A stretch of DNA of 64,000 nucleotides from an uncultured Gammaproteobacteria bacterium. GTDB taxonomy: Bacteria > Pseudomonadota > Gammaproteobacteria > CAYGNG01. How positions within the stretch are numbered: the first letter of the stretch is position 1; every line of letters begins with the position of its first letter. Below the pieces are notes generated by a model. It did not search any database, was not told where the DNA came from, and saw nothing but the letters and a program-made list of their open reading frames with translations. The stretch covers positions 2,590 through 66,589 of the forward strand of contig CAYGNG010000007.1 of NCBI GenBank assembly GCA_964351225.1, written 5' to 3'. The position numbers and the translations under genes were made by a program. Positions 1 to 64,000 of the stretch are shown here, in pieces.

Positions 1-929
1 TCCTCCTTTGCCCGCTTGTCGAAGTAATTCTTATTCTCAATGAAATTACTGCTGTAACGCGCGTGAAATAAGGCCTGTCCATAGAGCGTAAGTTTACTTC
101 GCAGCTTGCACTTTTCATCCGACACGGGAATCAAGGGTTGATTTCCATAGTAATCAAAAAAAACAATTGCCCGATACACCGCGTTAAATTTTTTCATGAG
201 CGATGGATCATTCATGGTTTTTTTAGCTTCTTTGATGAAGTTCTCGTAGCCTTGATATTCCTCGCCAAGTATCGACTTTAGTTTATTCAACCCCTGGGCA
301 GAATAAAATAAATTTCCAAGAAGGGTAGTCAATTCACGGATATTTTCTGTGCTTGGGGTATTTGGATAGTTTTCTTTATATGTGGTGCAACAAACAGTCC
401 CTTGGTCAAACATTTTGTCATTATATATGCTATTAATGAGTCCTGGTAAACGAGCAATCTCTGACTCAGCAAACCTTTCCAATTGATCCGCCATTGCTTT
501 TTCATCCGCCATCTTGACGGTTGGCTCGATCCCAAGCGCTGAAAATAATTCCTTGCCATCGAAGTAGGCTCTGGCTTTTATCATGGGATTAAGTTCGTTA
601 TTCAGAATAATGTTACAGATAGCCTGGTTAAGCGTTGTGACTCCCGTCGTGACCTCTAAATTCAACAGCTCGCGCTTAAGCCATTTACTTTCATTTGTTT
701 TGTCGTTAAGGTAGGAGACAACAGCGGTAACCGAATCATGAAAATTTTCGTAAATATGCCCATCGCTCCCGCGCGTTGTTGATTTATGAAGCTGATCCAA
801 TGAATCCATAAGCTTGTTAAAAAGGTCCCGCTCTAGATCAGTGGGATTACTTGCCCCTTCTTCTGGGTTGTTGATGACTTGTTTCTTGCCCCATTTTTGA
901 TTTCTTTTACTTTTACTATACATAAACAT
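1..929 (-). CDS. Hypothetical protein, partial. N-terminal 309 codons are in the window; the C-terminus runs off the 5' edge.
   Basis: I checked triplet by triplet: the minus-strand frame from ATG 929 is open through position 3. An in-frame upstream stop sits at 945-947. There is no recognisable domain. The 76-aa ORF at 329..559 lies in another frame inside it. Confidence 0.5.
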   Translation of the reverse strand, partial: MFMYSKSKRNQKWGKKQVINNPEEGASNPTDLERDLFNKLMDSLDQLHKSTTRGSDGHIYENFHDSVTAVVSYLNDKTNESKWLKRELLNLEVTTGVTTLNQAICNIILNNELNPMIKARAYFDGKELFSALGIEPTVKMADEKAMADQLERFAESEIARLPGLINSIYNDKMFDQGTVCCTTYKENYPNTPSTENIRELTTLLGNLFYSAQGLNKLKSILGEEYQGYENFIKEAKKTMNDPSLMKKFNAVYRAIVFFDYYGNQPLIPVSDEKCKLRSKLTLYGQALFHARYSSNFIENKNYFDKRAKE

Positions 930-1027
930 AATTAAATCGACCTGTTAAAATTGAAAAGACGGGCACAGTCTAACACCAGAACCTTAAGTGGATATTAATT
1001 ATACAAGCTGATTGCGTGATGGGTGGC

Positions 1028-1219
1028 TTAATGAACGGTATGGCGCTCAATCGAGATGATCTCTCTTGCTTCGAGCAGAGAAAGCTCATGGTAAATTTGC
1101 GCGGCAGATAAACCGGTTGCTTGCGAGATGGTGTCTATTAGTGACGGAGTAAGCACCCCGCCAATACCAGGCATAGCAAGCTCAGAATGTACTGTGATAA
1201 TAGTAATCGCTCTATCCAT
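1028..1219 (-). CDS. Small helix-turn-helix (winged-helix-like) regulator, about 63 aa
   Basis: The C-terminal 63 aa of the 108-aa ORF (MDRAITII...ISQATGLSAAQIYHELSLLEAREII) look like an HTH. The N-terminal 45 aa of the listed ORF are low-complexity and probably untranslated. It is divergent from the SDR/E1 module. Confidence 0.4.
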   Translation of the reverse strand: MDRAITIITVHSELAMPGIGGVLTPSLIDTISQATGLSAAQIYHELSLLEAREIISIERHTVH

Positions 1220-1347
1220 AATCACCCCACCGTATTCCGCCCTATGCCGAATATATCGACTTAAAAGACAAAGACTTGAATCGAATAAGAGGAAAATAGT
1301 TGCTACAATGCAACAAAAGCAACGACTCAAAGAAAGTGGGGAAAAAC

Positions 1348-2103
1348 ATGCCAAAAACCTGGGGGTTACAAAATAAATTTGCGCTGATTTTTGGGGTAAA
1401 CCAAGGCGTGAGTATCAGCCTGGTTGAGACATTTTTAAATTTGGGTGCAACGCTTTGGATCGTTGGCAACGATCACACTCGATTAGAGTATCTCATCGAC
1501 TCGGCGCCACCGGAAAAAAAAGATTTTCTGCAAACGACCTATATTGAAACACTCAATAAAAAATCGATTGCTCATTTTTTTGATGAAACCTTTGCATCCA
1601 TCCAGCAAATAGATGTTTTAGTTAATATTACCTCCCTATCGACACGCAAATCCATGTTGGCTTATTCCGTCGATGAGTTAGAAGCAACATTGCAAAAACA
1701 GCTCGTCAATTATTTTGTTATTTGCCAACGCAGCTATCAATATATGCAAAAACCCACACCCAGCAGCATCATTAATCTCTTATCAATCCATGGCGTGCTC
1801 CATGCCGCGGATGCTTCAATCGACGGTATGTTTAAATCTGCCCTGATTAATTTAACCAAATCGTTAGCTTGCGAGTGGGGCAAGCACAACATCCGCGTTA
1901 ACTCCGTGCTCGGTGGTTTAACGCATCATGAAAAAATGGGTGCCGGATCAGCGCAGTGGGTTTCCACCACCATTGCAAAATCGCCGCTGCGGCGATTATG
2001 TGAACCAGAAGAGATAGCTAATGCCGTCAGTTTCTTAGCAATGGATGCGGCTTCTTGCATTACGGGTCACTGCCTCTTAGCTGATGCGGGCATTAACCTT
2101 TGA
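1348..2103 (+). CDS. SDR-family oxidoreductase, atypical. The glycine motif is degenerate and the catalytic Tyr is not evident.
   Basis: The C-terminal region resembles SDRs (NIRVNSVLGGL, SFLAMDAASCITGHCLLADAG). The N-terminus has ALIFGVNQGVS in place of TGxxxGxG. The start is moved to the ATG at 1348, which is preceded by GGGGA. Confidence 0.6.
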   Translation: MPKTWGLQNKFALIFGVNQGVSISLVETFLNLGATLWIVGNDHTRLEYLIDSAPPEKKDFLQTTYIETLNKKSIAHFFDETFASIQQIDVLVNITSLSTRKSMLAYSVDELEATLQKQLVNYFVICQRSYQYMQKPTPSSIINLLSIHGVLHAADASIDGMFKSALINLTKSLACEWGKHNIRVNSVLGGLTHHEKMGAGSAQWVSTTIAKSPLRRLCEPEEIANAVSFLAMDAASCITGHCLLADAGINL

Positions 2104-4299
2104 ATGGAGGATTTTCTCGATGATGTCTTGCTGGTTAGGCAACACGGTTTGCCAAGAATCTCCCGTTGGAATAAAACTATCGCAACCGGTGATCCGCTCA
2201 ATTTTAGGAGGCTCAGGTAATCGCTCTAAAATATTGGCGATTAACGCCTCGCTCACACTGCCACTTGAACGCCCCTCATCCACGATTAACACATATTTTT
2301 TATCTTTTATTTTAGGTAATAACGCATCCAAGGGCAGCGGCGCTAACCAATGCAAATCGATCACGGCGACAGAAATTTCATGGTCATTCCGTAAAATTTC
2401 AGCGGCTTGTTGCGACAGATAGCAACCATTGCCATAAGAAATAATAGCAAGTTCATCTGAAGCGCCATGCTGTGTGACCTCACCATAAACCATTTCCTCA
2501 TGCAATTCTGGATAGGTACATAACCACCGATTATCTCCTTTATCGAGAAAGTCTTTGGTCATATACAAAGCAATGGGTTCTAAAAACAAAACAATGCGCT
2601 GCTCAATATACGCCAACCGAACACAGGTTCGTAACAGTTTTACCGCATCGGCACCGTTGCTTGGACACGCAACAATAACGCCTGGCAAATCTCTTAATGC
2701 GGCCGTTGAGTTGTCATTATGAAAATGACCACCGAATCCTTTTTGATAACCTAAGCTCGCTATGCGTACGACCATGGGATTGGTGAATTGTTTATTGGAA
2801 AAAAATGACATTGTCGCTGCTTCACCGCGAATTTGATCTTGAGCATTATGATAATAGGCTAAAAACTGTATCTCTGGTATTGGTAAAAAACCATTATGTG
2901 CCAGGCCAATGGCATGACCGAGAATGGTCTGCTCATCTAAAAGTGTATCAAACACACGCCGCCTGCCAAATCGTGCTTGTAAATCCGCTGTTACGCGATA
3001 AACTCCGCCTTTTTGACCAACATCTTCACCAAAAATAACCATATTCTTATACTGCAGCATGAGATCCGTCAAAGCATAATTAATAAGCTGGCACATATTA
3101 CGAGGTGTATTTAACATTTTAAACTGCGTGCCAAATAACTTTTCTCTCTGTATTTTTTCGGGAATACTCGGGACCGATTTTTGCAACGGGTTAGGAATAA
3201 GACTTGCCATAACCGCTTCGGCCGTTGTCAATTTGGGTTCGAATAAAACCTCATCGGCCAATTGTTTAATGGTGGCTCGCAGTGACTCATATTTGTCGAT
3301 GATTTCTTGCGGTGACAACCACGCTTCATCGACACAAATTCGCGCAGAATGTAATAGTGGATCATTAGCCTCATCGGCTCGAATTGCCTGCTCCGTACGA
3401 TAATGCAACTCAACATCGGACCCGGCATGGCCTAACAAGCGTATGGTTTTCATATGTAAGAACACCGGAATTTTTTTCTTTCTTGCCAAATGGAACGCTT
3501 GATGGGCTGCCCAAACCACATTCGGTAAATGTAAGCCATCGGCAGCGATATAATGAAACAATGCGTGTTTAAATTTGGTTTCGATCCAAGATTTCGGGGT
3601 TGGCACGGAAATGCCCGTGCCATTGTCTTCACAAACAAAAACAATGGGCAAAGGATACTGGGCATGTCGGATCCACTCGGCTGTGTTAAAAGCCCCCAAA
3701 GCGGTACTGTGATTAACTGACGCATCACCAAAACTGCAGATTATCACACTGTCATCCGATAACACCCTATCGATATTAAGCTCTCGTGCCCGTTGAATTG
3801 AAAATGCGGTGGCAACGGCTTTAGGAAGATGCGAAGCAATCGTCGAAGTTTGTGGTGGGATGAGCATTTCCTTTGAACCGAATACTTTATGCCGACCACC
3901 TGAAGCCGGATCTTGTTTTGAAGCAACAAAAGATCGCAGTAAATCGCGTAAGATATTGGGATTGTTATATTTTAAGCTGCGCTGTATAAAAAATGCGGCA
4001 CTTCGGTAATGTAAAAATGACATATCCTGTATACCCGAAGCCAAGGCAATCGCGGCATTGCCTTCATGCCCGCTGCTTCCTATTGTATAAAAGGACTGAC
4101 CGGATTCTTTCAACGCTCTGGCAATAATATCCAGCAACCGGCTTGCCATCTGCGACTCAAAAAGCGATAAAAAAACATCCCTCGATAAGTTCGCTTGTGC
4201 AACCGTTGTTTGACTCGTTGCTGGCGGGAATTTTTCAGCAAGAACCGAGTCAACAAATTGCTTATCGACCACTTCAGCACGATTTAAATTTATGCCCAT
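2077..4299 (-). CDS. TPP-dependent 2-oxoacid dehydrogenase E1 component, fused alpha/beta subunits (740 aa)
   Basis: The N-terminal half carries a TPP-binding motif (SFGDASVNHSTALGAFNTAE...VCEDNG). The C-terminal half is transketolase-like beta (FGEDVGQKGGVYRVT, FDTLLDEQTILG, ACPSNGADAVKLLR). Confidence 0.8.
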   Translation of the reverse strand: MGINLNRAEVVDKQFVDSVLAEKFPPATSQTTVAQANLSRDVFLSLFESQMASRLLDIIARALKESGQSFYTIGSSGHEGNAAIALASGIQDMSFLHYRSAAFFIQRSLKYNNPNILRDLLRSFVASKQDPASGGRHKVFGSKEMLIPPQTSTIASHLPKAVATAFSIQRARELNIDRVLSDDSVIICSFGDASVNHSTALGAFNTAEWIRHAQYPLPIVFVCEDNGTGISVPTPKSWIETKFKHALFHYIAADGLHLPNVVWAAHQAFHLARKKKIPVFLHMKTIRLLGHAGSDVELHYRTEQAIRADEANDPLLHSARICVDEAWLSPQEIIDKYESLRATIKQLADEVLFEPKLTTAEAVMASLIPNPLQKSVPSIPEKIQREKLFGTQFKMLNTPRNMCQLINYALTDLMLQYKNMVIFGEDVGQKGGVYRVTADLQARFGRRRVFDTLLDEQTILGHAIGLAHNGFLPIPEIQFLAYYHNAQDQIRGEAATMSFFSNKQFTNPMVVRIASLGYQKGFGGHFHNDNSTAALRDLPGVIVACPSNGADAVKLLRTCVRLAYIEQRIVLFLEPIALYMTKDFLDKGDNRWLCTYPELHEEMVYGEVTQHGASDELAIISYGNGCYLSQQAAEILRNDHEISVAVIDLHWLAPLPLDALLPKIKDKKYVLIVDEGRSSGSVSEALIANILERLPEPPKIERITGCDSFIPTGDSWQTVLPNQQDIIEKILHSKVNARIS

Positions 4300-4802
4300 G
4301 AGGATGAACCAAACAATTCCAATTGCGACGATGAAACTGGTATAGGATGCGGGCTAACACTTGCTCTAATTGCTTCACCCTGAAACTCATCTATTGTTCT
4401 TAGATCGATATATTGACTGCACTTGTTTCTATGCGGCCGTTGCAGTGCTTGAGAGAGTAAAGAAATAACTTGTTGTGTTATTTTATCGCTTAGATACCGA
4501 TCTTGAGTTTGAAAAAAAAGCGGTTCGCGATCAGCAATATGACAAAATATGATTTTAGGGAATTCCAATTTTAGTCTGGTGTAGCTGAGCACACTGTTTG
4601 CCTCTTCTTCTTTGCTCATATCCACAATTAAAATTTCAGATTGATCAATTATTTTTTTTAATTCATCAATCTGTGACGGGTAATAGGTATCTAAAGACAG
4701 TTTTTTTACGACGGCGCCAAGGTTTGAAAAAATTTGTCCCACCCACGATGACCAAGCATAGGTATGGCTTAAATCAAGAACACGATAGAAACTGCTTAAC
4801 AT
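4290..4802 (-). CDS. Hypothetical protein, possibly a degenerate receiver-like domain
   Basis: A 170-aa ORF overlaps the E1 start by 10 nt, suggesting an operon. A weak CheY-like pattern is present (ILIVDMS...PKIIFC). Confidence 0.4.
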   Translation of the reverse strand: MLSSFYRVLDLSHTYAWSSWVGQIFSNLGAVVKKLSLDTYYPSQIDELKKIIDQSEILIVDMSKEEEANSVLSYTRLKLEFPKIIFCHIADREPLFFQTQDRYLSDKITQQVISLLSQALQRPHRNKCSQYIDLRTIDEFQGEAIRASVSPHPIPVSSSQLELFGSSSWA

Positions 4803-4924
4803 AGTACTACCCTACTTAATTGCATTTGTGAAATACTGATCACGACCTTTCATTAGAAAAGACGGCTAGTATATACTAAAACGTTTAACGGCTTTAAAAC
4901 TATTTGTAACTCGTTAGCAAAAAC

Positions 4925-6154
4925 ATGAAAATATCATTACCGATCCCTAATTTGTTCAATCGATTGCAAAGCTTGCTGGATCCAATCAAGCCAACACCAC
5001 AATTGATGCAAACTTTACAAATTGGCAATCGTCTTGATGCCATTGTGCTCGGGCAACCAAAACTTGGCGTAACACATTTAGCTATCAATGGCGTTGTTGT
5101 TACCGTTAACTCGGGTATGTTGCAACTCACTCCCGGTCAAGGGCTGCAATTATTAGTGGCTGATCGGCAAGATCCGATTAAGTTGAGGATCTTAACCGAT
5201 TTATCGCAGCCAAACTCCATAAGCCAATTTCTGAAACAAGCATTACCCTTCCAAAATTCTTCATCGTGGTTGCTCACGAACTTATTATACTTGTCACAAA
5301 CACAACATACTAAATCCATGAATTTTGTACCAAGAGAGATTATTGCGCTCTGTCAAAAGCTCTTGCGTCAACTCCCCACGCGCAAATCCGTATCCACCGC
5401 CGATGGCTTAAAAAAAGCCTTGCTAAAAAGTGGTGCTTTTTTTGAAAAGCAATTGTTCTCTTGCCAAGATCCCTTACAACAACAGATAACCTTACGAGAA
5501 GATTTCAAAGCACTACGAATTCAACTTGAAAACGTACTTGAACAATTTCATGACGAATCGACAAGCCCGGAGTTAAAAACTTCCCCAATACGACTGCCAC
5601 AAACGCCACCGCCATTGAAACAAACCATGCCAACCGCACAAGGGCAAGTCGAAGCCACTGTCTTGCTCCTGGAAAAAAATGCAGACGCACTGATTATTGA
5701 ATTACTCGCTCAAGTTAAATCCAGCCTAGCAAGAACCCAGTTAACCCAATTGGCGTCTTTGTCATCTGAAAATCAAATGATACCGCTGTGGCTATTTGAA
5801 TTAGCTGTTAAAGAGCAAGCGCGTATTGATTTATTCCAAATTGAAATAGAACAAAACCGTAAAGAAATCGAGGATCCAGAGCAAAGCGCATGGTCAATCC
5901 GGATGGCATTTGATTTAGCCAATCTTGGCCCTTTGCAGGTCATCATGAAATGTCAGCGGTCGCAAATTTCTGTATTTTTTTTAACGGCTTTGCCCGAAAC
6001 GCGTGAAAAAATCAACCAAGACATTGAACACCTAACGCAATCATTTAAAGCACAGGGACTTCTACTAAAAGATGTGCACTGTGTAATTGGCAATCTTGAT
6101 AGAAAAAACAACCCACCGAGCCCTGATGGAACAATACTCAATGAAAAAGCATAA
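4925..6154 (+). CDS. fliK: Flagellar hook-length control protein FliK
   Basis: The N-terminus is Pro/Gln-rich and low-complexity. The C-terminal Flg_hook-like domain reads WSIRMAFDLANLGPLQVIMKCQRSQISVFF. The gene sits in the flagellar locus. Confidence 0.65.
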   Translation: MKISLPIPNLFNRLQSLLDPIKPTPQLMQTLQIGNRLDAIVLGQPKLGVTHLAINGVVVTVNSGMLQLTPGQGLQLLVADRQDPIKLRILTDLSQPNSISQFLKQALPFQNSSSWLLTNLLYLSQTQHTKSMNFVPREIIALCQKLLRQLPTRKSVSTADGLKKALLKSGAFFEKQLFSCQDPLQQQITLREDFKALRIQLENVLEQFHDESTSPELKTSPIRLPQTPPPLKQTMPTAQGQVEATVLLLEKNADALIIELLAQVKSSLARTQLTQLASLSSENQMIPLWLFELAVKEQARIDLFQIEIEQNRKEIEDPEQSAWSIRMAFDLANLGPLQVIMKCQRSQISVFFLTALPETREKINQDIEHLTQSFKAQGLLLKDVHCVIGNLDRKNNPPSPDGTILNEKA

Positions 6155-6434
6155 CGACCAATCTGAAATCGCCATCGCCTTGTCTTACGATGGTGAAAAT
6201 GCCCCAATCATCCGTGCAAAAGGTGAGGATGAATGGGCGATGCGTATCGTAGAAATTGCCAAACAGCATAATGTGCTTATTCATCAAGACCCGGTGCTTA
6301 CCAAAATTCTTTCGCAGCTCGCACTTGGTGAAGAAATTCCGGAATTTTTATATGTGAGCATTGCGACTATCATTGCGTTTGCCTACAAGCTGAACAACAA
6401 GTGTCCGCCTCATCGAAAAGATCTATCCTCATAA
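6141..6434 (+). CDS. FlhB C-terminal domain-like protein (short FlhB/YscU paralogue)
   Basis: MKKHNDQSEIAIALSYDGENAPIIRAKGEDEWAMRIVEIAKQHNVLIHQDPVLTKIL matches the FlhB cytoplasmic-domain pattern. The start is the ATG at 6141, which overlaps the fliK stop. Confidence 0.7.
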   Translation: MKKHNDQSEIAIALSYDGENAPIIRAKGEDEWAMRIVEIAKQHNVLIHQDPVLTKILSQLALGEEIPEFLYVSIATIIAFAYKLNNKCPPHRKDLSS

Positions 6435-6545
6435 CTTTTTCCATCACTGTCCACTTGTTGCTGCTCAACATTTACAGCTGGGGCTGCTAAAAATTAAAAT
6501 AGCTGATAGAATGCTCCTTGTTAGTGAAGTTCGGACCCGCATCTT

Positions 6546-7934
6546 ATGTTAATCAATCACACCCCATTCGTAAGCTTTTGCAAACAAGACAGCCCCTTCG
6601 CCAAGCAATTTGAAACAAATCGGGTATTAAATATTGCGACGCTTATTCAGCTGAAAAATTTTACCGAACGTTGCACGAACACAGAGCTGCATTCCGTTAT
6701 CATTAACGCGGAATCATCTCCCGATTGCGATTTTTTAATATTTCATTTTTTATTTCAACTTTTAATAATACTCGAGGAGAAGCCGACCCGCCTCAACGTA
6801 ACCGAGGAACAGGTCGCATTTACACTGAAAAGCAAATTTCAAATGAAGGGTTTTTTTACCCATAAATTTCTTGCGATGACGGCTGGCTTATACAATATCC
6901 AATTACCAGTTCGCCTTCCGATCGCTATCGATGAATATCACATTTTTTTAAAAGAGCTGATGTATCTTGATGATTTTGTTAAAGCATCCCCCACCATTCT
7001 TAACGAGATAACTTTTTTAAACAAATACCTTCACGCAGTTACCGGCTATACAGATATTTTGAGCTATCCGTCTCGGAGTGGGAGCTTACTTATTTGGGGG
7101 CATTCTCTGTCCAAAATCATTCAGGCAACCTGCGATTATATCCATACTTATTCTGAAGAAAAACCGGAACAACAGTGGCTGGTGGACAAAAATCGAGCCA
7201 TGCTTAACGCCTTTAAAAATTCCCTGATGGCGTCTCCCCGCGACAGCAAGCAAGAAACACTTTTTAAAAACCTCAATGAAAAATTTCGAGCCGTTATTGC
7301 GGCTCATTGTGAAGATAGTTGTCTTGCAGAAATCGATCTAACCCCTGGAAATGTTAGAAATCTCACACCGTCACAAGTGGCTTATCGCGCAAATTTACAA
7401 AGCATTCCAACCTTGGTGGGGTTGGCTGATTGCATTGCGCAATATCTTCAAAGATCCAATCCCAACCGAAGCAATTGCAATCCCAACATATTACAACGCG
7501 ATATTACTTTATCTTGGCTGCAAGTTATACTCACGGCGACACCCAACCCCGAGTTTACTGGAACATGGGAAGAACATTTATTTCATCTCATGATGGCTAG
7601 TTGCAACCCAACACTCATGTATAACGACCATCATGGAAGACCTTGCTTGGATAGCTGGCTCGGAAAAACATTTACACGCACCGCCCAAGCGATGATTTGC
7701 AAAACGCGCTTATACTTTTTAAACAACATATTAAACCATGAAATTTCACACCTAGATCCAAATGAGGCAATGGCTCGGTTACACCGCGTTAAAACGAATG
7801 TAATTTTCTGCCGGCATACGAGTTCTTTCTGGGGCGGAGGATTTGGTCGTACAGAACCGCTCTGTATCGCTGACAAAAAAATTGCTAGCATACAAAAAAC
7901 GTCTCATGTTCCCATGCGAAATCAGCGCTCATAA
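6546..7934 (+). CDS. Hypothetical protein, 462 aa, no recognisable domain
   Basis: The ORF is long and clean, with codon usage like its neighbours. It is convergent with the DUF2802 gene and overlaps it by 13 nt. Confidence 0.5.
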   Translation: MLINHTPFVSFCKQDSPFAKQFETNRVLNIATLIQLKNFTERCTNTELHSVIINAESSPDCDFLIFHFLFQLLIILEEKPTRLNVTEEQVAFTLKSKFQMKGFFTHKFLAMTAGLYNIQLPVRLPIAIDEYHIFLKELMYLDDFVKASPTILNEITFLNKYLHAVTGYTDILSYPSRSGSLLIWGHSLSKIIQATCDYIHTYSEEKPEQQWLVDKNRAMLNAFKNSLMASPRDSKQETLFKNLNEKFRAVIAAHCEDSCLAEIDLTPGNVRNLTPSQVAYRANLQSIPTLVGLADCIAQYLQRSNPNRSNCNPNILQRDITLSWLQVILTATPNPEFTGTWEEHLFHLMMASCNPTLMYNDHHGRPCLDSWLGKTFTRTAQAMICKTRLYFLNNILNHEISHLDPNEAMARLHRVKTNVIFCRHTSSFWGGGFGRTEPLCIADKKIASIQKTSHVPMRNQRS

Positions 7935-8326
7935 ACAGCAAGATTTGTCGGCGCTTTTTTCTTGTGCAGTTGGCATAACAATTCGGCCTCTGCATGTGTT
8001 ATCCCACAAACTTTTATAACCTCATCAAGACTCGCGCCGATCCGCAACATTTCGGTCGCTTGTTTATAGTAAGCGTTTTGGTTGGTTTCGGTATTCAGCT
8101 TAACCATGTCTTTTTGAGTGACAGCAACATCCGAAAAATGCTTTTCCATCTCGGCAATGCGCTTACTCACATTTGACAAGCTTCGGGTGAATACCCGGAT
8201 CTCCCTTACCAAGAGTTTATTGCTATTCTCCAATTGATTTTGCAAGCGATACAATCGAAATGCCAGCATGACGATGAACATCAAGCTTACTATACTTAAA
8301 GCCAGGTAGGCTGTTTCAGCTATCAC
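7922..8326 (-). CDS. DUF2802-family flagellar-locus protein
   Basis: An N-terminal TM helix is followed by a C-terminal LRIGASLDEVIKVCGITHAEAELL motif. This family commonly lies downstream of motAB or motCD. Confidence 0.55.
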   Translation of the reverse strand: MIAETAYLALSIVSLMFIVMLAFRLYRLQNQLENSNKLLVREIRVFTRSLSNVSKRIAEMEKHFSDVAVTQKDMVKLNTETNQNAYYKQATEMLRIGASLDEVIKVCGITHAEAELLCQLHKKKAPTNLAVYER

Positions 8327-9378
8327 TGTCTTACTCCTGTCGCCAAAGGGGGTTGCCCAGCCGTTGTGTCACGAAACGCGGGTTCTTTTTGTGCTGCTGG
8401 TTCCTGATTTTTCTGTTTTTCTGGTAAAAAATCCGCGGGCATTCGATTGTCCCCGGGTTGCAGTCTTAATGTTTTTAAATTTACAGCGATTTGATCATCT
8501 TCTATCGTATTCGTTTTTGATAAATGCCTCCTTGTATAGGGCCTCAGTCTATCGGTCAACTCTTCTGATAGTTCATCATTAAGCGCTATGATTAAAGATA
8601 CTCGCCTATTTTTCTTTCTTCCTTCATCCGTTTCATTGTTTCCAACTGGGTGTAATGCCCCGTATCCTACCGCCGTTAGTCGTGCTGAGTTAACCCCATA
8701 CTCTTCGAGCACGCGAACAACGGCAGCTGAACGAGCTGCAGAGAGTTCCCAATTAGAAGGAAAACCTTCGGTTTTAATAGGAATATTATCTGTGTATCCA
8801 GCGACCGAAATAGGGCCATTGTGCTTTTTTAAAATATCTGCAATCAATTCCAGCAAAGGCATAGCCGCATCTCGGGGATACGCACTAGCACTTGGGAAAA
8901 TGGAACGCATCTCAATTTCCAACCAGTCTTCGGAGCGACGCTCTTCAACTGTCTCAAGTGTGGTTCCAATCACTTGACTAAAGCCCAATGCCTCATTACT
9001 GTTATCCACATTGATGCCACCCGGATCTTCATTGTCTTTATTACCTATTTTGATTTCAAATTTGCCACGTAAATTATCTAATATCTCATCTATAACTTCT
9101 TCAAGCTGATCTTGGCTGTTAATCTTGCTGGCAATATGCTTAGCATGCTCATTAAGCGCAATATCATTCATGATTTTTTTTTCAATGTCTCTGGGATCAA
9201 GCTTATTAACTTCTTTAAAAGGAATATCCAGAACATGGAGCAGTGCTTTATATTTTTCTAAGCTTACATTGGTCACCGCATACATCACAACGAATACAGC
9301 AAACAATAGGGTAATAAAGTCAGCATATGAAACTAACCACCTATGCAAATTACTCTTTGACCCTTTACCTACTATCAT
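8323..9378 (-). CDS. motB: Flagellar motor protein MotB (OmpA-like C-terminal domain)
   Basis: The N-terminus has a TM segment (WLVSYADFITLLFAVFVVMY). The OmpA domain reads GYTDNIPIKT...NWELSAARSAAVVRVL...NRRVSLII. Confidence 0.85.
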   Translation of the reverse strand: MIVGKGSKSNLHRWLVSYADFITLLFAVFVVMYAVTNVSLEKYKALLHVLDIPFKEVNKLDPRDIEKKIMNDIALNEHAKHIASKINSQDQLEEVIDEILDNLRGKFEIKIGNKDNEDPGGINVDNSNEALGFSQVIGTTLETVEERRSEDWLEIEMRSIFPSASAYPRDAAMPLLELIADILKKHNGPISVAGYTDNIPIKTEGFPSNWELSAARSAAVVRVLEEYGVNSARLTAVGYGALHPVGNNETDEGRKKNRRVSLIIALNDELSEELTDRLRPYTRRHLSKTNTIEDDQIAVNLKTLRLQPGDNRMPADFLPEKQKNQEPAAQKEPAFRDTTAGQPPLATGVRQ

Positions 9379-10121
9379 TTTTCACCCACGAACCCTCTTA
9401 ACCGATTCTCAATTAATCGTGGATGCTCGCCTTCTGCAATAGCAGAAAATCCTTCAATAAACATTTCCCGAGTGCGAGTACGTCTATCCACATGAGCACG
9501 TAACTTGTGTGCTATAGGTAAAAAAATTAAATTTGCGAAACCAACACCATAAATAGTGGCCACAAACGCAACCGCTATGCCCGCACCCAGCTCAGTTGGA
9601 TCGCTCAAATTATCCATCACATGAATTAACCCCAACACAGTTCCTAATATGCCAATGGTTGGGCTATAGCCACCTAAACTTTCAAAAACACCTGTCGCTT
9701 CAATATCAAGATGTTGCTCACTTTGTAATTCAAACATCAAGGCAGAACGAACTTCTGATGCCGTGTTACCGTCAATTATTAACTCAAGTCCTTTCCTAAT
9801 AAAGCTGTCTTTTTCTTTTGGAATTTCCGATTCAATACTTAAAATACCTTCTTTTCTCGTGACGGTGCTGATCTCAACAATTCGTTTAACATTTTTTAAT
9901 AGATTGCTTTTAGGAGGCAAAACCATCCACTTAATGATTTTTAGTGATCGGAAAAATATTTTGCTTGGTGTTTGCAAAATAACAGCACCAAAACTCCCTC
10001 CAATTACAATTAAAAATGCTGAACCATTCACAAGATGGCTTAAATCACCACCTTCAATAGTTTGACCTATTGCTATGGCAATGAATGCTAAAAGTATTCC
10101 AAATATTGTTAGAAAATCCAT
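9375..10121 (-). CDS. motA: Flagellar motor stator protein MotA
   Basis: A four-TM MotA/TolQ/ExbB architecture is present. The start overlaps the end of motB. Confidence 0.85.
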   Translation of the reverse strand: MDFLTIFGILLAFIAIAIGQTIEGGDLSHLVNGSAFLIVIGGSFGAVILQTPSKIFFRSLKIIKWMVLPPKSNLLKNVKRIVEISTVTRKEGILSIESEIPKEKDSFIRKGLELIIDGNTASEVRSALMFELQSEQHLDIEATGVFESLGGYSPTIGILGTVLGLIHVMDNLSDPTELGAGIAVAFVATIYGVGFANLIFLPIAHKLRAHVDRRTRTREMFIEGFSAIAEGEHPRLIENRLRGFVGEK

Positions 10122-10136
10122 TATGGAATTCCTTAC

Positions 10137-10907
10137 CTATTTATCCATTATCCAAGTGGTCATTCTCGATTGTAAACGAATCATGGCTTGACTATGGATC
10201 TGACAAATCCTTGATTCGCTAACACCTAACACGTCACCAATCTCTTTAAGATTCAATTCTTCATCATAATACAAAGCCAATACCAACCGCTCTCTTTCAG
10301 GTAAACTTACAATTTCATCGGAAATCTTCTTTCTTAATCGCTCACGATGAACACCATCACATGGATCGCTAGGGGCGCCATTAAATCCATCTTGACTTGA
10401 CAACCCCTCTGCGCCTCCAAGCAAGTCATCCAGTCCATATAAACGAGATCCCGTGCTATCTAATAACATTTGATGATATTCACTAATAGACATCTGAAGC
10501 GCCTCAGCAACTTCGGCATCTTTTGCATCTCGACCTTTTGAGTGCTCTAATGTGCGGATGGTTTCTGAAATCATTCTTGAATTTTTATGCACAGAGCGCG
10601 GGACCCAATCTCCTTTGCGAACTTCGTCTAACATCATTCCTCGGATCCGAATCCCCGCATAAGTCTCAAAGCTTGCCCCTTTACTCTCATCGTAATTTTT
10701 TGCGGCTTCTAGTAAACCAATCATTCCAGCTTGCACTAAATCATCAACTAATATGGTATTAGGCAATCGCCCAATAAGGTGATGAGCTATTTTTTTTACC
10801 ATGGGTGCATGCTTTTCAACAATTTCACTCAAGGTTTTTTCTGTTGACTTGATTTTATTATACATTTCCAATCCATTTTCCATGCTATTTTCCCTATTAC
10901 TCAGCAT
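10137..10907 (-). CDS. fliA: Flagellar sigma factor FliA (sigma-28)
   Basis: Region 2 reads YAPMVKKIAHHLIGRLP...DLVQAGMIGLLEA. Region 4 reads LPERERLVLALYYDEELNLKEIGDVLGVSESRICQIHS. Internal ATGs at 10883 or 10865 may be the true start. Confidence 0.9.
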   Translation of the reverse strand: MLSNRENSMENGLEMYNKIKSTEKTLSEIVEKHAPMVKKIAHHLIGRLPNTILVDDLVQAGMIGLLEAAKNYDESKGASFETYAGIRIRGMMLDEVRKGDWVPRSVHKNSRMISETIRTLEHSKGRDAKDAEVAEALQMSISEYHQMLLDSTGSRLYGLDDLLGGAEGLSSQDGFNGAPSDPCDGVHRERLRKKISDEIVSLPERERLVLALYYDEELNLKEIGDVLGVSESRICQIHSQAMIRLQSRMTTWIMDK

Positions 10908-11715
10908 GTTCTATCAACCTTTCTAAGAAAAAGGTAATATGCTTTCCATTTATTTCCGGAGCTGGCCAGCTCGTAACTCGATGAGCAAGCGTTTTAAAGG
11001 CAATACTTGATCGGGAACTTGGATATGCCTGAAAAACGGCTTTTTGCTTTTGAACGGCTTGCCGAAGATTCTCATCATAAGGAATCGAGCCAAGCAGATC
11101 TAAGGTTACATCTAAAAACCGATCGGTAGCTCGGAGCAATTTGGAAAACAAGGCACGCCCTTGCTTATCATTCGTCACCATATTGGATAAAATATGGAAT
11201 TTACTAACGCCATATTCCCGACTCATTATTTTCATCAAGGCATAGGCATCGGTAATGGAAGCCGGCTCATCGCACACCACCACCACAACCTCTTGTGCTG
11301 CGCGCATGAAAGTAATAACGTTGTCTGATATTCCTGCCGCCGTGTCAATCACAAGAATATCGAGATCATCTGTCAAATCATTAAAACTATTTATTAATCC
11401 AACGTGCTCATTAGCACTTAATTGCGTCATTATTTGGGTGCCTGATGCTGAAGGAATAATTTTAATGCCAAGTGGGCCTTGAAGAATCACATCCTGTAAA
11501 TCACTTTTCCCTTCAATAACATCTTGCAATGTTTTTTTAGGATGGATGCCTAATAACACATCCACATTAGCAAGTCCTAAGTCAGCATCCAGTAACAAAA
11601 CTTTCTGACCCAATGCGCCAAGTGCAATACTTAAATTAACTGAGACATTCGTCTTGCCTATACCGCCTTTCCCGCCCGATATCGCGATAACCCGCACCGG
11701 CTTAACCTTTGTCAT
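10897..11715 (-). CDS. fleN: Flagellar number regulator FleN/FlhG (MinD-like ATPase)
   Basis: A deviant Walker A motif (AISGGKGGIGKT) is present. The gene is positioned between flhF and fliA. Confidence 0.9.
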   Translation of the reverse strand: MTKVKPVRVIAISGGKGGIGKTNVSVNLSIALGALGQKVLLLDADLGLANVDVLLGIHPKKTLQDVIEGKSDLQDVILQGPLGIKIIPSASGTQIMTQLSANEHVGLINSFNDLTDDLDILVIDTAAGISDNVITFMRAAQEVVVVVCDEPASITDAYALMKIMSREYGVSKFHILSNMVTNDKQGRALFSKLLRATDRFLDVTLDLLGSIPYDENLRQAVQKQKAVFQAYPSSRSSIAFKTLAHRVTSWPAPEINGKHITFFLERLIEHAE

Positions 11716-11735
11716 AATATATACCCCGTTCTCGC

Positions 11736-12956
11736 CTAATCATTGATTTCTGCAACTGTATTGCGGTATTCAATAGCAATTTCCTGTTCCATGCAGTTAA
11801 TGCCATGCTGCTTTGTTAATGCAATAGCTTTCTGAATAATCAAGTCTGTCGTTGCCAAGCCGATATCATCGGGAATTTTTTGCCCTGAACAAAAATATGA
11901 AATCGGTATTTTTGTTTCAATCAAATTACTGATGATCGCACCCAGGCTCGTTGCTTCATCCACTTTAGTTACAATCAAATTATTGATATCGTATTTTTGG
12001 TAATATCTAATCGTTTCATCTTGAACTAAATCTTGATTGTTTGCAGCGAGGACGAGCGATTTCTTTATTTTATCTTTTGCTTGCAGCATAGTAAGCAACC
12101 CCTCAAGACGTGGATCATAAAGACAGAGACCCGGGGTGTCGACAATAATTAAATGCTTGCTGCTCATGCTACGAATTGCTGCGGATAAGGATGCTTCACT
12201 ATTAATTGTATGGATGTTGATGTTCATAAGCTTTCCGAAAGTTTTAATTTGTTCAACGGCGGCAATTCGATAAACATCGGTTGTCAAAATCTCTACTGAA
12301 TCGGAGCCATAAGTCATTGCACATTGTGCTGCAAGCTTCGCTACCGTCGTGGTTTTTCCAACGCCCGTTGCTCCAACACAGGCTATAATTCCGCCTTGAG
12401 TAACCAGATCATTATCAAGTGTCAATATGTTGCTTTTAATCATTGATAACACAAAGTCCCAGGCTTGTTCTGTTTCCCACATCTCTGGAACTAAAGATGA
12501 ATAATTTTTTGCAAGTATGTTTTTAATTCCAAGTTTTTTTAAGCGTCTAAACATTTTTGCTTGAATGGGGTTTTGACTTTGCAAATTAGACCAAGCGAAT
12601 CCAGCCAGTTGATCTTGCAGCAAGCCACGCAACACGGTTAATTCATTTTGGAGGCTAACTAAAACGGGGTCTTCTTCCCAATTGACGCTGGAGAGCTTTT
12701 GCTTGCGGCTTCTGTCTTGTGCAATTGCTTCTGCCTCTTTCTGTTTCACTGCTGTAGATTTATTACTATTTTCCGCTGTACTTTGTTGCAAAGCACTTTC
12801 GTCGTAATTAGCAGCAGCAACTATTTCAATGCCATTTTCAACCTTTCTGTCTGACAGAATGACCGCATCTTCTCCTAATGTTTGGCGGATGATCCTAAGC
12901 GCCTCGCTCATGTCTTTTGCAAATATCCGCTTCATTTTCATTATATCTCTCCGCAC
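11736..12956 (-). CDS. flhF: Flagellar biosynthesis GTPase FlhF
   Basis: An SRP-type GTPase domain is present (ACVGATGVGKTTTVAKLAA, DTPG). It lies next to flhA. Confidence 0.9.
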   Translation of the reverse strand: MRRDIMKMKRIFAKDMSEALRIIRQTLGEDAVILSDRKVENGIEIVAAANYDESALQQSTAENSNKSTAVKQKEAEAIAQDRSRKQKLSSVNWEEDPVLVSLQNELTVLRGLLQDQLAGFAWSNLQSQNPIQAKMFRRLKKLGIKNILAKNYSSLVPEMWETEQAWDFVLSMIKSNILTLDNDLVTQGGIIACVGATGVGKTTTVAKLAAQCAMTYGSDSVEILTTDVYRIAAVEQIKTFGKLMNINIHTINSEASLSAAIRSMSSKHLIIVDTPGLCLYDPRLEGLLTMLQAKDKIKKSLVLAANNQDLVQDETIRYYQKYDINNLIVTKVDEATSLGAIISNLIETKIPISYFCSGQKIPDDIGLATTDLIIQKAIALTKQHGINCMEQEIAIEYRNTVAEIND

Positions 12957-12965
12957 AATTGAGCG

Positions 12966-15071
12966 TTATTGACCAACCGATCCCACCACTTTCAACTGCT
13001 TGTTCTCAGGAACCTCTTGGTACGACAACACATGTATATTCATCGAGCTCATCCTCACAAATCGAGCAAGTAAATTTCTCAATTGTGGCGCCACTAATAA
13101 CACAGCGGGAAATCCTGCCACCTCTTGCCGCTGAGCAATCTCCATGATGGATCTTTGTAGTTTCTCCACCAATCCCGGTTCAAGACCCGATCCATCTTCG
13201 CCACCCACCTGTATAGCAGTAAGCAAGATGCGTTCCAATTCTGGCATAAGGGTAATCACAGGCAATTCATTTGATAACCCATTGATACTTTGTATAATTA
13301 ATCTATTGAGTGCAACCCGAACCGCAGCGGTTAAGACGTCAGAATCACGACTTCTGGGGCTTGTCTGTGCCAAAGTTTCGGCGATGGTTCTGACGTCGGT
13401 AATTGGAATTTGTTCACGTAATAGATTTTGCATAACCTGAACGATGGTTCCTAATGGTAAATTATCTGATGTGACTTCATCGGCGAGCTTTGGTGAGCTC
13501 ACACGCAGCTTCTCTAACAGATGTTGGCCTTCCTCATGTCCAAAGAGATCGGCGGCATTAGCCTTCATTACGTGACTAATATGGGTTGCTATTACCGTGC
13601 TGGGATCGACGACGGTATAGCCAAGTGATTGTGCATAATCTTTTTGTGCGCTTGCTATCCATTTTGCCTTAAGGCCAAAAGCTGGATCTTTCGCATTAAT
13701 TCCCTCGATATCACCAAATACTTGTCCGGGATTAATTGCTAATAATTTATCAATATGGATTTCCGATTCACTAATGGTTACTCCCATTAACGTAATACGA
13801 TAATGGCTCGGTGTTAATTCAAGATTATCACGAATGTGGACTGGCGGGATCAGGAAGCCTAACTCTTGTGAGAGTTTACGCCTAATACCCTTTATTCTTT
13901 CCATCAGTTTACCGCCTTGTTGTTTATCAACCAATGGAATGAGTCTATAACCAACCTCAAGACCCAAGGTATCGACGGGCACAACATCATCCCAAGACAA
14001 TTCGGATTTGGATTTACTTATTAACTCTTGATTTTGAGTTTTCTCTATTTCCTTGTGTTGTACTTCTTGTAAAGATCTAAGTGCTTTTTCATCTCGACGC
14101 TTGCTTATAAAATATCCTGCCGCGCCAACGCCAGCTGCCAAACTCAAAAAAGCAAAATGTGGCATATGAGGGATCAAGCCCAATGTTCCTAAAATTGAAG
14201 CGGTGACAAATAAAGACTTCGGCTTATCAAAAATTTGAATTAGTACTTGCGCTGAAACATCTTGCGAGGAAGAAACGCGAGTAACCATAATCGCAGCAGC
14301 AATTGACAGCAATAGCGAAGGAATTTGTGCAACCAAGCCATCGCCAATGGTTAGCAGCGCATAATTCTGCACAGCATGACCTACTGTCATGCTGTGTTGG
14401 AACGTACCAATTAATACCCCCCCGATTAAATTTATAAATAATATCAGTAAGCCTGCTATTGCATCGCCCCGAACAAACTTACTCGCACCATCCATTGAGC
14501 CGTAAAAATCCGCTTCATCTCGAACTTCCGCCCTTCGCCCTTTTGCTTCTTCTGCAGAAATAAGGCCCGCATTGAGATCAGCATCAATTGCCATTTGCTT
14601 ACCTGGCATTGCATCTAGCGTAAAACGCGCACTGACTTCAGAGATCCTGCCGGCACCTTTGGTAATAACAACAAAATTGATGATAACCAAGATAGCAAAT
14701 ACAACGAGCCCGACGGCATAGTTACCGCCGATAACAACCGAACCAAATGACTCGACCACTTTTCCCGCTGCACTTGTTCCCATGTGACCATTCAATAAGA
14801 CAACTCGGGTAGAAGCAATGTTTAATGCCAAGCGCAGCAAGGTTGAAACCAATAAGACGGTTGGAAACACACCGAACTCCAGCGGGCGGTTAGCGTAAAC
14901 ACAGGTTAGTAACACAACTAAAGATAGCGCTATATTAAATGAAAACAACAAATCCAAAATAAAAGGCGGCAGTGGTAATATCATCATAGCGAGCAGTGTG
15001 ACGATCAATACAGGGATCCCAATGCCTAATTTGAATTTATCGAAAATATTATTTGACACTAATGGCATCAT
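12966..15071 (-). CDS. flhA: Flagellar export apparatus protein FlhA
   Basis: A 701-aa product with an N-terminal polytopic membrane domain and a cytoplasmic domain typical of FlhA. Confidence 0.95.
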   Translation of the reverse strand: MMPLVSNNIFDKFKLGIGIPVLIVTLLAMMILPLPPFILDLLFSFNIALSLVVLLTCVYANRPLEFGVFPTVLLVSTLLRLALNIASTRVVLLNGHMGTSAAGKVVESFGSVVIGGNYAVGLVVFAILVIINFVVITKGAGRISEVSARFTLDAMPGKQMAIDADLNAGLISAEEAKGRRAEVRDEADFYGSMDGASKFVRGDAIAGLLILFINLIGGVLIGTFQHSMTVGHAVQNYALLTIGDGLVAQIPSLLLSIAAAIMVTRVSSSQDVSAQVLIQIFDKPKSLFVTASILGTLGLIPHMPHFAFLSLAAGVGAAGYFISKRRDEKALRSLQEVQHKEIEKTQNQELISKSKSELSWDDVVPVDTLGLEVGYRLIPLVDKQQGGKLMERIKGIRRKLSQELGFLIPPVHIRDNLELTPSHYRITLMGVTISESEIHIDKLLAINPGQVFGDIEGINAKDPAFGLKAKWIASAQKDYAQSLGYTVVDPSTVIATHISHVMKANAADLFGHEEGQHLLEKLRVSSPKLADEVTSDNLPLGTIVQVMQNLLREQIPITDVRTIAETLAQTSPRSRDSDVLTAAVRVALNRLIIQSINGLSNELPVITLMPELERILLTAIQVGGEDGSGLEPGLVEKLQRSIMEIAQRQEVAGFPAVLLVAPQLRNLLARFVRMSSMNIHVLSYQEVPENKQLKVVGSVGQ

Positions 15072-15084
15072 AATTAAACCCCAC

Positions 15085-16215
15085 CTACCGCTTTAAGTCA
15101 TCTGGAATTGGCAAGTCTTTAACTGTTTTTGGCTTTTTCGCCTTGCCTGCTTTATACATTCGGATCTGAAAAACATAAGCTAAAACCTGAGCCACTGCGA
15201 TATATAAGCCATACGGAATCTCCGCATTCAATTTCGTGCTGTGATAAATAGCCCTGGCTAATGGTGGCGCTGCAAAAAGTTCAACTTGATGTGCTTGTGC
15301 AACTTTAATAATATGGAGCGCCATATGATCCACCCCTCGAGCAATCACAATAGGCGCCCCATCAGATAACTGATCATATTTTAGTGCAACCGCATAGTGT
15401 GTTGGATTGGTTATGATGACGTCTGCTTGAGGCACGTCAGCCATCATCTTACGTTTAGAAACCTCTTCTTGTAATTGACGAATCTTCTGCTTAACTTCTG
15501 GTCGGCCCTCAACCTCCTTGTACTCATCTCTTAGCTCTTGACGCGTCATTTTTAGCTGTTTAGCGTTATCCCACAGCTGAAATGGAACATCGATAGCTGC
15601 AATAATAAACAATGAAAGCGACAAAATTAAGGTTGTCCACCCCAAAATATGCAATGCTTCAGCAACAGCTGGTTGCAAGGCGTATTTAGACAAATCCATA
15701 ATATGCTTGTGTTTAATATACAGTAAAGCAGTTGCAAACAGTAAGATCACCACAAATTTCCCAAGCGCTTTAACCAGCTCCATAAGCCCTTTCAAAGAAA
15801 ACATTCGTTTAAATCCACTGATGGGATCCAGCCGTTCAAGTTTAAAATTAATAATTGAGAAATTAACTCTAATGCCACCAAGCAACCCTGCACCAATTAG
15901 TGAAGCAAAAACCAAAATAATTAATATAGGCAAGATTGCTATGAGCATATGGGATATCGCAAAATAAAAATCTTGTAACATACTGCTGGTGGTAAATAGC
16001 TCATCCCGCTCTATCGTAAAAATGCTACGCATCATTGCCAATAATTTTTCGCCAACTTCCACGCCAAACGACAACAACATAAGCATCCCGACAAGTACAA
16101 CAAATGCGGTATTTAACTCCTTGGAACGAGGGATCTGACCCTTGTCACGGGCTTCACTGCGTCGCTTCTCTGTCGGCTCTTCTGTTCGTTCTTGGCTGCT
16201 ATCTTCATCTGACAT
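15085..16215 (-). CDS. flhB: Flagellar export apparatus protein FlhB
   Basis: The N-terminus reads EEPTEKRRSEARDKGQIPRSKEL. The NPTH autocleavage motif is present (ITNPTHYAVALKYD). Confidence 0.95.
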   Translation of the reverse strand: MSDEDSSQERTEEPTEKRRSEARDKGQIPRSKELNTAFVVLVGMLMLLSFGVEVGEKLLAMMRSIFTIERDELFTTSSMLQDFYFAISHMLIAILPILIILVFASLIGAGLLGGIRVNFSIINFKLERLDPISGFKRMFSLKGLMELVKALGKFVVILLFATALLYIKHKHIMDLSKYALQPAVAEALHILGWTTLILSLSLFIIAAIDVPFQLWDNAKQLKMTRQELRDEYKEVEGRPEVKQKIRQLQEEVSKRKMMADVPQADVIITNPTHYAVALKYDQLSDGAPIVIARGVDHMALHIIKVAQAHQVELFAAPPLARAIYHSTKLNAEIPYGLYIAVAQVLAYVFQIRMYKAGKAKKPKTVKDLPIPDDLKR

Positions 16216-16997
16216 TACTTACCCCCGCCAGATAACCAAGCATCAATCGTCATAAACCCCATAGACAGCACGGCTTCAACTTGTGGAATGATATTTGATA
16301 ATAAGAAATAGACCACAAACAAGCCAATGACTAACGTGATAGGAAACCCGATGGTGAAAATATTTAACTGTGGCGCTGAACGGGTAAGAATGCCAAATGA
16401 AATATTAATAATGAGCAAAGCGACTATCGCCGGCAACGCCATAGAAATGGCTCCGGCAAACATCGAGGATCCCAGCAGGATGATATCCCAAAAATGATTT
16501 TTAGAGAAAACACTTTCTCCAATAGGAAAAGCCACAAAACTATTTGATATGAGTTTTATTAACTCTAAATGACCGTTAAATGCCAAAAATAGCAATGTCA
16601 CTATAATTAAATATAACTGGCTAATCAGCGGCACAGTCAGGCCACTTTGTGGGTCAACCATGGATGCAAATCCAAGACCGGCTTGCATGGCTATCAGTTG
16701 GGATCCAATCACAAAGGTCTGTAATAAAATCAAAAAAACAAACCCGATGGACAGTCCAATTAATAACTCTTGGCTAATAATAAAAAAACCATTTAAAGAA
16801 ATAATATCAATCTTAGGTATATTCGATATCGTCGACGAAACAGGAATGGTAACAATCATGCAAATAAGCAGACGCATTCGCGCTGGCAATAAACCTGAAT
16901 CAAAAACTGGTGCCACAAGCATCATCCCACCAACTCTTATCAATGGCAAAATTAGTAAATTAATCCATTTCATAAGGTCACTATATAATAAATCCAT
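16215..16997 (-). CDS. fliR: Flagellar export apparatus protein FliR
   Basis: A 260-aa polytopic membrane protein lying between fliQ and flhB. Confidence 0.9.
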   Translation of the reverse strand: MDLLYSDLMKWINLLILPLIRVGGMMLVAPVFDSGLLPARMRLLICMIVTIPVSSTISNIPKIDIISLNGFFIISQELLIGLSIGFVFLILLQTFVIGSQLIAMQAGLGFASMVDPQSGLTVPLISQLYLIIVTLLFLAFNGHLELIKLISNSFVAFPIGESVFSKNHFWDIILLGSSMFAGAISMALPAIVALLIINISFGILTRSAPQLNIFTIGFPITLVIGLFVVYFLLSNIIPQVEAVLSMGFMTIDAWLSGGGK

Positions 16998-17000
16998 CTA

Positions 17001-17270
17001 CTACCCTATTATCGATGGGATATCTAATATCAATTCACGGGTATATTCGACCATGGTTTTTAGCAACCACGGCCCCGTGATCAACATCGCTAGGAAAGTC
17101 ACAAGTAATCGCGGAACAAAGCTTAAACTCATTTCATTAATTTGTGTGGCCGCTTGAAACATGGCAACCAAAAGCCCAACAAGCAAACCCGGCAAAACCA
17201 GTATCGTCACCACCATGCAGGTGATGTATATTGCATGCCTAAATAAATCAACCATCATTTCTGGAGCCAT
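17001..17270 (-). CDS. fliQ: Flagellar export apparatus protein FliQ
   Basis: MAPEMMVDLFRHAIY...FQAATQINEMSLSFVPR is present. The start is trimmed to the ATG at 17270, giving 89 aa. The ORF-track N-terminal extension is spurious. Confidence 0.9.
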   Translation of the reverse strand: MAPEMMVDLFRHAIYITCMVVTILVLPGLLVGLLVAMFQAATQINEMSLSFVPRLLVTFLAMLITGPWLLKTMVEYTRELILDIPSIIG

Positions 17271-17278
17271 CTTACACC

Positions 17279-18019
17279 TCAAAATCCAAAGCTTGCTGCC
17301 AATGTGCCCATCACTAAAGCCCAACCATCTACTAATACAAACAGCATAACTTTAAATGGAAGCGAGATAATCAAAGGAGATAACATCATCATCCCCATCG
17401 CCATCAAAACACTTGCTACCACCAAATCAATAATAAGAAATGGGATAAATAATACAAAACCAATTTGAAAAGCGGTCTTTAGTTCGCTTGTCACGAATGC
17501 GGGCATGATCACGGTTAATGGATATTCTTCTATTGTTACATCTGCCTTAAGACCAGCCATTGAACGGAACAGTGACAAATCATCTTTCCGTATTTGCTTT
17601 AGCATGAATTGTCTTATTGGGATCTCTGCTTTTTTTAATGCTTCTGCTTGCGATATTTTATCCATCAGCAAAGGTTGTATTGCTGTTCTGTTTATTTCAT
17701 TTAAAACAGGGGTCATAATAAATATTGATAGGAACAAAGACATTCCAACCAATATTTGATTGGTTGGTGTTTGTGGCATGCCAACTGCCTGCCTTAACAT
17801 AGACAGCACAATGATGATTCGGGTAAATGAAGTCATTAACATTAATGCAGCAGGCAATAACGTCAATGCCGTCATCGCCATTAAAACTTGAATATTCAAG
17901 CTGTAGCTTTCACCGCCTGCCGTTTTTGTTACGGTCATTGCTGTCAGCTTTCCAAAATCTGCTGAAGCCAAATCAGGAAGAATTAATAGTATGCATAAAA
18001 AAACCAAATTTCGCTTCAT
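17279..18019 (-). CDS. fliP: Flagellar export apparatus protein FliP
   Basis: A signal peptide is followed by the conserved FliP core ([18 protein letters not shown]). Confidence 0.95.
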
Positions 18020-18450
18020 GATTTTTCCCCACGCGAACAGGCTTTATGTAAAATGTCTGTAAAAGTGCTTTTTTTTAAAGAAGCTGGAATATCAGGTTCT
18101 GCTAGCGGTTCGTCTAATATCATTAATGTGCGAATAGTCCCTGGCGCAATCCCAACCAACAACTGTTTCTCACCGACTTGTATTAAAATTACTTTTTCTC
18201 TTACGCCAATATTAAGACCAGACACCACTTTCAGATTGGTTTTCCCGTGAATTGAAAATTGCTGAATTTTTTTTAAAAAAAAGCCAAAAACAAGAACCAG
18301 CACAATCACAAAGCACAGAGCAAATGCTATTTTATAATAGTCCGGACCAACAAATTCTATGGACCCAGTGGTCGCCACCGCCGAGCTTGCATATGCCTCT
18401 TTTAATGAGAAAAATGCTATTGCCATTAACGTCCCACTTGTTCTTAACAT
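18016..18450 (-). CDS. fliO: Flagellar protein FliO
   Basis: A small single-TM protein placed between fliN and fliP. Its C-terminus resembles FliO. Confidence 0.7.
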
Positions 18451-18457
18451 AACACCC

Positions 18458-18832
18458 TCATTTCAATTTTTTAATCCGCTCAGCCGTGCTGATTACATCT
18501 GTCAGTCGTATGGCAAATTTATCATGTACGATGACCACTTCACCGTGCGCTATTAAAGTACCATTAATTTTAATATCCAATGGTTCTCCGGCTAACCTAT
18601 CCAGCTCCACTACCGATCCTTGATTTAGCTGCAATAGCTTGCGAATGCTGATTTGTGCTCTACCAATCTCCACCGATAACAACACCGAGATATCCAAAAT
18701 CACTTCGAGATCCGCTTCATTAGGAGGGGGGCTTTTCTCCTCTACTAAATTATCAAACTCAGCTGTCGAAGCCGCATCACTGGATCCTGGATTTACCGAT
18801 TCATCATTCATCAAATCACTCCTCTTCAGCAC
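18458..18832 (-). CDS. fliN: Flagellar motor switch protein FliN
   Basis: The C-terminal SpoA domain reads SVVELDRLAGEPLDIKINGTLIAHGEVVIV. Confidence 0.9.
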   Translation of the reverse strand: MLKRSDLMNDESVNPGSSDAASTAEFDNLVEEKSPPPNEADLEVILDISVLLSVEIGRAQISIRKLLQLNQGSVVELDRLAGEPLDIKINGTLIAHGEVVIVHDKFAIRLTDVISTAERIKKLK

Positions 18833-18851
18833 GCATTGCTATTTATCCGCG

Positions 18852-19856
18852 CTAATCTTTGCCAACCCTGCCAAGAATTTTAATTGCACATGTTTTATTT
18901 GAAACGCCAAATCTCGCACGAAATGTCGGGATACCATTTGCCAACACGGTCACATGCTCTTTCATATCAACACCAATAATATCGCCAGCTTTCAGATCCA
19001 ATATGTCGTTAAAAGTAATCTGTGTGCTTGCCAGATCGCCGGTAACCTCTAATAAAGCATCGAATATTTCTTCTTGCAGCGCACTAGACCAACGCTCATT
19101 CACATCTTCTTTATCTGCTGTCACACCAATTTCTAGCGCGGAACGAATCGGCTCTATCATTGAGTATGGCATTGCAATATGAATTTCATCTGAAAATTTA
19201 TCTACGCTAATATCGAAATGCACTACAACAACCATCTCATTTGGTGAGATGACATTTACTAAGTTTGGGTTGATTTCATGCCCTTGCTCTTCACATTTTA
19301 TAGGAATAATCGGATCCCAAGCGCTCATCAAATCCTGCAGTATCATCTCAAGGACTAATCTGCAAATTCTAAGCTCTACTTGAGTGTATTCTTTCTTATT
19401 CCGGATATCGCCTATATCGAGAGGACCGCCAAACAAGCTGTTCACCAACCCCACAACAAACTTGGTGCCAAAAATACACAAAGAAGTACCGATAAGTGGT
19501 CTCATCCTGAATAAATTAAGCGAACACGGTGTGTCTAGACTTGAAAAATATTCGGAGCATTTTAGTGTGATAATTTCTTTTCCTGATACTTCAACTGCAC
19601 GACGCAATAAATTCATCAAGCTGGTTCGCAAGCTTCTTGCAAAGCGCTCATTGATTGCCACCAGACCAGACAAACGACCGCTTGCTTCTCTTTGCTGAGC
19701 GGCAAAATCATAGTAGCGAAAACCATCATCGGTAAGCTTATGATCGTCTTTTGTGTCAACTTTTTCGTCTGCCACACCTGTCAGCAGCGTATCGATTTCG
19801 TCTTGAGACAAAAACTCATTGCTTTTACCCGAATTGCTGCCGCCTGGATCCGTCAT
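18852..19856 (-). CDS. fliM: Flagellar motor switch protein FliM
   Basis: The N-terminal CheY-binding motif is LSQDEIDTLL. The product is 334 aa, a typical FliM length. Confidence 0.9.
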   Translation of the reverse strand: MTDPGGSNSGKSNEFLSQDEIDTLLTGVADEKVDTKDDHKLTDDGFRYYDFAAQQREASGRLSGLVAINERFARSLRTSLMNLLRRAVEVSGKEIITLKCSEYFSSLDTPCSLNLFRMRPLIGTSLCIFGTKFVVGLVNSLFGGPLDIGDIRNKKEYTQVELRICRLVLEMILQDLMSAWDPIIPIKCEEQGHEINPNLVNVISPNEMVVVVHFDISVDKFSDEIHIAMPYSMIEPIRSALEIGVTADKEDVNERWSSALQEEIFDALLEVTGDLASTQITFNDILDLKAGDIIGVDMKEHVTVLANGIPTFRARFGVSNKTCAIKILGRVGKD

Positions 19857-19858
19857 GG

Positions 19859-20464
19859 CTATTGCACCACAAATTTTGTAAACAATACCGTTTCAATCTT
19901 GCTGCCTGAGCCTTGTTCTTTTAGAACTTTATTTATCGCATCAGCGCATTCCATTCGTAAGCTGTCTTTGCCAGCGATTGTTGACAATTGATCATAACTT
20001 TTGTTAGAAAATAGATTATTTAAGTCATTGCGAATAAGTGGTGAATGCAGCTCAACATCATCAATTGCCGACTGTTCTCGCGCAAGAACAGATACATCAA
20101 TTTCTAGATATAATTTTTTATATGTCGATGTTTGGAGTCTAACAATAAATGAAGGCTTAATGTTGTAGTATAGCGCTTTGGGTTTAGTTGCTATCGACGA
20201 CTTCTCCTCCACAGTGATTGGCGGCGATTCATCGCTAACCGCTGACTCATCTTTGCCACCAATAAATAGCAGTACCACGACTCCGAGTACGATACATACT
20301 ATTACGATGACTACCGACAACAGGATTATCTTTTTCTTAGATTTTTTTACCGATGCTTCAGAGGTATTGGCATTATTATCATCCCCGGCTCCTTTGCGAT
20401 TGCTTTCAGTTGATTCTTGCTCTGTTGCCTCTTGATCCTTTGCTTTGAATTTTTTCTTAGCCAT
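19859..20464 (-). CDS. fliL: Flagellar basal-body-associated protein FliL
   Basis: A single-TM protein that is the first gene of the cluster. The start is set to the ATG at 20464, which has a GGAGA RBS 7 nt upstream. Confidence 0.7.
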   Translation of the reverse strand: MAKKKFKAKDQEATEQESTESNRKGAGDDNNANTSEASVKKSKKKIILLSVVIVIVCIVLGVVVLLFIGGKDESAVSDESPPITVEEKSSIATKPKALYYNIKPSFIVRLQTSTYKKLYLEIDVSVLAREQSAIDDVELHSPLIRNDLNNLFSNKSYDQLSTIAGKDSLRMECADAINKVLKEQGSGSKIETVLFTKFVVQ

Positions 20465-20707
20465 TTCTATCTCCATATAGATAGCTATAGCTAACCGAGC
20501 AAACTCCATGCCAATTGAGATTCATCGATTAAATCAACGAGATAGAAACTTTTAACGGTATAAATAAAATCAAAGTCGATAATTTGACAAATAAGATAAT
20601 TGAACGGATTGCTTTTCGTCGATTTATTGACATCGGGCTGTTCGATGGCTAAATCGATAACGAGTCACCCAACGCGTGCAGAAACATCAAAAATATAACC
20701 CTGGTGC

Positions 20708-21322
20708 TTACCGAGTATAAATCGGCTCTCTTGGGAAAAGTACACTTAATTTTTTAGCCTCTTCAGCGCTGAAATGCAGTTTATGTACTGCATGATGCCC
20801 AGCTAAAATATTTTTATTGAATTTAATCTTGTTTTCAATTGCTTGCAGCTCTGTCGATAAATGCGCAACGCGGCTGTTCATATTTCTCCCTATCGCCGTG
20901 CGATAAGCGTGATCTTGTGCATTTACGCTATGCGTGTTGTTTAGATGGTTAGCGATTTTTGCTTGAAAAGATTGGGCTAATTTTAACTGCTTGGCAAGCT
21001 TACGTTGTTTAGACAATAACGCGGTTAACGCTTGCTGATAGTATTCCTGCTCTTTGCTGTCGCGATTATCCCCTGCCGGCTCTCTTTGGGGTACTATGGG
21101 TTTCCTATGGGCAGCGGAATTTTCTGCATACTCGCCTTGATATTGGTGTACTTTCGTCTCGGGAAAATCTTGGATTTTTATTTTTACCTCTTGCTTTGCA
21201 CCAGAGATATGCCTATCAGAAAATACGACACCGCCATCTTGTTGTTTGGCTTTAAAAACCGTGATAGCAAAAGAAGGAGAAAAAAAACTCCATAACAGAA
21301 ACACGATAGCGATTTTTCTCAT
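20708..21322 (-). CDS. Secreted DUF4124-like protein
   Basis: A signal peptide is followed by VFKAKQQDGGVVFSD. The rest is low-complexity and coiled-coil-like. The start is trimmed to the ATG at 21322. Confidence 0.45.
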   Translation of the reverse strand: MRKIAIVFLLWSFFSPSFAITVFKAKQQDGGVVFSDRHISGAKQEVKIKIQDFPETKVHQYQGEYAENSAAHRKPIVPQREPAGDNRDSKEQEYYQQALTALLSKQRKLAKQLKLAQSFQAKIANHLNNTHSVNAQDHAYRTAIGRNMNSRVAHLSTELQAIENKIKFNKNILAGHHAVHKLHFSAEEAKKLSVLFPREPIYTR

Positions 21323-21462
21323 AGCCCGGCCTGCCGCAGTTGTAATATCTATACAGAGTATATACCCATCGCACACCCATGTAACCTTACAATGGTTCCG
21401 GGTTTGACGGTGTGCTCACGTTGACATTGGCGTCTAGAAAGAAAGTATCAACCGGCCCGGCA

Positions 21463-22023
21463 TTAAGTTAACCGCTTCATGTCTTGGATAATGGACTCGA
21501 GCGCACCACCGGAAACCAAGCCCTGATAAATATGAACCTGATTTTTCCTATCTTTATAGATGATAGCCGGTGTGGCAAGCCCATACCGCTCGATAAAGCG
21601 ATTGTTTTTTATCACGCGTGTAACCGCCTCTTTCGGTGATTTACCCGCTGCTTGGTTTCCACCTAATCCCGCGGTTAAATCATATTCTGACTCATAGTTT
21701 TGCAATGCCTCAAATTTATTGCGGCTATTTAAAATACCCGCAGACAGCGGCATGCTCTCGGATTGATTAAATGAAACCATTATCCAACGAGCAGCAAATT
21801 GTTTTGAATCCAGATACGGTTTCAATTCGTTAAATAATAAATGGCAATAATGGCAAGTTGGTTCAACGATAATATAGGCTTCATGTGGCGCAAGTTTGTC
21901 ACCACCATGAAACCAATTTGTTGTGGCGGCGGCATTGAAGGCACCCACCTCGCTATCCGCGTAGCTGCACTGAATTAATCCACTTAATGCCAGGATTGCC
22001 ATTGCTATTCTTACTATTTTCAT
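21463..22023 (-). CDS. Periplasmic thioredoxin-fold thiol:disulfide oxidoreductase (DsbA-like, CHYC active site)
   Basis: A signal peptide and a CxxC motif (EPTCHYCH) are present. Confidence 0.6.
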   Translation of the reverse strand: MKIVRIAMAILALSGLIQCSYADSEVGAFNAAATTNWFHGGDKLAPHEAYIIVEPTCHYCHLLFNELKPYLDSKQFAARWIMVSFNQSESMPLSAGILNSRNKFEALQNYESEYDLTAGLGGNQAAGKSPKEAVTRVIKNNRFIERYGLATPAIIYKDRKNQVHIYQGLVSGGALESIIQDMKRLT

Positions 22024-22053
22024 CGGATTCCCCTCTATTCGGACTTTCGCAAA

Positions 22054-22086
22054 ACACGCTATGCTTTGTTAAAAACAAAGCATAGC
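22054..22086. promoter_or_regulatory. Near-perfect palindrome in a divergent promoter region
   Basis: The sequence is cgctatgctttgtt-aaa-aacaaagcatagcg. It lies between the DsbA-like gene and the SseB-like gene, about 45 bp upstream of a TATAAT element. Confidence 0.35.
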
Positions 22087-22174
22087 GCCGTTTATCGTAA
22101 GTCCTATCTATACTAAACCCATCGGGCTGTTATAATATTTTCCAACTTTACACAACTATGGTTAGAAATAAAAG

Positions 22175-22606
22175 ATGTCTGAATTAAATCGACTCTGTTC
22201 AAAATTAAAGACAGGTGATCCCGACCAAAAGGCAATCAACGCCTTTTATCTCGCCCTCCTTAAAACTGATCTCTATATTCCCTGCTTTGCAATAAATGAG
22301 AAACCATCCGATGACAATAGCGAACCATGGCACCCATTATTTATCAAACAGGAAGATAGCTATTTTATAACGGCTTTCGATAATCTCGATCGGCTGCATT
22401 CATGGGCAAACATTGAACTTGATGGTATCGAAATTGTCAAAATGGTTGGCAAAACGCTATTTCCACGATTAACGGAGCACGTTCAGTTGAGCCTGTTTAT
22501 GGGTAAAGATATTCACAAAGTTTTTGCACCAGATGAAATTCATCACGTGCAAAAAATCATTCAAAAAATAAACTCTTTGACATTGGAAGTGCAAAAAAAC
22601 AACTGA
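22175..22606 (+). CDS. Hypothetical protein, SseB-like
   Basis: A 143-aa product with the pattern FYLALLKTDLYIPC...FITAFDNLDRLHSW. The start is preceded by a TATAAT -10 element at 22133-22138. Confidence 0.35.
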   Translation: MSELNRLCSKLKTGDPDQKAINAFYLALLKTDLYIPCFAINEKPSDDNSEPWHPLFIKQEDSYFITAFDNLDRLHSWANIELDGIEIVKMVGKTLFPRLTEHVQLSLFMGKDIHKVFAPDEIHHVQKIIQKINSLTLEVQKNN

Positions 22607-22621
22607 AGCCTTCGGCGCCAC

Positions 22622-22644
22622 AAGCAAGGCTTTGCCTTGCTTGT
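22622..22644. terminator. Hairpin in a convergent spacer (caagcaaggc-ttt-gccttgcttg)
   Basis: A 10-bp perfect stem lies between the ends of the SseB-like and BI-1 genes. No strong T-tract follows on either strand. Confidence 0.35.
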
Positions 22645-22669
22645 CGGATAGCCGCATTAAAAAAATACA

Positions 22670-23347
22670 TCAATCGCGTCCGTTGCCACTCATGGCGCCA
22701 AGCAATTGCAATAAACTCACAAACAAATTATAAATGGATACATACAATGAAATTGTCGCCATAATAAAATTTCTTTCTCCGCCGTGAATAATTTCGCTGG
22801 TTTTCATTAAAATTAACCCTGAAGAAAGCAACACAAAACCCGCTGACATCACAAGCTGCAAAACAGATGACTGTAAAAACAAACTTCCTAACATCATAAC
22901 AAGCAGAGCCATCATTCCAGCTAAAAGAAAACCGGCCAAATAACTAAAATCTTTTTGACTCACCAACGCGTAGGCGGATAAGGCAAGAAACACCATACCC
23001 GTGGCACCCACCGCGGTCATAATAAGTTGGCCACCATTAGAAAAACCGTGAATGTATAAATTAAGCAATGGCCCTAAGGTATAGCCCATAAAGCCGGTAA
23101 AAGCAAAACACGAAACCACGCCCCAGACGCTATTGCGAAGATATTGTGTCAAGAACAACAAACCATAAGAACCCATTAGCGAAAGCAATAATCCAGGACC
23201 TTGCATCGTCCCACTGAGCGTGGAAACCCAAGCGCAAACAGCGCTAAAGAACAACGTGAGGCTCAATAAAAGATAAGTTCTTCTTAATACTGTATTCGTA
23301 GCTAATAAAGTATTGTTACGACTACTAACCATCGACTCATTACGCAT
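22670..23347 (-). CDS. Bax inhibitor-1/YccA family membrane protein
   Basis: A seven-TM BI-1 topology is present, with a characteristic charged C-terminus. Confidence 0.8.
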   Translation of the reverse strand: MRNESMVSSRNNTLLATNTVLRRTYLLLSLTLFFSAVCAWVSTLSGTMQGPGLLLSLMGSYGLLFLTQYLRNSVWGVVSCFAFTGFMGYTLGPLLNLYIHGFSNGGQLIMTAVGATGMVFLALSAYALVSQKDFSYLAGFLLAGMMALLVMMLGSLFLQSSVLQLVMSAGFVLLSSGLILMKTSEIIHGGERNFIMATISLYVSIYNLFVSLLQLLGAMSGNGRD

Positions 23348-23513
23348 AGTGACTCCTAACCATTCAAAACGCGTAACTATTGTATATTGCCAATAACCAA
23401 TTTAAAAGCATTATGCGAATAATTTAGTCATTTAAATAAAATTATCCTTCCCGCTTATCAAAGCGGCTTTTCGATTGTAAAATCCTTGCCGCTTAAGGAA
23501 ATGGGCAACGAAC

Positions 23514-24173
23514 ATGAATACTATGTTATGGGCAAAACTGTTAAAATCAAGTGCGCTGCTTATTGTAATTAGCGCACTACTGGTAGTATTTTCCTATTAT
23601 TACATCGATAAGGCCGTGGTGCTTTGGGTGTCTGAACACCACCTTCGGGATAATAGACTCATTGAGTTTTTCACCCGGATCCCTAATTTGTTTTTTTTAA
23701 ACGGCTTCATGGTCGTGATAGTCCTCTATTGCCTTGCCGGCGTTTACGGTAAGCAATCCCCGATACTGGAAATTGCTTTTCGAATCGGAATGATCCTCTG
23801 TGCGAGTATCACGCTAAAAGATCAATTGAAATCTGTTTTTGGGCGTCCTTGGGCTGACACCTGGATCTGCCAAAATCCTTCTTTTCTTAAAAACCATCTC
23901 TATGGCTTTTTTCCATTTCATTCGGATGTGGCCTATTCTTCATTTCCATCGGGGCATACCTGTGCGACCGTACTGGTGTCGACTTTAATCGCATTGCTTT
24001 GGCCAAAATTTAAGTGGCCAGCGGTGTTTTTATCGGCACTTGTTGGGATCAGTTTAGTGCTCATGTGGTATCACTATGTGAGCGATGTGATCGCCGGCGC
24101 TTGTCTTGGCTATCTGTTTGCGCAATTTGGTTTCTACCTAACGAGACTGGACACACTCGCTGTAAAACGGTAA
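23514..24173 (+). CDS. PAP2-family phosphatase
   Basis: PAP2 motifs are present: KD...PSGH...SDVIAG. Confidence 0.75.
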   Translation: MNTMLWAKLLKSSALLIVISALLVVFSYYYIDKAVVLWVSEHHLRDNRLIEFFTRIPNLFFLNGFMVVIVLYCLAGVYGKQSPILEIAFRIGMILCASITLKDQLKSVFGRPWADTWICQNPSFLKNHLYGFFPFHSDVAYSSFPSGHTCATVLVSTLIALLWPKFKWPAVFLSALVGISLVLMWYHYVSDVIAGACLGYLFAQFGFYLTRLDTLAVKR

Positions 24174-24216
24174 CGTGCCTATACTTTTTACCGTAAGCAC
24201 TAAAATACGAGTTACT

Positions 24217-25317
24217 ATGAGCGAATACTATATTGGCTGCTTAACCGGAACCAGCATCGACGCAGTGGATTGTGCCCTGGTTGCGTTTAGTAACATCAAC
24301 CAATTCCGCTTGCAAAACACGTACTCTCAAAAAATTCCCGATAACTTGCAAGATAGGTTACATACTGCCGCACTGGCTGATACCATTTCATTTAGTGACC
24401 TAGGCGAATTAAACGCTTTGCTCGGTGAGTTAATTGCGCAAGGGTGCCTGACATTATTAGAGCAATCACAAATAAAAGCCTCGCAAATTACCGCTATTGG
24501 CAGTCATGGCCAAACCATTCACCATGCCCCCAATCACGTTAAACCCTTTACCATTCAAATTGGCGATCCCAATATCATTGCGGCTCGTACTGATATTCTC
24601 ACCATTGCGGATTTTCGCGGGATGGATATGGCGCTCGGTGGCCAAGGCGCACCGTTAACACCGATTTTTCATCATTATTTATTTGGCGACCCCGCAAAAC
24701 AACGCATTATTGTTAATATTGGTGGCATCGCGAACATTACCTTATTAACTGGGAAAGATTATTTGGGTTTTGATTCGGGTCCGGGCAATACCCTTTTAGA
24801 TTCTTGGATCAGCCTCAACAAAGACTGCCCTTACGATCTCAGCGGAGAGTGGGCACGATCCGGTCAAGTCATTGCACCTTTATTAACTGCTATGTTGCAA
24901 TGTGATTATTTCAAGGCACCGCCCCCCAAAAGCACTGGGCGAGAATTATTTAATCCGACTTGGTTGGAAAAACACATAAAAAACCACGGTTACCCGCCAG
25001 AAGATGTGCAAGCAACCTTAACTGAGCTAACGGCTCAAACCATTACGGATGCAATTTACAACATAGCACCAACGAGCAATGAAATCATTCTTTGTGGTGG
25101 TGGTGCATTTAATACCTATTTGCTATCAAGAATTCAACACTTAAATCCAAAAGCGAGCGTTGTGACAACGGAACAATTCGATATACCGCCGAATTGGGTC
25201 GAAGCAATGGCTTTTGCGTGGTTTGCTTATTGCCGGATGCACAACACAAGACTCGACACATCCAGTAGCACCGGTGCTTATGATACGTATCTGCTAGGCA
25301 ATTTATTTAAAAAATAA
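24217..25317 (+). CDS. anmK: Anhydro-N-acetylmuramic acid kinase
   Basis: MSEYYIGCLTGTSIDAVD is at the N-terminus. The start is trimmed to the ATG at 24217. Confidence 0.85.
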   Translation: MSEYYIGCLTGTSIDAVDCALVAFSNINQFRLQNTYSQKIPDNLQDRLHTAALADTISFSDLGELNALLGELIAQGCLTLLEQSQIKASQITAIGSHGQTIHHAPNHVKPFTIQIGDPNIIAARTDILTIADFRGMDMALGGQGAPLTPIFHHYLFGDPAKQRIIVNIGGIANITLLTGKDYLGFDSGPGNTLLDSWISLNKDCPYDLSGEWARSGQVIAPLLTAMLQCDYFKAPPPKSTGRELFNPTWLEKHIKNHGYPPEDVQATLTELTAQTITDAIYNIAPTSNEIILCGGGAFNTYLLSRIQHLNPKASVVTTEQFDIPPNWVEAMAFAWFAYCRMHNTRLDTSSSTGAYDTYLLGNLFKK

Positions 25318-25374
25318 AAAACTGCTCGATGTTTATCGCCAACTGGTTGCGCTTTTTAGCCGAAACACAAACAG

Positions 25375-25596
25375 CTATTCTGTTTCTTCCAAAACAGACA
25401 CATCTTGAGCTTGCATGCCCTTTTGGCCATGTAATAAATCAAACTCTACTTTCTGACCGTCATATAATGAGCGATGCCCTTCACCACGAATGGCGGTATA
25501 GTGAACAAAAATATCTTCACCTTCACCACGAGTGATAAAGCCATAACCTTTCGCCCCATCAAACCACTTTACATTCCCAGTTACACGATCTGTCAT
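25375..25596 (-). CDS. Cold-shock protein, CspA family
   Basis: MTDRVTGNVKWFDGAKGYGFI is present, with both RNP motifs. Confidence 0.85.
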   Translation of the reverse strand: MTDRVTGNVKWFDGAKGYGFITRGEGEDIFVHYTAIRGEGHRSLYDGQKVEFDLLHGQKGMQAQDVSVLEETE

Positions 25597-25706
25597 TTTA
25601 AAAACCTTCATCCAATGGTTAACGCCTTTCCTAATCCATATAATTGGTACTACGTATTACAGATATTAATCTAACATTAACAGAATTTCAAAGCCATAAA
25701 AATTAT

Positions 25707-25738
25707 GTCACTATTCAGCAAAAAAACGGAATAGTTAC
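25707..25738. repeat. Hairpin module (gtcactattc / gaatagttac, A-rich loop), paralogous to 55092-55123
   Basis: A 16-nt identical core (actattcagcaaaaaa) and similar flanks are shared with the gcvR terminator hairpin. Confidence 0.35.
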
Positions 25739-25885
25739 TCTGGTTTTGACGCCGGGCAAGGCAAAGCCTTCGCGCTTAAGGAATGGGGTGGTTTTGTTCT
25801 ACTTTTACTTTCGATGTCTCTGCACGTTTTGGGTGAATAGTTACAAAATTATTATATAATAAGCACTTTAGATATCAGAGAATGA

Positions 25886-26857
25886 ATGAATAAAAAATTG
25901 CTCTGCCTCACCTCCGGTGGTGATGCGCCCGGTATGAATGCAGCGATCCGAGCCGTGGTGCGATCCGGTCATTCTTATGGTTTACAGGTCTTTGCTTCAC
26001 TCTATGGTTATAGAGGACTACTCGAACAAACCCTCATTCCGCTCGGTCCAGAAAGTGTTGCGAATATCATTCAATGTGGTGGCACCATACTCAAAAGCGA
26101 TCGGTGCGATGAATTTCGACAAAAATCGGTCCGAGACGCCTGCCGAGAATTTCTTGCTAAAGAACAAATCGATTTTCTTGTTGTCATTGGTGGTGATGGC
26201 AGTTTTCGAGGCGCTTATCTACTGGAAACAGAAGGTGGCCCTAAAACCATGGGGATTCCCGCCACTATCGATAACGATATCATTGGTACGGAATACACCA
26301 TTGGCTATGACACAGCAAGAAATACGGCACTTGATGCCATAGATAATATCCGTGATACCGCTGGTAGCCATGAAAGAAATTTCCTAATCGAAGTCATGGG
26401 CCGCCAGACCGGATTTTTAGCAACGGATGTAGGCATTGCTGGCGGCGCTGAATTAATTTTAATTCCTGAATTCCCGATTGATATCAACGAAATCACACGA
26501 CTACTGGCCAAATCCAAAAGGCAAAAATTATCTACCATCATCGTTGTCGCCGAAGCAAGCTCCCCAGGCAGAAGCATCGCTATCGCCGAAGAACTCAAGC
26601 AATTAACCAAGCAAGAATTTAGAGTGTGTATCTTAGGCCACACCCAAAGAGGTGGTAGACCATCCGCATTTGACCGACTCATGGCCTCACAAATGGGTGT
26701 CTTGGCAGTACAAGGGCTGCTAAATAATCAAAGCTTATGCATGGTCGCTCAAGTGCAAAATGCCTTGCAATATGTCCCTTTATCTAATATAGGAATAAAA
26801 AATCGACAACTGAGCGATAAGGGTTTGCTGGACATTTGTCGATTACTCGCTCGCTGA
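25886..26857 (+). CDS. pfkA: ATP-dependent 6-phosphofructokinase
   Basis: Conserved PFK motifs are present: LTSGGDAPGMNAAIRAVV, GGDGS and MGR. Confidence 0.9.
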   Translation: MNKKLLCLTSGGDAPGMNAAIRAVVRSGHSYGLQVFASLYGYRGLLEQTLIPLGPESVANIIQCGGTILKSDRCDEFRQKSVRDACREFLAKEQIDFLVVIGGDGSFRGAYLLETEGGPKTMGIPATIDNDIIGTEYTIGYDTARNTALDAIDNIRDTAGSHERNFLIEVMGRQTGFLATDVGIAGGAELILIPEFPIDINEITRLLAKSKRQKLSTIIVVAEASSPGRSIAIAEELKQLTKQEFRVCILGHTQRGGRPSAFDRLMASQMGVLAVQGLLNNQSLCMVAQVQNALQYVPLSNIGIKNRQLSDKGLLDICRLLAR

Positions 26858-26898
26858 TGTTTCTGCACGTTTTGAGTAAATCGTTACAAGCGATATCA

Positions 26899-27684
26899 CT
26901 ACGGCCTTTGCCCCGGGTTTGCTCTGGGAAATGCGGTGTAAAAATTATTTGTGGTAATTTTTGCAACTTCTTCATAAGAAACTTGTCGTAACTGTGCAAT
27001 TTTTTCCGCAACAAAACGTACCCAACTCGGTTGATTTGGTTTCCCGCGATAAGGCATCGGCGCCAAATAAGGGGCGTCCGTTTCGATTAACATTCGCGTA
27101 AGGGGAATTTCAATGGCGATTTGCTGCAAATGGCGCGCATTTTGAAAGGTTACAATCCCAGAAAATGAAATATAAAATCCCAGATCGATTCCCGCTTTAG
27201 CAAACGCCAATGATCCGGTAAAACAGTGCAAGACACCACCAACCGCATCGGCCTTCTCTTCTCGCAAAATCCGCAAGGTATCGGCCTCAGCATCTCGAGT
27301 ATGAATTATCAAGGGTAAATTAAGATCTCTCGCTAAACGAATTTGTCTACGAAATCGCTCTTGCTGCCAACTGCCTTGGGTTCGATAATAATCAAGGCCA
27401 GTCTCTCCTATCGCAACCACACTGGGGTGAGTGGCATATTTAAGATAGTCGTTATCACTCGGCTCTTGCTCCACTTCTTCATTCGGATGCAGACCAACAC
27501 TGGCGCTGATCCAATCATATTTCTCAGCAATCGCTATCACATCTGGGGTGTTTTTCAACGTAATCGCCACGCAAAGAATGTGTTCTACCTTATCGCTTTT
27601 TGTTTGCTGAAGAAGAAGATCAAGATTATTTGAATATTCAGCTAGATTCAGTTGATCTAAATGACAATGAGAATCCACCAACAT
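26899..27684 (-). CDS. tatD: TatD-family deoxyribonuclease
   Basis: MLVDSHCHLD is at the N-terminus, with the HxH metal-binding pattern. The gene lies next to pilZ, holB and tmk. Confidence 0.85.
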   Translation of the reverse strand: MLVDSHCHLDQLNLAEYSNNLDLLLQQTKSDKVEHILCVAITLKNTPDVIAIAEKYDWISASVGLHPNEEVEQEPSDNDYLKYATHPSVVAIGETGLDYYRTQGSWQQERFRRQIRLARDLNLPLIIHTRDAEADTLRILREEKADAVGGVLHCFTGSLAFAKAGIDLGFYISFSGIVTFQNARHLQQIAIEIPLTRMLIETDAPYLAPMPYRGKPNQPSWVRFVAEKIAQLRQVSYEEVAKITTNNFYTAFPRANPGQRP

Positions 27685-27699
27685 CTGAAAACATCCTCA

Positions 27700-28182
27700 C
27701 TACATGGTATCGGTTCGACGATCGGATTGCGCTGAACCGGCCAAAAATGTTTCAATTTTTTTACGGATCTCTTCCGGCGTTTCCTCGGCAAATTGTACCC
27801 CAACACCCGCACTCAATCCGCCTTGTGCGCCTTTAGGCGTGATCCAAATGACTTTGCCTTTTATTTGATATTTTTCGGTGCCGTCCATCATTTTCAAATG
27901 GATAAATACTTCATCCCCCATTTCATATTTATCATTGGTCCGCACAAACAGACCACCATGCTTCACGAATGGCATATAGGCGCTATAAAGAGCGGCTTTA
28001 TCTGGTAGGGTTAATTGGATAATATGGTGATGAACCGCTTGATTCACGGTCATTCCTGCTGGCGCAGATATCGGCTTAGGTGCCGCGCTTGCCGCAGGCG
28101 GTGCTACCGGTTTGGCCTCGAGCTTTAGCTCTGGCTTAATAACATTAATCGCTTTGCTGTCGGATGGATTATTTTCCGGCAT
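27700..28182 (-). CDS. pilZ: PilZ domain protein (type IV pilus assembly PilZ-like)
   Basis: The core matches Pseudomonas PilZ (LYSAYMPFVKHGGLF...VIWITPKGAQG). The N-terminal 43 aa are Ala/Pro-rich. The true start may be the ATG at 28053, giving 117 aa. Confidence 0.7.
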   Translation of the reverse strand: MPENNPSDSKAINVIKPELKLEAKPVAPPAASAAPKPISAPAGMTVNQAVHHHIIQLTLPDKAALYSAYMPFVKHGGLFVRTNDKYEMGDEVFIHLKMMDGTEKYQIKGKVIWITPKGAQGGLSAGVGVQFAEETPEEIRKKIETFLAGSAQSDRRTDTM

Positions 28183-28185
28183 CCT

Positions 28186-29148
28186 TTATTCCTTCGAGCA
28201 ACAATAAACCCAGTCGGCGAGTATATTCGTTAATTGTAATGGTTGATTAACATTAAGGTGAACCGTGCGCAAACGCTTCAACTCAATAAGCTTATCAACA
28301 AACTCAAATAGCTGTTTCACTGGAACACCTGCAACGATTCTCTTCATGCTCACATGAGTTCTACCATGTTCGTTCAGTAGTTTACTACGGATCAAATCAT
28401 TAAACCAAAACAACAATCTCTCCAAAATTACTAAATAATCAAATGCTTTCCATTTGGAAATAAATTGCTCTGGAATTATTGTGCCATGGCTCAGATTGAT
28501 CAGATCCGCCTCAAACTGCTTGATGAAAAAACCATCATCTTCAGCTATCGCCATAGCCTGCATGGGTAACCCTCCCGATTGCGCAATGATCGCATCGATT
28601 GGGGCACCAGGAGGTAATTTTGTTAATAGCCATGCCCTAAGCTCGGCTCGCGTAGGCAGAGGAAAGCGAACTGGAGTACAACGACTGCGAATCGTTGGCA
28701 ATAAAAAACTCGGCTTGTCGGTTGTTAAAATAAATACTGTCGCACCTGGCGGTTCTTCTAAAGACTTTAATAAGGCATTTCCCGCCATCCGATTCATCGT
28801 ATGTGCTTGCTTGAGGATAACAATTTTTTGCTGTGCTGCATTTGGGGATTGTGCCAAAGATTGAACAAGCGAACGGATTTGATCAATTTTTATGGATTTG
28901 TCATCGGCCGGTTCGATAATGTATAAATCCGGATGGGACTCGGCTAAAACCAACTTGCACGACTTACAGTCATCACAAGCCGCATCTTCTTTGCGATATA
29001 AACACAACAACCATTGTGCGAAATGACGTGCAACTGTCATTTTACCAAGGCCAGAAGGACCGGAAAACAATAAAGCATGGGGCAATCGCTCTTGCAAAAC
29101 CACGCGACCACACCACTGCCAAACCAGTTGACACCAAGGGTAAATCAT
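28186..29148 (-). CDS. holB: DNA polymerase III delta-prime subunit
   Basis: AAA+ motifs (GPSGLGK) and a zinc-module region are present. The gene is positioned after tmk. Confidence 0.85.
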   Translation of the reverse strand: MIYPWCQLVWQWCGRVVLQERLPHALLFSGPSGLGKMTVARHFAQWLLCLYRKEDAACDDCKSCKLVLAESHPDLYIIEPADDKSIKIDQIRSLVQSLAQSPNAAQQKIVILKQAHTMNRMAGNALLKSLEEPPGATVFILTTDKPSFLLPTIRSRCTPVRFPLPTRAELRAWLLTKLPPGAPIDAIIAQSGGLPMQAMAIAEDDGFFIKQFEADLINLSHGTIIPEQFISKWKAFDYLVILERLLFWFNDLIRSKLLNEHGRTHVSMKRIVAGVPVKQLFEFVDKLIELKRLRTVHLNVNQPLQLTNILADWVYCCSKE

Positions 29149-29774
29149 TTGTACTCCGCTATTAAAGTCGCCAGCTCTTCGTGCAGTCTGCTGCGTATTT
29201 CATTTAGAGAGCCACTCGCGTCAATAACCCGATAAATCGTTGGAAATTGCGCTGCTCGTTGTAAATAACATTCTTTTGTTCGCTTAAAAAACTCCACTTG
29301 CTCTGACTCAATGCGATCTCGACTTATCCTCACCTGTAACCGAGATAAGGTCGTCTCAAGAGGGGCATCAAATAAGAATATTCTATCTGGGCGCAACGAA
29401 CCTTGCACCCACTCTTCTAATGTTTGAATTCTATCTTGTGAGATACCTCGCCCAGCTCCCTGGTACGCATAAGTGGCATCCGTAAATCTATCGCTTATCA
29501 CCCACGTGTTATTAGATAATGCTGGTTTAATTTTGGTGGCAATATGTTGCGCTCTCCCTGCAAACAGCAATAACAGCTCCGTATCCGAAGCCATCCGCTC
29601 TTGGTAGTGGCAAAGTAAAACTTGACGTATCGATTCGGATATTTCAGTACCCCCTGGCTCTCGGGTGGTAATATGATTAATTTTATGTTTAGTTAAAAAT
29701 TCCACCATGAACGGTAAACACGTTGTTTTTCCAACCCCTTCAATTCCCTCCAGCGTAATAAATTTTGCCACCAA
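29145..29774 (-). CDS. tmk: Thymidylate kinase
   Basis: The P-loop reads ITLEGIEGVGKTT. The gene overlaps holB by 4 nt. Confidence 0.9.
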   Translation of the reverse strand: MVAKFITLEGIEGVGKTTCLPFMVEFLTKHKINHITTREPGGTEISESIRQVLLCHYQERMASDTELLLLFAGRAQHIATKIKPALSNNTWVISDRFTDATYAYQGAGRGISQDRIQTLEEWVQGSLRPDRIFLFDAPLETTLSRLQVRISRDRIESEQVEFFKRTKECYLQRAAQFPTIYRVIDASGSLNEIRSRLHEELATLIAEYK

Positions 29775-29791
29775 GAAAACTCCTCTATTTT

Positions 29792-30811
29792 TTATGTCTG
29801 ATTTTTAGGTGCGGTAATAAAGCGCTGCACAGCGTTATTATGCTGATCTAATGTTGAAGAAAATATATGACTTCCGTCTCCGCTGGCAACAAAGTAAAGA
29901 TAATCACTATCATCGGGGTGCAATGCAGCATGAATCGATTGATAGTCCGCTAAAGCGATTGGCGATGGTGGTAACCCATAGCGCTTATAGGTGTTATATG
30001 GGCTATCACTTAATAGATCTGATTTTTTGAGTTTCCCACTATACTTTTCGCCCAAACCGTAAATGACCGTTGGATCGATTTGCAATCGCATGCGCTTTTG
30101 CAGACGCCGCATAATAACACCAGAGACAATTGGTTTTTCAACGGTCAGGCTCGTTTCCTTCTCTATGAGCGAAGCCACAATCAACGCCTGATAGGGCGTT
30201 TGATAAGGCAGATTGTCTGCTCTTTCTTGCCACTCTTTTTGTAAAACATCTTCTAGTGAATGATGCGCCCATCGCAATAAGGCAATATCAGAATAACCTT
30301 TTATAAAATGATACGTTTCCGGATAAATCAATCCTTCAGGGTGTGGTTGCGAAAAACCAACCAACATTCGCACCTCTTCTAGCGACTTATTGTCAAGTTC
30401 GTGTTTAATAAATGGATTTTTCGAAATTTCTGCTAAGACTTGGTTAAAGGTCCAGCCCTCGATGAAGGTAATGCTATGATAAAGCACTCGACCAGCAACA
30501 ATCTGATCTAACAGATCTGGAATCGTCATATTCGCGACAATCCGATATTCACCAGCTTTTAAATAATCGGCTTGGCCATTCCATTTAGACCCTATTTCCA
30601 AATACCACCTATCTCGATAGTGCGACAATACGCCCATCCCCCATAGTTCATGGGCAATTACCTTGATGGTGGCTCCGGGGCGAACGGTATAATCGACAAA
30701 GTCACCATTGCGTATGGGCAAAGAGGAAAAATAAAATCGATAAAAATCGGCAAAACCAGCCATCAAGCCCAACACCAATAAAATGGTCGAAATTTTGAAA
30801 AAGTTCCTCAT
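29792..30811 (-). CDS. mltG: Endolytic murein transglycosylase MltG (YceG-like)
   Basis: An N-terminal TM segment and a YceG domain are present. It keeps the conserved position downstream of the fab cluster. Confidence 0.85.
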   Translation of the reverse strand: MRNFFKISTILLVLGLMAGFADFYRFYFSSLPIRNGDFVDYTVRPGATIKVIAHELWGMGVLSHYRDRWYLEIGSKWNGQADYLKAGEYRIVANMTIPDLLDQIVAGRVLYHSITFIEGWTFNQVLAEISKNPFIKHELDNKSLEEVRMLVGFSQPHPEGLIYPETYHFIKGYSDIALLRWAHHSLEDVLQKEWQERADNLPYQTPYQALIVASLIEKETSLTVEKPIVSGVIMRRLQKRMRLQIDPTVIYGLGEKYSGKLKKSDLLSDSPYNTYKRYGLPPSPIALADYQSIHAALHPDDSDYLYFVASGDGSHIFSSTLDQHNNAVQRFITAPKNQT

Positions 30812-30846
30812 ATCGCGCTCTCAAAATTAATAGCATCTGTAGACCA

Positions 30847-31227
30847 TTATTTCGGTTGAAAACGAATCTCAGCTGGCATATTGTCACATGATTTACGAGC
30901 GGCAAGAATTCTCAACCACCGATTCCGCATCTGATACGCTTGCACTTCGATACGCTGCGACTCAGAAAAGTCCATAAAAAACCACGGCACAATAAAAAAA
31001 GCTCCAGCAACCCCTAAAGTGATATTGCGTAGATCTTTATTTTCGCCAGGGATCATGTTAAGAATTTCTGTTTGATTATCCAGGATTTCATGCAAAATTT
31101 GCGTGCACGTCAACTGCTCATCACCGACTTGATACTGTTCGATCGGATGCGCACTCCTCCCGGCACAAGCAACGCAACTACTTATAATCATCAAACTGAT
31201 TAAGACCAATTTTCTAACGCTATTCAT
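30847..31227 (-). CDS. Small lipoprotein, hypothetical
   Basis: The lipobox reads [15 protein letters not shown]. The gene occupies the slot held by pabC in E. coli. The start is trimmed to the ATG at 31227, which overlaps the fabF stop by 8 nt. Confidence 0.4.
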
Positions 31228-32461
31228 ATTGTTTGAAAACCAATGACGCGTTTGTTCCACCAAAGCCAAACGAATTTGATAAGGCCACTTTTATTTTTCG
31301 TGATTGCGCCACGTGCGGTACAAAGTTTAAATCGCAGTTTGCTGTTGGGTTATCTAGATTTATTGTTGGTGGCGCCACTTGATCGCGAATGGCTAATACC
31401 GAAAAAATGGCCTCAACTGCCCCAGCGGCTCCTAATAAGTGCCCCGTCATAGACTTAGTCGAGCTGACAGCAAGGGCATAAGCGTGTTCACCAAAAACGG
31501 TTTTTATTGCCAATACTTCCAATTCATCTCCCGCTAAGGTCGAAGTGGCATGCGCATTAATGTAATCAACTTCTTCGGGTTGCAGTTTCGCATCTGTAAT
31601 GGCGTTGCGCATAGCATTGGCTGCACCGGTTCCCGTTTGATCCGGTAAAGTAATATGAAATGCATCTGCACTTTGGCCAAATCCAAGCAATTCTGCGTAG
31701 ATTTTGGCACCGCGCTTTTTAGCAAATTCATACTCCTCTAATACCAGAACCCCTGCGCCATCACCCAAGACAAATCCATCGCGATCGCTATCCCAGGGTC
31801 TGCTGGCTTTGGTCGGTTCATCGTTTCTTTTGGAAAGTGCTCGTAATGCCGAAAACCCAGCAACACCAAGCGCAGAAGAAGCTTTTTCCGCACCACCAGC
31901 AAGCATAATATCGGCATCACCATAAGCCACAGCGCGAGCAGCGTAACCGATATTATGGGCCCCTGTCGTACACGCACTGACAACCGAAATGTTTGGTCCT
32001 TTTAAACCATAGCGCATCGATACTCGCCCTGGGAGCATGTTAATAATGATTGAAGGAATGAAGAAAGGAGACAGCTTTTTAGGTCCTTGCTCTAACAAAA
32101 CCGTATACGCTTTTTCAATTCCAAGCAAACCACCAATACCAGAACCAATGGCCACACCGGCTCGTGAACCACGCTCTGCATCGATCGTTAAATTGGCGTC
32201 AGTCATTGCCTCAATAGCAGCGGCCATCCCAAATTGAATAAAAGGATCTATTTTACGCAACTCTTTCGCATCAAAATATTGGATCGGATCAAAGTTTTTA
32301 ACTCGCGCTGAAATCTTTGTGCCTAACTCACTTACGTTGAAATCTTGGATCACGCCAACGCCACTTTTGCCTTGCTTAACATTTCCCCAAGTATCAGAAA
32401 CATTCAAACCAAGCGGAGAGATAATTCCCATGCCTGTTACCACAACTCGACGACCCTGCAT
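31220..32461 (-). CDS. fabF: 3-oxoacyl-ACP synthase II
   Basis: The Cys-His-His catalytic triad context is present. The C-terminus reads [11 protein letters not shown]. Confidence 0.95.
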
Positions 32462-32492
32462 CGATTACTCCTAATCACGCGTTACTTGGCGA

Positions 32493-32747
32493 TCACTCAC
32501 CCGATTGATCTTTTTTCATTCTTTTTTCGATATAGTCAATGGCCTGTTGGATAGTGGTGATTGATTCCGTTTCTTCATCTGGAATATCCGTTTCAAATTC
32601 TTCCTCTAGCGCCATAACCAATTCCACCGTATCCAAAGAGTCTGCGCCCAAATCATCTACAAATGAAGATTCATTGCTAACTTCGTCTTCTTTAACACCA
32701 AGTTGTTCAATAACGATTTTTTTAACTCTTTCTTCAACGCTGCTCAT
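32493..32747 (-). CDS. acpP: Acyl carrier protein
   Basis: The phosphopantetheine attachment site motif is [19 protein letters not shown]. Confidence 0.95.
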
Positions 32748-32819
32748 AATTTAGAGATCCTTAAATTTATAGTTAACATTAAGCTTGAATAATCCACGAT
32801 TATAAATTGTGAGGCATAC

Positions 32820-33575
32820 TTAATCCATAAACATTCCACCATTAATGTGAATTGTTTGCCCAGTAATATAGCTAGCAAAATCCGATACTAAGAAAGTAAC
32901 CAAGTCTGCAACCTCTTTTGGCGTCCCCAGACGTTGCAGAGGAATTTTTTGTAGTAATATTTTTGCCTGGTCTTCCGCTAATGCTTTGGTCATGTCGGTT
33001 TCAAAATATCCAGGTGCCACTACATTAACGGTAATTTTCCGACTACCAACCTCCGCGGCTAAGCTCCGAGAAAAACCAGCTAACCCGGCTTTTGCAGCGG
33101 CATAATTGCATTGCCCAGGATTACCAAAACTCCCGACCACTGAACCAATATTAATAATTCTGCCCCAGTGGGCTTTTATCATAGCCCTTAAACATCTTTT
33201 TGAAACACGAAAAATACCAGATAAATTCGTGGCAAGCACGTCATCCCACTCCGCGTCCTTCATCCTTAACAATAAATTGTCACGGGTAATGCCGGCATTA
33301 TTCACAAGAATAGCTGGCATTCCTGGGTTTGAGTTGATTGCATCAAATGCGGCAGATATGGATTGAGGATCGGCCACATTCATCATGATCCCAATCCCAT
33401 GCCAACCATGGGATTGGATCAATTGATTGATTTTATCAACGCCCGCTTCCGACGTCGCTGTGCCAATTACGACAGCGCCGGCTTCTGCCAGTGCCATCAA
33501 AATCGCTTCGCCTAAACCTCGAGTCGCCCCAGTGACTAATGCAATTTTATTATGTAATTTTACGTGCAAACTCAT
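32820..33575 (-). CDS. fabG: 3-oxoacyl-ACP reductase
   Basis: SDR motifs TGATRGLG and YAAAKAG are present. The gene sits between fabD and acpP. Confidence 0.95.
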   Translation of the reverse strand: MSLHVKLHNKIALVTGATRGLGEAILMALAEAGAVVIGTATSEAGVDKINQLIQSHGWHGIGIMMNVADPQSISAAFDAINSNPGMPAILVNNAGITRDNLLLRMKDAEWDDVLATNLSGIFRVSKRCLRAMIKAHWGRIINIGSVVGSFGNPGQCNYAAAKAGLAGFSRSLAAEVGSRKITVNVVAPGYFETDMTKALAEDQAKILLQKIPLQRLGTPKEVADLVTFLVSDFASYITGQTIHINGGMFMD

Positions 33576-34543
33576 TAACCCTCATCTCCCACTGCTCGAT
33601 TCGCGGTAATGGCATGAATACTCTGGTGCATGCCCGTCGTTGTATCAATGTTAAAAGTAACCACTGTCTTGGCTATTCGCTTATTTAAACCCGCTAAAAC
33701 TTGATTAGGACCACATTCAACGAATTGAACAATCCCTTGTGTGTGCGCAGCGGTGACACAGCTGGTCCAGCGCACTGGGCAATATAATTGCCGAATCAGT
33801 GCCTTTCTAATTGCTTGTGGCGCCGTTTCAATCGATACATCCACATTGTTAATCACCGGAACTTGTGGCACTGATAGTAAAATGCCTTCTAGTGTCTGTG
33901 CAAATTCCTTTGCTGCTGCTGCCATGAGTGAACTATGTGAAGGAACACTGACCGGCAATAATTTTGCAATTTTGGCACCCTGTGCTTTCGCTAAACGGAT
34001 GGCTCTTGCGATAGCGGGTGATTTTCCAGCAATCACAACTTGCAATGGGGCATTATAATTAGCCGGCATCACAACCTCATTTTCAGTTGACGATTGCTTA
34101 CAAATTAACTCAACAACCGCATCCTCTAATCCGATAATAGCAGCCATCGCGCCTTCCCCCATTGGAACGGCCTGCTGCATCAACTCCCCTCGTTTCGCGA
34201 CAATCGCTACGGCATCGACAAAAGACATGGCTTTGGCACACACTAAAGCAGAATACTCCCCTAAACTATGCCCTGCCATGTGAGTAGGCATCGTGTTTGT
34301 CAAGCTCATCCAAACCCGCCACAAAGCAACACTCGCTGTTAAAATTGCTGGCTGGGTATACTGCGTCATATTCAACTGGTTTTCTGGCCCATCTTGAACT
34401 AACCGCCATAAATCGTATTGCAACACGTGAGAGGCTTCGTCAAAAGTGCTTTTAATCTGTGGATATGACTGAGCAATGTCATGCAACATCCCCAACGACT
34501 GCGAACCTTGCCCTGGAAAGATAAACGCCAACTTCACACTCAT
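33575..34543 (-). CDS. fabD: Malonyl-CoA-ACP transacylase
   Basis: The active-site motif GHSLGEYSALV is present. Confidence 0.95.
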   Translation of the reverse strand: MSVKLAFIFPGQGSQSLGMLHDIAQSYPQIKSTFDEASHVLQYDLWRLVQDGPENQLNMTQYTQPAILTASVALWRVWMSLTNTMPTHMAGHSLGEYSALVCAKAMSFVDAVAIVAKRGELMQQAVPMGEGAMAAIIGLEDAVVELICKQSSTENEVVMPANYNAPLQVVIAGKSPAIARAIRLAKAQGAKIAKLLPVSVPSHSSLMAAAAKEFAQTLEGILLSVPQVPVINNVDVSIETAPQAIRKALIRQLYCPVRWTSCVTAAHTQGIVQFVECGPNQVLAGLNKRIAKTVVTFNIDTTTGMHQSIHAITANRAVGDEG

Positions 34544-34553
34544 ACACTTCCCA

Positions 34554-35507
34554 TCAATAAACGATTACCGCAGCGCCCCAAACCAATCCACCACCAAATG
34601 CCTCCAGCAACATGCGCTCGCCCTTTTTGATAGTACCTTGCCTTAACGCTTCGTCTAGTGCAAGTGGTATCGAAGCGGCAGAAGTATTACCGTGCTTTTC
34701 AATCGTCAAAATAACTCTATCCATGCTCAAGTGTAATCGTTTTGCGACAGATTGAATAATTCGTATGTTTGCTTGATGCGGAACCAGCCAATCAATATCC
34801 CCATGTGATAATTCATTCGCTTCCAGCGCTTCGGTAACCGAGTCTTGCAAATGCGTTACCGCATATTTAAAAACATCGTTACCTTTCATTTGAATAGAGG
34901 TAAGTCCTTTGGCTTTAAAATGAGGAAAAGGTAAATTAAGAATGTGTTGCAAATTACCGTCGGCGTGCAAATGTACCGATTCAATGCCTGGTGCTTTAGC
35001 GGCAGACAGTATCATCGCACCAGCGCCATCACCAAACAAAACGCACGTTGTTCGGTCATGCCAATCAACCACTCGAGATAAGCAGTCTGCACCCACAATC
35101 AGCACATGGTGAACAGCGCCATTTCGAATAAACTGATCAGCAATCCCTAAGGCATACACAAAGCCTGCACAAGCGACTGTAATATCGAATGCAATACAAT
35201 CGCCAACCGCTAAAGCCGCCTGAATACTGCAAGCGGTATTGGGAATTAAGTTATCTGGTGTTGTCGTAGCAACAATTATCATATCGAGGTCTGAGGCTGT
35301 CAGCTGGGCCATGGCTAATGCCTCCTTGGCCGCGCCAACAGAAAGAGAAACCAATGTTTCATCCTGTGAAATCACATGCCGTTGTTTTATACCCGTGCGA
35401 GAGTATATCCACTCGTCTGTTGTATCAACCAACTGGGCCAAATCCTGGTTTGTTAAAATTTTTTTTGGTAAAGCCGTGCCCGTCCCTGAAATCATGGCAT
35501 ATGTCAT
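34554..35507 (-). CDS. fabH: 3-oxoacyl-ACP synthase III
   Basis: The active-site Cys context is ACAGFVYAL. The C-terminus reads GGGLVWGAAVI. Confidence 0.95.
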   Translation of the reverse strand: MTYAMISGTGTALPKKILTNQDLAQLVDTTDEWIYSRTGIKQRHVISQDETLVSLSVGAAKEALAMAQLTASDLDMIIVATTTPDNLIPNTACSIQAALAVGDCIAFDITVACAGFVYALGIADQFIRNGAVHHVLIVGADCLSRVVDWHDRTTCVLFGDGAGAMILSAAKAPGIESVHLHADGNLQHILNLPFPHFKAKGLTSIQMKGNDVFKYAVTHLQDSVTEALEANELSHGDIDWLVPHQANIRIIQSVAKRLHLSMDRVILTIEKHGNTSAASIPLALDEALRQGTIKKGERMLLEAFGGGLVWGAAVIVY

Positions 35508-36529
35508 AAGGTCGGCCTATTCAAAAGGATTTGCACTTTTTCATCTATTTGCGCGGTCAAATCTTTCTGAACATACGCATAGGCATTTATCACCGCATTC
35601 GCCACAGCCAAAACATTAGCACCACCGTGACTTTTCACAACGATCCCTTGCAACCCCAACAAACAAGCCCCATTGTAACGCGACGGATCTAACCGCTTGC
35701 GCAGTCGATTTAATACCTGTCTACTCAATAGCCAAGCAAACTGGGAGTACATGTCGCGCTTAAATTCTTCACGAATAAATTTGCGAAATAAATTGATAAC
35801 CCCTTCGCTGGCTTTCAACATCACATTTCCAACGAAACCATCGCAGACAACCACATCACATGCCCCCTGATAAACATCATGGCCTTCTACAAATCCAATA
35901 TAGTTCAATCTGGGCTCTTGCTCTAACATTTCCGCGGTTTGTTTTACCACTCGATTCCCTTTTATTTCTTCTGCACCAACATTCAGCAATCCAACACTGG
36001 GTCGCGGAATGCCCATTTCTAAACTGGCAATGACGCTACCCATAATTGCAAATTGAAACAAATGTTCTGGGGTACAATCGACATTAGCTCCCAGGTCTAA
36101 AAAGCGTATAAACGCTTTACTGTGGCTCGTTGGTAATATTGCAGAGATAGCCGGCCTATCGATGCCTGGTATCATTTTTAACACAAATCGGGCCGTTGCC
36201 ATCAGCGCACCGGTATTTCCCGCGCTCACGCAAGCACAGGCAGCTCCCGTTTTGACTAAGTCAATGGCAAGACGCATGGAGGAGTTTTTTTTATTACGTA
36301 AGGCACTAGCCGGCGATTCATTCATGGCAACCACTTCTTCAGCGTGCACAATTTGTATCCGACCGGAATATTTTCTCGCTTTTCGCCCAAGGGCTTTTTT
36401 GACGAGATTTTCTTGGCCAACCAAGAGAATGTTTAATTGCGAATGAGCCGTCATCGCTCGGAGGGCGCCCGGAACAATCACATCCGGGCCACGATCCCCA
36501 CCCATGGCATCAACAACAATTGAAACCAT
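35504..36529 (-). CDS. plsX: Phosphate acyltransferase PlsX
   Basis: A 341-aa PlsX that overlaps fabH by 4 nt. Confidence 0.95.
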   Translation of the reverse strand: MVSIVVDAMGGDRGPDVIVPGALRAMTAHSQLNILLVGQENLVKKALGRKARKYSGRIQIVHAEEVVAMNESPASALRNKKNSSMRLAIDLVKTGAACACVSAGNTGALMATARFVLKMIPGIDRPAISAILPTSHSKAFIRFLDLGANVDCTPEHLFQFAIMGSVIASLEMGIPRPSVGLLNVGAEEIKGNRVVKQTAEMLEQEPRLNYIGFVEGHDVYQGACDVVVCDGFVGNVMLKASEGVINLFRKFIREEFKRDMYSQFAWLLSRQVLNRLRKRLDPSRYNGACLLGLQGIVVKSHGGANVLAVANAVINAYAYVQKDLTAQIDEKVQILLNRPTL

Positions 36530-36541
36530 GATTATTGCTCA

Positions 36542-36742
36542 CTATTCTTGGTCTTCTTCGTTGGCATTCAGATTTTTTTGTATGACTTGACGACCTTGGT
36601 AATAACCCAAAGGGCTCACATGGTGTCTGAGGTGCTTTTCGCCGGTCATACTGTCTTCTGCTAATGCACTGCTGGTTAGTGAATCATGAGCGCGACGCAT
36701 TCCTCTTTTTGAACGCGACTTCTTACTCTTTTGAACTGCCAT
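36542..36742 (-). CDS. rpmF: 50S ribosomal protein L32
   Basis: The sequence begins [20 protein letters not shown]. The start is the ATG at 36742. The ORF-track extension to 36922 overlaps yceD and is spurious. Confidence 0.9.
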
Positions 36743-36755
36743 AACAATGAGCTCC

Positions 36756-37199
36756 TTACTCCGAATCGATAATACAACATTCTGATTTTTCATGTTTTGC
36801 AACGATAGGTACACACAATAATAACTCATCTTCAACAAGGGTAAAAAGAGATAACATCCCTTTTTCCATTTGAATTCCCTCATACCGCTCTGGCAATTTT
36901 TCACATTGCGCATCGGATTCAACGGGACTCAAACAAAAGGTATGACAAACCTCATAACGCATCGGTTGCATGCACCGCTGGCACGTTAAATTGAGATTAG
37001 CCGTTAACCGCCCTTGAATAAACGGGATAAACCTATCGTCTACCGCCAATGATAAATCAACTTCGACCGCCCCATCACCCTCAATGCTCATCCCCACAAT
37101 TCGCGGCAAATCATTAAGTGACACGATCCCTGTGATATGAGTCTGCTTTTTCGCTAAACGGATGGGATCTATCAATTTTGGTAACGGTTGCATAGTCAT
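36756..37199 (-). CDS. yceD: YceD-family (DUF177) protein
   Basis: Two Cys pairs are present (CQRCMQP, CVPI). It keeps the conserved position upstream of rpmF. Confidence 0.8.
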
Positions 37200-37461
37200 A
37201 AGTGCGCAATAATAGCGCTATAAAATACCGGTGTCAAAGATATAAACGCCCTATTTGCTTAATTTACGCATTTTCCGCTATTTCATTGAAACCAATATTG
37301 TCTTAGTCTGCTAAAAGTAGTACAGTCCGTAATCAATTAACCAATACTTATTGTTGGCGTTGTTTTTTATTCACTATTTTTCATGGATTGAGAGATTGTT
37401 TAATATTGATGTTTTGTGTTTAGAAGCAACACAACAAAAATAACACGAAGGTGATTATAAA

Positions 37462-38790
37462 ATGCCAGCAATTGAGCAATCCGCCCCACCACCGATTACT
37501 TCGGCGACTCGGCCATGGATGATTTGGGGGCTTGTCGTCCTTTTTTATTTTTACGATAACATGCTTCAAGTTTCTCCCGGCGTCATGACGAATGAACTCA
37601 TGCGCGATCTGCATGTCGACGGTTTTGCGCTTGGCAATTTAGCCGCCTTTTTCTTTTACGCGTATGCGCCCACCCAAATTCCCGTAGGCATGCTCCTCGA
37701 TAGATACGGTCCACGCTTGCTCGTAACGTTAGCAACCTTAACGTGCGTCATCGGTGCCTATGTTTTTTCATCGGCAGGCAGTGTATACACCGCGCAAATT
37801 GGCCGCTTACTTATTGGTTTTGGTTCGGCTTTTGCTGCGGTCAGCTGTATGAAACTCGCGGCGACCTGGTTTCCCCTCGAACGCTTTTCTTTCTTAACCG
37901 GTCTTATGGTAACCGCCGGCTTAACCGGTAGCATCGTCGGCGAAAAACCGTTGGCCTTACTGGTTCAGAGTCATGGTTGGCGGTTTACTATTTTTTGTTT
38001 TGTGATTTCTGGCATCGTTATCGCGCTCCTCGTTTGGTGCTTGGTACGAGATGCACCAAAGCATATGGCAAAACCGGCAGATATTGAGGAATACTCTACC
38101 GCAAAACACATGATCCGCGGGCTTAAGCTTGTCGTCAAACAACCGCAGAGTTGGATTGTTGCCATTTATGGTGGTTTGATGTTTGCTCCAACTTCTATTT
38201 TTGGCGCATTATGGGGTGTTCCTTTTCTTATGCAAACCCATCACATCTCTGCCCCCGATGCCGCCGGGATTAATATCATGCTTTATGCTGGTTGGGCGGT
38301 TGGTAGCCCACTATCCGGGATTGTTTCTGATCGCTTGAAAAAAAGAAAACCAACGCTATACTTTGCTTCATTGGGTTCATTGGTAGCCATTACTCTGGTT
38401 ATTTACATACCAACGCTTTCAATGAGCACCATTTCGGTGTTGCTTTTTTTATTTGGTTTCTTTTCAAGTGGTTTTTTGCCTTCATTTTCAATTATGCGAG
38501 AGATCAGCATTACCTCTGTTACCGCCACAGCGCTGGGCTTTATGAACATGTTCAATATGATAGGTGGCGCATTAGGACAACCACTAGTAGGTAAATTGCT
38601 TGACCGCGGATGGGATGGTAGTATGATTGACGGAGCTAGGATATATTCTGTCAGTAACTTCCATAGTGCGATGGCAATATTACCTGTAATGATAGCTGTT
38701 TCGTTGTTCATGTTACCTTTGGTCAAAGAAACAAACTGTCGCTCCATTGAAGATGAACAATGGTATGCTGGTGCTCATTCACTAAAATAA
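37462..38790 (+). CDS. MFS transporter
   Basis: A 12-TM major-facilitator architecture is present. An AAGGTGA RBS sits 8 nt upstream of the start. Confidence 0.8.
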   Translation: MPAIEQSAPPPITSATRPWMIWGLVVLFYFYDNMLQVSPGVMTNELMRDLHVDGFALGNLAAFFFYAYAPTQIPVGMLLDRYGPRLLVTLATLTCVIGAYVFSSAGSVYTAQIGRLLIGFGSAFAAVSCMKLAATWFPLERFSFLTGLMVTAGLTGSIVGEKPLALLVQSHGWRFTIFCFVISGIVIALLVWCLVRDAPKHMAKPADIEEYSTAKHMIRGLKLVVKQPQSWIVAIYGGLMFAPTSIFGALWGVPFLMQTHHISAPDAAGINIMLYAGWAVGSPLSGIVSDRLKKRKPTLYFASLGSLVAITLVIYIPTLSMSTISVLLFLFGFFSSGFLPSFSIMREISITSVTATALGFMNMFNMIGGALGQPLVGKLLDRGWDGSMIDGARIYSVSNFHSAMAILPVMIAVSLFMLPLVKETNCRSIEDEQWYAGAHSLK

Positions 38791-38852
38791 CCTAGATTAT
38801 TTCTTTGTGATTAGTGACGAGTGTTTTTAAACTTAGGAGGAGTTATAAGGAA

Positions 38853-39155
38853 ATGGAGAACTTTACAAAAGTCCCAACTCAGGAACCACAACAAACTTCA
38901 AATGTTGCTTTGCACGATGCGGTAGCGAACACCGTGCGGCACTATTTGAACTCTCCAACCGAAACGAAAGATCCGCTTTATGATCTCATCATAAAACAAG
39001 CGGAAAAACCCGTTATTGAAGCAGTGCTTCGTGAAACCCGCGGCAATCAATCTAAAGCGGCTATTATGCTTGGGTTATCGCGTGGGACACTTCGCAAGAA
39101 GATTCGCGAACACGGCATCTCTACCAGTCTCACCGAGAACGCTGGCGAAAGTTAA
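38853..39155 (+). CDS. fis: DNA-binding protein Fis
   Basis: The C-terminal HTH is nearly identical in pattern to Fis (TRGNQSKAAIMLGLSRGTLRKKIREHGI). The start is trimmed to the ATG at 38853, giving about 100 aa. Confidence 0.75.
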   Translation: MENFTKVPTQEPQQTSNVALHDAVANTVRHYLNSPTETKDPLYDLIIKQAEKPVIEAVLRETRGNQSKAAIMLGLSRGTLRKKIREHGISTSLTENAGES

Positions 39156-39225
39156 TTGTGTTTTCGACACGGCCGCAAGATTTGATCATCCGCATCAAAT
39201 TTCGCGGCGGTGTTTCATCATTGCA

Positions 39226-39900
39226 TCAATAAGCAGCATACGCCGACTGATGATTCTGTGAAAGAAATAATGGTAACTCGCGAACATCGTCAATAATCGC
39301 TAATGGCAAACAGCCTTCCAGTTGAGAAAGCGAGTGCGCGCCATAGCTTACGCCTACCGATGGCATGCCACAATTTTGTGCCATTTGCAAATCGAAAACG
39401 GTATCCCCCACCATCAAGCACTGATCCGGCTGTAAATGGGTTTCGATCATGATTTCATGAAGCATTTTAGGATCGGGCTTGCTGGCTGTCTCTTCTGCGG
39501 TTCGCGTTATAATAAAAAAATCATTCAAGTTGGCATGCGCTAAATCAGCATTCAAGCACAATCGATTCTTTCCAGTGGCTACCGCCAAGCGATAACCCCT
39601 ATCCAACAAACAGCATAATGTATTTCTGACCCCAGGGTACAATTCAACCGCTTGGTTCTGTTGTAGATAATACTGCTGGCGATAACACTCAAGGAATGCT
39701 TGCTGGCGCGGTAATGTTTCATTGGGATATAAACGCTTAGCAACATCAAGCCCACCCAAGCCTATCAACGGAAAAACGTGTTCTTGCGTAATCGCCGGCA
39801 GAGAAAAAGCTTGCGCGGCTTGATTTAAACACTGGAAAATAAAGTTTAATGAATTGGATAAGGTGCCATCCCAATCGAAAATGATTAATTTTATTTTCAT
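39226..39900 (-). CDS. HAD-IA hydrolase (phosphoglycolate phosphatase-like)
   Basis: HAD motif I reads IIFDWDGTL. The start at 39900 overlaps the rluC stop with ATGA. Confidence 0.7.
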   Translation of the reverse strand: MKIKLIIFDWDGTLSNSLNFIFQCLNQAAQAFSLPAITQEHVFPLIGLGGLDVAKRLYPNETLPRQQAFLECYRQQYYLQQNQAVELYPGVRNTLCCLLDRGYRLAVATGKNRLCLNADLAHANLNDFFIITRTAEETASKPDPKMLHEIMIETHLQPDQCLMVGDTVFDLQMAQNCGMPSVGVSYGAHSLSQLEGCLPLAIIDDVRELPLFLSQNHQSAYAAY

Positions 39901-40853
39901 GACTGACCTTCTAACTGTGCCATCACGGCTAGCAAATGTTGGTCCCACTCGGCTTTAAACGTTATGGCCCGGGCAAGATGAGGTAAGTATAAGCTTATCT
40001 CTGCGGCATGTAAAAATAACCGATCACACGCTAGGCGGTGCGTAACGGCCATATCGCGCGTTTTCGTATATTTGTGATCACCGATAATGGGATGGCCTAG
40101 CAAAGTGGCGTGAACTCGGATTTGATGCATCCGACCAGTTTTAGGGATCGCTTCAACTAACGTGCAATCCTCAAACCGTTGCAGCACATTAAATAGCGTC
40201 ACAGAGGCTTTACCGTCGTCTGAAACATCCACCAAATGCTCGCCTTGATTAAAGCGATTCTTAGCCAGTGCCGCATCGACTTCTATCTTATCTTTTTCCA
40301 CAACGCCATCGAGCAATGCCACGTATTTTTTCATAACGCTACCATGGCGCAATTGTTCGTGGCAGGCTAACAAGGTCGCGCGCGTTTTCGCAATTAATAA
40401 ACATCCCGACGTTGCTTTATCCAAACGGTGTACTAACCCAAGCGTGAGTTCCGGATAATGGGATGATAAAATATCTATTACGCCAAATGGCACCAGAGTA
40501 CCACGATGGACAGCCAAGCCAGCAGGCTTGTTGATAACTAATAGCTCATCATCTTCGTATATTTTTCGTTGACCTAACAAGGAATCAACTATTTTCTTAT
40601 GTGTTACATTTGAACACTTGGCAACCACGTGTCGAAGCGGTGGCAATCGCACGATGTCGGCCAATTGCAATCGATGCTCTGCTTTTGCGCGTTTTTTATT
40701 AATCCGAACTTCGCCTTGTCGAATGGCTCGATAAATCCGACTTTTTGGTACCCCTTTGAAGGTCTTGATTAGAAAGTTGTCCACTCGTTGGCCGCTGCTG
40801 TCTTGTTTTATCGTCACCTCGACTACCTGATTTTGAACACGGTTTTCTTTCAC
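39897..40853 (-). CDS. rluC: 23S rRNA pseudouridine synthase RluC (RluA family with S4 domain)
   Basis: An S4 domain is followed by a catalytic RLD-containing motif (HRLDKATSGCLLIAK). The gene is divergent from rne, as in E. coli. Confidence 0.85.
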   Translation of the reverse strand: MKENRVQNQVVEVTIKQDSSGQRVDNFLIKTFKGVPKSRIYRAIRQGEVRINKKRAKAEHRLQLADIVRLPPLRHVVAKCSNVTHKKIVDSLLGQRKIYEDDELLVINKPAGLAVHRGTLVPFGVIDILSSHYPELTLGLVHRLDKATSGCLLIAKTRATLLACHEQLRHGSVMKKYVALLDGVVEKDKIEVDAALAKNRFNQGEHLVDVSDDGKASVTLFNVLQRFEDCTLVEAIPKTGRMHQIRVHATLLGHPIIGDHKYTKTRDMAVTHRLACDRLFLHAAEISLYLPHLARAITFKAEWDQHLLAVMAQLEGQS

Positions 40854-41286
40854 GACGTACCTCTAGCCGCTTCTCGGCCACTGCTGATATCTGTTTGAAT
40901 GAACAATAAAACTTTGATAAAATAGCACAGCGATAACAAGGAGATGTCTCCAAATATTGTGTAAATTGCGAATATAACACTTGTTTATATGTTGGTCAAT
41001 ATTGAAATCTGCTGTTGATGTCAGCTTTTTAAAACCAACAGGGGAAAATTAAAAAAATCGCGATAACTATTAATGATGGACAGCGACAAAAAAACTGTTA
41101 GAGAGATGATTAATTTAACAAAGATGATAACCTATAAACTTCATCGAAACATAAAGAAAACATTTATTCCCTACAGAAAATGTAAAAAAAATTAATCTGC
41201 TATCGGAAGCAGCCATTTTATATTGTAATTGTCTATAACGCCCTAATCATCATTTCATAGTCCTCGCATTGATATAAGAGAAAATC
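40854..41286 (+). promoter_or_regulatory. rne promoter and long 5' leader (putative autoregulatory UTR)
   Basis: A 433-bp AT-rich, non-coding divergent spacer lies between rluC and rne. By analogy, the E. coli rne mRNA has a 361-nt structured leader. Confidence 0.4.
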
Positions 41287-43785
41287 ATGGCTACTAATTT
41301 GATATTAATTGATGGTTCTTTAACAGAAGAAATCCGCGTCGCGTGCGTTAAATCTAAAGATCCCTACCACGCAGATAATCCACATATTCTTGGTAATCTC
41401 GATATTGAGCGCCCAGGCCGAGAACAAAAAAAAGCAAATATCTACAGTGCAACCATTACTCATATAGAGCACAGCCTAGATGCCGCATTCGTTAACTTTG
41501 GCTCTGCCCGCCATGGCTTTTTACCTTTAAAAGAAGTTGCACCCAATTACTATGCCTCGCCGGGTAACCAAAACGAATCCGCCAGATCGGAATTGGTCGT
41601 TGGGCAAAAAGTTTTAGTGCAAGTCGAAAAAGAAGAGCGTGGCAACAAAGGCGCTGCTTTAACAACATACATCACCCTTGCCGGTTGCTATTTAGTTTTG
41701 ATGCCAAATAATCCCGAAGCCGGTGGCATTTCCAGACGCATTGAAGGTGACGAACGCTCAGAACTGAGAGACATTATTACCGCGCTACCCCTCCCAGAAG
41801 GCATGGGTTTAATTGTCAGGACAGCTGGCGAAGGGCGAAAACCAGAAGAATTAGAATGGGATCTCAACGTGTTGCTGCGCCAATGGGAAGAAATTACTGA
41901 AGCCTTTGAAAACAGACCCAATCCTTCCCTCATTTACCAAGAAAGTGACGTTATTATCCGCACCATCCGCGATTATTTTCGCGAAGAAATTCAAGAAATA
42001 ATTATTGCTGATCCAGAAGTTTATCAGCGCGCATTGGATCATGTTAAACATGTTCGCCCTCAATACGCGAACCGAGTCAAACTCTATCAAGAAAAGATTC
42101 CTTTATTCATTCGTCACCGAGTTGAATCACAAATTGAAACCGCCTTTCAAAGAGAAGTTCGCCTACCCTCAGGTGGTGCTATTGTTATTGATCACACAGA
42201 AGCCATGGTATGCATTGACATTAACTCTTCTCGAGCCACAAAAGGTGGTGACATTGAAGAAACGGCATTACAAACTAATTTAGAAGCAGCAGAAGAAATT
42301 GCTCGCCAATTACGCTTGCGAGACATTGGCGGATTAATTGTTATCGACTTTATTGATATGACGCCTTCTCGTAATCAACGCGATGTTGAAATTCGCTTGC
42401 GAGAAGCCTTAAAAGTTGATCGTGCGCGAGTTCAAGTCGGCCGCATCTCACGGTTTGGTCTGCTGGAAATGTCCAGACAACGTTTGCGCCCTTCTATTGC
42501 TGAAGCCATTCAAATGGCTTGCCCGCGTTGCCATGGCCAAGGCAGCATTCGCAATATCAAATCACTCTCTTTATCCATCATTCGACTCATCGAAGAAAAT
42601 GCCATCAATAAACAAGGCACAGTTGAAATCCAAATACAGATCCCACTTGATCTTTCTACCTATCTGCTAAACGAAAAGCGGCACCTCCTTACCGCGATAG
42701 AGCAAAAAACAAATGTCAACATCATGGTTATCCCTAACCCTGGGTTGCAAACCCCAGACTATCGCCTCAAGCGCTTAAAGAAAGAAGATCTCCCTAGCTC
42801 TGGAAAACAGCTTTCAAGCTATGAACATCGAAACTATATCGAGGAAGATTTAATTTCTACCGCTTTTGAAGAAACCGAAGATGCGCCAAGAGAAAAACCA
42901 GCGGTTTGCCAAAACTCGACGCCTTATACAGAAGCCGCATCTTTAGGAAAACACAACAGCAGCAACGCAATCCCCCATCCTCAAACCAGACAATCGGGTT
43001 TACTCCGTCGATTATTTTCTGGATTATTGGGAAGACCTTGCCAAACTCAAGAAAACAAATCCGAACCGAGTAGCCAACCAAGCAAACCAAAACCGCGGCA
43101 ACAACATAACAAACCCATCCGCAGCAGCAGCAACAAGTATCATGATGCTTCCTCTAGTAATGAAGAGTACGATAATAATCGTCGCTCGAATAATAACAAT
43201 AATCGCCGCGGCCAATCTAGAAAAATTGGGCACCGCACTACTAATCCTGTCTCCGCCGACAAAGCCACCACGGCGGCTGGCACCCCGGATGAACCAAATC
43301 AAACCGCTTCCCACAGTCAAAAGCAACCTCGCCAGAGATCTTACAACAACAGAGGACAACAAGACGCCAGAGGTAGCCGTCACAGCAATAGCAATAGCAA
43401 CCGTAATCAACGCGCACGCACAACCGGTAACAACAGTCATCGCAATCGAAGCGCTAGCAGTGACAATCGCAATAAAAACACGAACCCCGAGACACAAAAT
43501 AATAACCCGTACGATCCCTACGCCGGCATTCAACCGGTTACTGAAAAATTTGAAGAAATTTCAGTTTACCGCAACCAAGTGATGTCGAGTGCGGATAGTC
43601 AACAACCAAATGAAAGCGCTAGCATCAAACGCGAGCCTCCTAAAGACACAACGACTGCCGTCACTAAACCACCATCAACGGAACCAGAAACGGGCAAGCA
43701 AGAGAAAGCGAAATCTTTTGCAAAGCGCCATGCCAAACGTCGCCGCGGCCACCTCAGAACAAAAATGAAGGAAAACAACGAGTAA
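41287..43785 (+). CDS. rne: Ribonuclease E
   Basis: The N-terminal catalytic domain carries an S1 fold and a Zn-link (CPRCHGQGSIR). The C-terminal 330 aa are low-complexity and Arg/Asn/Ser/Pro-rich, typical of an RNase E scaffold. Confidence 0.9.
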   Translation: MATNLILIDGSLTEEIRVACVKSKDPYHADNPHILGNLDIERPGREQKKANIYSATITHIEHSLDAAFVNFGSARHGFLPLKEVAPNYYASPGNQNESARSELVVGQKVLVQVEKEERGNKGAALTTYITLAGCYLVLMPNNPEAGGISRRIEGDERSELRDIITALPLPEGMGLIVRTAGEGRKPEELEWDLNVLLRQWEEITEAFENRPNPSLIYQESDVIIRTIRDYFREEIQEIIIADPEVYQRALDHVKHVRPQYANRVKLYQEKIPLFIRHRVESQIETAFQREVRLPSGGAIVIDHTEAMVCIDINSSRATKGGDIEETALQTNLEAAEEIARQLRLRDIGGLIVIDFIDMTPSRNQRDVEIRLREALKVDRARVQVGRISRFGLLEMSRQRLRPSIAEAIQMACPRCHGQGSIRNIKSLSLSIIRLIEENAINKQGTVEIQIQIPLDLSTYLLNEKRHLLTAIEQKTNVNIMVIPNPGLQTPDYRLKRLKKEDLPSSGKQLSSYEHRNYIEEDLISTAFEETEDAPREKPAVCQNSTPYTEAASLGKHNSSNAIPHPQTRQSGLLRRLFSGLLGRPCQTQENKSEPSSQPSKPKPRQQHNKPIRSSSNKYHDASSSNEEYDNNRRSNNNNNRRGQSRKIGHRTTNPVSADKATTAAGTPDEPNQTASHSQKQPRQRSYNNRGQQDARGSRHSNSNSNRNQRARTTGNNSHRNRSASSDNRNKNTNPETQNNNPYDPYAGIQPVTEKFEEISVYRNQVMSSADSQQPNESASIKREPPKDTTTAVTKPPSTEPETGKQEKAKSFAKRHAKRRRGHLRTKMKENNE

Positions 43786-43795
43786 TAATGTGGTG

Positions 43796-43837
43796 AGCGA
43801 AGCAATCCACACAATGGATTGCTTCGCTTTTATACTC
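43796..43837 (+). terminator. Rho-independent terminator of rne
   Basis: A perfect 14-bp stem (agcgaagcaatcca / tggattgcttcgct) with a 5-nt loop sits 11 nt after the rne stop, followed by tttat. Confidence 0.6.
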
Positions 43838-43861
43838 GCGGTGATGCAACGGAAAATTATT

Positions 43862-44134
43862 ATGGTAACTGATTTATTTGGGGCACTGGCTGTAATTACC
43901 TCCCTTATTTCTTTATGCCCTCAAATTCACAAAGCCTTTATCACCAAATCCTGCCGTGATTTATCCTGGGGAATGATAATCTTATTTATCGCTTCTGCTA
44001 TCAGCTGGCTTGGTTATGGGATCCTTTCAAATAGCTGGCCAGTATGGCTCACTAACGGCGTAGGACTTGTGATTACAATTATCTTAGCTGGATTAAAATT
44101 TCATTATGATCGACTGGACAGCAACAAAATATAA
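43862..44134 (+). CDS. SemiSWEET-like (PQ-loop) three-TM transporter, about 90 aa
   Basis: Three predicted TM helices are present, with a PQ motif (SLCPQIHKAF) in TM1. The start is trimmed to 43862 because the upstream part of the listed ORF is occupied by the rne terminator hairpin. Confidence 0.55.
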   Translation: MVTDLFGALAVITSLISLCPQIHKAFITKSCRDLSWGMIILFIASAISWLGYGILSNSWPVWLTNGVGLVITIILAGLKFHYDRLDSNKI

Positions 44135-44741
44135 CGCCATCTTATGCTTATCAGGGGGACACATTCCCAGCACGATGATTCGCAATTACTATTCCACTTA
44201 TCCACTGATTGCGACGGATGGTGCTGCCAATTATTTAAAAAAACACAACATCCCCATATCGATCATCATTGGAGACTTAGACTCAATAGATCGAAAAATA
44301 ACTCTAAATGAAAAAATAGTGCACATCAAAGATCAAAACACCACGGATTTTGAAAAAGCACTGCTCTATATTGAAGAACACCACCTATCCCCTACGCTGA
44401 TATTTGGTATGCAAGGCGGTGAAATCGATCATGCCCTTAATAACTTTCACTGCCTAGCCAAATTTAGCAAACGACTCACTCTGGTTTTTTGTGATGAGGA
44501 AAAAGAAAACAGCTGCAAATATGGTAAATTGATTTTCGATCAGATCGCGATCAGTGACAGAAAAGGTCATAAAATTTCCATACTCCCTTATCCGATGTGT
44601 GTGGTTTCAACAAGCGGATTACGCTGGCAATTAAATTGCTCACGACTAGCCATCGCGGAAAAAACCAGCGCAAGAAATGAAATTATCAGTGAGTACGCCA
44701 CTATCCGTATCCATGAAGGCAGCGCGCTCGTCATCGCTTAA
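44106..44741 (+). CDS. Thiamine pyrophosphokinase
   Basis: TPK signatures are present: AILCLSGG...IATDGAANYL, GDLDS, TDFEKAL, GGEIDH. It overlaps the SemiSWEET gene by 29 nt. Confidence 0.7.
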   Translation: MIDWTATKYNAILCLSGGHIPSTMIRNYYSTYPLIATDGAANYLKKHNIPISIIIGDLDSIDRKITLNEKIVHIKDQNTTDFEKALLYIEEHHLSPTLIFGMQGGEIDHALNNFHCLAKFSKRLTLVFCDEEKENSCKYGKLIFDQIAISDRKGHKISILPYPMCVVSTSGLRWQLNCSRLAIAEKTSARNEIISEYATIRIHEGSALVIA

Positions 44742-46154
44742 TTAGGGATTTTTTGCTGAAGCGCTCTCTGTTACTTCGCTTTCCTCCAATTCCTCTTTTT
44801 GTTGCAATTCAGATAATACGTCATCAAATAAGCCTAATAGCAAGTGACCATTTGGCTTTTTCCTTATTACTTCTTCTTTATTGCGAATTAGAGTGCTTTT
44901 TTTCGTTTTTTCAGCCGCAACAATTTGGCGGATAGTAAATGAAAGAAAGTCAAAACTTTTTTTATCGAGATTAGGATCTCTATTTTTAAGTTTCTTCTTA
45001 ATATCCGTAAGCGATCCCAGCTCGGCTTCATCGTCGAGTTTGCGTTTAAAAATACCGAGCTCGGAGAGTCGTTTTGCTTCCTCTTTTTGATCGGCTTGTG
45101 CCGCTAATCGCGCTTGGGCTTGAGTATAATCAACCACTCCTCTTATTTCCTGTGGTGAGCAGGTTGAATAAATACTATTTAGAATAAAAAGATCCTCTAA
45201 CAATGCTTTCCGACGGTCATCTGTCACACTCAACAGATGAGATACAATGCTGGGCCCATCAGCTGGGTGCAATGAAAAATTCCCACCAAAATAACACAGC
45301 GCGCGGATTGCATCGAGGTCCGGTCGATTTCCAGCAATATAAGCAAAAATCTCACGATATAATGCGGTTTTGCCATCAACTAATTCATTCGGATCCGTAA
45401 GACCTTTTTCACTAATACGCACAGGAATACTGTCGCCAAATAGCGTGGGCGCACCGCGCAAGAGCTCCATCTCATGCAGTGAATGCGTATTAGCACTCCT
45501 GCTGTTTGACACAAGCTGTGCAGACTGGCCAAGTTTAAATTCCGCCTCTTGTTGCAAGCCTTTTTCAATCTGTTTTCCTTTAGAGCGACGATCGGCAACA
45601 CCGTACTTTTGGCAGATATCGTTCGCTTGATCAGGGCGATTGGCTGCGTGTAACAAATCGACAACATTCGCGCCATCTTTCCCGACACGAGAGAATCCCG
45701 CACCATAATCATGCAAATAACCCAAAAGATAAAATTTTCTTTGTTTAGCGGCTAAATTTGCTGGTTGTTCCCGGCAACGATCCACTGAGTAAAAATTGAA
45801 ATCAACACCACGCTGATATAAACAAGCAAATAATTTATTGATTATCGCGACTGTCGACCGATGGGGAAGCAAGGGCGATCGATGAATAACGTAGTCTAAA
45901 ATATCGGCATCAGCAATTATCTGCTTGTTTTCTTGCAGTATCCAATCAAGTACCGGCAAAAGCTTGCTGGTCACGCCCTCAGATAGCGCTACTGCTCGAT
46001 CGTTAGCGCCAGCCTCTTCTAAAAATTGATCCGCGTACTGTTCGACAAGGTAACGAACATCGGGAACCGATATGCGGTACCCTGAAGCAATCAACTGATT
46101 GGGATCAAAAGAATTTTCGCCGGTAACTAACCCATTGATAATGGCTTTAAACAT
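44742..46154 (-). CDS. Hypothetical protein, 470 aa, with a Glu-rich C-terminal tail
   Basis: No domain is recognisable. The C-terminus reads LSELQQKEELEESEVTESASAKNP. The stop abuts the TPK stop with a 0-bp spacer. Confidence 0.5.
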   Translation of the reverse strand: MFKAIINGLVTGENSFDPNQLIASGYRISVPDVRYLVEQYADQFLEEAGANDRAVALSEGVTSKLLPVLDWILQENKQIIADADILDYVIHRSPLLPHRSTVAIINKLFACLYQRGVDFNFYSVDRCREQPANLAAKQRKFYLLGYLHDYGAGFSRVGKDGANVVDLLHAANRPDQANDICQKYGVADRRSKGKQIEKGLQQEAEFKLGQSAQLVSNSRSANTHSLHEMELLRGAPTLFGDSIPVRISEKGLTDPNELVDGKTALYREIFAYIAGNRPDLDAIRALCYFGGNFSLHPADGPSIVSHLLSVTDDRRKALLEDLFILNSIYSTCSPQEIRGVVDYTQAQARLAAQADQKEEAKRLSELGIFKRKLDDEAELGSLTDIKKKLKNRDPNLDKKSFDFLSFTIRQIVAAEKTKKSTLIRNKEEVIRKKPNGHLLLGLFDDVLSELQQKEELEESEVTESASAKNP

Positions 46155-46204
46155 TTTTATTGCCCTTTAAAAATTATGGTAGCGTACCATAACATTTAAA
46201 AATA

Positions 46205-46888
46205 TCAATGGGCTTTGGGATCCGCTGGGTAGCTGGTTAGCTCCATTTCATAAGCTCGCGTGATCTCATTATTGTTACTATCCGAATATTTCATTTTAGA
46301 ATAATACAGCCAGCGCTCATGCTCATTTGAAGTGACATGTGACTCACTTTGAACATAGCTATCCAGCAAATTAAGTAGCGATTCCGTGTACTCATAATAT
46401 TCGACTGAGCTAATGCATTCTTCTGGATTGTCACCATCATCACAGATAACCATCATGGCATCAGAAGCGTTTATCCTCTTCGCCCTATCTTGCAATGCTG
46501 TGAGAATTTGCGACTTATTTTCATGGCTAATTTGGTTGTCTTGCAACATTGAGATAGCCTGAGACGATTTCAATAAGTGCGCCATCGCGGTATTCTTTGC
46601 AGCAGAAGGTGTTAATATTACATAAAAAAACAAAAATCCTAATGAGAAGATCGATACGACCGAGCTTATTCTGAATGGCAGTCCGACATGTTTTTGCAAT
46701 GCACCGTACCATGCGCTTGCCAAACTCCAAAAGAATAAAATCAACACCACCCAGATCACTTTAGTATGTGTTTGGTGTCTGGTGTTGGTTGTACAAAAAA
46801 TGATTGCCAACACGGGTTGTATGACTAAGGCATAAATAACCGCTATGGCGATAAAGATCACAAGAAGCATTCCGAGGATACCAGACAT
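46205..46888 (-). CDS. Hypothetical membrane protein
   Basis: Three N-terminal TM helices are followed by a 130-aa soluble domain. Confidence 0.5.
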   Translation of the reverse strand: MSGILGMLLVIFIAIAVIYALVIQPVLAIIFCTTNTRHQTHTKVIWVVLILFFWSLASAWYGALQKHVGLPFRISSVVSIFSLGFLFFYVILTPSAAKNTAMAHLLKSSQAISMLQDNQISHENKSQILTALQDRAKRINASDAMMVICDDGDNPEECISSVEYYEYTESLLNLLDSYVQSESHVTSNEHERWLYYSKMKYSDSNNNEITRAYEMELTSYPADPKAH

Positions 46889-46973
46889 AGCGGATCTCTA
46901 ATTGACTGACATCTCCTTATATCGGCTGCTCTGAAAACAACTTTATTCGCACAGTGGATGGCCCCTTTGCGAT

Positions 46974-47738
46974 CTAAACAACCGTCACGGATGGTTGTTC
47001 TAAATATTCACGCACGCGATCTAAATCTTCTTGGGTATCGATTCCTGGGGGAAAATGATGGTTAGATTCAGCAACATGAATTTGATAGCCGTACCAAAGC
47101 GCACGCAATTGTTCTAATGATTCCATGGCTTCAATCTCTGGCTTTGGCAAAGCCACGTATTCTTTTAAAAAGCCCACGCGATAAGCATAGATACCTAAAT
47201 GGCGACAATGCCGAAAGCTCGAATTCTGAACACTTGGGTCAAAGTAAGGAATCGGGGAACGGCTGAAATATAACGCCCTACCCAAGTCGCTAAAAATGAC
47301 CTTTACGACGCTGGATTTCAAAACATCCTGTAAATTAGCTAATGGCTCACATAATGTCGCCATCGCAAACCCGGTATTCAAAAACAAATTCATGGCAACT
47401 TGATTAATGGCTTGGGCCGGGATCAATGGCTCATCGCCTTGTACATTCACAATAATGGTATCATCAGACCAGCCCTGTTGCTCACACACTTCGGCTATAC
47501 GCTCGGTACCACATTGGTGCGTTGCGCGGGTCATGCAAACATTGCTGGAAAAAGATTTTGCCACTTCAAGAATGCGCTCATCGTCGGTGGCAATGGTAAC
47601 CGACTTTGCTGACGATTGAATCGCTCGTTGATAGACATGCTGTATCATTGGTTTGCCCGCAATCATCGCCAAAGCTTTGCCATAAAGCCGAACCGACGAG
47701 AAACGCATGGGAATAACAACATGAAACGCTACCGACAT
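46974..47738 (-). CDS. kdsB: 3-deoxy-manno-octulosonate cytidylyltransferase (CMP-KDO synthetase)
   Basis: The N-terminus reads [29 protein letters not shown]. Confidence 0.9.
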
Positions 47739-47908
47739 TCTTCTTCCTTTAATTTTCGCGCCTCTTCCACCAACATAATGGGAATATCGTCTTTAATAGC
47801 GAAAGCCAATTTATCGACTTTACACAGCAATTCTTCGGCGTTTTTATCATATTTCAAAGCGCTCTTGCATATTGGACACGCTAAGATCTCTAATAGTTTA
47901 GCATCCAT
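47729..47908 (-). CDS. ycaR: Trm112/YcaR-family small protein (59 aa)
   Basis: I translated it by hand: [59 protein letters not shown]. An AGGAGG RBS precedes the start. It overlaps the kdsB start by 10 nt, as in the E. coli ycaR-kdsB pair. It falls below the 60-aa cut-off of the ORF track. Confidence 0.8.
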
Positions 47909-47941
47909 TTTCCCAACCTCCTGGCCCTTAAGAAAGGGTAA

Positions 47942-48598
47942 TTATACCACAGCTTGTCGTAAATACATCGGCTCACAAGTCATTGCCGTTTTTAGCAAAC
48001 CTTGCTGATAATCGTAGCTGGCTAATGCAACCACATCGGTTGCTTGTGGGTATGGCAATTCAATCCTATTTCTTGGCTGAACCGCATGCTTTTCTGAATA
48101 CCACGTTATCTCGGCTTTTGAACCGGCAACCACACAAGCATCGGTTTTAGGCTTAGGGATCACTTCGATGCTCGACAACTCACACTGCCCTATGACTTGT
48201 CCATTTTCCAGATTAAACCAACCCCAATACACTTCTTTCATTTTGGCGTCAATAATAACGAGCACTTCACCAACATCGGCTTGCTCTTGCCATACTCGAT
48301 AAGCAATTGCTTTTAGGCTTGTGATTTCTATAATGGGCGTATCATTGGGGTACGCTAACCCTTGCGCTATCCCGCTAGCCAACCGGATCCCAGTAAAACT
48401 ACCTGGCCCATTCACGTAGGCAATTGCTTGCAAATGTGCAATTTTAATATGTGCCTGCCTAAGTAAGCCATCAATTATTGGTAAAATAACCTTGGCTTGT
48501 TGCCTGGGTTGCACAACACATTCTGAGTATAGGGTATCGTCTAGCAATAACGCGGCGGAGCAACTTTCTGAAGAGGTATCAAATGCTAACAATTTCAT
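47942..48598 (-). CDS. tsaB: tRNA threonylcarbamoyladenosine biosynthesis protein TsaB
   Basis: The sequence reads MKLLAFDTSSESCSAALL...VNGPGSFTGIRLASGIAQGLA. The start is trimmed to the ATG at 48598. Confidence 0.8.
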   Translation of the reverse strand: MKLLAFDTSSESCSAALLLDDTLYSECVVQPRQQAKVILPIIDGLLRQAHIKIAHLQAIAYVNGPGSFTGIRLASGIAQGLAYPNDTPIIEITSLKAIAYRVWQEQADVGEVLVIIDAKMKEVYWGWFNLENGQVIGQCELSSIEVIPKPKTDACVVAGSKAEITWYSEKHAVQPRNRIELPYPQATDVVALASYDYQQGLLKTAMTCEPMYLRQAVV

Positions 48599-49043
48599 GA
48601 GACCAAACCAACATCGAAATGGCTTTGAACTTGGCAACCGACATGGCGCCTCGTTGATTGCTTTTGGATTTTTTATCCGGATCATCCAGCGCTTTTTCAA
48701 TCACCGCTCTATCGCAAGCATAAATTGCCATCGGTTCATAAAAATTATTAAATAAGACCAGTAATAAACGATTCCAATCACCCTCTCGATTGATTTGTCC
48801 AAGCCGATAATTTTTGCGATCGGTGTTAAAAATTACGCGCCCTTTAATTTGAATTTTATGCTGTCCATCTAAAGCATCAACTCCTTTATAGGCCTGCTCC
48901 GGTTTACTTAATTTCAATAAGCGCATGGCATCAAATCGTGCTAATTCAGAGCTGACTGGCAACGTTTGCTGCGTCGTTTGATAGTACTCGGCCGCTAACC
49001 GTCTGGTTTGTGCCATTAACCGCTCTACTTCATACACCGACAT
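48579..49043 (-). CDS. Hypothetical protein
   Basis: An ORF of about 154 aa lies between fdxA and tsaB. No domain is recognisable. Confidence 0.4.
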   Translation of the reverse strand: MSVYEVERLMAQTRRLAAEYYQTTQQTLPVSSELARFDAMRLLKLSKPEQAYKGVDALDGQHKIQIKGRVIFNTDRKNYRLGQINREGDWNRLLLVLFNNFYEPMAIYACDRAVIEKALDDPDKKSKSNQRGAMSVAKFKAISMLVWSHEIVSI

Positions 49044-49050
49044 GAATCGA

Positions 49051-49377
49051 TTAGCCCTCTTCAAAGTATTGCCGTTTATTACTCACATCACGCCATTCGT
49101 CAGCGTTTGGCAACGGATCCTTCCTTTCTGATAGGACCGGCCAAATTTGGCTATATTTTGCATTGAGCTCTAAAAACGCTCTCTGATCAGCTGGCACATC
49201 ATCCTCTGCGTAAATTGCATTAACCGGACATTCTGGCTCACATAATGCACAATCGATACAATCCTCTGGATTGATAACCAACATATTTGGCCCTTCATGG
49301 AAACAATTAACTGGACACACCTCGACACAATCAGTTAGCTTACATTTAATACAGCTTTCAACAATCACAAATGCCAC
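49051..49377 (-). CDS. fdxA: 7Fe ferredoxin (FdxA-type)
   Basis: [26 protein letters not shown]...[12 protein letters not shown] is present. A GTG start at 49377 follows a GGGAGGG RBS, giving 108 aa. The ATG-extended 145-aa ORF is spurious. Confidence 0.85.
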
Positions 49378-49459
49378 AGCAGCCCTCCCGCTCTCCTGAA
49401 CAAACAAGAACGTTAATACCAAAAAGCTTGTCCCAGGTAAAGCAGAAAAGTTGTATCGC

Positions 49460-50224
49460 TTAAGTCGCTTCCATTCTGATGGCGGCATCTAATCGAATAA
49501 CGGAGCCATTGAGTAACTCATTTTCGATGATGTGCTGTGCAAGCTTAGCGTATTCATCGGGCTCACCAAATCGCTTGGGAAAAGGAATCGTGGATCGCAG
49601 ACTATCCTGAACTTTTTCCGGCATATTGTATATCAAAGGTGTGCCCATAATCCCTGGGGCAATGGCCATGATCCGGATCCCATGTCTTGCAAACTCTCGA
49701 GCAATCGGTAAAGTCATCCCCACAACGCCGGCCTTGGTTGCGCTATAGGCCGCTTGCCCTATTTGCCCTTCCCATGCCGCTACCGAAGCGGTATTGATAA
49801 TAACCCCTCGTTCACCGCTATCGGTCACGGGTTCAAGTTTAGCAACCGCATTGGCAAAAACATTTAAACAACTAAACGTACCGATTAAATTGATATTGAT
49901 GACATTGACAAACTCAGACAGTGGCATTGCCCCTTCTTTTCCAACTACTTTAGCGGCACGTGCAACACCCGCACAATTTACCAGTACCCTGGCAACACCT
50001 AAGGATTTCTCCACTTGGCTAAAAGCAGAGATTACTTCTTGCTCATTTGTGACATCGCAGCGGATACCAATTCCGCCTATTTCTGCGGCAACCTGTCCGA
50101 CTAAATCGGCATTATGATCCAATAAGGCGACTTTATTCCCTGCCTTAGCCAAACGCCTAGCCGTCGCCTCACCCAATCCGGAAGCCGCTCCAGTAACCAC
50201 CACCACTTGATTTTTTGCTTGCAT
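49460..50224 (-). CDS. 3-hydroxyacyl-CoA dehydrogenase type-2-like SDR (HSD17B10 family)
   Basis: The sequence is collinear end to end with HSD17B10-type enzymes ([10 protein letters not shown]...[24 protein letters not shown]...IRLDAAIRM). Confidence 0.8.
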
Positions 50225-50275
50225 TTCTTGCCTCCTCCTACCTTGCTCTGCCTGAGTCCTAATTAATATTAGACC

Positions 50276-51439
50276 CTAATTGACGACATTAAAAACTTTT
50301 TTAAGGTATGCTAAGTAAGAAACATCGCGACACATGGTTTTTTCGGGCGAATCCGACAGCTTGGCTACTGGTTGACCATTGCACGCGACCATTTTAATGA
50401 CGATTTGTAAGGGGGTCACACCCAAATCATTGGTCAAATTAGTTCCTATTCCAAACACGGGGCGCGCGCGATCCTTAAAATACGCATAGAGTTTTAAAGC
50501 CAGCGGAAAATCCAATGAATCGCTAAAAGCTAATATCTTGGTTTTAGGATCGATACGCATTTTCTCATAATGAGCAATTAGCCTATCACCCCAAACAAAA
50601 GGATCCCCAGAATCATGCCGAGCACCATCGAATAACTTACAAAAATACAAGTCAAAATCATTTAAAAAAGCATCCAAGCCTATCACGTCCGACAAAGCGA
50701 TCCCCAACTCGCCGCGATACTCCTGCGCCCATTTTTCAAATGCAAATTTTTGACTCAACGCTAATCGAGGCCCCAGCACTTGGCATGCCTCAAGATATTC
50801 ATGTGCCATTGTTCCAATAGCACGTAACCCCAATTTTTTTGCCAACAGAATGTTACTGGTTCCTGATAGATTTTGCGCTAATTCTTTTTGCAAAACCGTC
50901 AACATATGCTCTTGCCACGCTTGTGAGTAACGCCTTCTTGTCCCAAAGTCAGAGAAGGTAAACCCTTCACGCAAAGCAGAATCTTTAACGAAGTGAATTT
51001 TATCGTATAATAACTCATCCCCCTGCTGCTTAAGCAACTTTGCATCAAACTGCTGATGATAGATCTCACAGACTAATGCCAATACCGGAACCTCAAAAAG
51101 AATGGTGTGTAGCCACGGACCTTTAATCACAACATCAAATTCTGGTGCGGTGCTGACTGTAATAAAATCTCGATTAAAACGAAATAAGCGCAAAAACTCA
51201 ATAAAATCACTCTTGAAAAAAGAGTACTGCTGCAGGTAAAGCAATTCCTCACGCTTAAATGACAAAGTACATAACTCATCAATTGCGTGATTAATTTCTT
51301 TTACAAATGGCAGCAAATTGATATCTTTCGAACGACATTTAAAACGATATTCCGCCATAGCCGAAGGAAACTGATGCAATACCGTTTGCATCATCGTAAG
51401 CTTATACAAATCTGTATCTAATAATGATTTAATAATCAT
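50276..51439 (-). CDS. pncB: Nicotinate phosphoribosyltransferase
   Basis: LLDTDLYKLTMMQ, FGTRRR and KLSDSPEKT motifs are present. Confidence 0.9.
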   Translation of the reverse strand: MIIKSLLDTDLYKLTMMQTVLHQFPSAMAEYRFKCRSKDINLLPFVKEINHAIDELCTLSFKREELLYLQQYSFFKSDFIEFLRLFRFNRDFITVSTAPEFDVVIKGPWLHTILFEVPVLALVCEIYHQQFDAKLLKQQGDELLYDKIHFVKDSALREGFTFSDFGTRRRYSQAWQEHMLTVLQKELAQNLSGTSNILLAKKLGLRAIGTMAHEYLEACQVLGPRLALSQKFAFEKWAQEYRGELGIALSDVIGLDAFLNDFDLYFCKLFDGARHDSGDPFVWGDRLIAHYEKMRIDPKTKILAFSDSLDFPLALKLYAYFKDRARPVFGIGTNLTNDLGVTPLQIVIKMVACNGQPVAKLSDSPEKTMCRDVSYLAYLKKVFNVVN

Positions 51440-51445
51440 TTTGCA

Positions 51446-52087
51446 CTATCCTTTCAGATCATGAGCACTCGCTATGAATAAGGCCCCTTGGCTCTTCATT
51501 AAGCGAATGGCTTCCTCGGTTGATGCCGTGGCAACCCCTCGGGTTGCAGCCAAATTAACAATCACCTGAAACTGTGCATTGAGTAACTGCAGCACGGTCA
51601 TTTTAACGCAATAATCCGTAGCCAACCCCCCAACAATCACCCACGTCACTTCTCTGGCATGCAGAAACTCTATCACGCCCGTGCTCATTCGCTCAGCAAA
51701 ATCATGAAAACAAGCACCATAGGGGTGCATATCTGGTTCAACGCCCTTCCATACAAAGAAATCGTATGCCGTGACTGGTGGTAACCCCGCAAGTAATTCA
51801 AAGCCTTTGGTTCCGGTCATGGCATGACTCGGCCAATAAACATCGACATTTGCTCCGGCGATCGGACTAAAAACCGGATGGGCGCTATCGCTTTGCCAAA
51901 TAGCATGCGGGCAATGTGCATCTTTAGAACCCACCCGATATTGCGCAAAATGCGCTTGCGCATTTAACTCATCAACAATCCGATGCCCTTCTGCTACCGG
52001 CAATTCATCCGGGCAAATTGGGGTGAAGGTATTCTGCGCATCGACATCGAAACTGGCCACGGTGGCCTTGTCGAGGATGTGTTTCAT
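51446..52087 (-). CDS. pncA: Nicotinamidase (isochorismatase family)
   Basis: An isochorismatase-like fold is present, with Asp, Lys and Cys (ATDYCV) residues. It lies next to pncB. Confidence 0.75.
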   Translation of the reverse strand: MKHILDKATVASFDVDAQNTFTPICPDELPVAEGHRIVDELNAQAHFAQYRVGSKDAHCPHAIWQSDSAHPVFSPIAGANVDVYWPSHAMTGTKGFELLAGLPPVTAYDFFVWKGVEPDMHPYGACFHDFAERMSTGVIEFLHAREVTWVIVGGLATDYCVKMTVLQLLNAQFQVIVNLAATRGVATASTEEAIRLMKSQGALFIASAHDLKG

Positions 52088-52141
52088 TTTATTACCCGCT
52101 GTTCCTTGGCTTTTACCGCCAACGACAAAACCCGCTGCTTT

Positions 52142-52852
52142 TCAAATTTCAATACCCAGACGCTGAGCAACCATTTTATAATGCGCAATGACATCGCCTA
52201 AATCCCGCCGAAATCTATCTTTATCGTAAATAACAAACGTTTCCTGATCCCAAAGTCGACAACCGTCGGGGGTAAACTCATCTCCTAGATACAACTCCCC
52301 GTGGTAGCGCCCAAATTCCAATTTAAAATCAACCAATAAAATGCCAGATTGCTGAAAAAGCGGCAGCAATAATCCATTAATCTGCAAAGTTAATTCACGC
52401 ATTTGCTTGATTTCATTATCTGCAGCTAACTGCAACAAAAGAATCTGCTCTTCAGAAAGAAGCGGATCCCCTCTTGCATCGCTTTTATAGAAAAACTCTA
52501 TCATTGGTGGATCAAATTTAGCCCCTTCCTGAAAAGGCAAACGTCGACACAGCCCACCTGCGGCACGATTGCGTACCACACACTCAACCGGGATCATCTG
52601 CAAACGCCGAACCAAACAAGTCGTCGCATCCAGTTTTCTGATAAAGTGCGTTTTAATCCCTGCGCTGGCCAACCAATGCATAATATAAGCATTGAATGCA
52701 TTATTGGTTCGACCTTTTTCAGCCAAAATAGCATGCTTTTCCGCATTAAAGGCGGTAGCGTCATCACGAAATTCTAAAACACATAAATTAGGATCATCGG
52801 TCGCATAAACTGTTTTTGCTTTGCCTCGATAAAGCGCTTGTCGCTTTTGCAT
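52142..52852 (-). CDS. purC: SAICAR synthetase
   Basis: YRGKAKTVY at the N-terminus and the conserved PurC core are present. Confidence 0.9.
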   Translation of the reverse strand: MQKRQALYRGKAKTVYATDDPNLCVLEFRDDATAFNAEKHAILAEKGRTNNAFNAYIMHWLASAGIKTHFIRKLDATTCLVRRLQMIPVECVVRNRAAGGLCRRLPFQEGAKFDPPMIEFFYKSDARGDPLLSEEQILLLQLAADNEIKQMRELTLQINGLLLPLFQQSGILLVDFKLEFGRYHGELYLGDEFTPDGCRLWDQETFVIYDKDRFRRDLGDVIAHYKMVAQRLGIEI

Positions 52853-52859
52853 ATTCCAC

Positions 52860-53510
52860 TCACCCTACATGGCCAGCGCGCAAGCCGTGCCAATTATCGA
52901 CTGTTGTAATCTCTTGTTGCATCCCCCGGCGGATATCTCTAAAAATTTTTGTCTTTTCATTTTTAACTAATTTTTTCCCTCTTAGCGTGCGTAAAATCAC
53001 TTTGGTTTTCGTATCGGTTATCGGATCCAAATGAATCAAAAGGACCTTTGTTCTATCGGAGACTGGTTTGAAATCACGCGTATCTAATACGACAAATTCA
53101 TGTTTTGATCGGTCACGATGAGAGATGCTAAATCCGGAATTATACAAACCGCTGGCAAGAGAAGGATAGACGACCTCTACCGGGTAATAGACAAACATCT
53201 GTGTCTTATCTTCACTGGTCCGGATAATTCGAGTTTTACGGCGTTCTATTTTTACTGCCCCGGCAACATCGGATGGGTCAAAGGTTAAATGACTGACTAA
53301 ACTTCCTGGGGGCAACATCGATAGTTTTCCTAAACTTTCGATATCATTTAAATTTGGAATGGTATAGCTGTCGTCTAAGTTACGTCCAGGACTTTGCAAC
53401 TCTTCCGCATCGTATGATTGGCGATAATCACCATCTGAGGTTACGGCACAACCACTTAGGACGAAAAAAAACAATGACAACGCGATCGCTATTGGATTTT
53501 TCATTTGCAT
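52860..53510 (-). CDS. Lipoprotein, positional BamC/NlpB equivalent
   Basis: The lipobox reads FFVLSGCAV. It sits between dapA and purC, as bamC does in E. coli, but is shorter at 216 aa. Confidence 0.45.
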   Translation of the reverse strand: MQMKNPIAIALSLFFFVLSGCAVTSDGDYRQSYDAEELQSPGRNLDDSYTIPNLNDIESLGKLSMLPPGSLVSHLTFDPSDVAGAVKIERRKTRIIRTSEDKTQMFVYYPVEVVYPSLASGLYNSGFSISHRDRSKHEFVVLDTRDFKPVSDRTKVLLIHLDPITDTKTKVILRTLRGKKLVKNEKTKIFRDIRRGMQQEITTVDNWHGLRAGHVG

Positions 53511-53515
53511 TCTCC

Positions 53516-54391
53516 TTATAAAATTTCAGCAGCTTGCAATGCCTGCCTAACCGTCTCATGATGGATAATCGATAATGGCGTTAATGGTAATCGAATCCCT
53601 GGCGAGATCATACCCATTTCGTAGAGCGCCCATTTGACGGGGATTGGATTCGATTCTAAAAATAAACTGACATGCAGTGGATTTAACTTTTCATTAATTG
53701 CCCTCGCCAGATAGAGCTCATCCTTTAAAATGTTGGCACACAGTTCATGCATGGCTTTAGGGGCAACGTTCGCTGTCACCGAAATCACCCCTTTACCACC
53801 TTCTCGCATAATCTCAATGGTCGCGGCATCCTCACCGCTATAGATATCCAGACGCTCACCACAGAGCGCCATAATATCTTTGGTGCGCTTCGAATCGCCG
53901 GTCGCTTCTTTTACGCCAATAATATTGGGGATATCGGACAGTCGCGCTATCGTCGTTGGCAAAATATCACATGCCGTGCGACCAGGAACATTATAAATAA
54001 TTTGTGGAATAGCAACGGCTTCTGCAATTGCTCGATAATGGCGGTAAAGACCTTCTTGAGTGGGTTTAACATACGCTGGGGTAAGAATTAAGCACGCTTG
54101 AACCCCAAGGTCCATGGCTTCTCGGGTTAATTCAATCGCGTCATGGGTGGCCACCGCACCGGTTCCAGCAATGACCGGCATTCTATCCCTAATTTTATCA
54201 ACAATAAATTGAATAACGGCCTTATGCTCTTTCCGGGTGAGCATTCCGGATTCGCCGGTGGTTCCCACCGCAACGATAGCGTCCGTTTCATTTGCAACAT
54301 GAAATTCCAGCAACTGCTCCAGCGCTTCAAAATCAATTTCACCCACCTCATTCATTGGGGTGATCAATGCCACCATACTGCCATCAAACAC
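53516..54391 (-). CDS. dapA: 4-hydroxy-tetrahydrodipicolinate synthase
   Basis: The sequence reads FDGSMVALITPM...GTTGESGMLT. The likely GTG start at 54391 has a GGAGAG RBS and gives 291 aa. The 378-aa ATG extension is spurious. Confidence 0.85.
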   Translation of the reverse strand: MFDGSMVALITPMNEVGEIDFEALEQLLEFHVANETDAIVAVGTTGESGMLTRKEHKAVIQFIVDKIRDRMPVIAGTGAVATHDAIELTREAMDLGVQACLILTPAYVKPTQEGLYRHYRAIAEAVAIPQIIYNVPGRTACDILPTTIARLSDIPNIIGVKEATGDSKRTKDIMALCGERLDIYSGEDAATIEIMREGGKGVISVTANVAPKAMHELCANILKDELYLARAINEKLNPLHVSLFLESNPIPVKWALYEMGMISPGIRLPLTPLSIIHHETVRQALQAAEIL

Positions 54392-54536
54392 AATACTCTC
54401 CAGAAGTGTCAAAACAAGCCGTATATTGTAGCAAAACCTTACTGATCCCACTATCGGCAAATTGCTTTCCATACTTTGCACAACGCAAAAAATCCCGCTA
54501 CACTTAATATATAATCTGCTTCGCCGGCGATGACTT

Positions 54537-55088
54537 ATGACTAAACAGAAAAAAATTGGCTCTTCATACCTCATTGTCTCCACACTGGGCGAAAACAACC
54601 CAAATGCGCTGCTGCTCATCACCGAACAAATCGCCGAATCGCATTGCTCCATTGTTGAATGTAAAGCCAGCCATCTTGGAGAACACTTGGCGGGTTATTT
54701 TCTGCTAAAAGGCAAGTGGAACCAAATTGCCAAAGCGGAATCTATTTTAACTCACTACGCGAAAACAAATGCTCCGCTTGATATCAAACTGTCGCGTACC
54801 AGTTTTGAAAAAATAAATAATCAGGTCATGCGCTATATCGTCTACGCCATCGCGCTGGATGAACCCAGCCTAGTCAACCAAATCACTGAATTTTTCACCA
54901 ATCAAAACGTTACCATCCACGAATTAAATACCCACACCTACAAAGCGCGGATCACCGAAATTCCGATGTTCAGCCTCACGATGCAAATTTCAGTAGCCAC
55001 TGATTTCCATATTGCGGATCTGCGCGATGCGTTTTTAACCTTCGCGGATTCCTTGAATATTGATGCTATCATGGAGCCTGATAAATAA
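54537..55088 (+). CDS. gcvR: GcvR-like ACT-domain regulator
   Basis: Two ACT-like halves are present. The gene is divergent from dapA, as gcvR is in E. coli. Confidence 0.6.
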   Translation: MTKQKKIGSSYLIVSTLGENNPNALLLITEQIAESHCSIVECKASHLGEHLAGYFLLKGKWNQIAKAESILTHYAKTNAPLDIKLSRTSFEKINNQVMRYIVYAIALDEPSLVNQITEFFTNQNVTIHELNTHTYKARITEIPMFSLTMQISVATDFHIADLRDAFLTFADSLNIDAIMEPDK

Positions 55089-55091
55089 TTG

Positions 55092-55129
55092 GTAACTATT
55101 CAGCAAAAAAGCGAATGAGTTACTTTATT
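55092..55129 (+). terminator. Hairpin plus T-tract after gcvR, which is also one copy of a repeated hairpin module
   Basis: The stem is gtaactattc / gaatgagttac with an A-rich loop, followed by tttattttatactttt. It shares a 16-nt identical core with the hairpin at 25707-25738. Confidence 0.4.
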
Positions 55130-56842
55130 TTATACTTTTCTAGGGTGATGCGGGTTAAGCTTGTGCTTTTTTGCAATGCTATTTTTGGCTTGAGCCGGAT
55201 AATTTATTTTTTCAACTTTGAGTATTTGACCTGGATAAACGGTATCATTTTTTAAGTGATTAATTTGGGCAATAAAGCGAGGCGTCATATGATAACGCTT
55301 TGCCAGCTTAATCAACGTATCGCCTTGGCGCACATGAATGCGTTGCAATGTCGGAAGTGGCGAATAAACTTTTGGTTGATAGATGTTGGGATTTTGCCAT
55401 ATAACTATTTTTTTCCCGCGGGATAGATTTTGACGATTGCCAAGCCCATTCCATTTGCGAATTTCACTCGGTGATACGTCATAGCGCCTGGCGATGGAAT
55501 TAATGGTTTCACCATGATGAACATCATGAACGATGCGCCGCGTTTTTAGAAAGTGTTTGGTTTTGGTAATAAAATTGCTGGGAATTTGATATAGACTTCG
55601 AAATGCCAAACTTTTAGGGAGCATTCGTGTTGTAATTGGAATTATTAAATGACGGCCAATTTGCAGTGCGGCACTGGTAAGTTTATTGAGTCGCTTGATG
55701 ACATTTTCTGAGCTTCCATAATGTGCGGCTACTGTGTGTAGGGTATCGCCATTTTTAACGATATGGTGTTGCCATTTAACAAGATCCAGCTTAGGAATTT
55801 TTGCCAGTTTCTTTTCAAAAGTGGATACATTTTGGACGGGAAGCAATAATCGATGCGGGCCATCGGGATCCGTTGCCCAACGATTAAACCCTGGATTTAG
55901 TATAAAGAGCTCATCAAAAGTGATTTCAGCAAGGCTCGCCGCTTGTTCTAAACCTATCTGTGAATCCAGTTGAACTTCTTTAAAATAAGGTTTGTTTTTT
56001 AGCGTGGGCAGTAAGACGGAATAATTCTCGTAATTTTTAATCAAGGCTGCAACGGCTAACAGCCTGGGAACGTAGGTTTTGGTTTCTCTCGATAAGTGCA
56101 ATGACCAAAAATCCGTGCTTTCCCCATTACCGGCATTACGTCGCACCGCGTTGAGGATTGTGCCCTCTCCGGAGTCGTAGGCAGCGATGGCAAGCAACCA
56201 ATCACCTTGGAAAAATTTATGAAGATACGCTAAATAATTCAGTGCGGCTTTCGTTGAGGTGTAAATGTCTCGACGACCATCATACCACCAATTTAACTTC
56301 AGTCCGAAATTGGCTGCAGTCATTGGCATCATTTGCCACAGTCCCGCTGCGCCTTTATTGGAATACACAAATGGATTATACGCTGACTCGATCATAGGCA
56401 GAAGCGCAAGCTCGCCAGGCAAATTACGTTTTTTTAATTCTTCTCGAATGTAGTACATGTACGGTGCAGCGCGTTTGCAGATCCGATTAAAATAAGCTGG
56501 GTGGTTCAAGTACCAATTGATTTGGGTCTGAACTGCCGGAGTACTCACAAAATCGGGGAGCTGAAATTCTTCACGCAAGGCATCCCATGATTCGACATTA
56601 GCGGAAGCAGCTTGGTATTTCCATGAACTGCGAAATGTGGATTGATCAGTTTCTGTTACTGGCTGACGTTGAGGTGTGTCGGATTGGATCTGCTCGGTAC
56701 GACATCCATACAGTAAAGCAAACACAAATAGGGGAATTAAATATTTTGATTTATTGGATTGCCACGACATCCGGCCGATGGTAAATAGGTAAGGCACTAA
56801 TAGCAAGAAACATTTTAAAGTTGCCATCAAAACTATCTTCAC
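55130..56842 (-). CDS. mltD: Membrane-bound lytic murein transglycosylase D
   Basis: A lipoprotein signal and an SLT domain (GAAGLWQMMP) are followed by C-terminal LysM repeats (GDTLHTVAAHYG, GETINSIARRYD, GDTLIKLAKRYH). Confidence 0.85.
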   Translation of the reverse strand: MKIVLMATLKCFLLLVPYLFTIGRMSWQSNKSKYLIPLFVFALLYGCRTEQIQSDTPQRQPVTETDQSTFRSSWKYQAASANVESWDALREEFQLPDFVSTPAVQTQINWYLNHPAYFNRICKRAAPYMYYIREELKKRNLPGELALLPMIESAYNPFVYSNKGAAGLWQMMPMTAANFGLKLNWWYDGRRDIYTSTKAALNYLAYLHKFFQGDWLLAIAAYDSGEGTILNAVRRNAGNGESTDFWSLHLSRETKTYVPRLLAVAALIKNYENYSVLLPTLKNKPYFKEVQLDSQIGLEQAASLAEITFDELFILNPGFNRWATDPDGPHRLLLPVQNVSTFEKKLAKIPKLDLVKWQHHIVKNGDTLHTVAAHYGSSENVIKRLNKLTSAALQIGRHLIIPITTRMLPKSLAFRSLYQIPSNFITKTKHFLKTRRIVHDVHHGETINSIARRYDVSPSEIRKWNGLGNRQNLSRGKKIVIWQNPNIYQPKVYSPLPTLQRIHVRQGDTLIKLAKRYHMTPRFIAQINHLKNDTVYPGQILKVEKINYPAQAKNSIAKKHKLNPHHPRKV

Positions 56843-56874
56843 TTGAAAACATTGCGACCAAAAAATTAAATGCG

Positions 56875-57639
56875 CTAGAAATCATCTCGCCATTTTCGGA
56901 GATTTGAAAAAATTATAACAGGATCTTCTTGAAAAACAGCAGAATTATTCTGCACATTGCGAATGATTTCTGGAACACGACAACGTAAAAACGGATTGGT
57001 GTTTTTTTCTAATGCAATTGAGCTCGGAAGGGTAATGGCATTTGCTGAATGCATCATTTCCACCTGTTTATAGCGTGAGCGTAACAGTGGGTTGCTGGGC
57101 TCGACAATACGGGCGAAGGTCAAATTTTCAAAGGTGTATTCATGCGCACAAAAGACCAAAGTTTGTTCTGGCAGTGCGGCAAGTTTTTGCAGTGAATTAA
57201 AAAGTTGCAAAGCCGTTCCTTCAAATAAGCGACCACAGCCACCAGCAAACAATGTATCACCACAAAATAACCAATCATCGTTGTAGAAAGCGATATGACC
57301 TAAGGTATGTCCTGGGATATCGAGTACCGTTAAGCCCAGCATTGAATCGAGCAGATGAAGTGTGTCTCCTTCTCGCAAAGGGGTATTCACGATATCTTTA
57401 GCTTCCCGTGTTGGGCCATAAACCGGAACAGGAAAATTTTGACATAACCTATCGATGCCACCAACGTGATCGCGATGATGGTGAGTGCATAAAATAGCTT
57501 CAAGGTTAAGTTGATTTTGTTCTATGTAGTTAAGGACGGGGCTCGCATCGCCTGGATCAACCACAACGCAGCCGCGATGGTTATGTATAGCCCATATATA
57601 GTTATCGCTAAAGGCAGGGATTGGGCTTATCATTAACAT
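56875..57639 (-). CDS. gloB: Hydroxyacylglutathione hydrolase (glyoxalase II)
   Basis: The metallo-beta-lactamase motif THHHRDH is present. The length is typical for GloB. Confidence 0.85.
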   Translation of the reverse strand: MLMISPIPAFSDNYIWAIHNHRGCVVVDPGDASPVLNYIEQNQLNLEAILCTHHHRDHVGGIDRLCQNFPVPVYGPTREAKDIVNTPLREGDTLHLLDSMLGLTVLDIPGHTLGHIAFYNDDWLFCGDTLFAGGCGRLFEGTALQLFNSLQKLAALPEQTLVFCAHEYTFENLTFARIVEPSNPLLRSRYKQVEMMHSANAITLPSSIALEKNTNPFLRCRVPEIIRNVQNNSAVFQEDPVIIFSNLRKWRDDF

Positions 57640-57680
57640 TCGTTACAATCCTGATTGCGTTATCAAATCAAAGTGAAAAA

Positions 57681-58448
57681 ATGACCGCCAGTCGACTCCA
57701 AGAGTATAACAAAGAATTAGCCAAGTGGTATGAATTATCACTTGGAAAAGATCTCCTTAAAGATGAGGCTATCCTCTGCCGTGAATTTTTATCGCATCTA
57801 TTCGGATATCATTTAGTGCAGCTGGGGCTTCCACATATTGAAAAATGGACTGAGTGCAGCGCCATCAAGAATAGAATATGTCTGCAGGCGTTGCTGTCAT
57901 CGGATTCACCGTCACCATTTAAAATGGTTATAACCGATTTTGCTGAATTGCCCCTACGACCAGACAGCGTGGATTTAATTTTTTTGCCGCATTGTTTGGA
58001 AGCCTGCACCGAAAGAGAATATTTTCTGAAACAAATAGTCGATTGTTTAATAGCCGAAGGGCATCTTTTAATACTTTGTTTTAACTACCGAGGGTTGTGG
58101 TGGTTGCGTAAATTTTTATATCCTCGGCAAGCACCATGGTCGGGTAAAGCAATGCGTATGCGGAAATTACGACGAATTTTAACTGAGCTTGGTTGTGATA
58201 TTAAGTTAGTGAAAACCACATTTCATCAACCGCCAATTATGAAAGCCTCATGGCGTAAGCGCTTTAACTTTTTCGAACAGTTGAGTCGACTCTGTTTGCC
58301 AAACTCAGGCGCGGTATATGGTTTGTTGGCTAAAAAGAAAATTTCGCTCATTAAACCGGTGGGCAAAGCTTGGCAAAAAAGCACCATTCTTGTCAAAAGC
58401 AGTGTGACTGAGCCGACAACCCGAGTTAACTCGGGGAATTCTTCGTAA
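57681..58448 (+). CDS. Class I SAM-dependent methyltransferase (YafS-like)
   Basis: It occupies the yafS position between gloB and rnhA. The start is trimmed to the ATG at 57681. Confidence 0.65.
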
Positions 58449-58453
58449 GGCGT

Positions 58454-58888
58454 GTGATGCAAGTGGAAATATTTACCGATGGTGCTTGTCGAGGAAACCC
58501 GGGTCCTGGTGGCTGGGGCGCTTTGTTGCGGTATGGTCAGATTGAAAAAAAAATATACGGCGGTGAAGCGCAAACAACGAATAATCGGATGGAGTTGATG
58601 GCCGCTATCAAAGCACTGCAAGCGTTAACAAAACCTTCCCAGGTGGTATTGACCACTGACTCAGAATATTTACGGCGCGGCGTCATTGAATGGATGCCAG
58701 GATGGAAGGCGCGCAACTGGCGTACCAGTAGTAAAAAGCCCGTCAAAAACGTGGATCTTTGGCAATTACTGGATAGCGAAGTCAAACGACATGAGATTGA
58801 ATGGAAGTGGGTAAAAGGCCATAGTGGCCATAGAGAGAATGAGCTAGCCGATCAATTAGCAAACTTAGGAATAGACTCCTTGGGTTAA
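58454..58888 (+). CDS. rnhA: Ribonuclease HI
   Basis: The sequence reads [22 protein letters not shown]...[11 protein letters not shown]...TDSEY. Confidence 0.9.
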
Positions 58889-58903
58889 CAACAGGCACTA
58901 CTT

Positions 58904-59614
58904 ATGAGACAAATAATATTAGATACAGAAACCACTGGGTTAGAACCGGCGAAAGGCCACCGAATTATAGAAATTGGATGCGTAGAATTATTTGATCGAC
59001 GATTAACCGGAGCGCATTATCATGTCTATCTGAATCCAAATCGTGACATTGATATCGGCGCACGCAATGTGCATGGGATCACAACAGAGTTTCTAAAAGA
59101 TAAACCCAGTTTTGCCAGCGTCGTCGATGATTTTTTGAGTTTTATTCGCGGTGATGAGCTTATTATTCATAATGCGCCCTTTGATGTGGGATTTATAAAT
59201 TATGAATTGCAGCTATTAAATAAAAAATATCGACCTATTTCGCAACACTGTTCAGTAATAGATACCTTACTGTTAGCAAGGAAAAAACATCCGGGTCAGC
59301 GTAACTCATTGGATGCGCTTTGTAAAAGATATCATGTCGATAACCGTAATCGACAATTGCATGGTGCGCTTCTCGATGCTAATTTATTAGCATCGGTTTA
59401 TTTAGCACTAACCGGTGGGCAAAGCACATTAGACCTGGAGCAACAAGAAACACTGGCTGCCCTGCAAAAGCGTCAAACGGTAGCGAATAGAGGAAAACAG
59501 GTGCTTGAGCAACTAAACTTACCCATCGTTAAAGCGTCGTCAGAAACAATCGCACAGCATGAGGCCTTTATCAGTAAAATGACTAACGCCCTCTGGTCAA
59601 AGAACGAAGTTTAA
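58904..59614 (+). CDS. dnaQ: DNA polymerase III epsilon subunit
   Basis: Exo motifs are present: ILDTETTG, HNAPFDVGF and H...D. Confidence 0.9.
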   Translation: MRQIILDTETTGLEPAKGHRIIEIGCVELFDRRLTGAHYHVYLNPNRDIDIGARNVHGITTEFLKDKPSFASVVDDFLSFIRGDELIIHNAPFDVGFINYELQLLNKKYRPISQHCSVIDTLLLARKKHPGQRNSLDALCKRYHVDNRNRQLHGALLDANLLASVYLALTGGQSTLDLEQQETLAALQKRQTVANRGKQVLEQLNLPIVKASSETIAQHEAFISKMTNALWSKNEV

Positions 59615-59654
59615 TATGGCCTATTGCCAATTGTTTTTTGGGCTGAAAATCTCA

Positions 59655-64000: not shown

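Follow-up and report, generated by a model that had tools for sequence, protein, structure and literature searches.

The 64-kb stretch of DNA that we analysed (the window) encodes an intact fused alpha-beta TPP-dependent E1 of a 2-oxoacid dehydrogenase. This E1 belongs to a clade that is very widespread in bacteria, and orphaning from E2 and E3 is a trait of the whole clade, a point that an earlier, sequence-only reading of the window had missed. The conserved partners of these E1s point to glutaryl-CoA and lysine catabolism, not to acetoin, BCKDH or PDH. From this gene context we propose, with a probability of about 0.5, that the enzyme is the E1 of the step from 2-oxoadipate to glutaryl-CoA, that it borrows E2 and E3 in trans and that the module is eroded at this locus (Table 1).

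Table 1 Positions of the E1 gene, its motifs and the neighbouring genes, counted from the first nucleotide of the window.
Feature	Position	Strand	Basis or remark
Small ORF, 63 aa from Met46 of a 108-aa ORF (1028-1354)	1028..1219	-	divergent from SDR; DprA_WH E 0.0024
Atypical SDR	1300/1348-2103	+	adh_short_C2 2e-36
SDR glycine motif, FGVNQGVS in place of TGxxxGxG	1390-1413	+	sequence
SDR catalytic Tyr replaced by Asp175 (SIDGMFK)	1816-1836	+	sequence
Fused alpha-beta TPP-dependent 2-oxoacid dehydrogenase E1, 740 aa, intact	2077..4299	-	Pfam and orthologue alignment
E1 beta C-terminal (Transketolase_C) domain, residues 608-711	2167..2478	-	Pfam
E1 beta-type pyrimidine-binding domain, residues 402-572	2584..3096	-	Pfam Transket_pyr and alignment
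E1 beta active-site His527 (GGHFHNDN)	2710-2733	-	alignment
E1 beta cofactor Glu, E456 (LLDEQ)	2917-2943	-	alignment
E1 alpha-type (E1_dh) domain, residues 50-352	3244..4152	-	Pfam
E1 alpha active-site loop RLLGHAGSD with His291	3415..3441	-	counterpart of the human BCKDH 'IGHHSTSDD' loop (alignment)
E1 TPP/Mg2+ motif G191-D-A ... E-D-N226, a GDG-X-NN variant	3622..3729	-	alignment with solved E1-alpha chains
170-aa ORF, putative N-terminal remnant of a family III CoA-transferase, truncated and strongly diverged	4290..4802	-	homology to P0122
fliK-like gene	4925-6154	+	Pfam Flg_hook 1e-12; divergent from E1 operon
flhB-C-terminal-like gene (flhB')	6087-6434	+	Pfam Bac_export_2 1e-17; divergent from E1 operon

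The protein had been described before as a fused alpha-beta E1, and this was borne out by three Pfam domains in the expected order, E1_dh (1e-22), Transket_pyr (1e-21) and Transketolase_C (9e-14), all above their gathering scores, and by intact motifs. The E1_dh domain aligned with the E1-alpha chains of BCKDH from T. thermophilus (4e-13) and human (1.5e-12), and alignment with the E1-beta of G. stearothermophilus (6e-37) placed H527 on the His of its 'ELHSDS' segment. All hallmarks of alpha-beta E1s (GDG-X(25-30)-NN, an alpha-loop His and a beta Glu and His) are present: G191-D-A...D225-N226, H291, E456 and H527 match the solved E1s and do not vary among 87 clade members, and D192, as well as R287, G290 and D295 of the alpha loop, are likewise invariant across the clade. 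The window E1 keeps 168 positions that are conserved in at least 97% of these 87 members and departs from the clade at just 10 of the columns conserved to at least 90%. That the protein is full length and retains 168 of the near-invariant positions, including every catalytic residue, argues for continuing purifying selection.

The earlier statement that no E2 or E3 gene exists anywhere in the window also held. When two genuine E2 proteins and two genuine E3 proteins served as tblastn queries, the 64 kb yielded no match at E<=1e-3. Three motif scans able to detect the control E2 and E3 proteins came back empty, and each of the ten ORFs of E2 or E3 size either encodes another protein or is without a Pfam match. 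The same absence of E2 and E3 near E1 was found across the window and 98 loci (1.35 Mb) with E2b, E2p and E3 as tblastn queries and with the validated motifs, while a canonical BCKDH operon fetched as a control had alpha, beta, E2 and lpdA clustered as expected. In canonical E1s the Transketolase_C part is the docking site for the E2 subunit-binding domain, and the most economical mechanism for the fused E1 would be cooperation with a distant E2.

The fused E1 has the same three domains as the alpha2beta2 E1s of T. thermophilus (1UM9), P. putida (2BP7), G. stearothermophilus (1W85) and human (1DTW) and has the TPP/Mg motif, the alpha-loop His and the beta Glu and His in common with them; presumably, the chemistry of decarboxylation and reductive acylation is common to both as well. 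However, it is a single 740-aa alpha-beta chain, whereas the BCKDH and PDH E1s are heterotetramers, similarity is low (about 1e-12 for alpha and about 1e-36 for beta), and the clade carries signatures of its own, SGGRHKVxGS for the canonical GKGRQMPxH and EDNG for (R/E)NN. In the loci examined, the fused E1 genes are not clustered with E2 and E3, unlike the canonical E1 genes of the control operons. Fusion into one chain is also seen in the Bacteroidota-type 'alpha-ketoacid dehydrogenase subunit alpha/beta', for example of Parabacteroides distasonis, but this protein is only ~27% identical to the window E1 and represents a separate clade. The solved BCKDH and PDH E1s are at about equal sequence distance from the window E1, and comparison with them yielded no specificity residues that could be mapped onto it.

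Our functional reading draws on the gene context of relatives that are 50-62% identical to the window E1. All Legionella carry an orthologue, and the orthologues of Legionella and of Legionellales MAGs are 57-62% identical to the window E1; others are found in Alteromonadales, Ruegeria and Actinomycetota. Neighbours were counted in 86 E1 loci with GC contents of 0.31-0.69. A glutaryl-CoA dehydrogenase (GCDH) of the acyl-CoA dehydrogenase (ACAD) family adjoins E1 on the same strand in 41 of them, and an uncharacterised FabD-like acyltransferase follows directly 3' of E1 in 70. The E1-linked ACADs match solved glutaryl-CoA dehydrogenases at 1e-119 to 1e-135 versus 1e-65 for isovaleryl-CoA dehydrogenase, and those of Alteromonadales, Shewanella and Ruegeria share 54-58% identity with the Legionella ACAD. 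The layout GCDH-E1-acyltransferase is found in Shewanella aestuarii and, with a divergent LysR gene, in Cognaticolwellia beringensis; on two Ruegeria megaplasmids an aminotransferase gene precedes this trio, again opposite a divergent LysR gene, and the genes overlap, as do those for GCDH and E1 in L. adelaidensis. A divergent LysR gene recurs beside the E1 operons of the clade. The aminotransferase from Ruegeria matches PDB 6f35 at 1.6e-120 and belongs to the Asp-aminotransferase type, for dicarboxylic amino acids. Two further genes of these operons would encode enzymes that act earlier in the pathway. An L-piperideine-6-carboxylate (P6C) dehydrogenase gene follows E1 and the acyltransferase, one copy scoring 806 bits against a cutoff of 730 and partial copies in two more loci having the same best match. 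A homocitrate-synthase-type gene lies between acyltransferase and GCDH in six loci; this call is marginal (TIGR02146, 418 bits versus a cutoff of 413.55), as an isopropylmalate-synthase subfamily model outscores TIGR02146 on this gene, yet falls below its own cutoff. The GCDH linkage and these three additional genes are present in relatives and not in the window.

The most likely substrate predicted from these partners is 2-oxoadipate or a close C6 2-oxo-dicarboxylate. The E1 would decarboxylate the 2-oxoacid on TPP, the glutaryl group would pass to the lipoyl carrier of an E2 encoded elsewhere, with E3 likewise acting in trans, and the resulting glutaryl-CoA would be converted to crotonyl-CoA by GCDH. 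In bacteria, this E1 step of the alpha-beta type would correspond to the step that DHTKD1 carries out in mammalian lysine and tryptophan catabolism. Both the activity of the E1 in the organism of the window and its use of E2 and E3 in trans are predictions. For glutarate, activation to glutaryl-CoA by a CoA-transferase and subsequent conversion to crotonyl-CoA by GCDH are established (PMC5974017).

Two known systems resemble this organization. DHTKD1, the E1a of mammalian 2-oxoadipate dehydrogenase, borrows E2o (DLST) and E3 that belong to the 2-oxoglutarate dehydrogenase complex. The proposed likeness lies in a dedicated E1 without E2 and E3 of its own, the glutaryl-CoA product of which is fed to GCDH, and the activities of the trio of E1, GCDH and family III glutarate CoA-transferase (SUGCT) are genetically linked in the E1 clade, too. 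However, DHTKD1 is a homodimeric OGDH-type E1, whereas the domains and all PDB matches of the fused E1 are of the alpha-beta type, so that the two are functional analogues at most and not members of one family. The second system is the glutarate module of Pseudomonas and Azoarcus, in which gcdH is accompanied by a CoA-transferase of family III and by GcdR, a divergent regulator of the LysR type. The E1 clade also has the divergent LysR and a GCDH-led operon, and a glutarate-type CoA-transferase adjoins E1 in the lineage of the window, but most clade members have E1 and the FabD-like acyltransferase in place of the CoA-transferase.

In the FabD-like protein the Ser and His are retained, and Met stands in place of the malonyl-binding Arg. 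We consider it doubtful that the fused E1s and this acyltransferase form a new 2-oxoacid-to-acyl-CoA system in which the FabD-like protein takes the acyl-transfer role of E2, with Legionellales, the genome of the window among them, as a derived group that lost the acyltransferase. If true, such a system would supply the missing bacterial step from 2-oxoadipate to glutaryl-CoA.

Database labels suggest another function. Orthologues are named '2-oxoisovalerate dehydrogenase E1, alpha and beta fusion' or 3-methyl-2-oxobutanoate dehydrogenase, and the best matches among solved structures include BCKDH E1 chains, so that the enzyme might be a branched-chain 2-oxoacid dehydrogenase E1 with E2 and E3 elsewhere that provides branched acyl-CoA primers for fatty acids or takes part in the breakdown of Val, Leu and Ile. 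Branched-chain fatty acids are abundant in Legionella membranes and require a source of branched-chain acyl-CoA, and the label therefore stays plausible; the naming of oivA (2-oxoisovalerate dehydrogenase) for L. pneumophila counts in the same direction (PMC3364954). Nevertheless, we regard this function as unlikely: the E1 matched no BCKDH model and only PDH-type models, at 73-127 bits versus cutoffs of 321-454, neither E2 or E3 genes nor recognised genes of branched-chain amino-acid catabolism were seen beside ~90 clade members, the control BCKDH genes do cluster, and the ACAD next to E1 belongs to the glutaryl-CoA type instead of the isovaleryl- or isobutyryl-CoA type.

The proposed erosion of the glutaryl-CoA module is suggested by the 170-aa ORF upstream of E1. 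Its 10-nt overlap with the E1 ATG is as noted before, but its description as receiver-like did not hold: it has no Response_reg match, no receiver homologue was found in Pfam or NCBIfam, and its sole relative is a CoA_transf_3 protein. A word search found no homologue, and an exhaustive HMMER search returned one relative, P0122 (E 4e-7; pairwise 2e-15). This 302-aa protein matches CoA_transf_3 at 8e-37, has succinate-glutarate CoA-transferase as its best NCBIfam match and also matches human SUGCT in the PDB. It is encoded in a syntenic metagenomic locus (L011) with the order fliK, CoA-transferase, E1, and there occupies the slot of the 170-aa ORF. The direct CoA_transf_3 match of the ORF (E 0.0018) is under the Pfam gathering score. 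From the homology to P0122 and the shared slot, the ORF is probably a truncated CoA-transferase remnant: it aligns solely to P0122 residues 9-189 and falls short of a full-length, two-domain family III CoA-transferase (about 400 aa). P0122 itself lacks ~40 aa of a middle segment that aligns in solved CoA-transferases, where we take the catalytic Asp of the family to be located. GCDH, which comes after E1 in Legionella, is found neither in the window nor in L011, and the window also lacks the FabD-like partner. With the CoA-transferase degenerate and these two partners missing, the pathway may be incomplete here or the E1 redeployed.

Carried further, the E1 would be a stranded survivor of a decaying module, without a working pathway or recruited to another 2-oxoacid. 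The shrinkage of the CoA-transferase, already begun in the syntenic 302-aa version, the missing GCDH, and the occupation of the GCDH position by a convergent SDR without catalytic Tyr and glycine motif all fit such a fate. We consider it quite unlikely, as the E1 is full length with 168 of the near-invariant positions and all catalytic residues kept, and a GCDH may sit elsewhere in the genome, of which the view covers 64 kb.

The degenerate Rossmann motif noted earlier in this SDR was confirmed; not noted was the replacement of YxxxK by D175-G-M-F-K179. The fold is matched and the catalytic Ser, Lys179 and Asn are kept, but the protein lacks the TGxxxGxG motif and the complete N-S-Y-K tetrad of classical SDRs. 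Its gene is convergent to E1 with 3' ends overlapping by 27 nt, and beside E1 in related loci there is no orthologue, just generic SDR matches at 21-29% identity; the SDR is a neighbour of E1, not a partner. The suggestion of a stand-alone TPP decarboxylase or carboligase that works without E2 and feeds this SDR draws on the absence of E2 and E3 near any clade member and on the adjacent SDR gene, but it found no contextual support and is highly improbable, given a convergent SDR without catalytic Tyr and nucleotide-binding glycine motif that is nowhere conserved with E1, clade-wide invariance of the His residues that canonical E1s use for reductive acylation of lipoamide, and conserved partners that are acyl-CoA enzymes.

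The small ORF may encode a winged-helix protein of uncertain status. Its earlier HTH label finds support in a sub-threshold match to DprA_WH (E 0.002-0.007) and a low-confidence AF2 model (pLDDT 57) with helices at residues 25-35 and 39-48, and it has no counterpart in related E1 loci. Neither it nor the SDR accompanies E1 in any of ~90 related loci, which, together with the convergent orientation of the SDR, speaks against the four genes forming one module. The position of E1 at the edge of a flagellar locus was correctly recognised, as the fliK-like and flhB-C-terminal-like genes directly adjoin. The region, which had been said to look accessory, is not an accessory island, since the site beside fliK and flhB' is common to L. 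pneumophila; these genes flank E1 there and in L011, where they serve as synteny anchors, and the GC content of the E1 region is like that of its surroundings.

The ORFs of the sequence-only reading are present in the region. The fused alpha-beta E1 among them was confirmed, a single chain carrying E1_dh at residues 50-352, Transket_pyr at 402-572 and Transketolase_C at 608-711. Solved PDH and BCKDH E1-beta chains match its beta half at about 1e-36, and solved BCKDH E1-alpha chains match its alpha half at about 1e-12. According to the alignments to these solved relatives, the catalytic apparatus is in place, including the TPP/Mg motif (G191-D-A...E-D-N226), the alpha-loop His291 (within RLLGHAGSD), the beta Glu456 (within LLDEQ) and the beta His527 (within GGHFHNDN). 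Of the positions at least 97% conserved among 87 aligned clade members, the window E1 retains 168, and it deviates at only 10 columns among those at least 90% conserved, so that by conservation it looks like a working gene. We also noticed a clade-invariant SGGRHKVxGS at residues 134-142, where canonical E1-alpha has GKGRQMPxH, and an invariant H97 that precedes the YR motif; together, these bring clade-specific basic residues into E1, namely H97, R136, H137 and K138, that might bind a distal carboxylate.

Features of the window and examples of the FabD-like acyltransferase in related loci (L, loci fetched from relatives)
Feature	Sequence	Position	Strand	Size
Open frame running off the left edge	window	3-944	-	at least 314 aa
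Small ORF	window	1028-1219	-	63 aa from Met46
SDR	window	1348-2103	+	
3' overlap of E1 and SDR	window	2077-2103		27 nt
Fused alpha-beta E1	window	2077-4299	-	740 aa
SGGRHKVxGS segment of E1	window	3874-3900	-	
170-aa ORF	window	4290-4802	-	170 aa
ORF between flhB' and the DUF2802 gene	window	6546-7934	+	462 aa
Housekeeping fatty-acid synthesis cluster	window	~31220-36529	-	
FabF	window	31220-32461	-	
Housekeeping fabD (fabD-like ORF)	window	33575-34543	-	
PlsX	window	35504-36529	-	
ORF	window	44742-46154	-	470 aa
ORF	window	59655-61517	-	620 aa
FabD-like acyltransferase	L082	10169-11203		
FabD-like acyltransferase	L092	10001-11092		
FabD-like acyltransferase	L094	9190-10227		

The reported lack of E2 and E3 genes in the window was likewise borne out. 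Of the ten ORFs of E2/E3 size, those that could be identified encode other proteins, namely an MFS transporter, FabF, NAPRTase, DapA, AnmK, an SLT-LysM protein, RNase E and PlsX, and the others lack a Pfam match. Motifs for E2, E3 and the lipoyl domain, which were validated on the proteins of genuine BCKDH (Comamonadaceae plasmid record) and PDH (S. aureus record) operons, found nothing in the window or the 98 fetched loci, and tblastn with two E2 and two E3 queries gave no match at E<=1e-3 in the same 1.35 Mb. On the size-matched ORFs, the motifs and the searches with real E2 and E3 proteins, we reject an overlooked E2 or E3 gene in the window, and their local absence holds for the whole E1 clade.

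Orthologues with 57-62% identity occur across Legionella and in Legionellales MAGs. Several of those from Legionella (P0059, P0072, P0073 and P0120), including a cluster of 172 L. pneumophila members, carry the name 'MFS transporter', an evident annotation error. Every Legionellaceae-like locus examined has, directly after E1 and often overlapping it, a 385-aa ACAD that matches solved glutaryl-CoA dehydrogenases (GCDH) at 1e-119 to 1e-135, compared with 1e-65 for isovaleryl-CoA dehydrogenase. Scanning metagenomes with the E1 alignment returned more than 545 relatives, and 80 metagenome loci were kept (49-57% identity, GC 0.31-0.69); a 46.6% relative is present in Nonomuraea. Neighbours were counted by our own neighbour clustering and tblastn in the 86 loci with E1. 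The most frequent is a FabD-like acyltransferase of ~345 aa (70 loci, in 56 of which ORF clustering places it directly downstream on the same strand), followed by GCDH (41 loci; positions -1 to +3, same strand) and a LysR-family regulator (cluster c10; nine loci), which lies mostly divergent upstream, and at position -1 of GCDH-E1 in five loci. Six loci have a homocitrate-synthase-type gene between the acyltransferase and GCDH, a marginal call since TIGR02146, at 418 bits, only just exceeded its cutoff of 413.55 and was outscored by an isopropylmalate-synthase subfamily model that itself stayed under its own cutoff. In three loci an L-piperideine-6-carboxylate (P6C) dehydrogenase directly follows the acyltransferase, with the full-length copy in L064 reaching 806 bits (cutoff 730). 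The arrangement is GCDH-E1-acyltransferase in Shewanella aestuarii, the same with a divergent LysR gene in Cognaticolwellia beringensis, and, on two Ruegeria megaplasmids, a divergent LysR gene and overlapping aminotransferase-GCDH-E1-acyltransferase genes, where the aminotransferase belongs to the aspartate (dicarboxylic amino acid) type. The E1 clade is broad, uncharacterised and probably mis-annotated.

The acyltransferase has no Pfam match at 1e-3, yet its profile matches solved FabD chains at 8e-15, and its matches to the fabD and mdcH models fall far under their cutoffs. It retains GNSMG and the His, with Met in place of the malonyl-binding Arg. Its homologues number more than 6,500 and are mostly labelled 'ACP S-malonyltransferase'. 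The constant position of this protein after an E1 that is never accompanied by an E2 suggests an acyl-transfer role, which is speculation. None was found in the window, where only the housekeeping fabD was matched (24-26% identity), or in the Legionella loci examined, and, locally at least, Legionellales seem able to do without this protein.

The 170-aa ORF upstream of E1 had been labelled receiver-like, a label that we reject, as there is no receiver match and its only relative belongs to another family. A word search found no homologue, and the AF2 single-sequence model (pLDDT 40) was too poor for use. An exhaustive HMMER search revealed a single relative (E 4e-7; pairwise BLASTP 2e-15), the 302-aa protein P0122 encoded in the syntenic metagenomic locus L011. 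P0122 is a CoA_transf_3 protein (8e-37) with succinate-glutarate CoA-transferase as its best NCBIfam match, and it also matches human SUGCT (PDB). Only its residues 9-189 are matched by the 170-aa ORF, and P0122 itself lacks ~40 aa of a middle segment that aligns in solved CoA-transferases and that we take to carry the catalytic Asp. We read the 170-aa ORF as a truncated remnant of a CoA-transferase that, given the confirmed 10-nt overlap with the E1 start, is predicted to be still translationally coupled to E1. The gene order in L011 is that of the window, with flhF-fleN-fliA-motA-motB-DUF2802 ... flhB'-fliK, then the divergent CoA-transferase gene and directly after it a fused E1 of 737 aa. 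As E1 lies beside fliK/flhB' in L. pneumophila as well as in L011 and the GC content is unremarkable, the proposal of an accessory island was dropped. No GCDH remnant was detected by tblastn downstream of E1 in the window. As an orthologue of a conserved Legionellales gene, the window E1 is ordinary, and the module in which it sits is partly eroded.

The recurring partners are successive enzymes of one path, leading from aminoadipate semialdehyde via 2-aminoadipate, 2-oxoadipate and glutaryl-CoA to crotonyl-CoA. Three of its four conversions are covered by P6C dehydrogenase, the aminotransferase and GCDH, and E1 chemistry is exactly what the remaining one needs. The glutarate-type CoA-transferase of the window's lineage fits the same metabolic node, following the glutarate/glutaryl-CoA pathway described in PMC5974017. 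On this evidence we favour, with a probability of about 0.5, a 2-oxoadipate-type E1 that would work with E2 and E3 supplied in trans. The database label names a branched-chain (2-oxoisovalerate) dehydrogenase E1, which the need of Legionella for branched-chain primers keeps alive, but which we consider unlikely since neither a curated model nor the gene context supports it. This primer need and the absence of GCDH and the acyltransferase from the window keep our confidence in a 2-oxoadipate-type E1 moderate.

Within the literature searched, the oxidative conversion of 2-oxoadipate to glutaryl-CoA is reported from animals; the mammalian enzyme, DHTKD1, is an OGDH-type E1, unlike the window E1, and the parallel is one of analogy and not membership. 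The bacterial route that we found described proceeds from 2-oxoadipate via the oxygenase HglS (PMC7286885). In the literature searched we also found nothing relevant on the fused E1 clade, a bacterial 2-oxoadipate dehydrogenase or an E1-acyltransferase-GCDH operon. If the 2-oxoadipate assignment is true, a widespread E1 of the alpha-beta type that serves specifically this step would fill a gap in bacterial lysine catabolism, and many '2-oxoisovalerate dehydrogenase', 'thiamine pyrophosphate-dependent enzyme' and 'MFS transporter' labels would be corrected. In two macrophage-adapted L. pneumophila lineages, nonsense mutations arose in oivA (2-oxoisovalerate dehydrogenase), and the same experiment yielded independently arisen lysine-biosynthesis mutations (PMC3364954). 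We presume that oivA is the fused E1, the text giving no locus tag, and the 2-oxoadipate assignment offers a testable hypothesis for this gene. The function of the clade is the interesting and testable matter, while the result for the window alone is more modest.

The E1 and SDR genes are convergent, and the overlap of their 3' ends leaves no room for a terminator between the two. The Rossmann motif of the SDR is degenerate, as had been noted (FGVNQGVS for TGxxxGxG), and the position of the catalytic Tyr is taken by Asp175. For the small ORF, previously called an HTH regulator, the sole match, to DprA_WH, stayed below threshold, and the winged-helix model was of low confidence. No SDR orthologue lies beside E1 in any of the ~90 related loci examined, and the combination of E1, SDR and HTH is conserved in none; with the convergent orientation and atypical catalytic residues of the SDR, this led us to reject a functional module, and judged by gene context both genes are bystanders to E1. 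The earlier observations largely stand, and the four-gene module and the receiver label do not. Promoter and terminator scans of 900-5000 stayed at chance level.

The 462-aa ORF has no Pfam or NCBIfam match; in its place L. pneumophila (L001) has SidF and others and L011 has a VWA protein, and it appears to occupy a slot that varies within the flagellar region. The open frame at the left edge gave no tblastn match to E2, E3 or ACAD, and the 470-aa and 620-aa ORFs have no Pfam domain at 1e-5. PlsX, FabF and the fabD-like ORF belong to a housekeeping fatty-acid synthesis cluster.

Follow-up and report, generated by a model that had tools for sequence, protein, structure and literature searches.

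The window, that is, the whole 64-kb stretch of DNA that was analysed, holds a flagellar gene cluster up to about 20.5 kb. The gene studied here, which we call X (protein P0001), lies inside this cluster at the point where two sets of flagellar genes converge (Table 1). A sequence-only reading of the same DNA had recognised as its neighbours a fliK gene, a gene for an FlhB C-terminal domain, a DUF2802 gene, motAB, fliA and flhA. All of them are recovered by Pfam and NCBIfam, and three of them can now be assigned more narrowly. The FliK of the window matches the FliK2 of Pseudomonas putida type with E=5e-19, versus E=0.04 for the canonical FliK encoded next to fliL. The pair is of the fliK2-flhX type, and the DUF2802 gene corresponds to FipA/FlrD. 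In P. putida, the fliK paralogue fliK2 (PP_4328) and flhX (PP_4329, homologous to the C-terminal domain of FlhB) make up an operon that depends on FliA, has an unexplained role and is located at one end of the flagellar gene cluster (bioRxiv 10.1101/2021.08.29.457346). The DUF2802 membrane proteins are known as FipA/FlrD; FipA, whose gene closes the flhF/flhG operon, brings FlhF to the cell pole (PMC11620751). In the window, the flhX frame is open from a TTG at 6087 and has an in-frame ATG at 6141. The ATG is probably the true start, since residue 11 of FlhX from the only related locus (L005, see below) aligns with residue 29 of the ORF that begins at 6087. The flhX stop codon ends at 6434, which leaves the gap of 111 bp (6435-6545) on the fliK strand that had been described, and the ORF coordinates also give the 13-nt convergent overlap between X and the DUF2802 gene. 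Further along, between about 21 and 64 kb, the window contains housekeeping genes, and scattered among them are several more long ORFs that Pfam assigns to no family.

Table 1. Position of gene X, of its parts and of its neighbours, in coordinates of the window
Feature	Position	Strand	Basis or remark
fliK2-type gene, 409 aa	4925..6154	+	Flg_hook C-terminal domain, Pfam PF02120
flhX, FlhB C-domain homologue	6141..6434	+	PF01312 positions 260-334; TIGR00789 flhB_rel
Candidate alternative sigma-70-like site TTTACA-N18-TAAAAT	6471..6500	+	Consensus scan, 10/12 matches
Putative extended -10 promoter-like element TGATAGAAT	6504..6512	+	33 nt upstream of the ATG of X
X (P0001), CDS of the orphan protein, 462 aa	6546..7934	+	ORF list and translation; ATG start, TAA stop
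X, N-terminal half, aa 1-223	6546..7214	+	Not detectably similar to P0125 in its N-terminal part
X, conserved C-terminal domain, aa 224-450	7215..7895	+	Sole part common to X and P0125
Convergent 3' overlap of X and fipA, 13 nt	7922..7934	.	Coordinates
fipA/flrD (DUF2802)	7922..8326	-	Pfam PF10975; last gene of the fliL...flhA-flhF-fleN-fliA-motA-motB operon
motB	8323..9378	-	Pfam, NCBIfam; stator gene upstream of fipA
motA	9375..10121	-	Pfam, NCBIfam; stator gene upstream of fipA
fliA	10137..10907	-	Pfam/NCBIfam
fleN, flhF, flhA, flhB, fliR...fliM, fliL	further upstream to ~20.5 kb	-	Pfam/NCBIfam

Gene X had been described as a clean ORF, and we find it with the same coordinates, running from ATG to TAA, while the other two forward frames have 24 and 25 stops over the same stretch (6546..7934). 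An open frame of 462 codons at 41% GC beside frames with that many stops is far beyond what is expected by chance. The GC content of X is 0.415, its GC3 0.416 and its CAI 0.705 (taking the recognisable genes of the window as reference). These GC and CAI values are inside the range of the window genes (the CAI is 0.704 for fliK and 0.689 for the FlhB C-domain gene), and GC, GC3 and CAI show no compositional anomaly or signature of recent transfer with respect to those genes. At -3.2 kcal/mol its Shine-Dalgarno sequence is weak, but many bona fide genes of the window have one just as weak. No paralogue of X was found within the 64 kb. Our analysis establishes directly that X is a genuine protein-coding gene.

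Database searches yielded only one relative. An exhaustive phmmer search over 1.84 billion representatives gave a single protein, P0125, with 519 aa and E=1.8e-7, an uncharacterised protein from a 6.3-kb contig (L005) of the Logan assembly of SRR14610198. When X was used as a single sequence in a word-indexed search of 5.8 billion clusters, only X itself was returned, and a profile built from X and P0125 brought no member beyond the two from the same number of clusters. Homologues of X were equally absent from two JGI metagenome scans and, by tblastn, from plasmid and phage collections. Of about 15 billion predicted proteins, only these two are known to belong to the X family.

The similarity between the two proteins is confined to their C-terminal parts. 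Residues 224-450 of X align with residues 284-507 of P0125 (28% identity over 235 aa, pairwise E=2e-16 by BLASTP), and tblastn of P0125 against the window matches the region 7215-7895. Compared with shuffled sequences in Smith-Waterman alignments, the C-terminal parts reach z=26 and the N-terminal parts z=0.5. The N-terminal ~280 residues of P0125, which include a low-complexity stretch of ~50 residues, are not alignable with X. Within the shared domain of ~230 aa, both members carry the motifs [DN]HHxxPxxD...G and HTxxFW.xGxFxRTE, and the invariant residues of X include H362, H363, P366, D369 and G373 in the first and H424, T425, F428, W429, G431, F433, R435, T436 and E437 in the second. This constrained C-terminal domain is likely to be the working module of the protein, with a binding or a catalytic function.

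The genomic context of P0125 is the same as that of X. Contig L005 carries a gene of 175 aa (-), fliK2 (+), flhX (+) and the gene of P0125 (+), convergent with fipA (-), motB (-) and motA (-), so that both family members share the slot 3' of flhX and the strand. The arrangements differ at the junction with fipA, a gap of 33 bp in L005 and an overlap of 13 nt in the window. The two genomes are collinear over the whole block, from motA to the gene of 170 aa that precedes fliK2. The identities between the encoded proteins vary from 83% for MotA, 65% for FlhX and 62% for MotB to 40% for FliK2, 33% for FipA, 28% for X and P0125 (C-terminal half only) and 27% for the upstream 170-aa protein, indicating that the two genomes are distant. 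As the block is fully collinear and just two genomes are available for comparison, the synteny speaks neither for nor against a link of X to the flagellum. Preservation of an intact copy in such a distant genome and the constraint on the C-terminal domain argue, on the other hand, that X is functional. Degradation of the gene in relatives had been named as evidence that would refute the sequence-only reading; being intact in its sole relative, X is not a decaying pseudogene.

We have compared X with the known families and found none to which it belongs. As had been noticed from the sequence, X has no recognisable domain: Pfam and NCBIfam gave no family at E<=0.1, and P0125 had no family in them either. 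PADLOC-DB gave none at E<=1 for X or P0125, PHROGs nothing significant for either, and the sequence and profile searches of PDB with the family only noise (E>=0.07). Specifically, Pfam detected in X none of the domains found in the neighbouring genes or at similar junctions: neither Flg_hook (PF02120) nor the NPTH-type FlhB C-terminal domain Bac_export_2 (PF01312), no GGDEF or EAL domain, and no ToxA_N (PF20178) or DXD glycosyltransferase domain, for which the hhalign probability was 0.2-0.6%. Unlike FipA/FlrD, X has neither a DUF2802 match nor a transmembrane helix. Both X and P0125 are predicted to be soluble, with no transmembrane segment (maximum KD19 1.58) and, by inspection, no signal peptide. 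Structure prediction with AF2 reached a pLDDT of 37 with the single sequence and of 34 with the two-sequence alignment, in both cases all-helical and unusable models in which the N-terminus of X looks coil-like. A Foldseek search of PDB gave no match at E<0.1 with a model of this quality, too poor to be interpreted.

Some candidate resemblances were followed and discarded. The HExxH motif HEISH (398-402) is not conserved in P0125. Likening the HH motif to HD-GYP finds no backing in Pfam, and a short G.F.RT.P match between X and ToxA_N has an hhalign probability of 0.6%. At the level of sequence the X family is new, unclassifiable against everything searched, and the biochemical activity of X is not readable from it.

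The spacer between flhX and X contains a possible promoter, the extended -10 element TGATAGAAT. In L005 we have found TGATATTAT at 2370-2378, 32 nt upstream of the ATG at 2411, which is M15 of P0125 and a better start than the one called (Shine-Dalgarno of -5.6 versus -3.4 kcal/mol). The element is thus at a matching distance from the start codon in the two members. The same placement was obtained by chance in shuffled spacers with a frequency of ~0.011, and the two spacers (about 76-118 bp in L005) are otherwise unalignable. From this we infer that X probably has its own sigma-70-type extended -10 promoter. Sigma-70-like sites in general were fewer upstream of X than in shuffles (3 vs a mean of 8). 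At 11 or more of 13 matches, a threshold that a weaker or lineage-specific consensus could escape, no sigma-28 site of the type TAAAG-N14-16-GCCGATAA appeared upstream of X or of fliK2, and at the threshold used there was no sigma-54 consensus either. The sequence-only reading had considered that X could be co-transcribed with fliK. One part of the evidence agrees, as the 111-bp spacer contains no terminator-like site and its fold is less stable than those of shuffled versions (z=+1.7), so that transcription of X by read-through from fliK2-flhX is possible. The other part points elsewhere, given that both members of the family carry an extended -10 element of their own.

We have surveyed the same junction in other genomes. 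A scan of GTDB genomes by MotB alignment gave, among the matches listed, at least 80 loci, mostly of Pseudomonas and from relatives that are ~40% identical; fipA, flhX and fliK2 were placed in them by tblastn and the junction was then measured. Scanning GTDB genomes with MotB as a single sequence had given no match. The convergent arrangement of fipA with flhX-fliK2 was present in 52 other gammaproteobacterial loci among the matches listed. Pseudomonas dominates this set, which also includes Halopseudomonas, Stutzerimonas, Marinobacter and Methylophaga, a Thiotrichales MAG, a Methylococcaceae MAG and one further MAG. In more than half of the listed loci (28/52) the 3' ends simply abut, <350 bp apart and without an intervening gene. 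In another 13 of the 52, the fipA strand carries a single small ORF of 95-181 aa; the three of these ORFs that were scanned turned out to be a rhodanese, a DUF6622 protein and one without family.

Larger and unrelated genes occupy the junction in 11 of the 52 listed loci. Six loci of the P. putida group (L006, L008, L009, L010, L012 and L014) have one or two proteins of 910-990 aa that combine ToxA_N with a TcdA/TcdB-like glycosyltransferase, encoded directly 3' of flhX and on its strand. One locus has an AAA_21 and DUF4276 pair, which we take to be PARIS-like, plus a third ORF of 159 aa without Pfam family in the same gap. In P. putida PSE7 (L049), there is a P-loop ORF of 448 aa at 13865-15211, on the fipA strand and with a Walker-A-like GAPGAGKT motif, which has a homologue in a locus without flhX match (L020). 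In three Methylophaga loci (L056, L068 and L079) the flhX strand encodes a REC-GGDEF-EAL protein, and the 3' end of its gene in L056 overlaps fipA by 4 nt. There is a similar case in the literature. A study of P. putida could not relate PP_4330 to flagellar function (bioRxiv 10.1101/2021.08.29.457346), and by its number this gene is placed between flhX (PP_4329) and flrD (PP_4331).

An X-like protein was found at none of the 52 listed junctions by tblastn, phmmer, hmmsearch or hhalign. Weak collinear tblastn matches of X in Pseudomonas loci, at ~2.0-2.3 kb, fall inside flhF with E ~0.4-1 and are attributable to chance. Presence or absence was also checked in the flagellar loci that are closest by FlhA. 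FlhA homologues reach 76% identity at best, on a 5-kb contig, and the next ones do not exceed 69%; among named genera, the best are Pleionea, Aliikangiella and Thiohalobacter with ~64-66%. In three loci with 66-67% FlhA identity (L003, L004 and L088), the operon ends at fipA and is followed by unrelated co-directional genes, and X and a fliK2-flhX pair next to fipA are absent. Searching the surroundings of X for footprints of mobile elements gave no tRNAs, and repeats at chance level only. Our survey indicates that the junction between flhX and fipA is a recurrent variable slot for unrelated genes in gammaproteobacteria.

Taken with these results, the reading that we favour, with about even odds of being right, is that X is a lineage-restricted orphan in a variable slot, that it probably has its own promoter, and that it is most likely not a component of flagellar structure or assembly. 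The sequence-only reading had proposed either a protein associated with the flagellum, perhaps exported by its type III secretion system (T3SS), or an insertion into the locus that is particular to the lineage. The second is favoured by the two-member family, by the absence of X at 66-67% FlhA identity and by the junction being empty in 28 of the 52 listed loci and occupied by unrelated genes in the others. The first is backed by position alone, and since elsewhere the junction holds unrelated genes or none, position by itself does not make X flagellar. The ancestral state would have been the abutting 3' ends of the fliK2-flhX and ...fliA-motA-motB-fipA operons, and the ancestor shared by the organisms of the window and of L005 would have gained X there, on the strand of flhX. 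Its product would be a soluble and mostly helical protein of the cytoplasm, without signal peptide or transmembrane segment. The N-terminal half would be diverging fast, and the C-terminal ~230 residues would be held under constraint with their invariant His, Asp, Arg, Glu and Trp. Transcription would start from the sigma-70 extended -10 promoter proper to X, with possible read-through from fliK2-flhX, and the protein would act as a lineage-specific accessory factor rather than in the structure or the assembly of the flagellum. Against such a non-flagellar role are the position, the flhX strand and the short spacers (111 and ~76-118 bp) that are maintained in the only relative. Besides, the occupant of the slot in Methylophaga is a c-di-GMP protein that could plausibly control motility, so that the occupants are not always unrelated to this function.

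The strongest of the other explanations is that X is a lineage-specific flagellar accessory that works with FliK2 and FlhX as a partner, chaperone, regulator or substrate, encoded in a fliK2-flhX-X operon. We consider this possible but rather unlikely. X is on the flhX strand 111 bp downstream of it, after a spacer with neither a terminator-like site nor a stable fold, and L005 maintains this arrangement. The C-terminal domain, at 34% identity, is comparable in conservation to FipA (33%) and FliK2 (40%). As the fliK2-flhX pair is itself uncharacterised, an undescribed partner is conceivable. What speaks against such a partner is that 28 of the 52 listed fliK2-flhX loci have no gene at this place and the rest have unrelated ones, which means that FliK2 and FlhX do not generally need a protein like X. 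Moreover, X resembles no flagellar family of Pfam or NCBIfam, and the conserved extended -10 of sigma-70 type suggests independent expression.

It is improbable, in our view, that X would be a secreted effector or toxin-like protein directed against a host, a grazer or a competitor and exported by the flagellar T3SS or another system. The idea comes from the toxin genes with ToxA_N and glycosyltransferase domains that are found directly 3' of flhX in six Pseudomonas loci among the matches listed. The modular organisation of X could fit it too, with a conserved domain bearing invariant polar residues and a remainder that diverges rapidly, and so could the low-complexity N-terminus (~50 residues) of P0125 and the presence among the housekeeping genes of the window of several other long ORFs without Pfam family. 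Yet X shows no homology to the ToxA_N toxins (hhalign probability <1%) and matches no family of toxins, effectors or defence proteins, there is no small immunity-like ORF beside it, and the window provides no evidence of a secretion system.

Still more doubtful is a bolder version in which X would be cargo or partner of a FliK2-FlhX pair that gives the flagellar export gate an alternative specificity state. A non-flagellar protein encoded directly 3' of flhX would then be exported or regulated through that state, namely X in the window and the ToxA_N toxins in the group of P. putida. Were this true, X would be the first of a new class of effectors dependent on the flagellar T3SS, in an unstudied gammaproteobacterial lineage. 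Finally, that X is non-functional, a spurious ORF or a decaying remnant open by chance, is very improbable: the weak Shine-Dalgarno sequence, the lack of a confident AF2 fold and the unconserved N-terminal half would suit it, but the Shine-Dalgarno strength is within the range of the bona fide genes of the window, the 462 codons stay open at 41% GC where the other frames have 24-25 stops, and an intact homologue of 505-519 aa is still significantly similar in its C-terminal part, in a genome whose MotA and FliK2 share no more than 83% and 40% identity with those of the window.

The novelty of X is that of an unclassifiable family and not of a demonstrated new mechanism, orphan genes being common. 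The more useful result is the junction itself, a recurrent landing site between flhX and fipA for toxins, a PARIS-like pair, c-di-GMP enzymes and orphans. Its variability cautions against inferring what a gene does from its place in a flagellar cluster. Besides, the junction loci form a concrete set in which to ask whether the genes located 3' of flhX are co-regulated with FliK2 and FlhX.

Several described systems can be set beside X. It adjoins the FliK2-FlhX pair, known from P. putida (PP_4328/PP_4329) and, for FlhX, from Helicobacter pylori (HP1575), and is homologous to neither protein. Parallels in situation are PP_4330 and the 448-aa ORF of P. putida PSE7, which are also ORFs of similar size and unassigned function at the junction of flhX with flrD (fipA), in the case of PP_4330 judging by its number. 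The ORF of PSE7 differs from X in having no sequence similarity to it, in being located on the fipA strand instead of the flhX strand and in its Walker-A-like motif. The proteins with ToxA_N and glycosyltransferase domains share with X the slot and the orientation, but have recognisable toxin domains and an hhalign probability <1% against the X family. Whereas X has none of its domains, the REC-GGDEF-EAL protein of Methylophaga, in the same slot and on the same strand, displays a known c-di-GMP architecture.

Eight ORFs of the window besides the orphan 462-aa protein encoded between flhX and fipA, ranging from 140 to 620 aa, gave no significant Pfam family and are dispersed among the housekeeping genes, so that the orphan is one among many unassignable genes of this genome. 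For the 170-aa ORF among these eight, a weak, sub-threshold match to CoA_transf_3 was the sole Pfam signal. No canonical fliK was found upstream of fliL (19859-21376, minus strand), this position being filled by a 222-aa gene that is one of these eight ORFs without Pfam family, so that near this flagellar cluster the fliK2-type gene may be the sole ruler of hook length.

The top sigma-28-like site of the window, TAAAG-N14-GCCGATAT, with 12/13 matches, is immediately upstream of the 227-aa ORF listed below; by this promoter-like sequence the ORF, which is not part of the flagellar cluster, is a candidate for FliA-dependent expression. The fliL...fipA operon opens with a gene whose product reads like FliL; a sigma-54-like element, TGGCATGGAGTTTGCT, overlaps its listed start, and the real start may be further downstream. 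In P0125, the sole detected homologue of the orphan (519 aa as called, on Logan contig L005), the called start overlaps an extended -10-like element (region 2369-2413). The alternative ATG at M15 has a better SD (GAGG, -5.6 kcal/mol), hence the protein probably has 505 aa. Elsewhere in the window, a gene flanked by a thioredoxin-like and a Bax-inhibitor gene encodes a 143-aa protein in which PF07179 (SseB N-terminal-like domain) was matched at E=6e-6.

Coordinates of the features in the window and in the surveyed loci (L handles)
Feature	Location	Strand
fliK2-type gene	window 4925-6154	+
ORFs without Pfam family	window 44742-46154, 46205-46888 (227 aa), 59655-61517, 61475-62386, 52860-53510, 20708-21376 (222 aa), 30847-31269, 4290-4802	-
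FliL-like ORF	window 19859-20509	-
Sigma-28-like site	window 46945-46919	-
Sigma-54-like element	window 20513-20498	-
Gene of the 143-aa protein with SseB N-terminal-like domain	window 22175-22606	+
P0125 called / alternative ATG	L005: 2369 / 2411	
REC-GGDEF-EAL, Methylophaga	L056:13419-15260, L068:13482-15359, L079:12060-13904	-
AAA_21/AAA_15 ATPase + DUF4276 protein, Pseudomonas	L031:13659-15343	-
Two FlhB-C-like (flhX-type) ORFs, P. putida PSE7	L049:15260-15649, 16257-16844	-
ToxA_N + glycosyltransferase genes, P. putida group	L006, L008, L009, L010, L012, L014: about 13.5-19.3 kb within each	

Genes downstream of flhX were also found in other genomes. Six P. putida-group loci carry one or two genes each of 910-990 aa, with ToxA_N (PF20178) and a TcdA/TcdB-like glycosyltransferase. 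In L008 and L010 such a gene starts about 55-115 nt after flhX on the same strand, which raises the question of its co-transcription with the FliA-dependent fliK2-flhX operon. In P. putida PSE7, fliK2 apparently has two FlhB-C-like ORFs downstream. The REC-GGDEF-EAL gene of Methylophaga, downstream of flhX and convergent with fipA (overlapping it by 4 nt in L056), holds the slot taken here by the orphan, and its product is plausibly a motility regulator. In one Pseudomonas genome the flhX/fipA slot contains an ATPase and DUF4276 pair that may resemble a PARIS-type defence pair.

What the first reader, a model, noticed from the sequence alone, without database searches (positions are those of the whole stretch)
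43862..44741. Translationally coupled SemiSWEET-like mini-transporter and thiamine pyrophosphokinase gene pair
A roughly 90-aa three-TM protein with a PQ-loop motif (LCPQIHKAF) overlaps the start of a clear thiamine pyrophosphokinase (GDLDS, TDFEKAL, GGEIDH) by 29 nt. TPK phosphorylates imported thiamine, so the coupling suggests the SemiSWEET-like protein is the thiamine or vitamin importer of a salvage module. In bacteria that role is normally assigned to PnuT-type or ThiT-type carriers, and bacterial SemiSWEET substrates are mostly unknown. The pair sits directly behind the rne terminator and is followed convergently by an unknown gene with no spacer.
Basis: partly seen in the sequence, partly recalled or inferred. 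Interest (0 to 1): 0.55.

Follow-up and report, generated by a model that had tools for sequence, protein, structure and literature searches.

The report
SemiSWEET–kinase vitamin B1 salvage cassette
A tiny three-helix membrane protein of the "SemiSWEET sugar transporter" family overlaps a thiamine pyrophosphokinase gene, and the same pair recurs in other bacterial lineages, so it is most likely a minimal vitamin B1 uptake-and-trapping module, which would give a bacterial SemiSWEET a physiological role.

Summary
ORF 43862-44134 (+, 90 aa) is a SemiSWEET/PQ-loop protein. It overlaps by 29 nt a genuine thiamine pyrophosphokinase (TPK) at 44106-44741, directly behind the rne terminator hairpin.

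- I found 13 distinct loci, including the window, in which a SemiSWEET gene lies immediately upstream of TPK on the same strand. They carry labels of Legionella, Rickettsiales, Midichloriaceae, Holosporales, Chlamydiales and Opitutales.
- In 10 of the 13 loci the two genes overlap. In one locus they are 1 nt apart.
- In the remaining two lineages the two proteins are fused in frame.
- In 7 loci a TPP riboswitch scoring above Rfam's gathering score precedes the operon. In six of them it abuts the SemiSWEET start codon.
- The window protein's closest homologue (50% identity) also has a TPP aptamer at its start codon.
- All 13 linked TPKs fall in one clade of 17 among 84 TPKs.

The window copy itself has no riboswitch.

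The most likely mechanism is facilitated diffusion of thiamine through a SemiSWEET dimer, with trapping as TPP by the kinase. This is the PnuT-TPK logic with a half-size carrier.

Prior art in the searched library is one sentence noting the neighbourhood in Legionella cherrii (PMC5972207). Verdict: a new variant of a known kind, and directly testable.

The parts
43795..43835 (+). Intrinsic terminator of rne: a 15-bp GC-rich stem (43795-43809 and 43815-43829), a 5-nt loop and a UUUUAU tail. It leaves only about 26 nt before the SemiSWEET start codon.
   Evidence: RNA fold gives -29.7 kcal/mol and z = -4.82, and 0 of 200 shuffles fold as well. Sequence.
43831..43836 (+). Possible -10 hexamer TATACT overlapping the terminator tail. 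With the weak -35 CACACA at 43808-43813 and a 17-nt spacer, it would give the pair its own promoter. This is inference only.
   Evidence: Read from the sequence. The consensus scan did not report it. Unverified.
43862..44134 (+). SemiSWEET-family gene (90 aa, three transmembrane helices, PQ motif at residues 20-21, pocket residues W49 and N65). It is the predicted thiamine facilitator.
   Evidence: Pfam PF04193 and PF03083 exceed their gathering scores. The AF2 model has pLDDT 93.5 with helices 2-28, 36-55 and 59-87. Foldseek gives TM 0.87/0.95 and rmsd 1.0 A to SemiSWEET 4RNG_A. It aligns to LbSemiSWEET 4QNC at E 1e-10 with W and N conserved. Orthologous loci show TPK linkage and TPP riboswitches.
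44106..44134 (+). 29-nt overlap of the SemiSWEET 3' end with the TPK 5' end, in different frames. This is consistent with translational coupling. The Midichloriaceae locus has an overlap of the same length.
   Evidence: ORF coordinates. L085 has 3736-4029 and 4001-4654.
44106..44741 (+). Thiamine pyrophosphokinase (ThiN/TPK, 211 aa) with catalytic and B1-binding domains. It is the predicted cytoplasmic trap converting thiamine to TPP.
   Evidence: TIGR01378 scores 120.4 bits against a cut-off of 76.4. PF04263 and PF04265 both hit. PDB relatives are TPKs 3IHK and 3LM8. It sits in the SemiSWEET-linked TPK clade.

Best explanation
The two overlapping genes form a self-contained vitamin B1 salvage cassette.

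- **Carrier.** The 90-aa SemiSWEET protomer probably assembles as a homodimer of triple-helix bundles, as solved SemiSWEETs do. It would act as an energy-independent carrier that lets free thiamine cross the inner membrane down its gradient. This step is inferred.
- **Trap.** The co-translated TPK converts incoming thiamine directly to thiamine pyrophosphate. The enzyme family assignment is shown; the activity is inferred. The charged product cannot leave, so the inward gradient is maintained (metabolic trapping).
- **Topology.** The positive-inside rule and the natural fusions place the SemiSWEET C-terminus, and therefore the kinase, in the cytoplasm.
- **Regulation.** In many relatives the operon is shut off by a TPP riboswitch whose 3' end covers the ribosome-binding site and start codon. 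In this window the riboswitch is absent. The pair is presumably expressed constitutively, either from a weak promoter overlapping the rne terminator or by terminator read-through.
For: - **Family identity of both proteins.**
- **Conserved adjacency.** A SemiSWEET lies immediately upstream of TPK in 9 of 80 TPK loci from species-representative genomes, and the HMM hit nowhere else in those flanks. The same arrangement occurs in metagenomic loci L091 and L097 and in the fusion loci L001/L002.
- **Gene spacing.** Ten loci overlap by 4-41 nt, one has a 1-nt gap and two are fused.
- **Fusions.** P0034 is a SemiSWEET-TPK fusion of 319 aa found on at least 4 contigs from at least 3 samples. P0153/L004, labelled Holosporales, is fused independently.
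- **Riboswitches.** RF00059 scores above the gathering score of 54.3 in seven loci: L063 (77.2), L097 (72.1), L023 (71.6), L024 (68.4), L074 (61.7), L009 (59.3) and L082 (57.2). In six of them the aptamer ends at the SemiSWEET start codon. In L024 the GGAGGA Shine-Dalgarno sequence lies inside the aptamer's 3' end.
- **Closest homologue.** P0002 (50% identity) has a complete TPP aptamer abutting its ATG (49.3 bits, E 4.5e-9).
- **Co-inheritance.** All 13 linked TPKs fall in one clade of 17 among 84 TPKs.
- **Precedent.** The PnuT-TPK system is experimentally shown to work by facilitated diffusion, and its authors propose trapping by phosphorylation (PMC5749112).
- **Need for TPP.** The window encodes a TPP-dependent E1/transketolase-type enzyme.
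Against: - No transport or binding data exist for any member of this clade.
- The window locus has no TPP riboswitch.
- The window protein and its closest relative deviate from the main linked group at several signature columns (L41 instead of N, S/T45 instead of C, P60 in the window).
- The sugar-pocket residues W49 and N65 are retained, so sequence alone does not exclude a sugar substrate.
- It scores below NCBIfam's SemiSWEET_2 cut-off (59 bits against 80).
- Some close SemiSWEET homologues on short contigs (P0006, P0008, P0010) show neither TPK nor a riboswitch.
Confidence: 0.75

Rival explanations
1. The SemiSWEET imports a different thiamine-related compound, not thiamine itself. Candidates are a precursor such as HMP or the thiazole moiety, a thiamine analogue, or a phosphorylated vitamer taken from a host cell.
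For: TPP riboswitches also control precursor transporters in other bacteria (established knowledge of the TPP regulon). Most of the named lineages carrying the pair are host-associated or intracellular (record titles), where phosphorylated vitamers are available.
Against: The invariant partner is TPK, whose substrate is unphosphorylated, intact thiamine. No thiD, thiM or thiE-type gene was found next to the pair in the flanks examined. Fusion to TPK argues that the kinase substrate is what passes the pore. The PnuT precedent rejects TMP and TPP.
Confidence: 0.1
2. It is an ordinary sugar-transporting SemiSWEET, and its position next to TPK is a genomic accident without functional meaning.
For: Characterised SemiSWEETs carry sugars. 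The W and N pocket residues are conserved. The closest solved structures are sugar SemiSWEETs.
Against: Adjacency with overlap recurs in 13 loci across several phyla while the outer neighbours differ. There are two independent fusions, seven TPP riboswitches and a shared TPK clade. None of this is expected by accident.
Confidence: 0.03
3. The SemiSWEET is not primarily a carrier. It serves as a membrane anchor or allosteric partner that localises or regulates TPK, or it works in efflux and homeostasis of thiamine rather than uptake.
For: Fusion proteins tether TPK to the membrane. A uniporter is in principle bidirectional, as the PnuT data show.
Against: The transport hallmarks are invariant or nearly so in the linked clade: the PQ hinge, W49, N65 and the three-helix bundle. 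This would not be needed for an anchor. Repression by TPP, the usual logic of riboswitches sited over the start codon, fits acquisition and not export.
Confidence: 0.07

Closest known systems
PnuT-TPK thiamine uptake system (Pnu family, for example Shewanella woodyi PnuT; PMC5749112)
   Same: A carrier gene is co-localised with a thiamine kinase. PnuT shows energy-independent facilitated diffusion, and the authors propose trapping by phosphorylation. PnuT genes are classically TPP-riboswitch regulated. The Pnu fold is described as a distant, full-length relative of SWEET.
   Different: PnuT has a 7-TM core in one chain, whereas this protein is a 3-TM protomer of 90 aa. There is no Pfam NMN_transporter hit. 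A profile of the linked clade finds SemiSWEET, SWEET and cystinosin in the PDB but not PnuC. This is functional analogy, not membership.
Bacterial SemiSWEET sugar carriers (LbSemiSWEET 4QNC, TySemiSWEET 4RNG, EcSemiSWEET 4X5M, BjSemiSWEET 9KAX)
   Same: Length, three-helix bundle, PQ motif and the W/N pocket pair are shared. Foldseek TM reaches 0.95 and rmsd 1.0 A. Sequence identity is about 32-33%.
   Different: The genomic context points to thiamine and not sugar: TPK overlap or fusion and TPP riboswitches. The main linked group also carries its own signature columns (T13, N41, C45, S46, T56, non-Pro at 60). The window and L003 proteins lack three of these.
SemiSWEET next to TPK in Legionella cherrii, noted by Jia et al. 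2018 (PMC5972207)
   Same: It is the same gene pair in a gammaproteobacterium. The authors suggested that SemiSWEETs may carry non-sugar metabolites.
   Different: That paper gives a single neighbourhood in one species. It mentions no riboswitch, fusions, cross-phylum conservation or trapping mechanism. The window organism is not a Legionella: its TPK is 33-38% identical to those of the three Legionella loci, and its RNase E catalytic domain is at most 66% identical to any other protein in the collection.
ThiT (ECF S-component) and ThiBPQ (ABC) thiamine importers
   Same: They have the same physiological role of thiamine acquisition and are often in the TPP regulon (established knowledge).
   Different: Those are ATP-driven primary transporters with unrelated folds. 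Here no ATPase or energising module is adjacent, and the driving force would be the kinase reaction.

Membership tests
SemiSWEET (SWEET/PQ-loop/MtN3 superfamily) | Single triple-helix bundle of about 80-100 aa with three transmembrane helices | tested here: met
   The protein is 90 aa. The AF2 model has helices 2-28, 36-55 and 59-87 with pLDDT 93.5. Foldseek gives TM 0.87/0.95 to 4RNG_A.
SemiSWEET (SWEET/PQ-loop/MtN3 superfamily) | PQ motif in TM1 and family profile match above the curated threshold | tested here: met
   P20-Q21 is present. PF04193 scores 35.9 (cut-off 22) and PF03083 scores 29.0 (cut-off 23.7).
SemiSWEET (SWEET/PQ-loop/MtN3 superfamily) | NCBIfam SemiSWEET subfamily models (SemiSWEET_1, _2, _3) at the curated cut-off | tested here: not met
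   The best match is SemiSWEET_2 at 59.1 bits against a cut-off of 80. The protein is a divergent member: only 27 of 1.84 billion representatives match at E <= 1e-10.
SemiSWEET (SWEET/PQ-loop/MtN3 superfamily) | Conserved Trp/Asn pair lining the substrate pocket | tested here: met
   In the HMMER alignment to LbSemiSWEET 4QNC, W49 and N65 match the conserved Trp and Asn that I take to be the pocket pair. W is present in 14 of 14 linked sequences and N in 13 of 14.
SemiSWEET (SWEET/PQ-loop/MtN3 superfamily) | Homodimer forms the translocation pathway; sugar is the substrate | not testable with these tools
   This needs biochemistry. The genomic context argues against sugar as the physiological substrate.
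Thiamine pyrophosphokinase (ThiN/TPK, EC 2.7.6.2) | Equivalog model TIGR01378 above cut-off, with catalytic and B1-binding domains | tested here: met
   TIGR01378 scores 120.4 bits against a cut-off of 76.4. PF04263 scores 67.6 bits and PF04265 scores 28.8 bits, both above gathering.
Thiamine pyrophosphokinase (ThiN/TPK, EC 2.7.6.2) | Conserved motifs GDLDS, DQ..TDFEK and GG..DH | tested here: met
   IIGDLDS, DQNTTDFEKAL and GGEIDH are present. Several of their residues (G56, D57, D59, Q77, D81, F82, K84, G104, G105) are invariant and others nearly so in the alignment of 11 TPKs.
Thiamine pyrophosphokinase (ThiN/TPK, EC 2.7.6.2) | Catalyses thiamine + ATP -> TPP + AMP | not testable with these tools
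   An enzyme assay is required.
Pnu-type vitamin transporter (PnuT) | 7-TM core (two three-helix repeats plus a linker helix) and an NMN_transporter profile | tested here: not met
   Only 3 TM helices are present. There is no Pnu Pfam hit and no PnuC hit with the clade profile at E <= 10.
Pnu-type vitamin transporter (PnuT) | Operon coupling to the cognate vitamin kinase | tested here: met
   The window shows a 29-nt overlap with TPK. The pairing is conserved in 13 loci. This is a working analogy only.
TPP-riboswitch (THI element) regulon | RF00059 aptamer in the 5' leader of the operon | tested here: not met
   The window has no Rfam hit at gathering over the full 64 kb. No TPP hit appears at E <= 10 in 43600-44200. 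The leader is only 76 nt and is occupied by the rne terminator. The aptamer is present in 7 of 13 orthologous loci.

The most novel reading that the evidence does not exclude
SemiSWEET and TPK may form a physical 2:2 complex, since both are dimeric families in solved structures. Thiamine leaving the pore would be handed directly to the kinase. This would be a vectorial, group-translocation-like vitamin uptake machine built from the smallest known carrier protomer. The natural in-frame fusions would be its covalent form, and the 4-41-nt overlaps would enforce stoichiometric co-translation. It would also define a previously unrecognised class of bacterial thiamine transporter concentrated in intracellular and host-associated bacteria.
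Probability: 0.25. Interest if true: 0.8.

Novelty: new variant of a known kind. Interest (0 to 1): 0.62.

Why it matters
The physiological role of bacterial SemiSWEETs is an acknowledged open question. The 2018 survey states that nothing is known about it.

A clade tied to thiamine by three independent lines of genomic evidence would give these proteins a concrete and easily testable substrate. The three lines are overlap with or fusion to TPK, TPP riboswitches and a shared TPK lineage. It would extend the SWEET fold from sugars to a cationic vitamin.

It would also add a new carrier type to the list of bacterial B1 importers used in metabolic reconstruction and auxotrophy prediction. This matters most for Legionella, Rickettsiales, Holosporales and Chlamydiales genomes, where the pair is found.

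At 90 residues per protomer it would be an attractive minimal model for vitamin recognition. The transporter-kinase fusions offer a natural system for studying metabolic trapping.

Tried and rejected
- **Word-indexed homologue search with the SemiSWEET.** It returned only the self hit. The exhaustive HMMER search was needed.
- **Look-up of P0001's contig.** Not on record.
- **Genome-contig scan with the single TPK sequence.** No relative was found. The scan with the TPK alignment worked.
- **The search for related loci with SemiSWEET alignments A1 and A3.** A narrower alignment gave only one metagenome locus. As a result, a SemiSWEET-centred census could not be done, and the co-occurrence statistics are TPK-centred.
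- **Synteny after rne.** I first took the gene upstream of the closest homologue (L003) to be rne. BLASTP shows no similarity, so that synteny claim was dropped. The nearest rne relatives of the window lack the pair downstream.
- **PnuT next to the other TPKs.** I looked at the neighbours of ten of the 71 TPK loci without a SemiSWEET (all Kapaibacteria/Ignavibacteria-type lineages), expecting PnuT. They were unrelated genes: Peripla_BP_2, TPR proteins, a K+ channel and others.
- **Ancestral half of Pnu transporters.** The clade profile does not detect PnuC.
- **Remnant riboswitch in the window leader.** None was found.
- **Horizontal transfer from base composition.** GC is about 0.39-0.40 in the pair against about 0.44-0.46 nearby, which is too small a difference to conclude anything.
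- **Literature.** Searches for SemiSWEET with TPP riboswitch, PnuT with SemiSWEET, and PQ-loop with thiamine and riboswitch returned no papers. The SWEET and PQ loop variants returned only unrelated papers.

Full report
**1. What is in the window**

ORF 43862..44134 (+) encodes a 90-aa protein, MVTDLFGALAVITSLISLCPQIHKAF....
- It exceeds the Pfam gathering scores for PQ-loop (PF04193, 35.9 bits) and MtN3_slv (PF03083, 29.0 bits).
- Its best NCBIfam match is SemiSWEET_2, but below the curated cut-off (59.1 bits against 80).
- An AlphaFold2 model built on 41 homologues is confident (pLDDT 93.5) and shows three helices at residues 2-28, 36-55 and 59-87.
- The model superposes on the SemiSWEET of Thermodesulfovibrio yellowstonii (4RNG_A) with TM 0.87/0.95 and rmsd 1.0 A, and on LbSemiSWEET 4QNC with TM 0.83/0.92.
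- The PQ hinge (P20-Q21) and the Trp/Asn pair (W49, N65) are conserved. I take this pair to be the pocket residues of solved SemiSWEETs.

ORF 44106..44741 (+) encodes a 211-aa thiamine pyrophosphokinase.
- It scores 120.4 bits against TIGR01378 (cut-off 76.4).
- Both Pfam TPK domains hit.
- The motifs GDLDS, TDFEKAL and GGEIDH are present.

The two ORFs overlap by 29 nt in different frames. ATG 44106 is the only start codon upstream of the conserved TPK N-terminus.

Upstream, rne ends at 43785 and is followed by a strong hairpin at 43795-43829 with a U-rich tail (-29.7 kcal/mol, z = -4.8). Downstream, a convergent 470-aa ORF with no family match starts at the next base after the TPK stop.

One correction applies. 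The deposited protein (114 aa, from GTG 43790) starts inside the terminator. The homologue alignment supports ATG 43862.

**2. Is the pairing meaningful? Evidence from elsewhere**

The SemiSWEET is divergent. An exhaustive HMMER scan of 1.84 billion representatives gave 1,260 hits, but only 27 at E <= 1e-10. The nearest (P0002) is 50% identical. The TPK is divergent too, with its nearest relative at 42% identity.

Four independent lines tie the pair to thiamine.

(a) Conserved adjacency.
- A scan of one genome per GTDB species with a TPK alignment returned 80 loci.
- A SemiSWEET HMM run over all ORFs in these loci hit in nine of them.
- Every hit lies immediately upstream of TPK on the same strand, and there are no hits anywhere else in the roughly 0.5 Mb of flanks.
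- The nine record titles name Holosporales, Candidatus Midichloriaceae, Rickettsiales, Chlamydiales, Legionella saoudiensis, Legionella bozemanae, Opitutales, an uncultured bacterium, and a MAG whose title reads 'Rickettsia typhi'.
- Two more metagenomic loci show the same arrangement: L091 (the locus of P0003) and L097.
- With the fusion locus L001/L002 and the window itself, this makes 13 distinct loci.
- Ten pairs overlap by 4-41 nt and one has a 1-nt gap. The Midichloriaceae pair overlaps by 29 nt, as in the window.
- The outer neighbours differ from locus to locus: rpsA, PNPase, yceG, an MFS gene, typA and others. Only the pair is conserved.

(b) Gene fusion.
- P0034 (319 aa) is an in-frame SemiSWEET-TPK protein. 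It was found on at least four contigs from at least three samples, so it is not a sequencing artefact.
- The Holosporales TPK (P0153/L004) is also a single reading frame with the SemiSWEET.
- In both fusions the kinase follows TM3.
- In the window protein the TM1-TM2 loop (K24, K29, R32) and the C-terminal tail (K79, R84, K89) are the positively charged segments. This predicts an N-out, C-in topology and places TPK in the cytoplasm. This is inference from the positive-inside rule.

(c) TPP riboswitches. Rfam RF00059 matches above the gathering score of 54.3 lie at the head of the operon in seven loci:

| Locus | Bits |
|---|---|
| L063 | 77.2 |
| L097 | 72.1 |
| L023 | 71.6 |
| L024 | 68.4 |
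| L074 | 61.7 |
| L009 | 59.3 |
| L082 | 57.2 |

- In six of them the aptamer ends at or over the SemiSWEET start codon.
- In L. saoudiensis the GGAGGA ribosome-binding site is part of the aptamer's 3' end. This is the usual arrangement for translational repression by TPP.
- In L074 the riboswitch precedes a 425-aa membrane ORF that lies upstream of the pair.
- The window protein's closest homologue (P0002, L003) has a full-length aptamer abutting its ATG. It scores 49.3 bits and E 4.5e-9, and lacks only the variable P3a stem.

(d) Co-inheritance. In a neighbour-joining tree of 84 TPKs, all 13 SemiSWEET-linked TPKs fall in one clade of 17. The four unlinked members are three Puniceicoccales MAGs and one uncultured Legionella MAG. 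In that Legionella MAG a 63-aa two-TM ORF occupies the SemiSWEET position.

**3. What the window lacks**

- No TPP riboswitch is present. A gathering-level scan of all 64 kb found nothing, and a permissive scan of 43600-44200 gave no TPP match.
- The 76-nt gap after rne is filled by the terminator.
- Expression therefore depends on one of two things: read-through, or a promoter overlapping the terminator tail. A possible TATACT lies at 43831-43836, but it is my reading only and was not reported.
- Six of the 13 loci lack the riboswitch, so constitutive versions are common.
- The window protein and P0002 differ from the main linked group at several signature columns (L41 for N, S/T45 for C, P60 in the window). 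They form a divergent sub-branch.
- The organism is a deeply branching gammaproteobacterium. Its RNase E catalytic domain is at most 66% identical to any other protein in the collection.
- It carries a flagellar cluster, nicotinate salvage genes (pncA, pncB) and a TPP-dependent E1/transketolase-type enzyme.
- Whether it can make thiamine de novo cannot be decided from this window.

**4. Mechanism**

The best-supported model is facilitated diffusion plus metabolic trapping. A SemiSWEET dimer equilibrates free thiamine across the inner membrane, and TPK converts it to TPP.
- Shown: the identity of both protein families and the genomic coupling.
- Inferred: the substrate, the dimer and the direction of net flux.
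- Precedent: PnuT was demonstrated in proteoliposomes to be a gradient-driven thiamine facilitator that rejects TMP and TPP. Its genes are often co-localised with the cognate kinases (PMC5749112).
- Membership: the clade is nevertheless not a Pnu member. It has 3 TM helices and not 7, gives no Pnu profile hit, and its profile finds SemiSWEET, SWEET and cystinosin in the PDB but not PnuC.

The rivals are each less likely, because the invariant partner is a kinase specific for intact, unphosphorylated thiamine.
- Import of a precursor or another vitamer.
- A sugar carrier placed next to TPK by accident.
- A membrane anchor or exporter role.

**5. Novelty**

In 7.7 million PMC papers and bioRxiv preprints, the only link found is one sentence and a figure panel in Jia et al. 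2018. It notes TPK next to a SemiSWEET in Legionella cherrii and suggests that SemiSWEETs may carry secondary metabolites.

No paper combines SemiSWEET or PQ-loop with the TPP riboswitch or with PnuT, and the broader SWEET searches returned only unrelated papers. Subscription-only literature and curated databases (TCDB, RegPrecise, SEED) could not be checked.

I classify this as a new variant of a known kind: a known fold and a known uptake logic, with a predicted new substrate class and regulation for SemiSWEETs.

**6. Verdict**

- Confidence that thiamine is the physiological substrate is about 0.75.
- Interest is 0.62. The window locus is one riboswitch-less member of the clade. The clade gives a direct experimental handle on the unresolved physiological role of bacterial SemiSWEETs.

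Noticed in passing
window 44742-46154 (-) and 46205-46888 (-): Two consecutive ORFs have no Pfam or NCBIfam match. One is 470 aa with no hydrophobic segments. The other is 227 aa with three N-terminal hydrophobic segments. The 470-aa ORF's stop codon directly abuts the TPK stop codon with a 0-nt spacer, so neither convergent gene has room for a terminator.
   Followed up: partly
window 43790-43861: The database version of the SemiSWEET (P0001, 114 aa) starts at GTG 43790, inside the rne terminator hairpin. Homologue alignment indicates ATG 43862, so the deposited start is probably mis-called.
   Followed up: yes
L074 1020-2597: A TPP riboswitch (61.7 bits) controls a 425-aa polytopic membrane ORF with at least 8 hydrophobic segments and no Pfam family. 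It sits upstream of the SemiSWEET-TPK pair in the same direction. It is a second membrane protein of unknown function in the thiamine regulon.
   Followed up: partly
L043 about 2600-3000 (uncultured Legionella MAG): The TPK belongs to the SemiSWEET-linked clade. It is preceded not by a SemiSWEET but by a 63-aa two-TM ORF and a long, near-perfect inverted repeat (arms of roughly 55-70 nt). This may be a replacement or disruption of the carrier gene.
   Followed up: no
L096 260-893: Two SemiSWEET genes lie in tandem with an 8-nt overlap (P0010 and its neighbour). This suggests a heterodimeric SemiSWEET. No TPK or riboswitch is present on this 1.2-kb contig.
   Followed up: no
L004 2689-3615 (Holosporales MAG): The fused SemiSWEET-TPK reading frame has no ATG, GTG or TTG near the SemiSWEET N-terminus. 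It opens within the last codons of rpsA. A non-canonical start (ATA, ATC or ATT) or an assembly error is possible.
   Followed up: no
window 42900-43800: The C-terminal half of rne is a long low-complexity region rich in N, S, R and Q. It shows a very strong AT skew (up to 0.44) and a negative GC skew.
   Followed up: no
window 2077-4299 (-), 4925-19856, 50276-52087 (-): The window also carries a TPP-dependent E1/transketolase-type fusion enzyme, a flagellar export and motor cluster (fliK-like, motB, an SRP54-type GTPase that may be flhF, flhA, flhB, fliM), and a pncB-pncA nicotinate salvage pair.
   Followed up: partly
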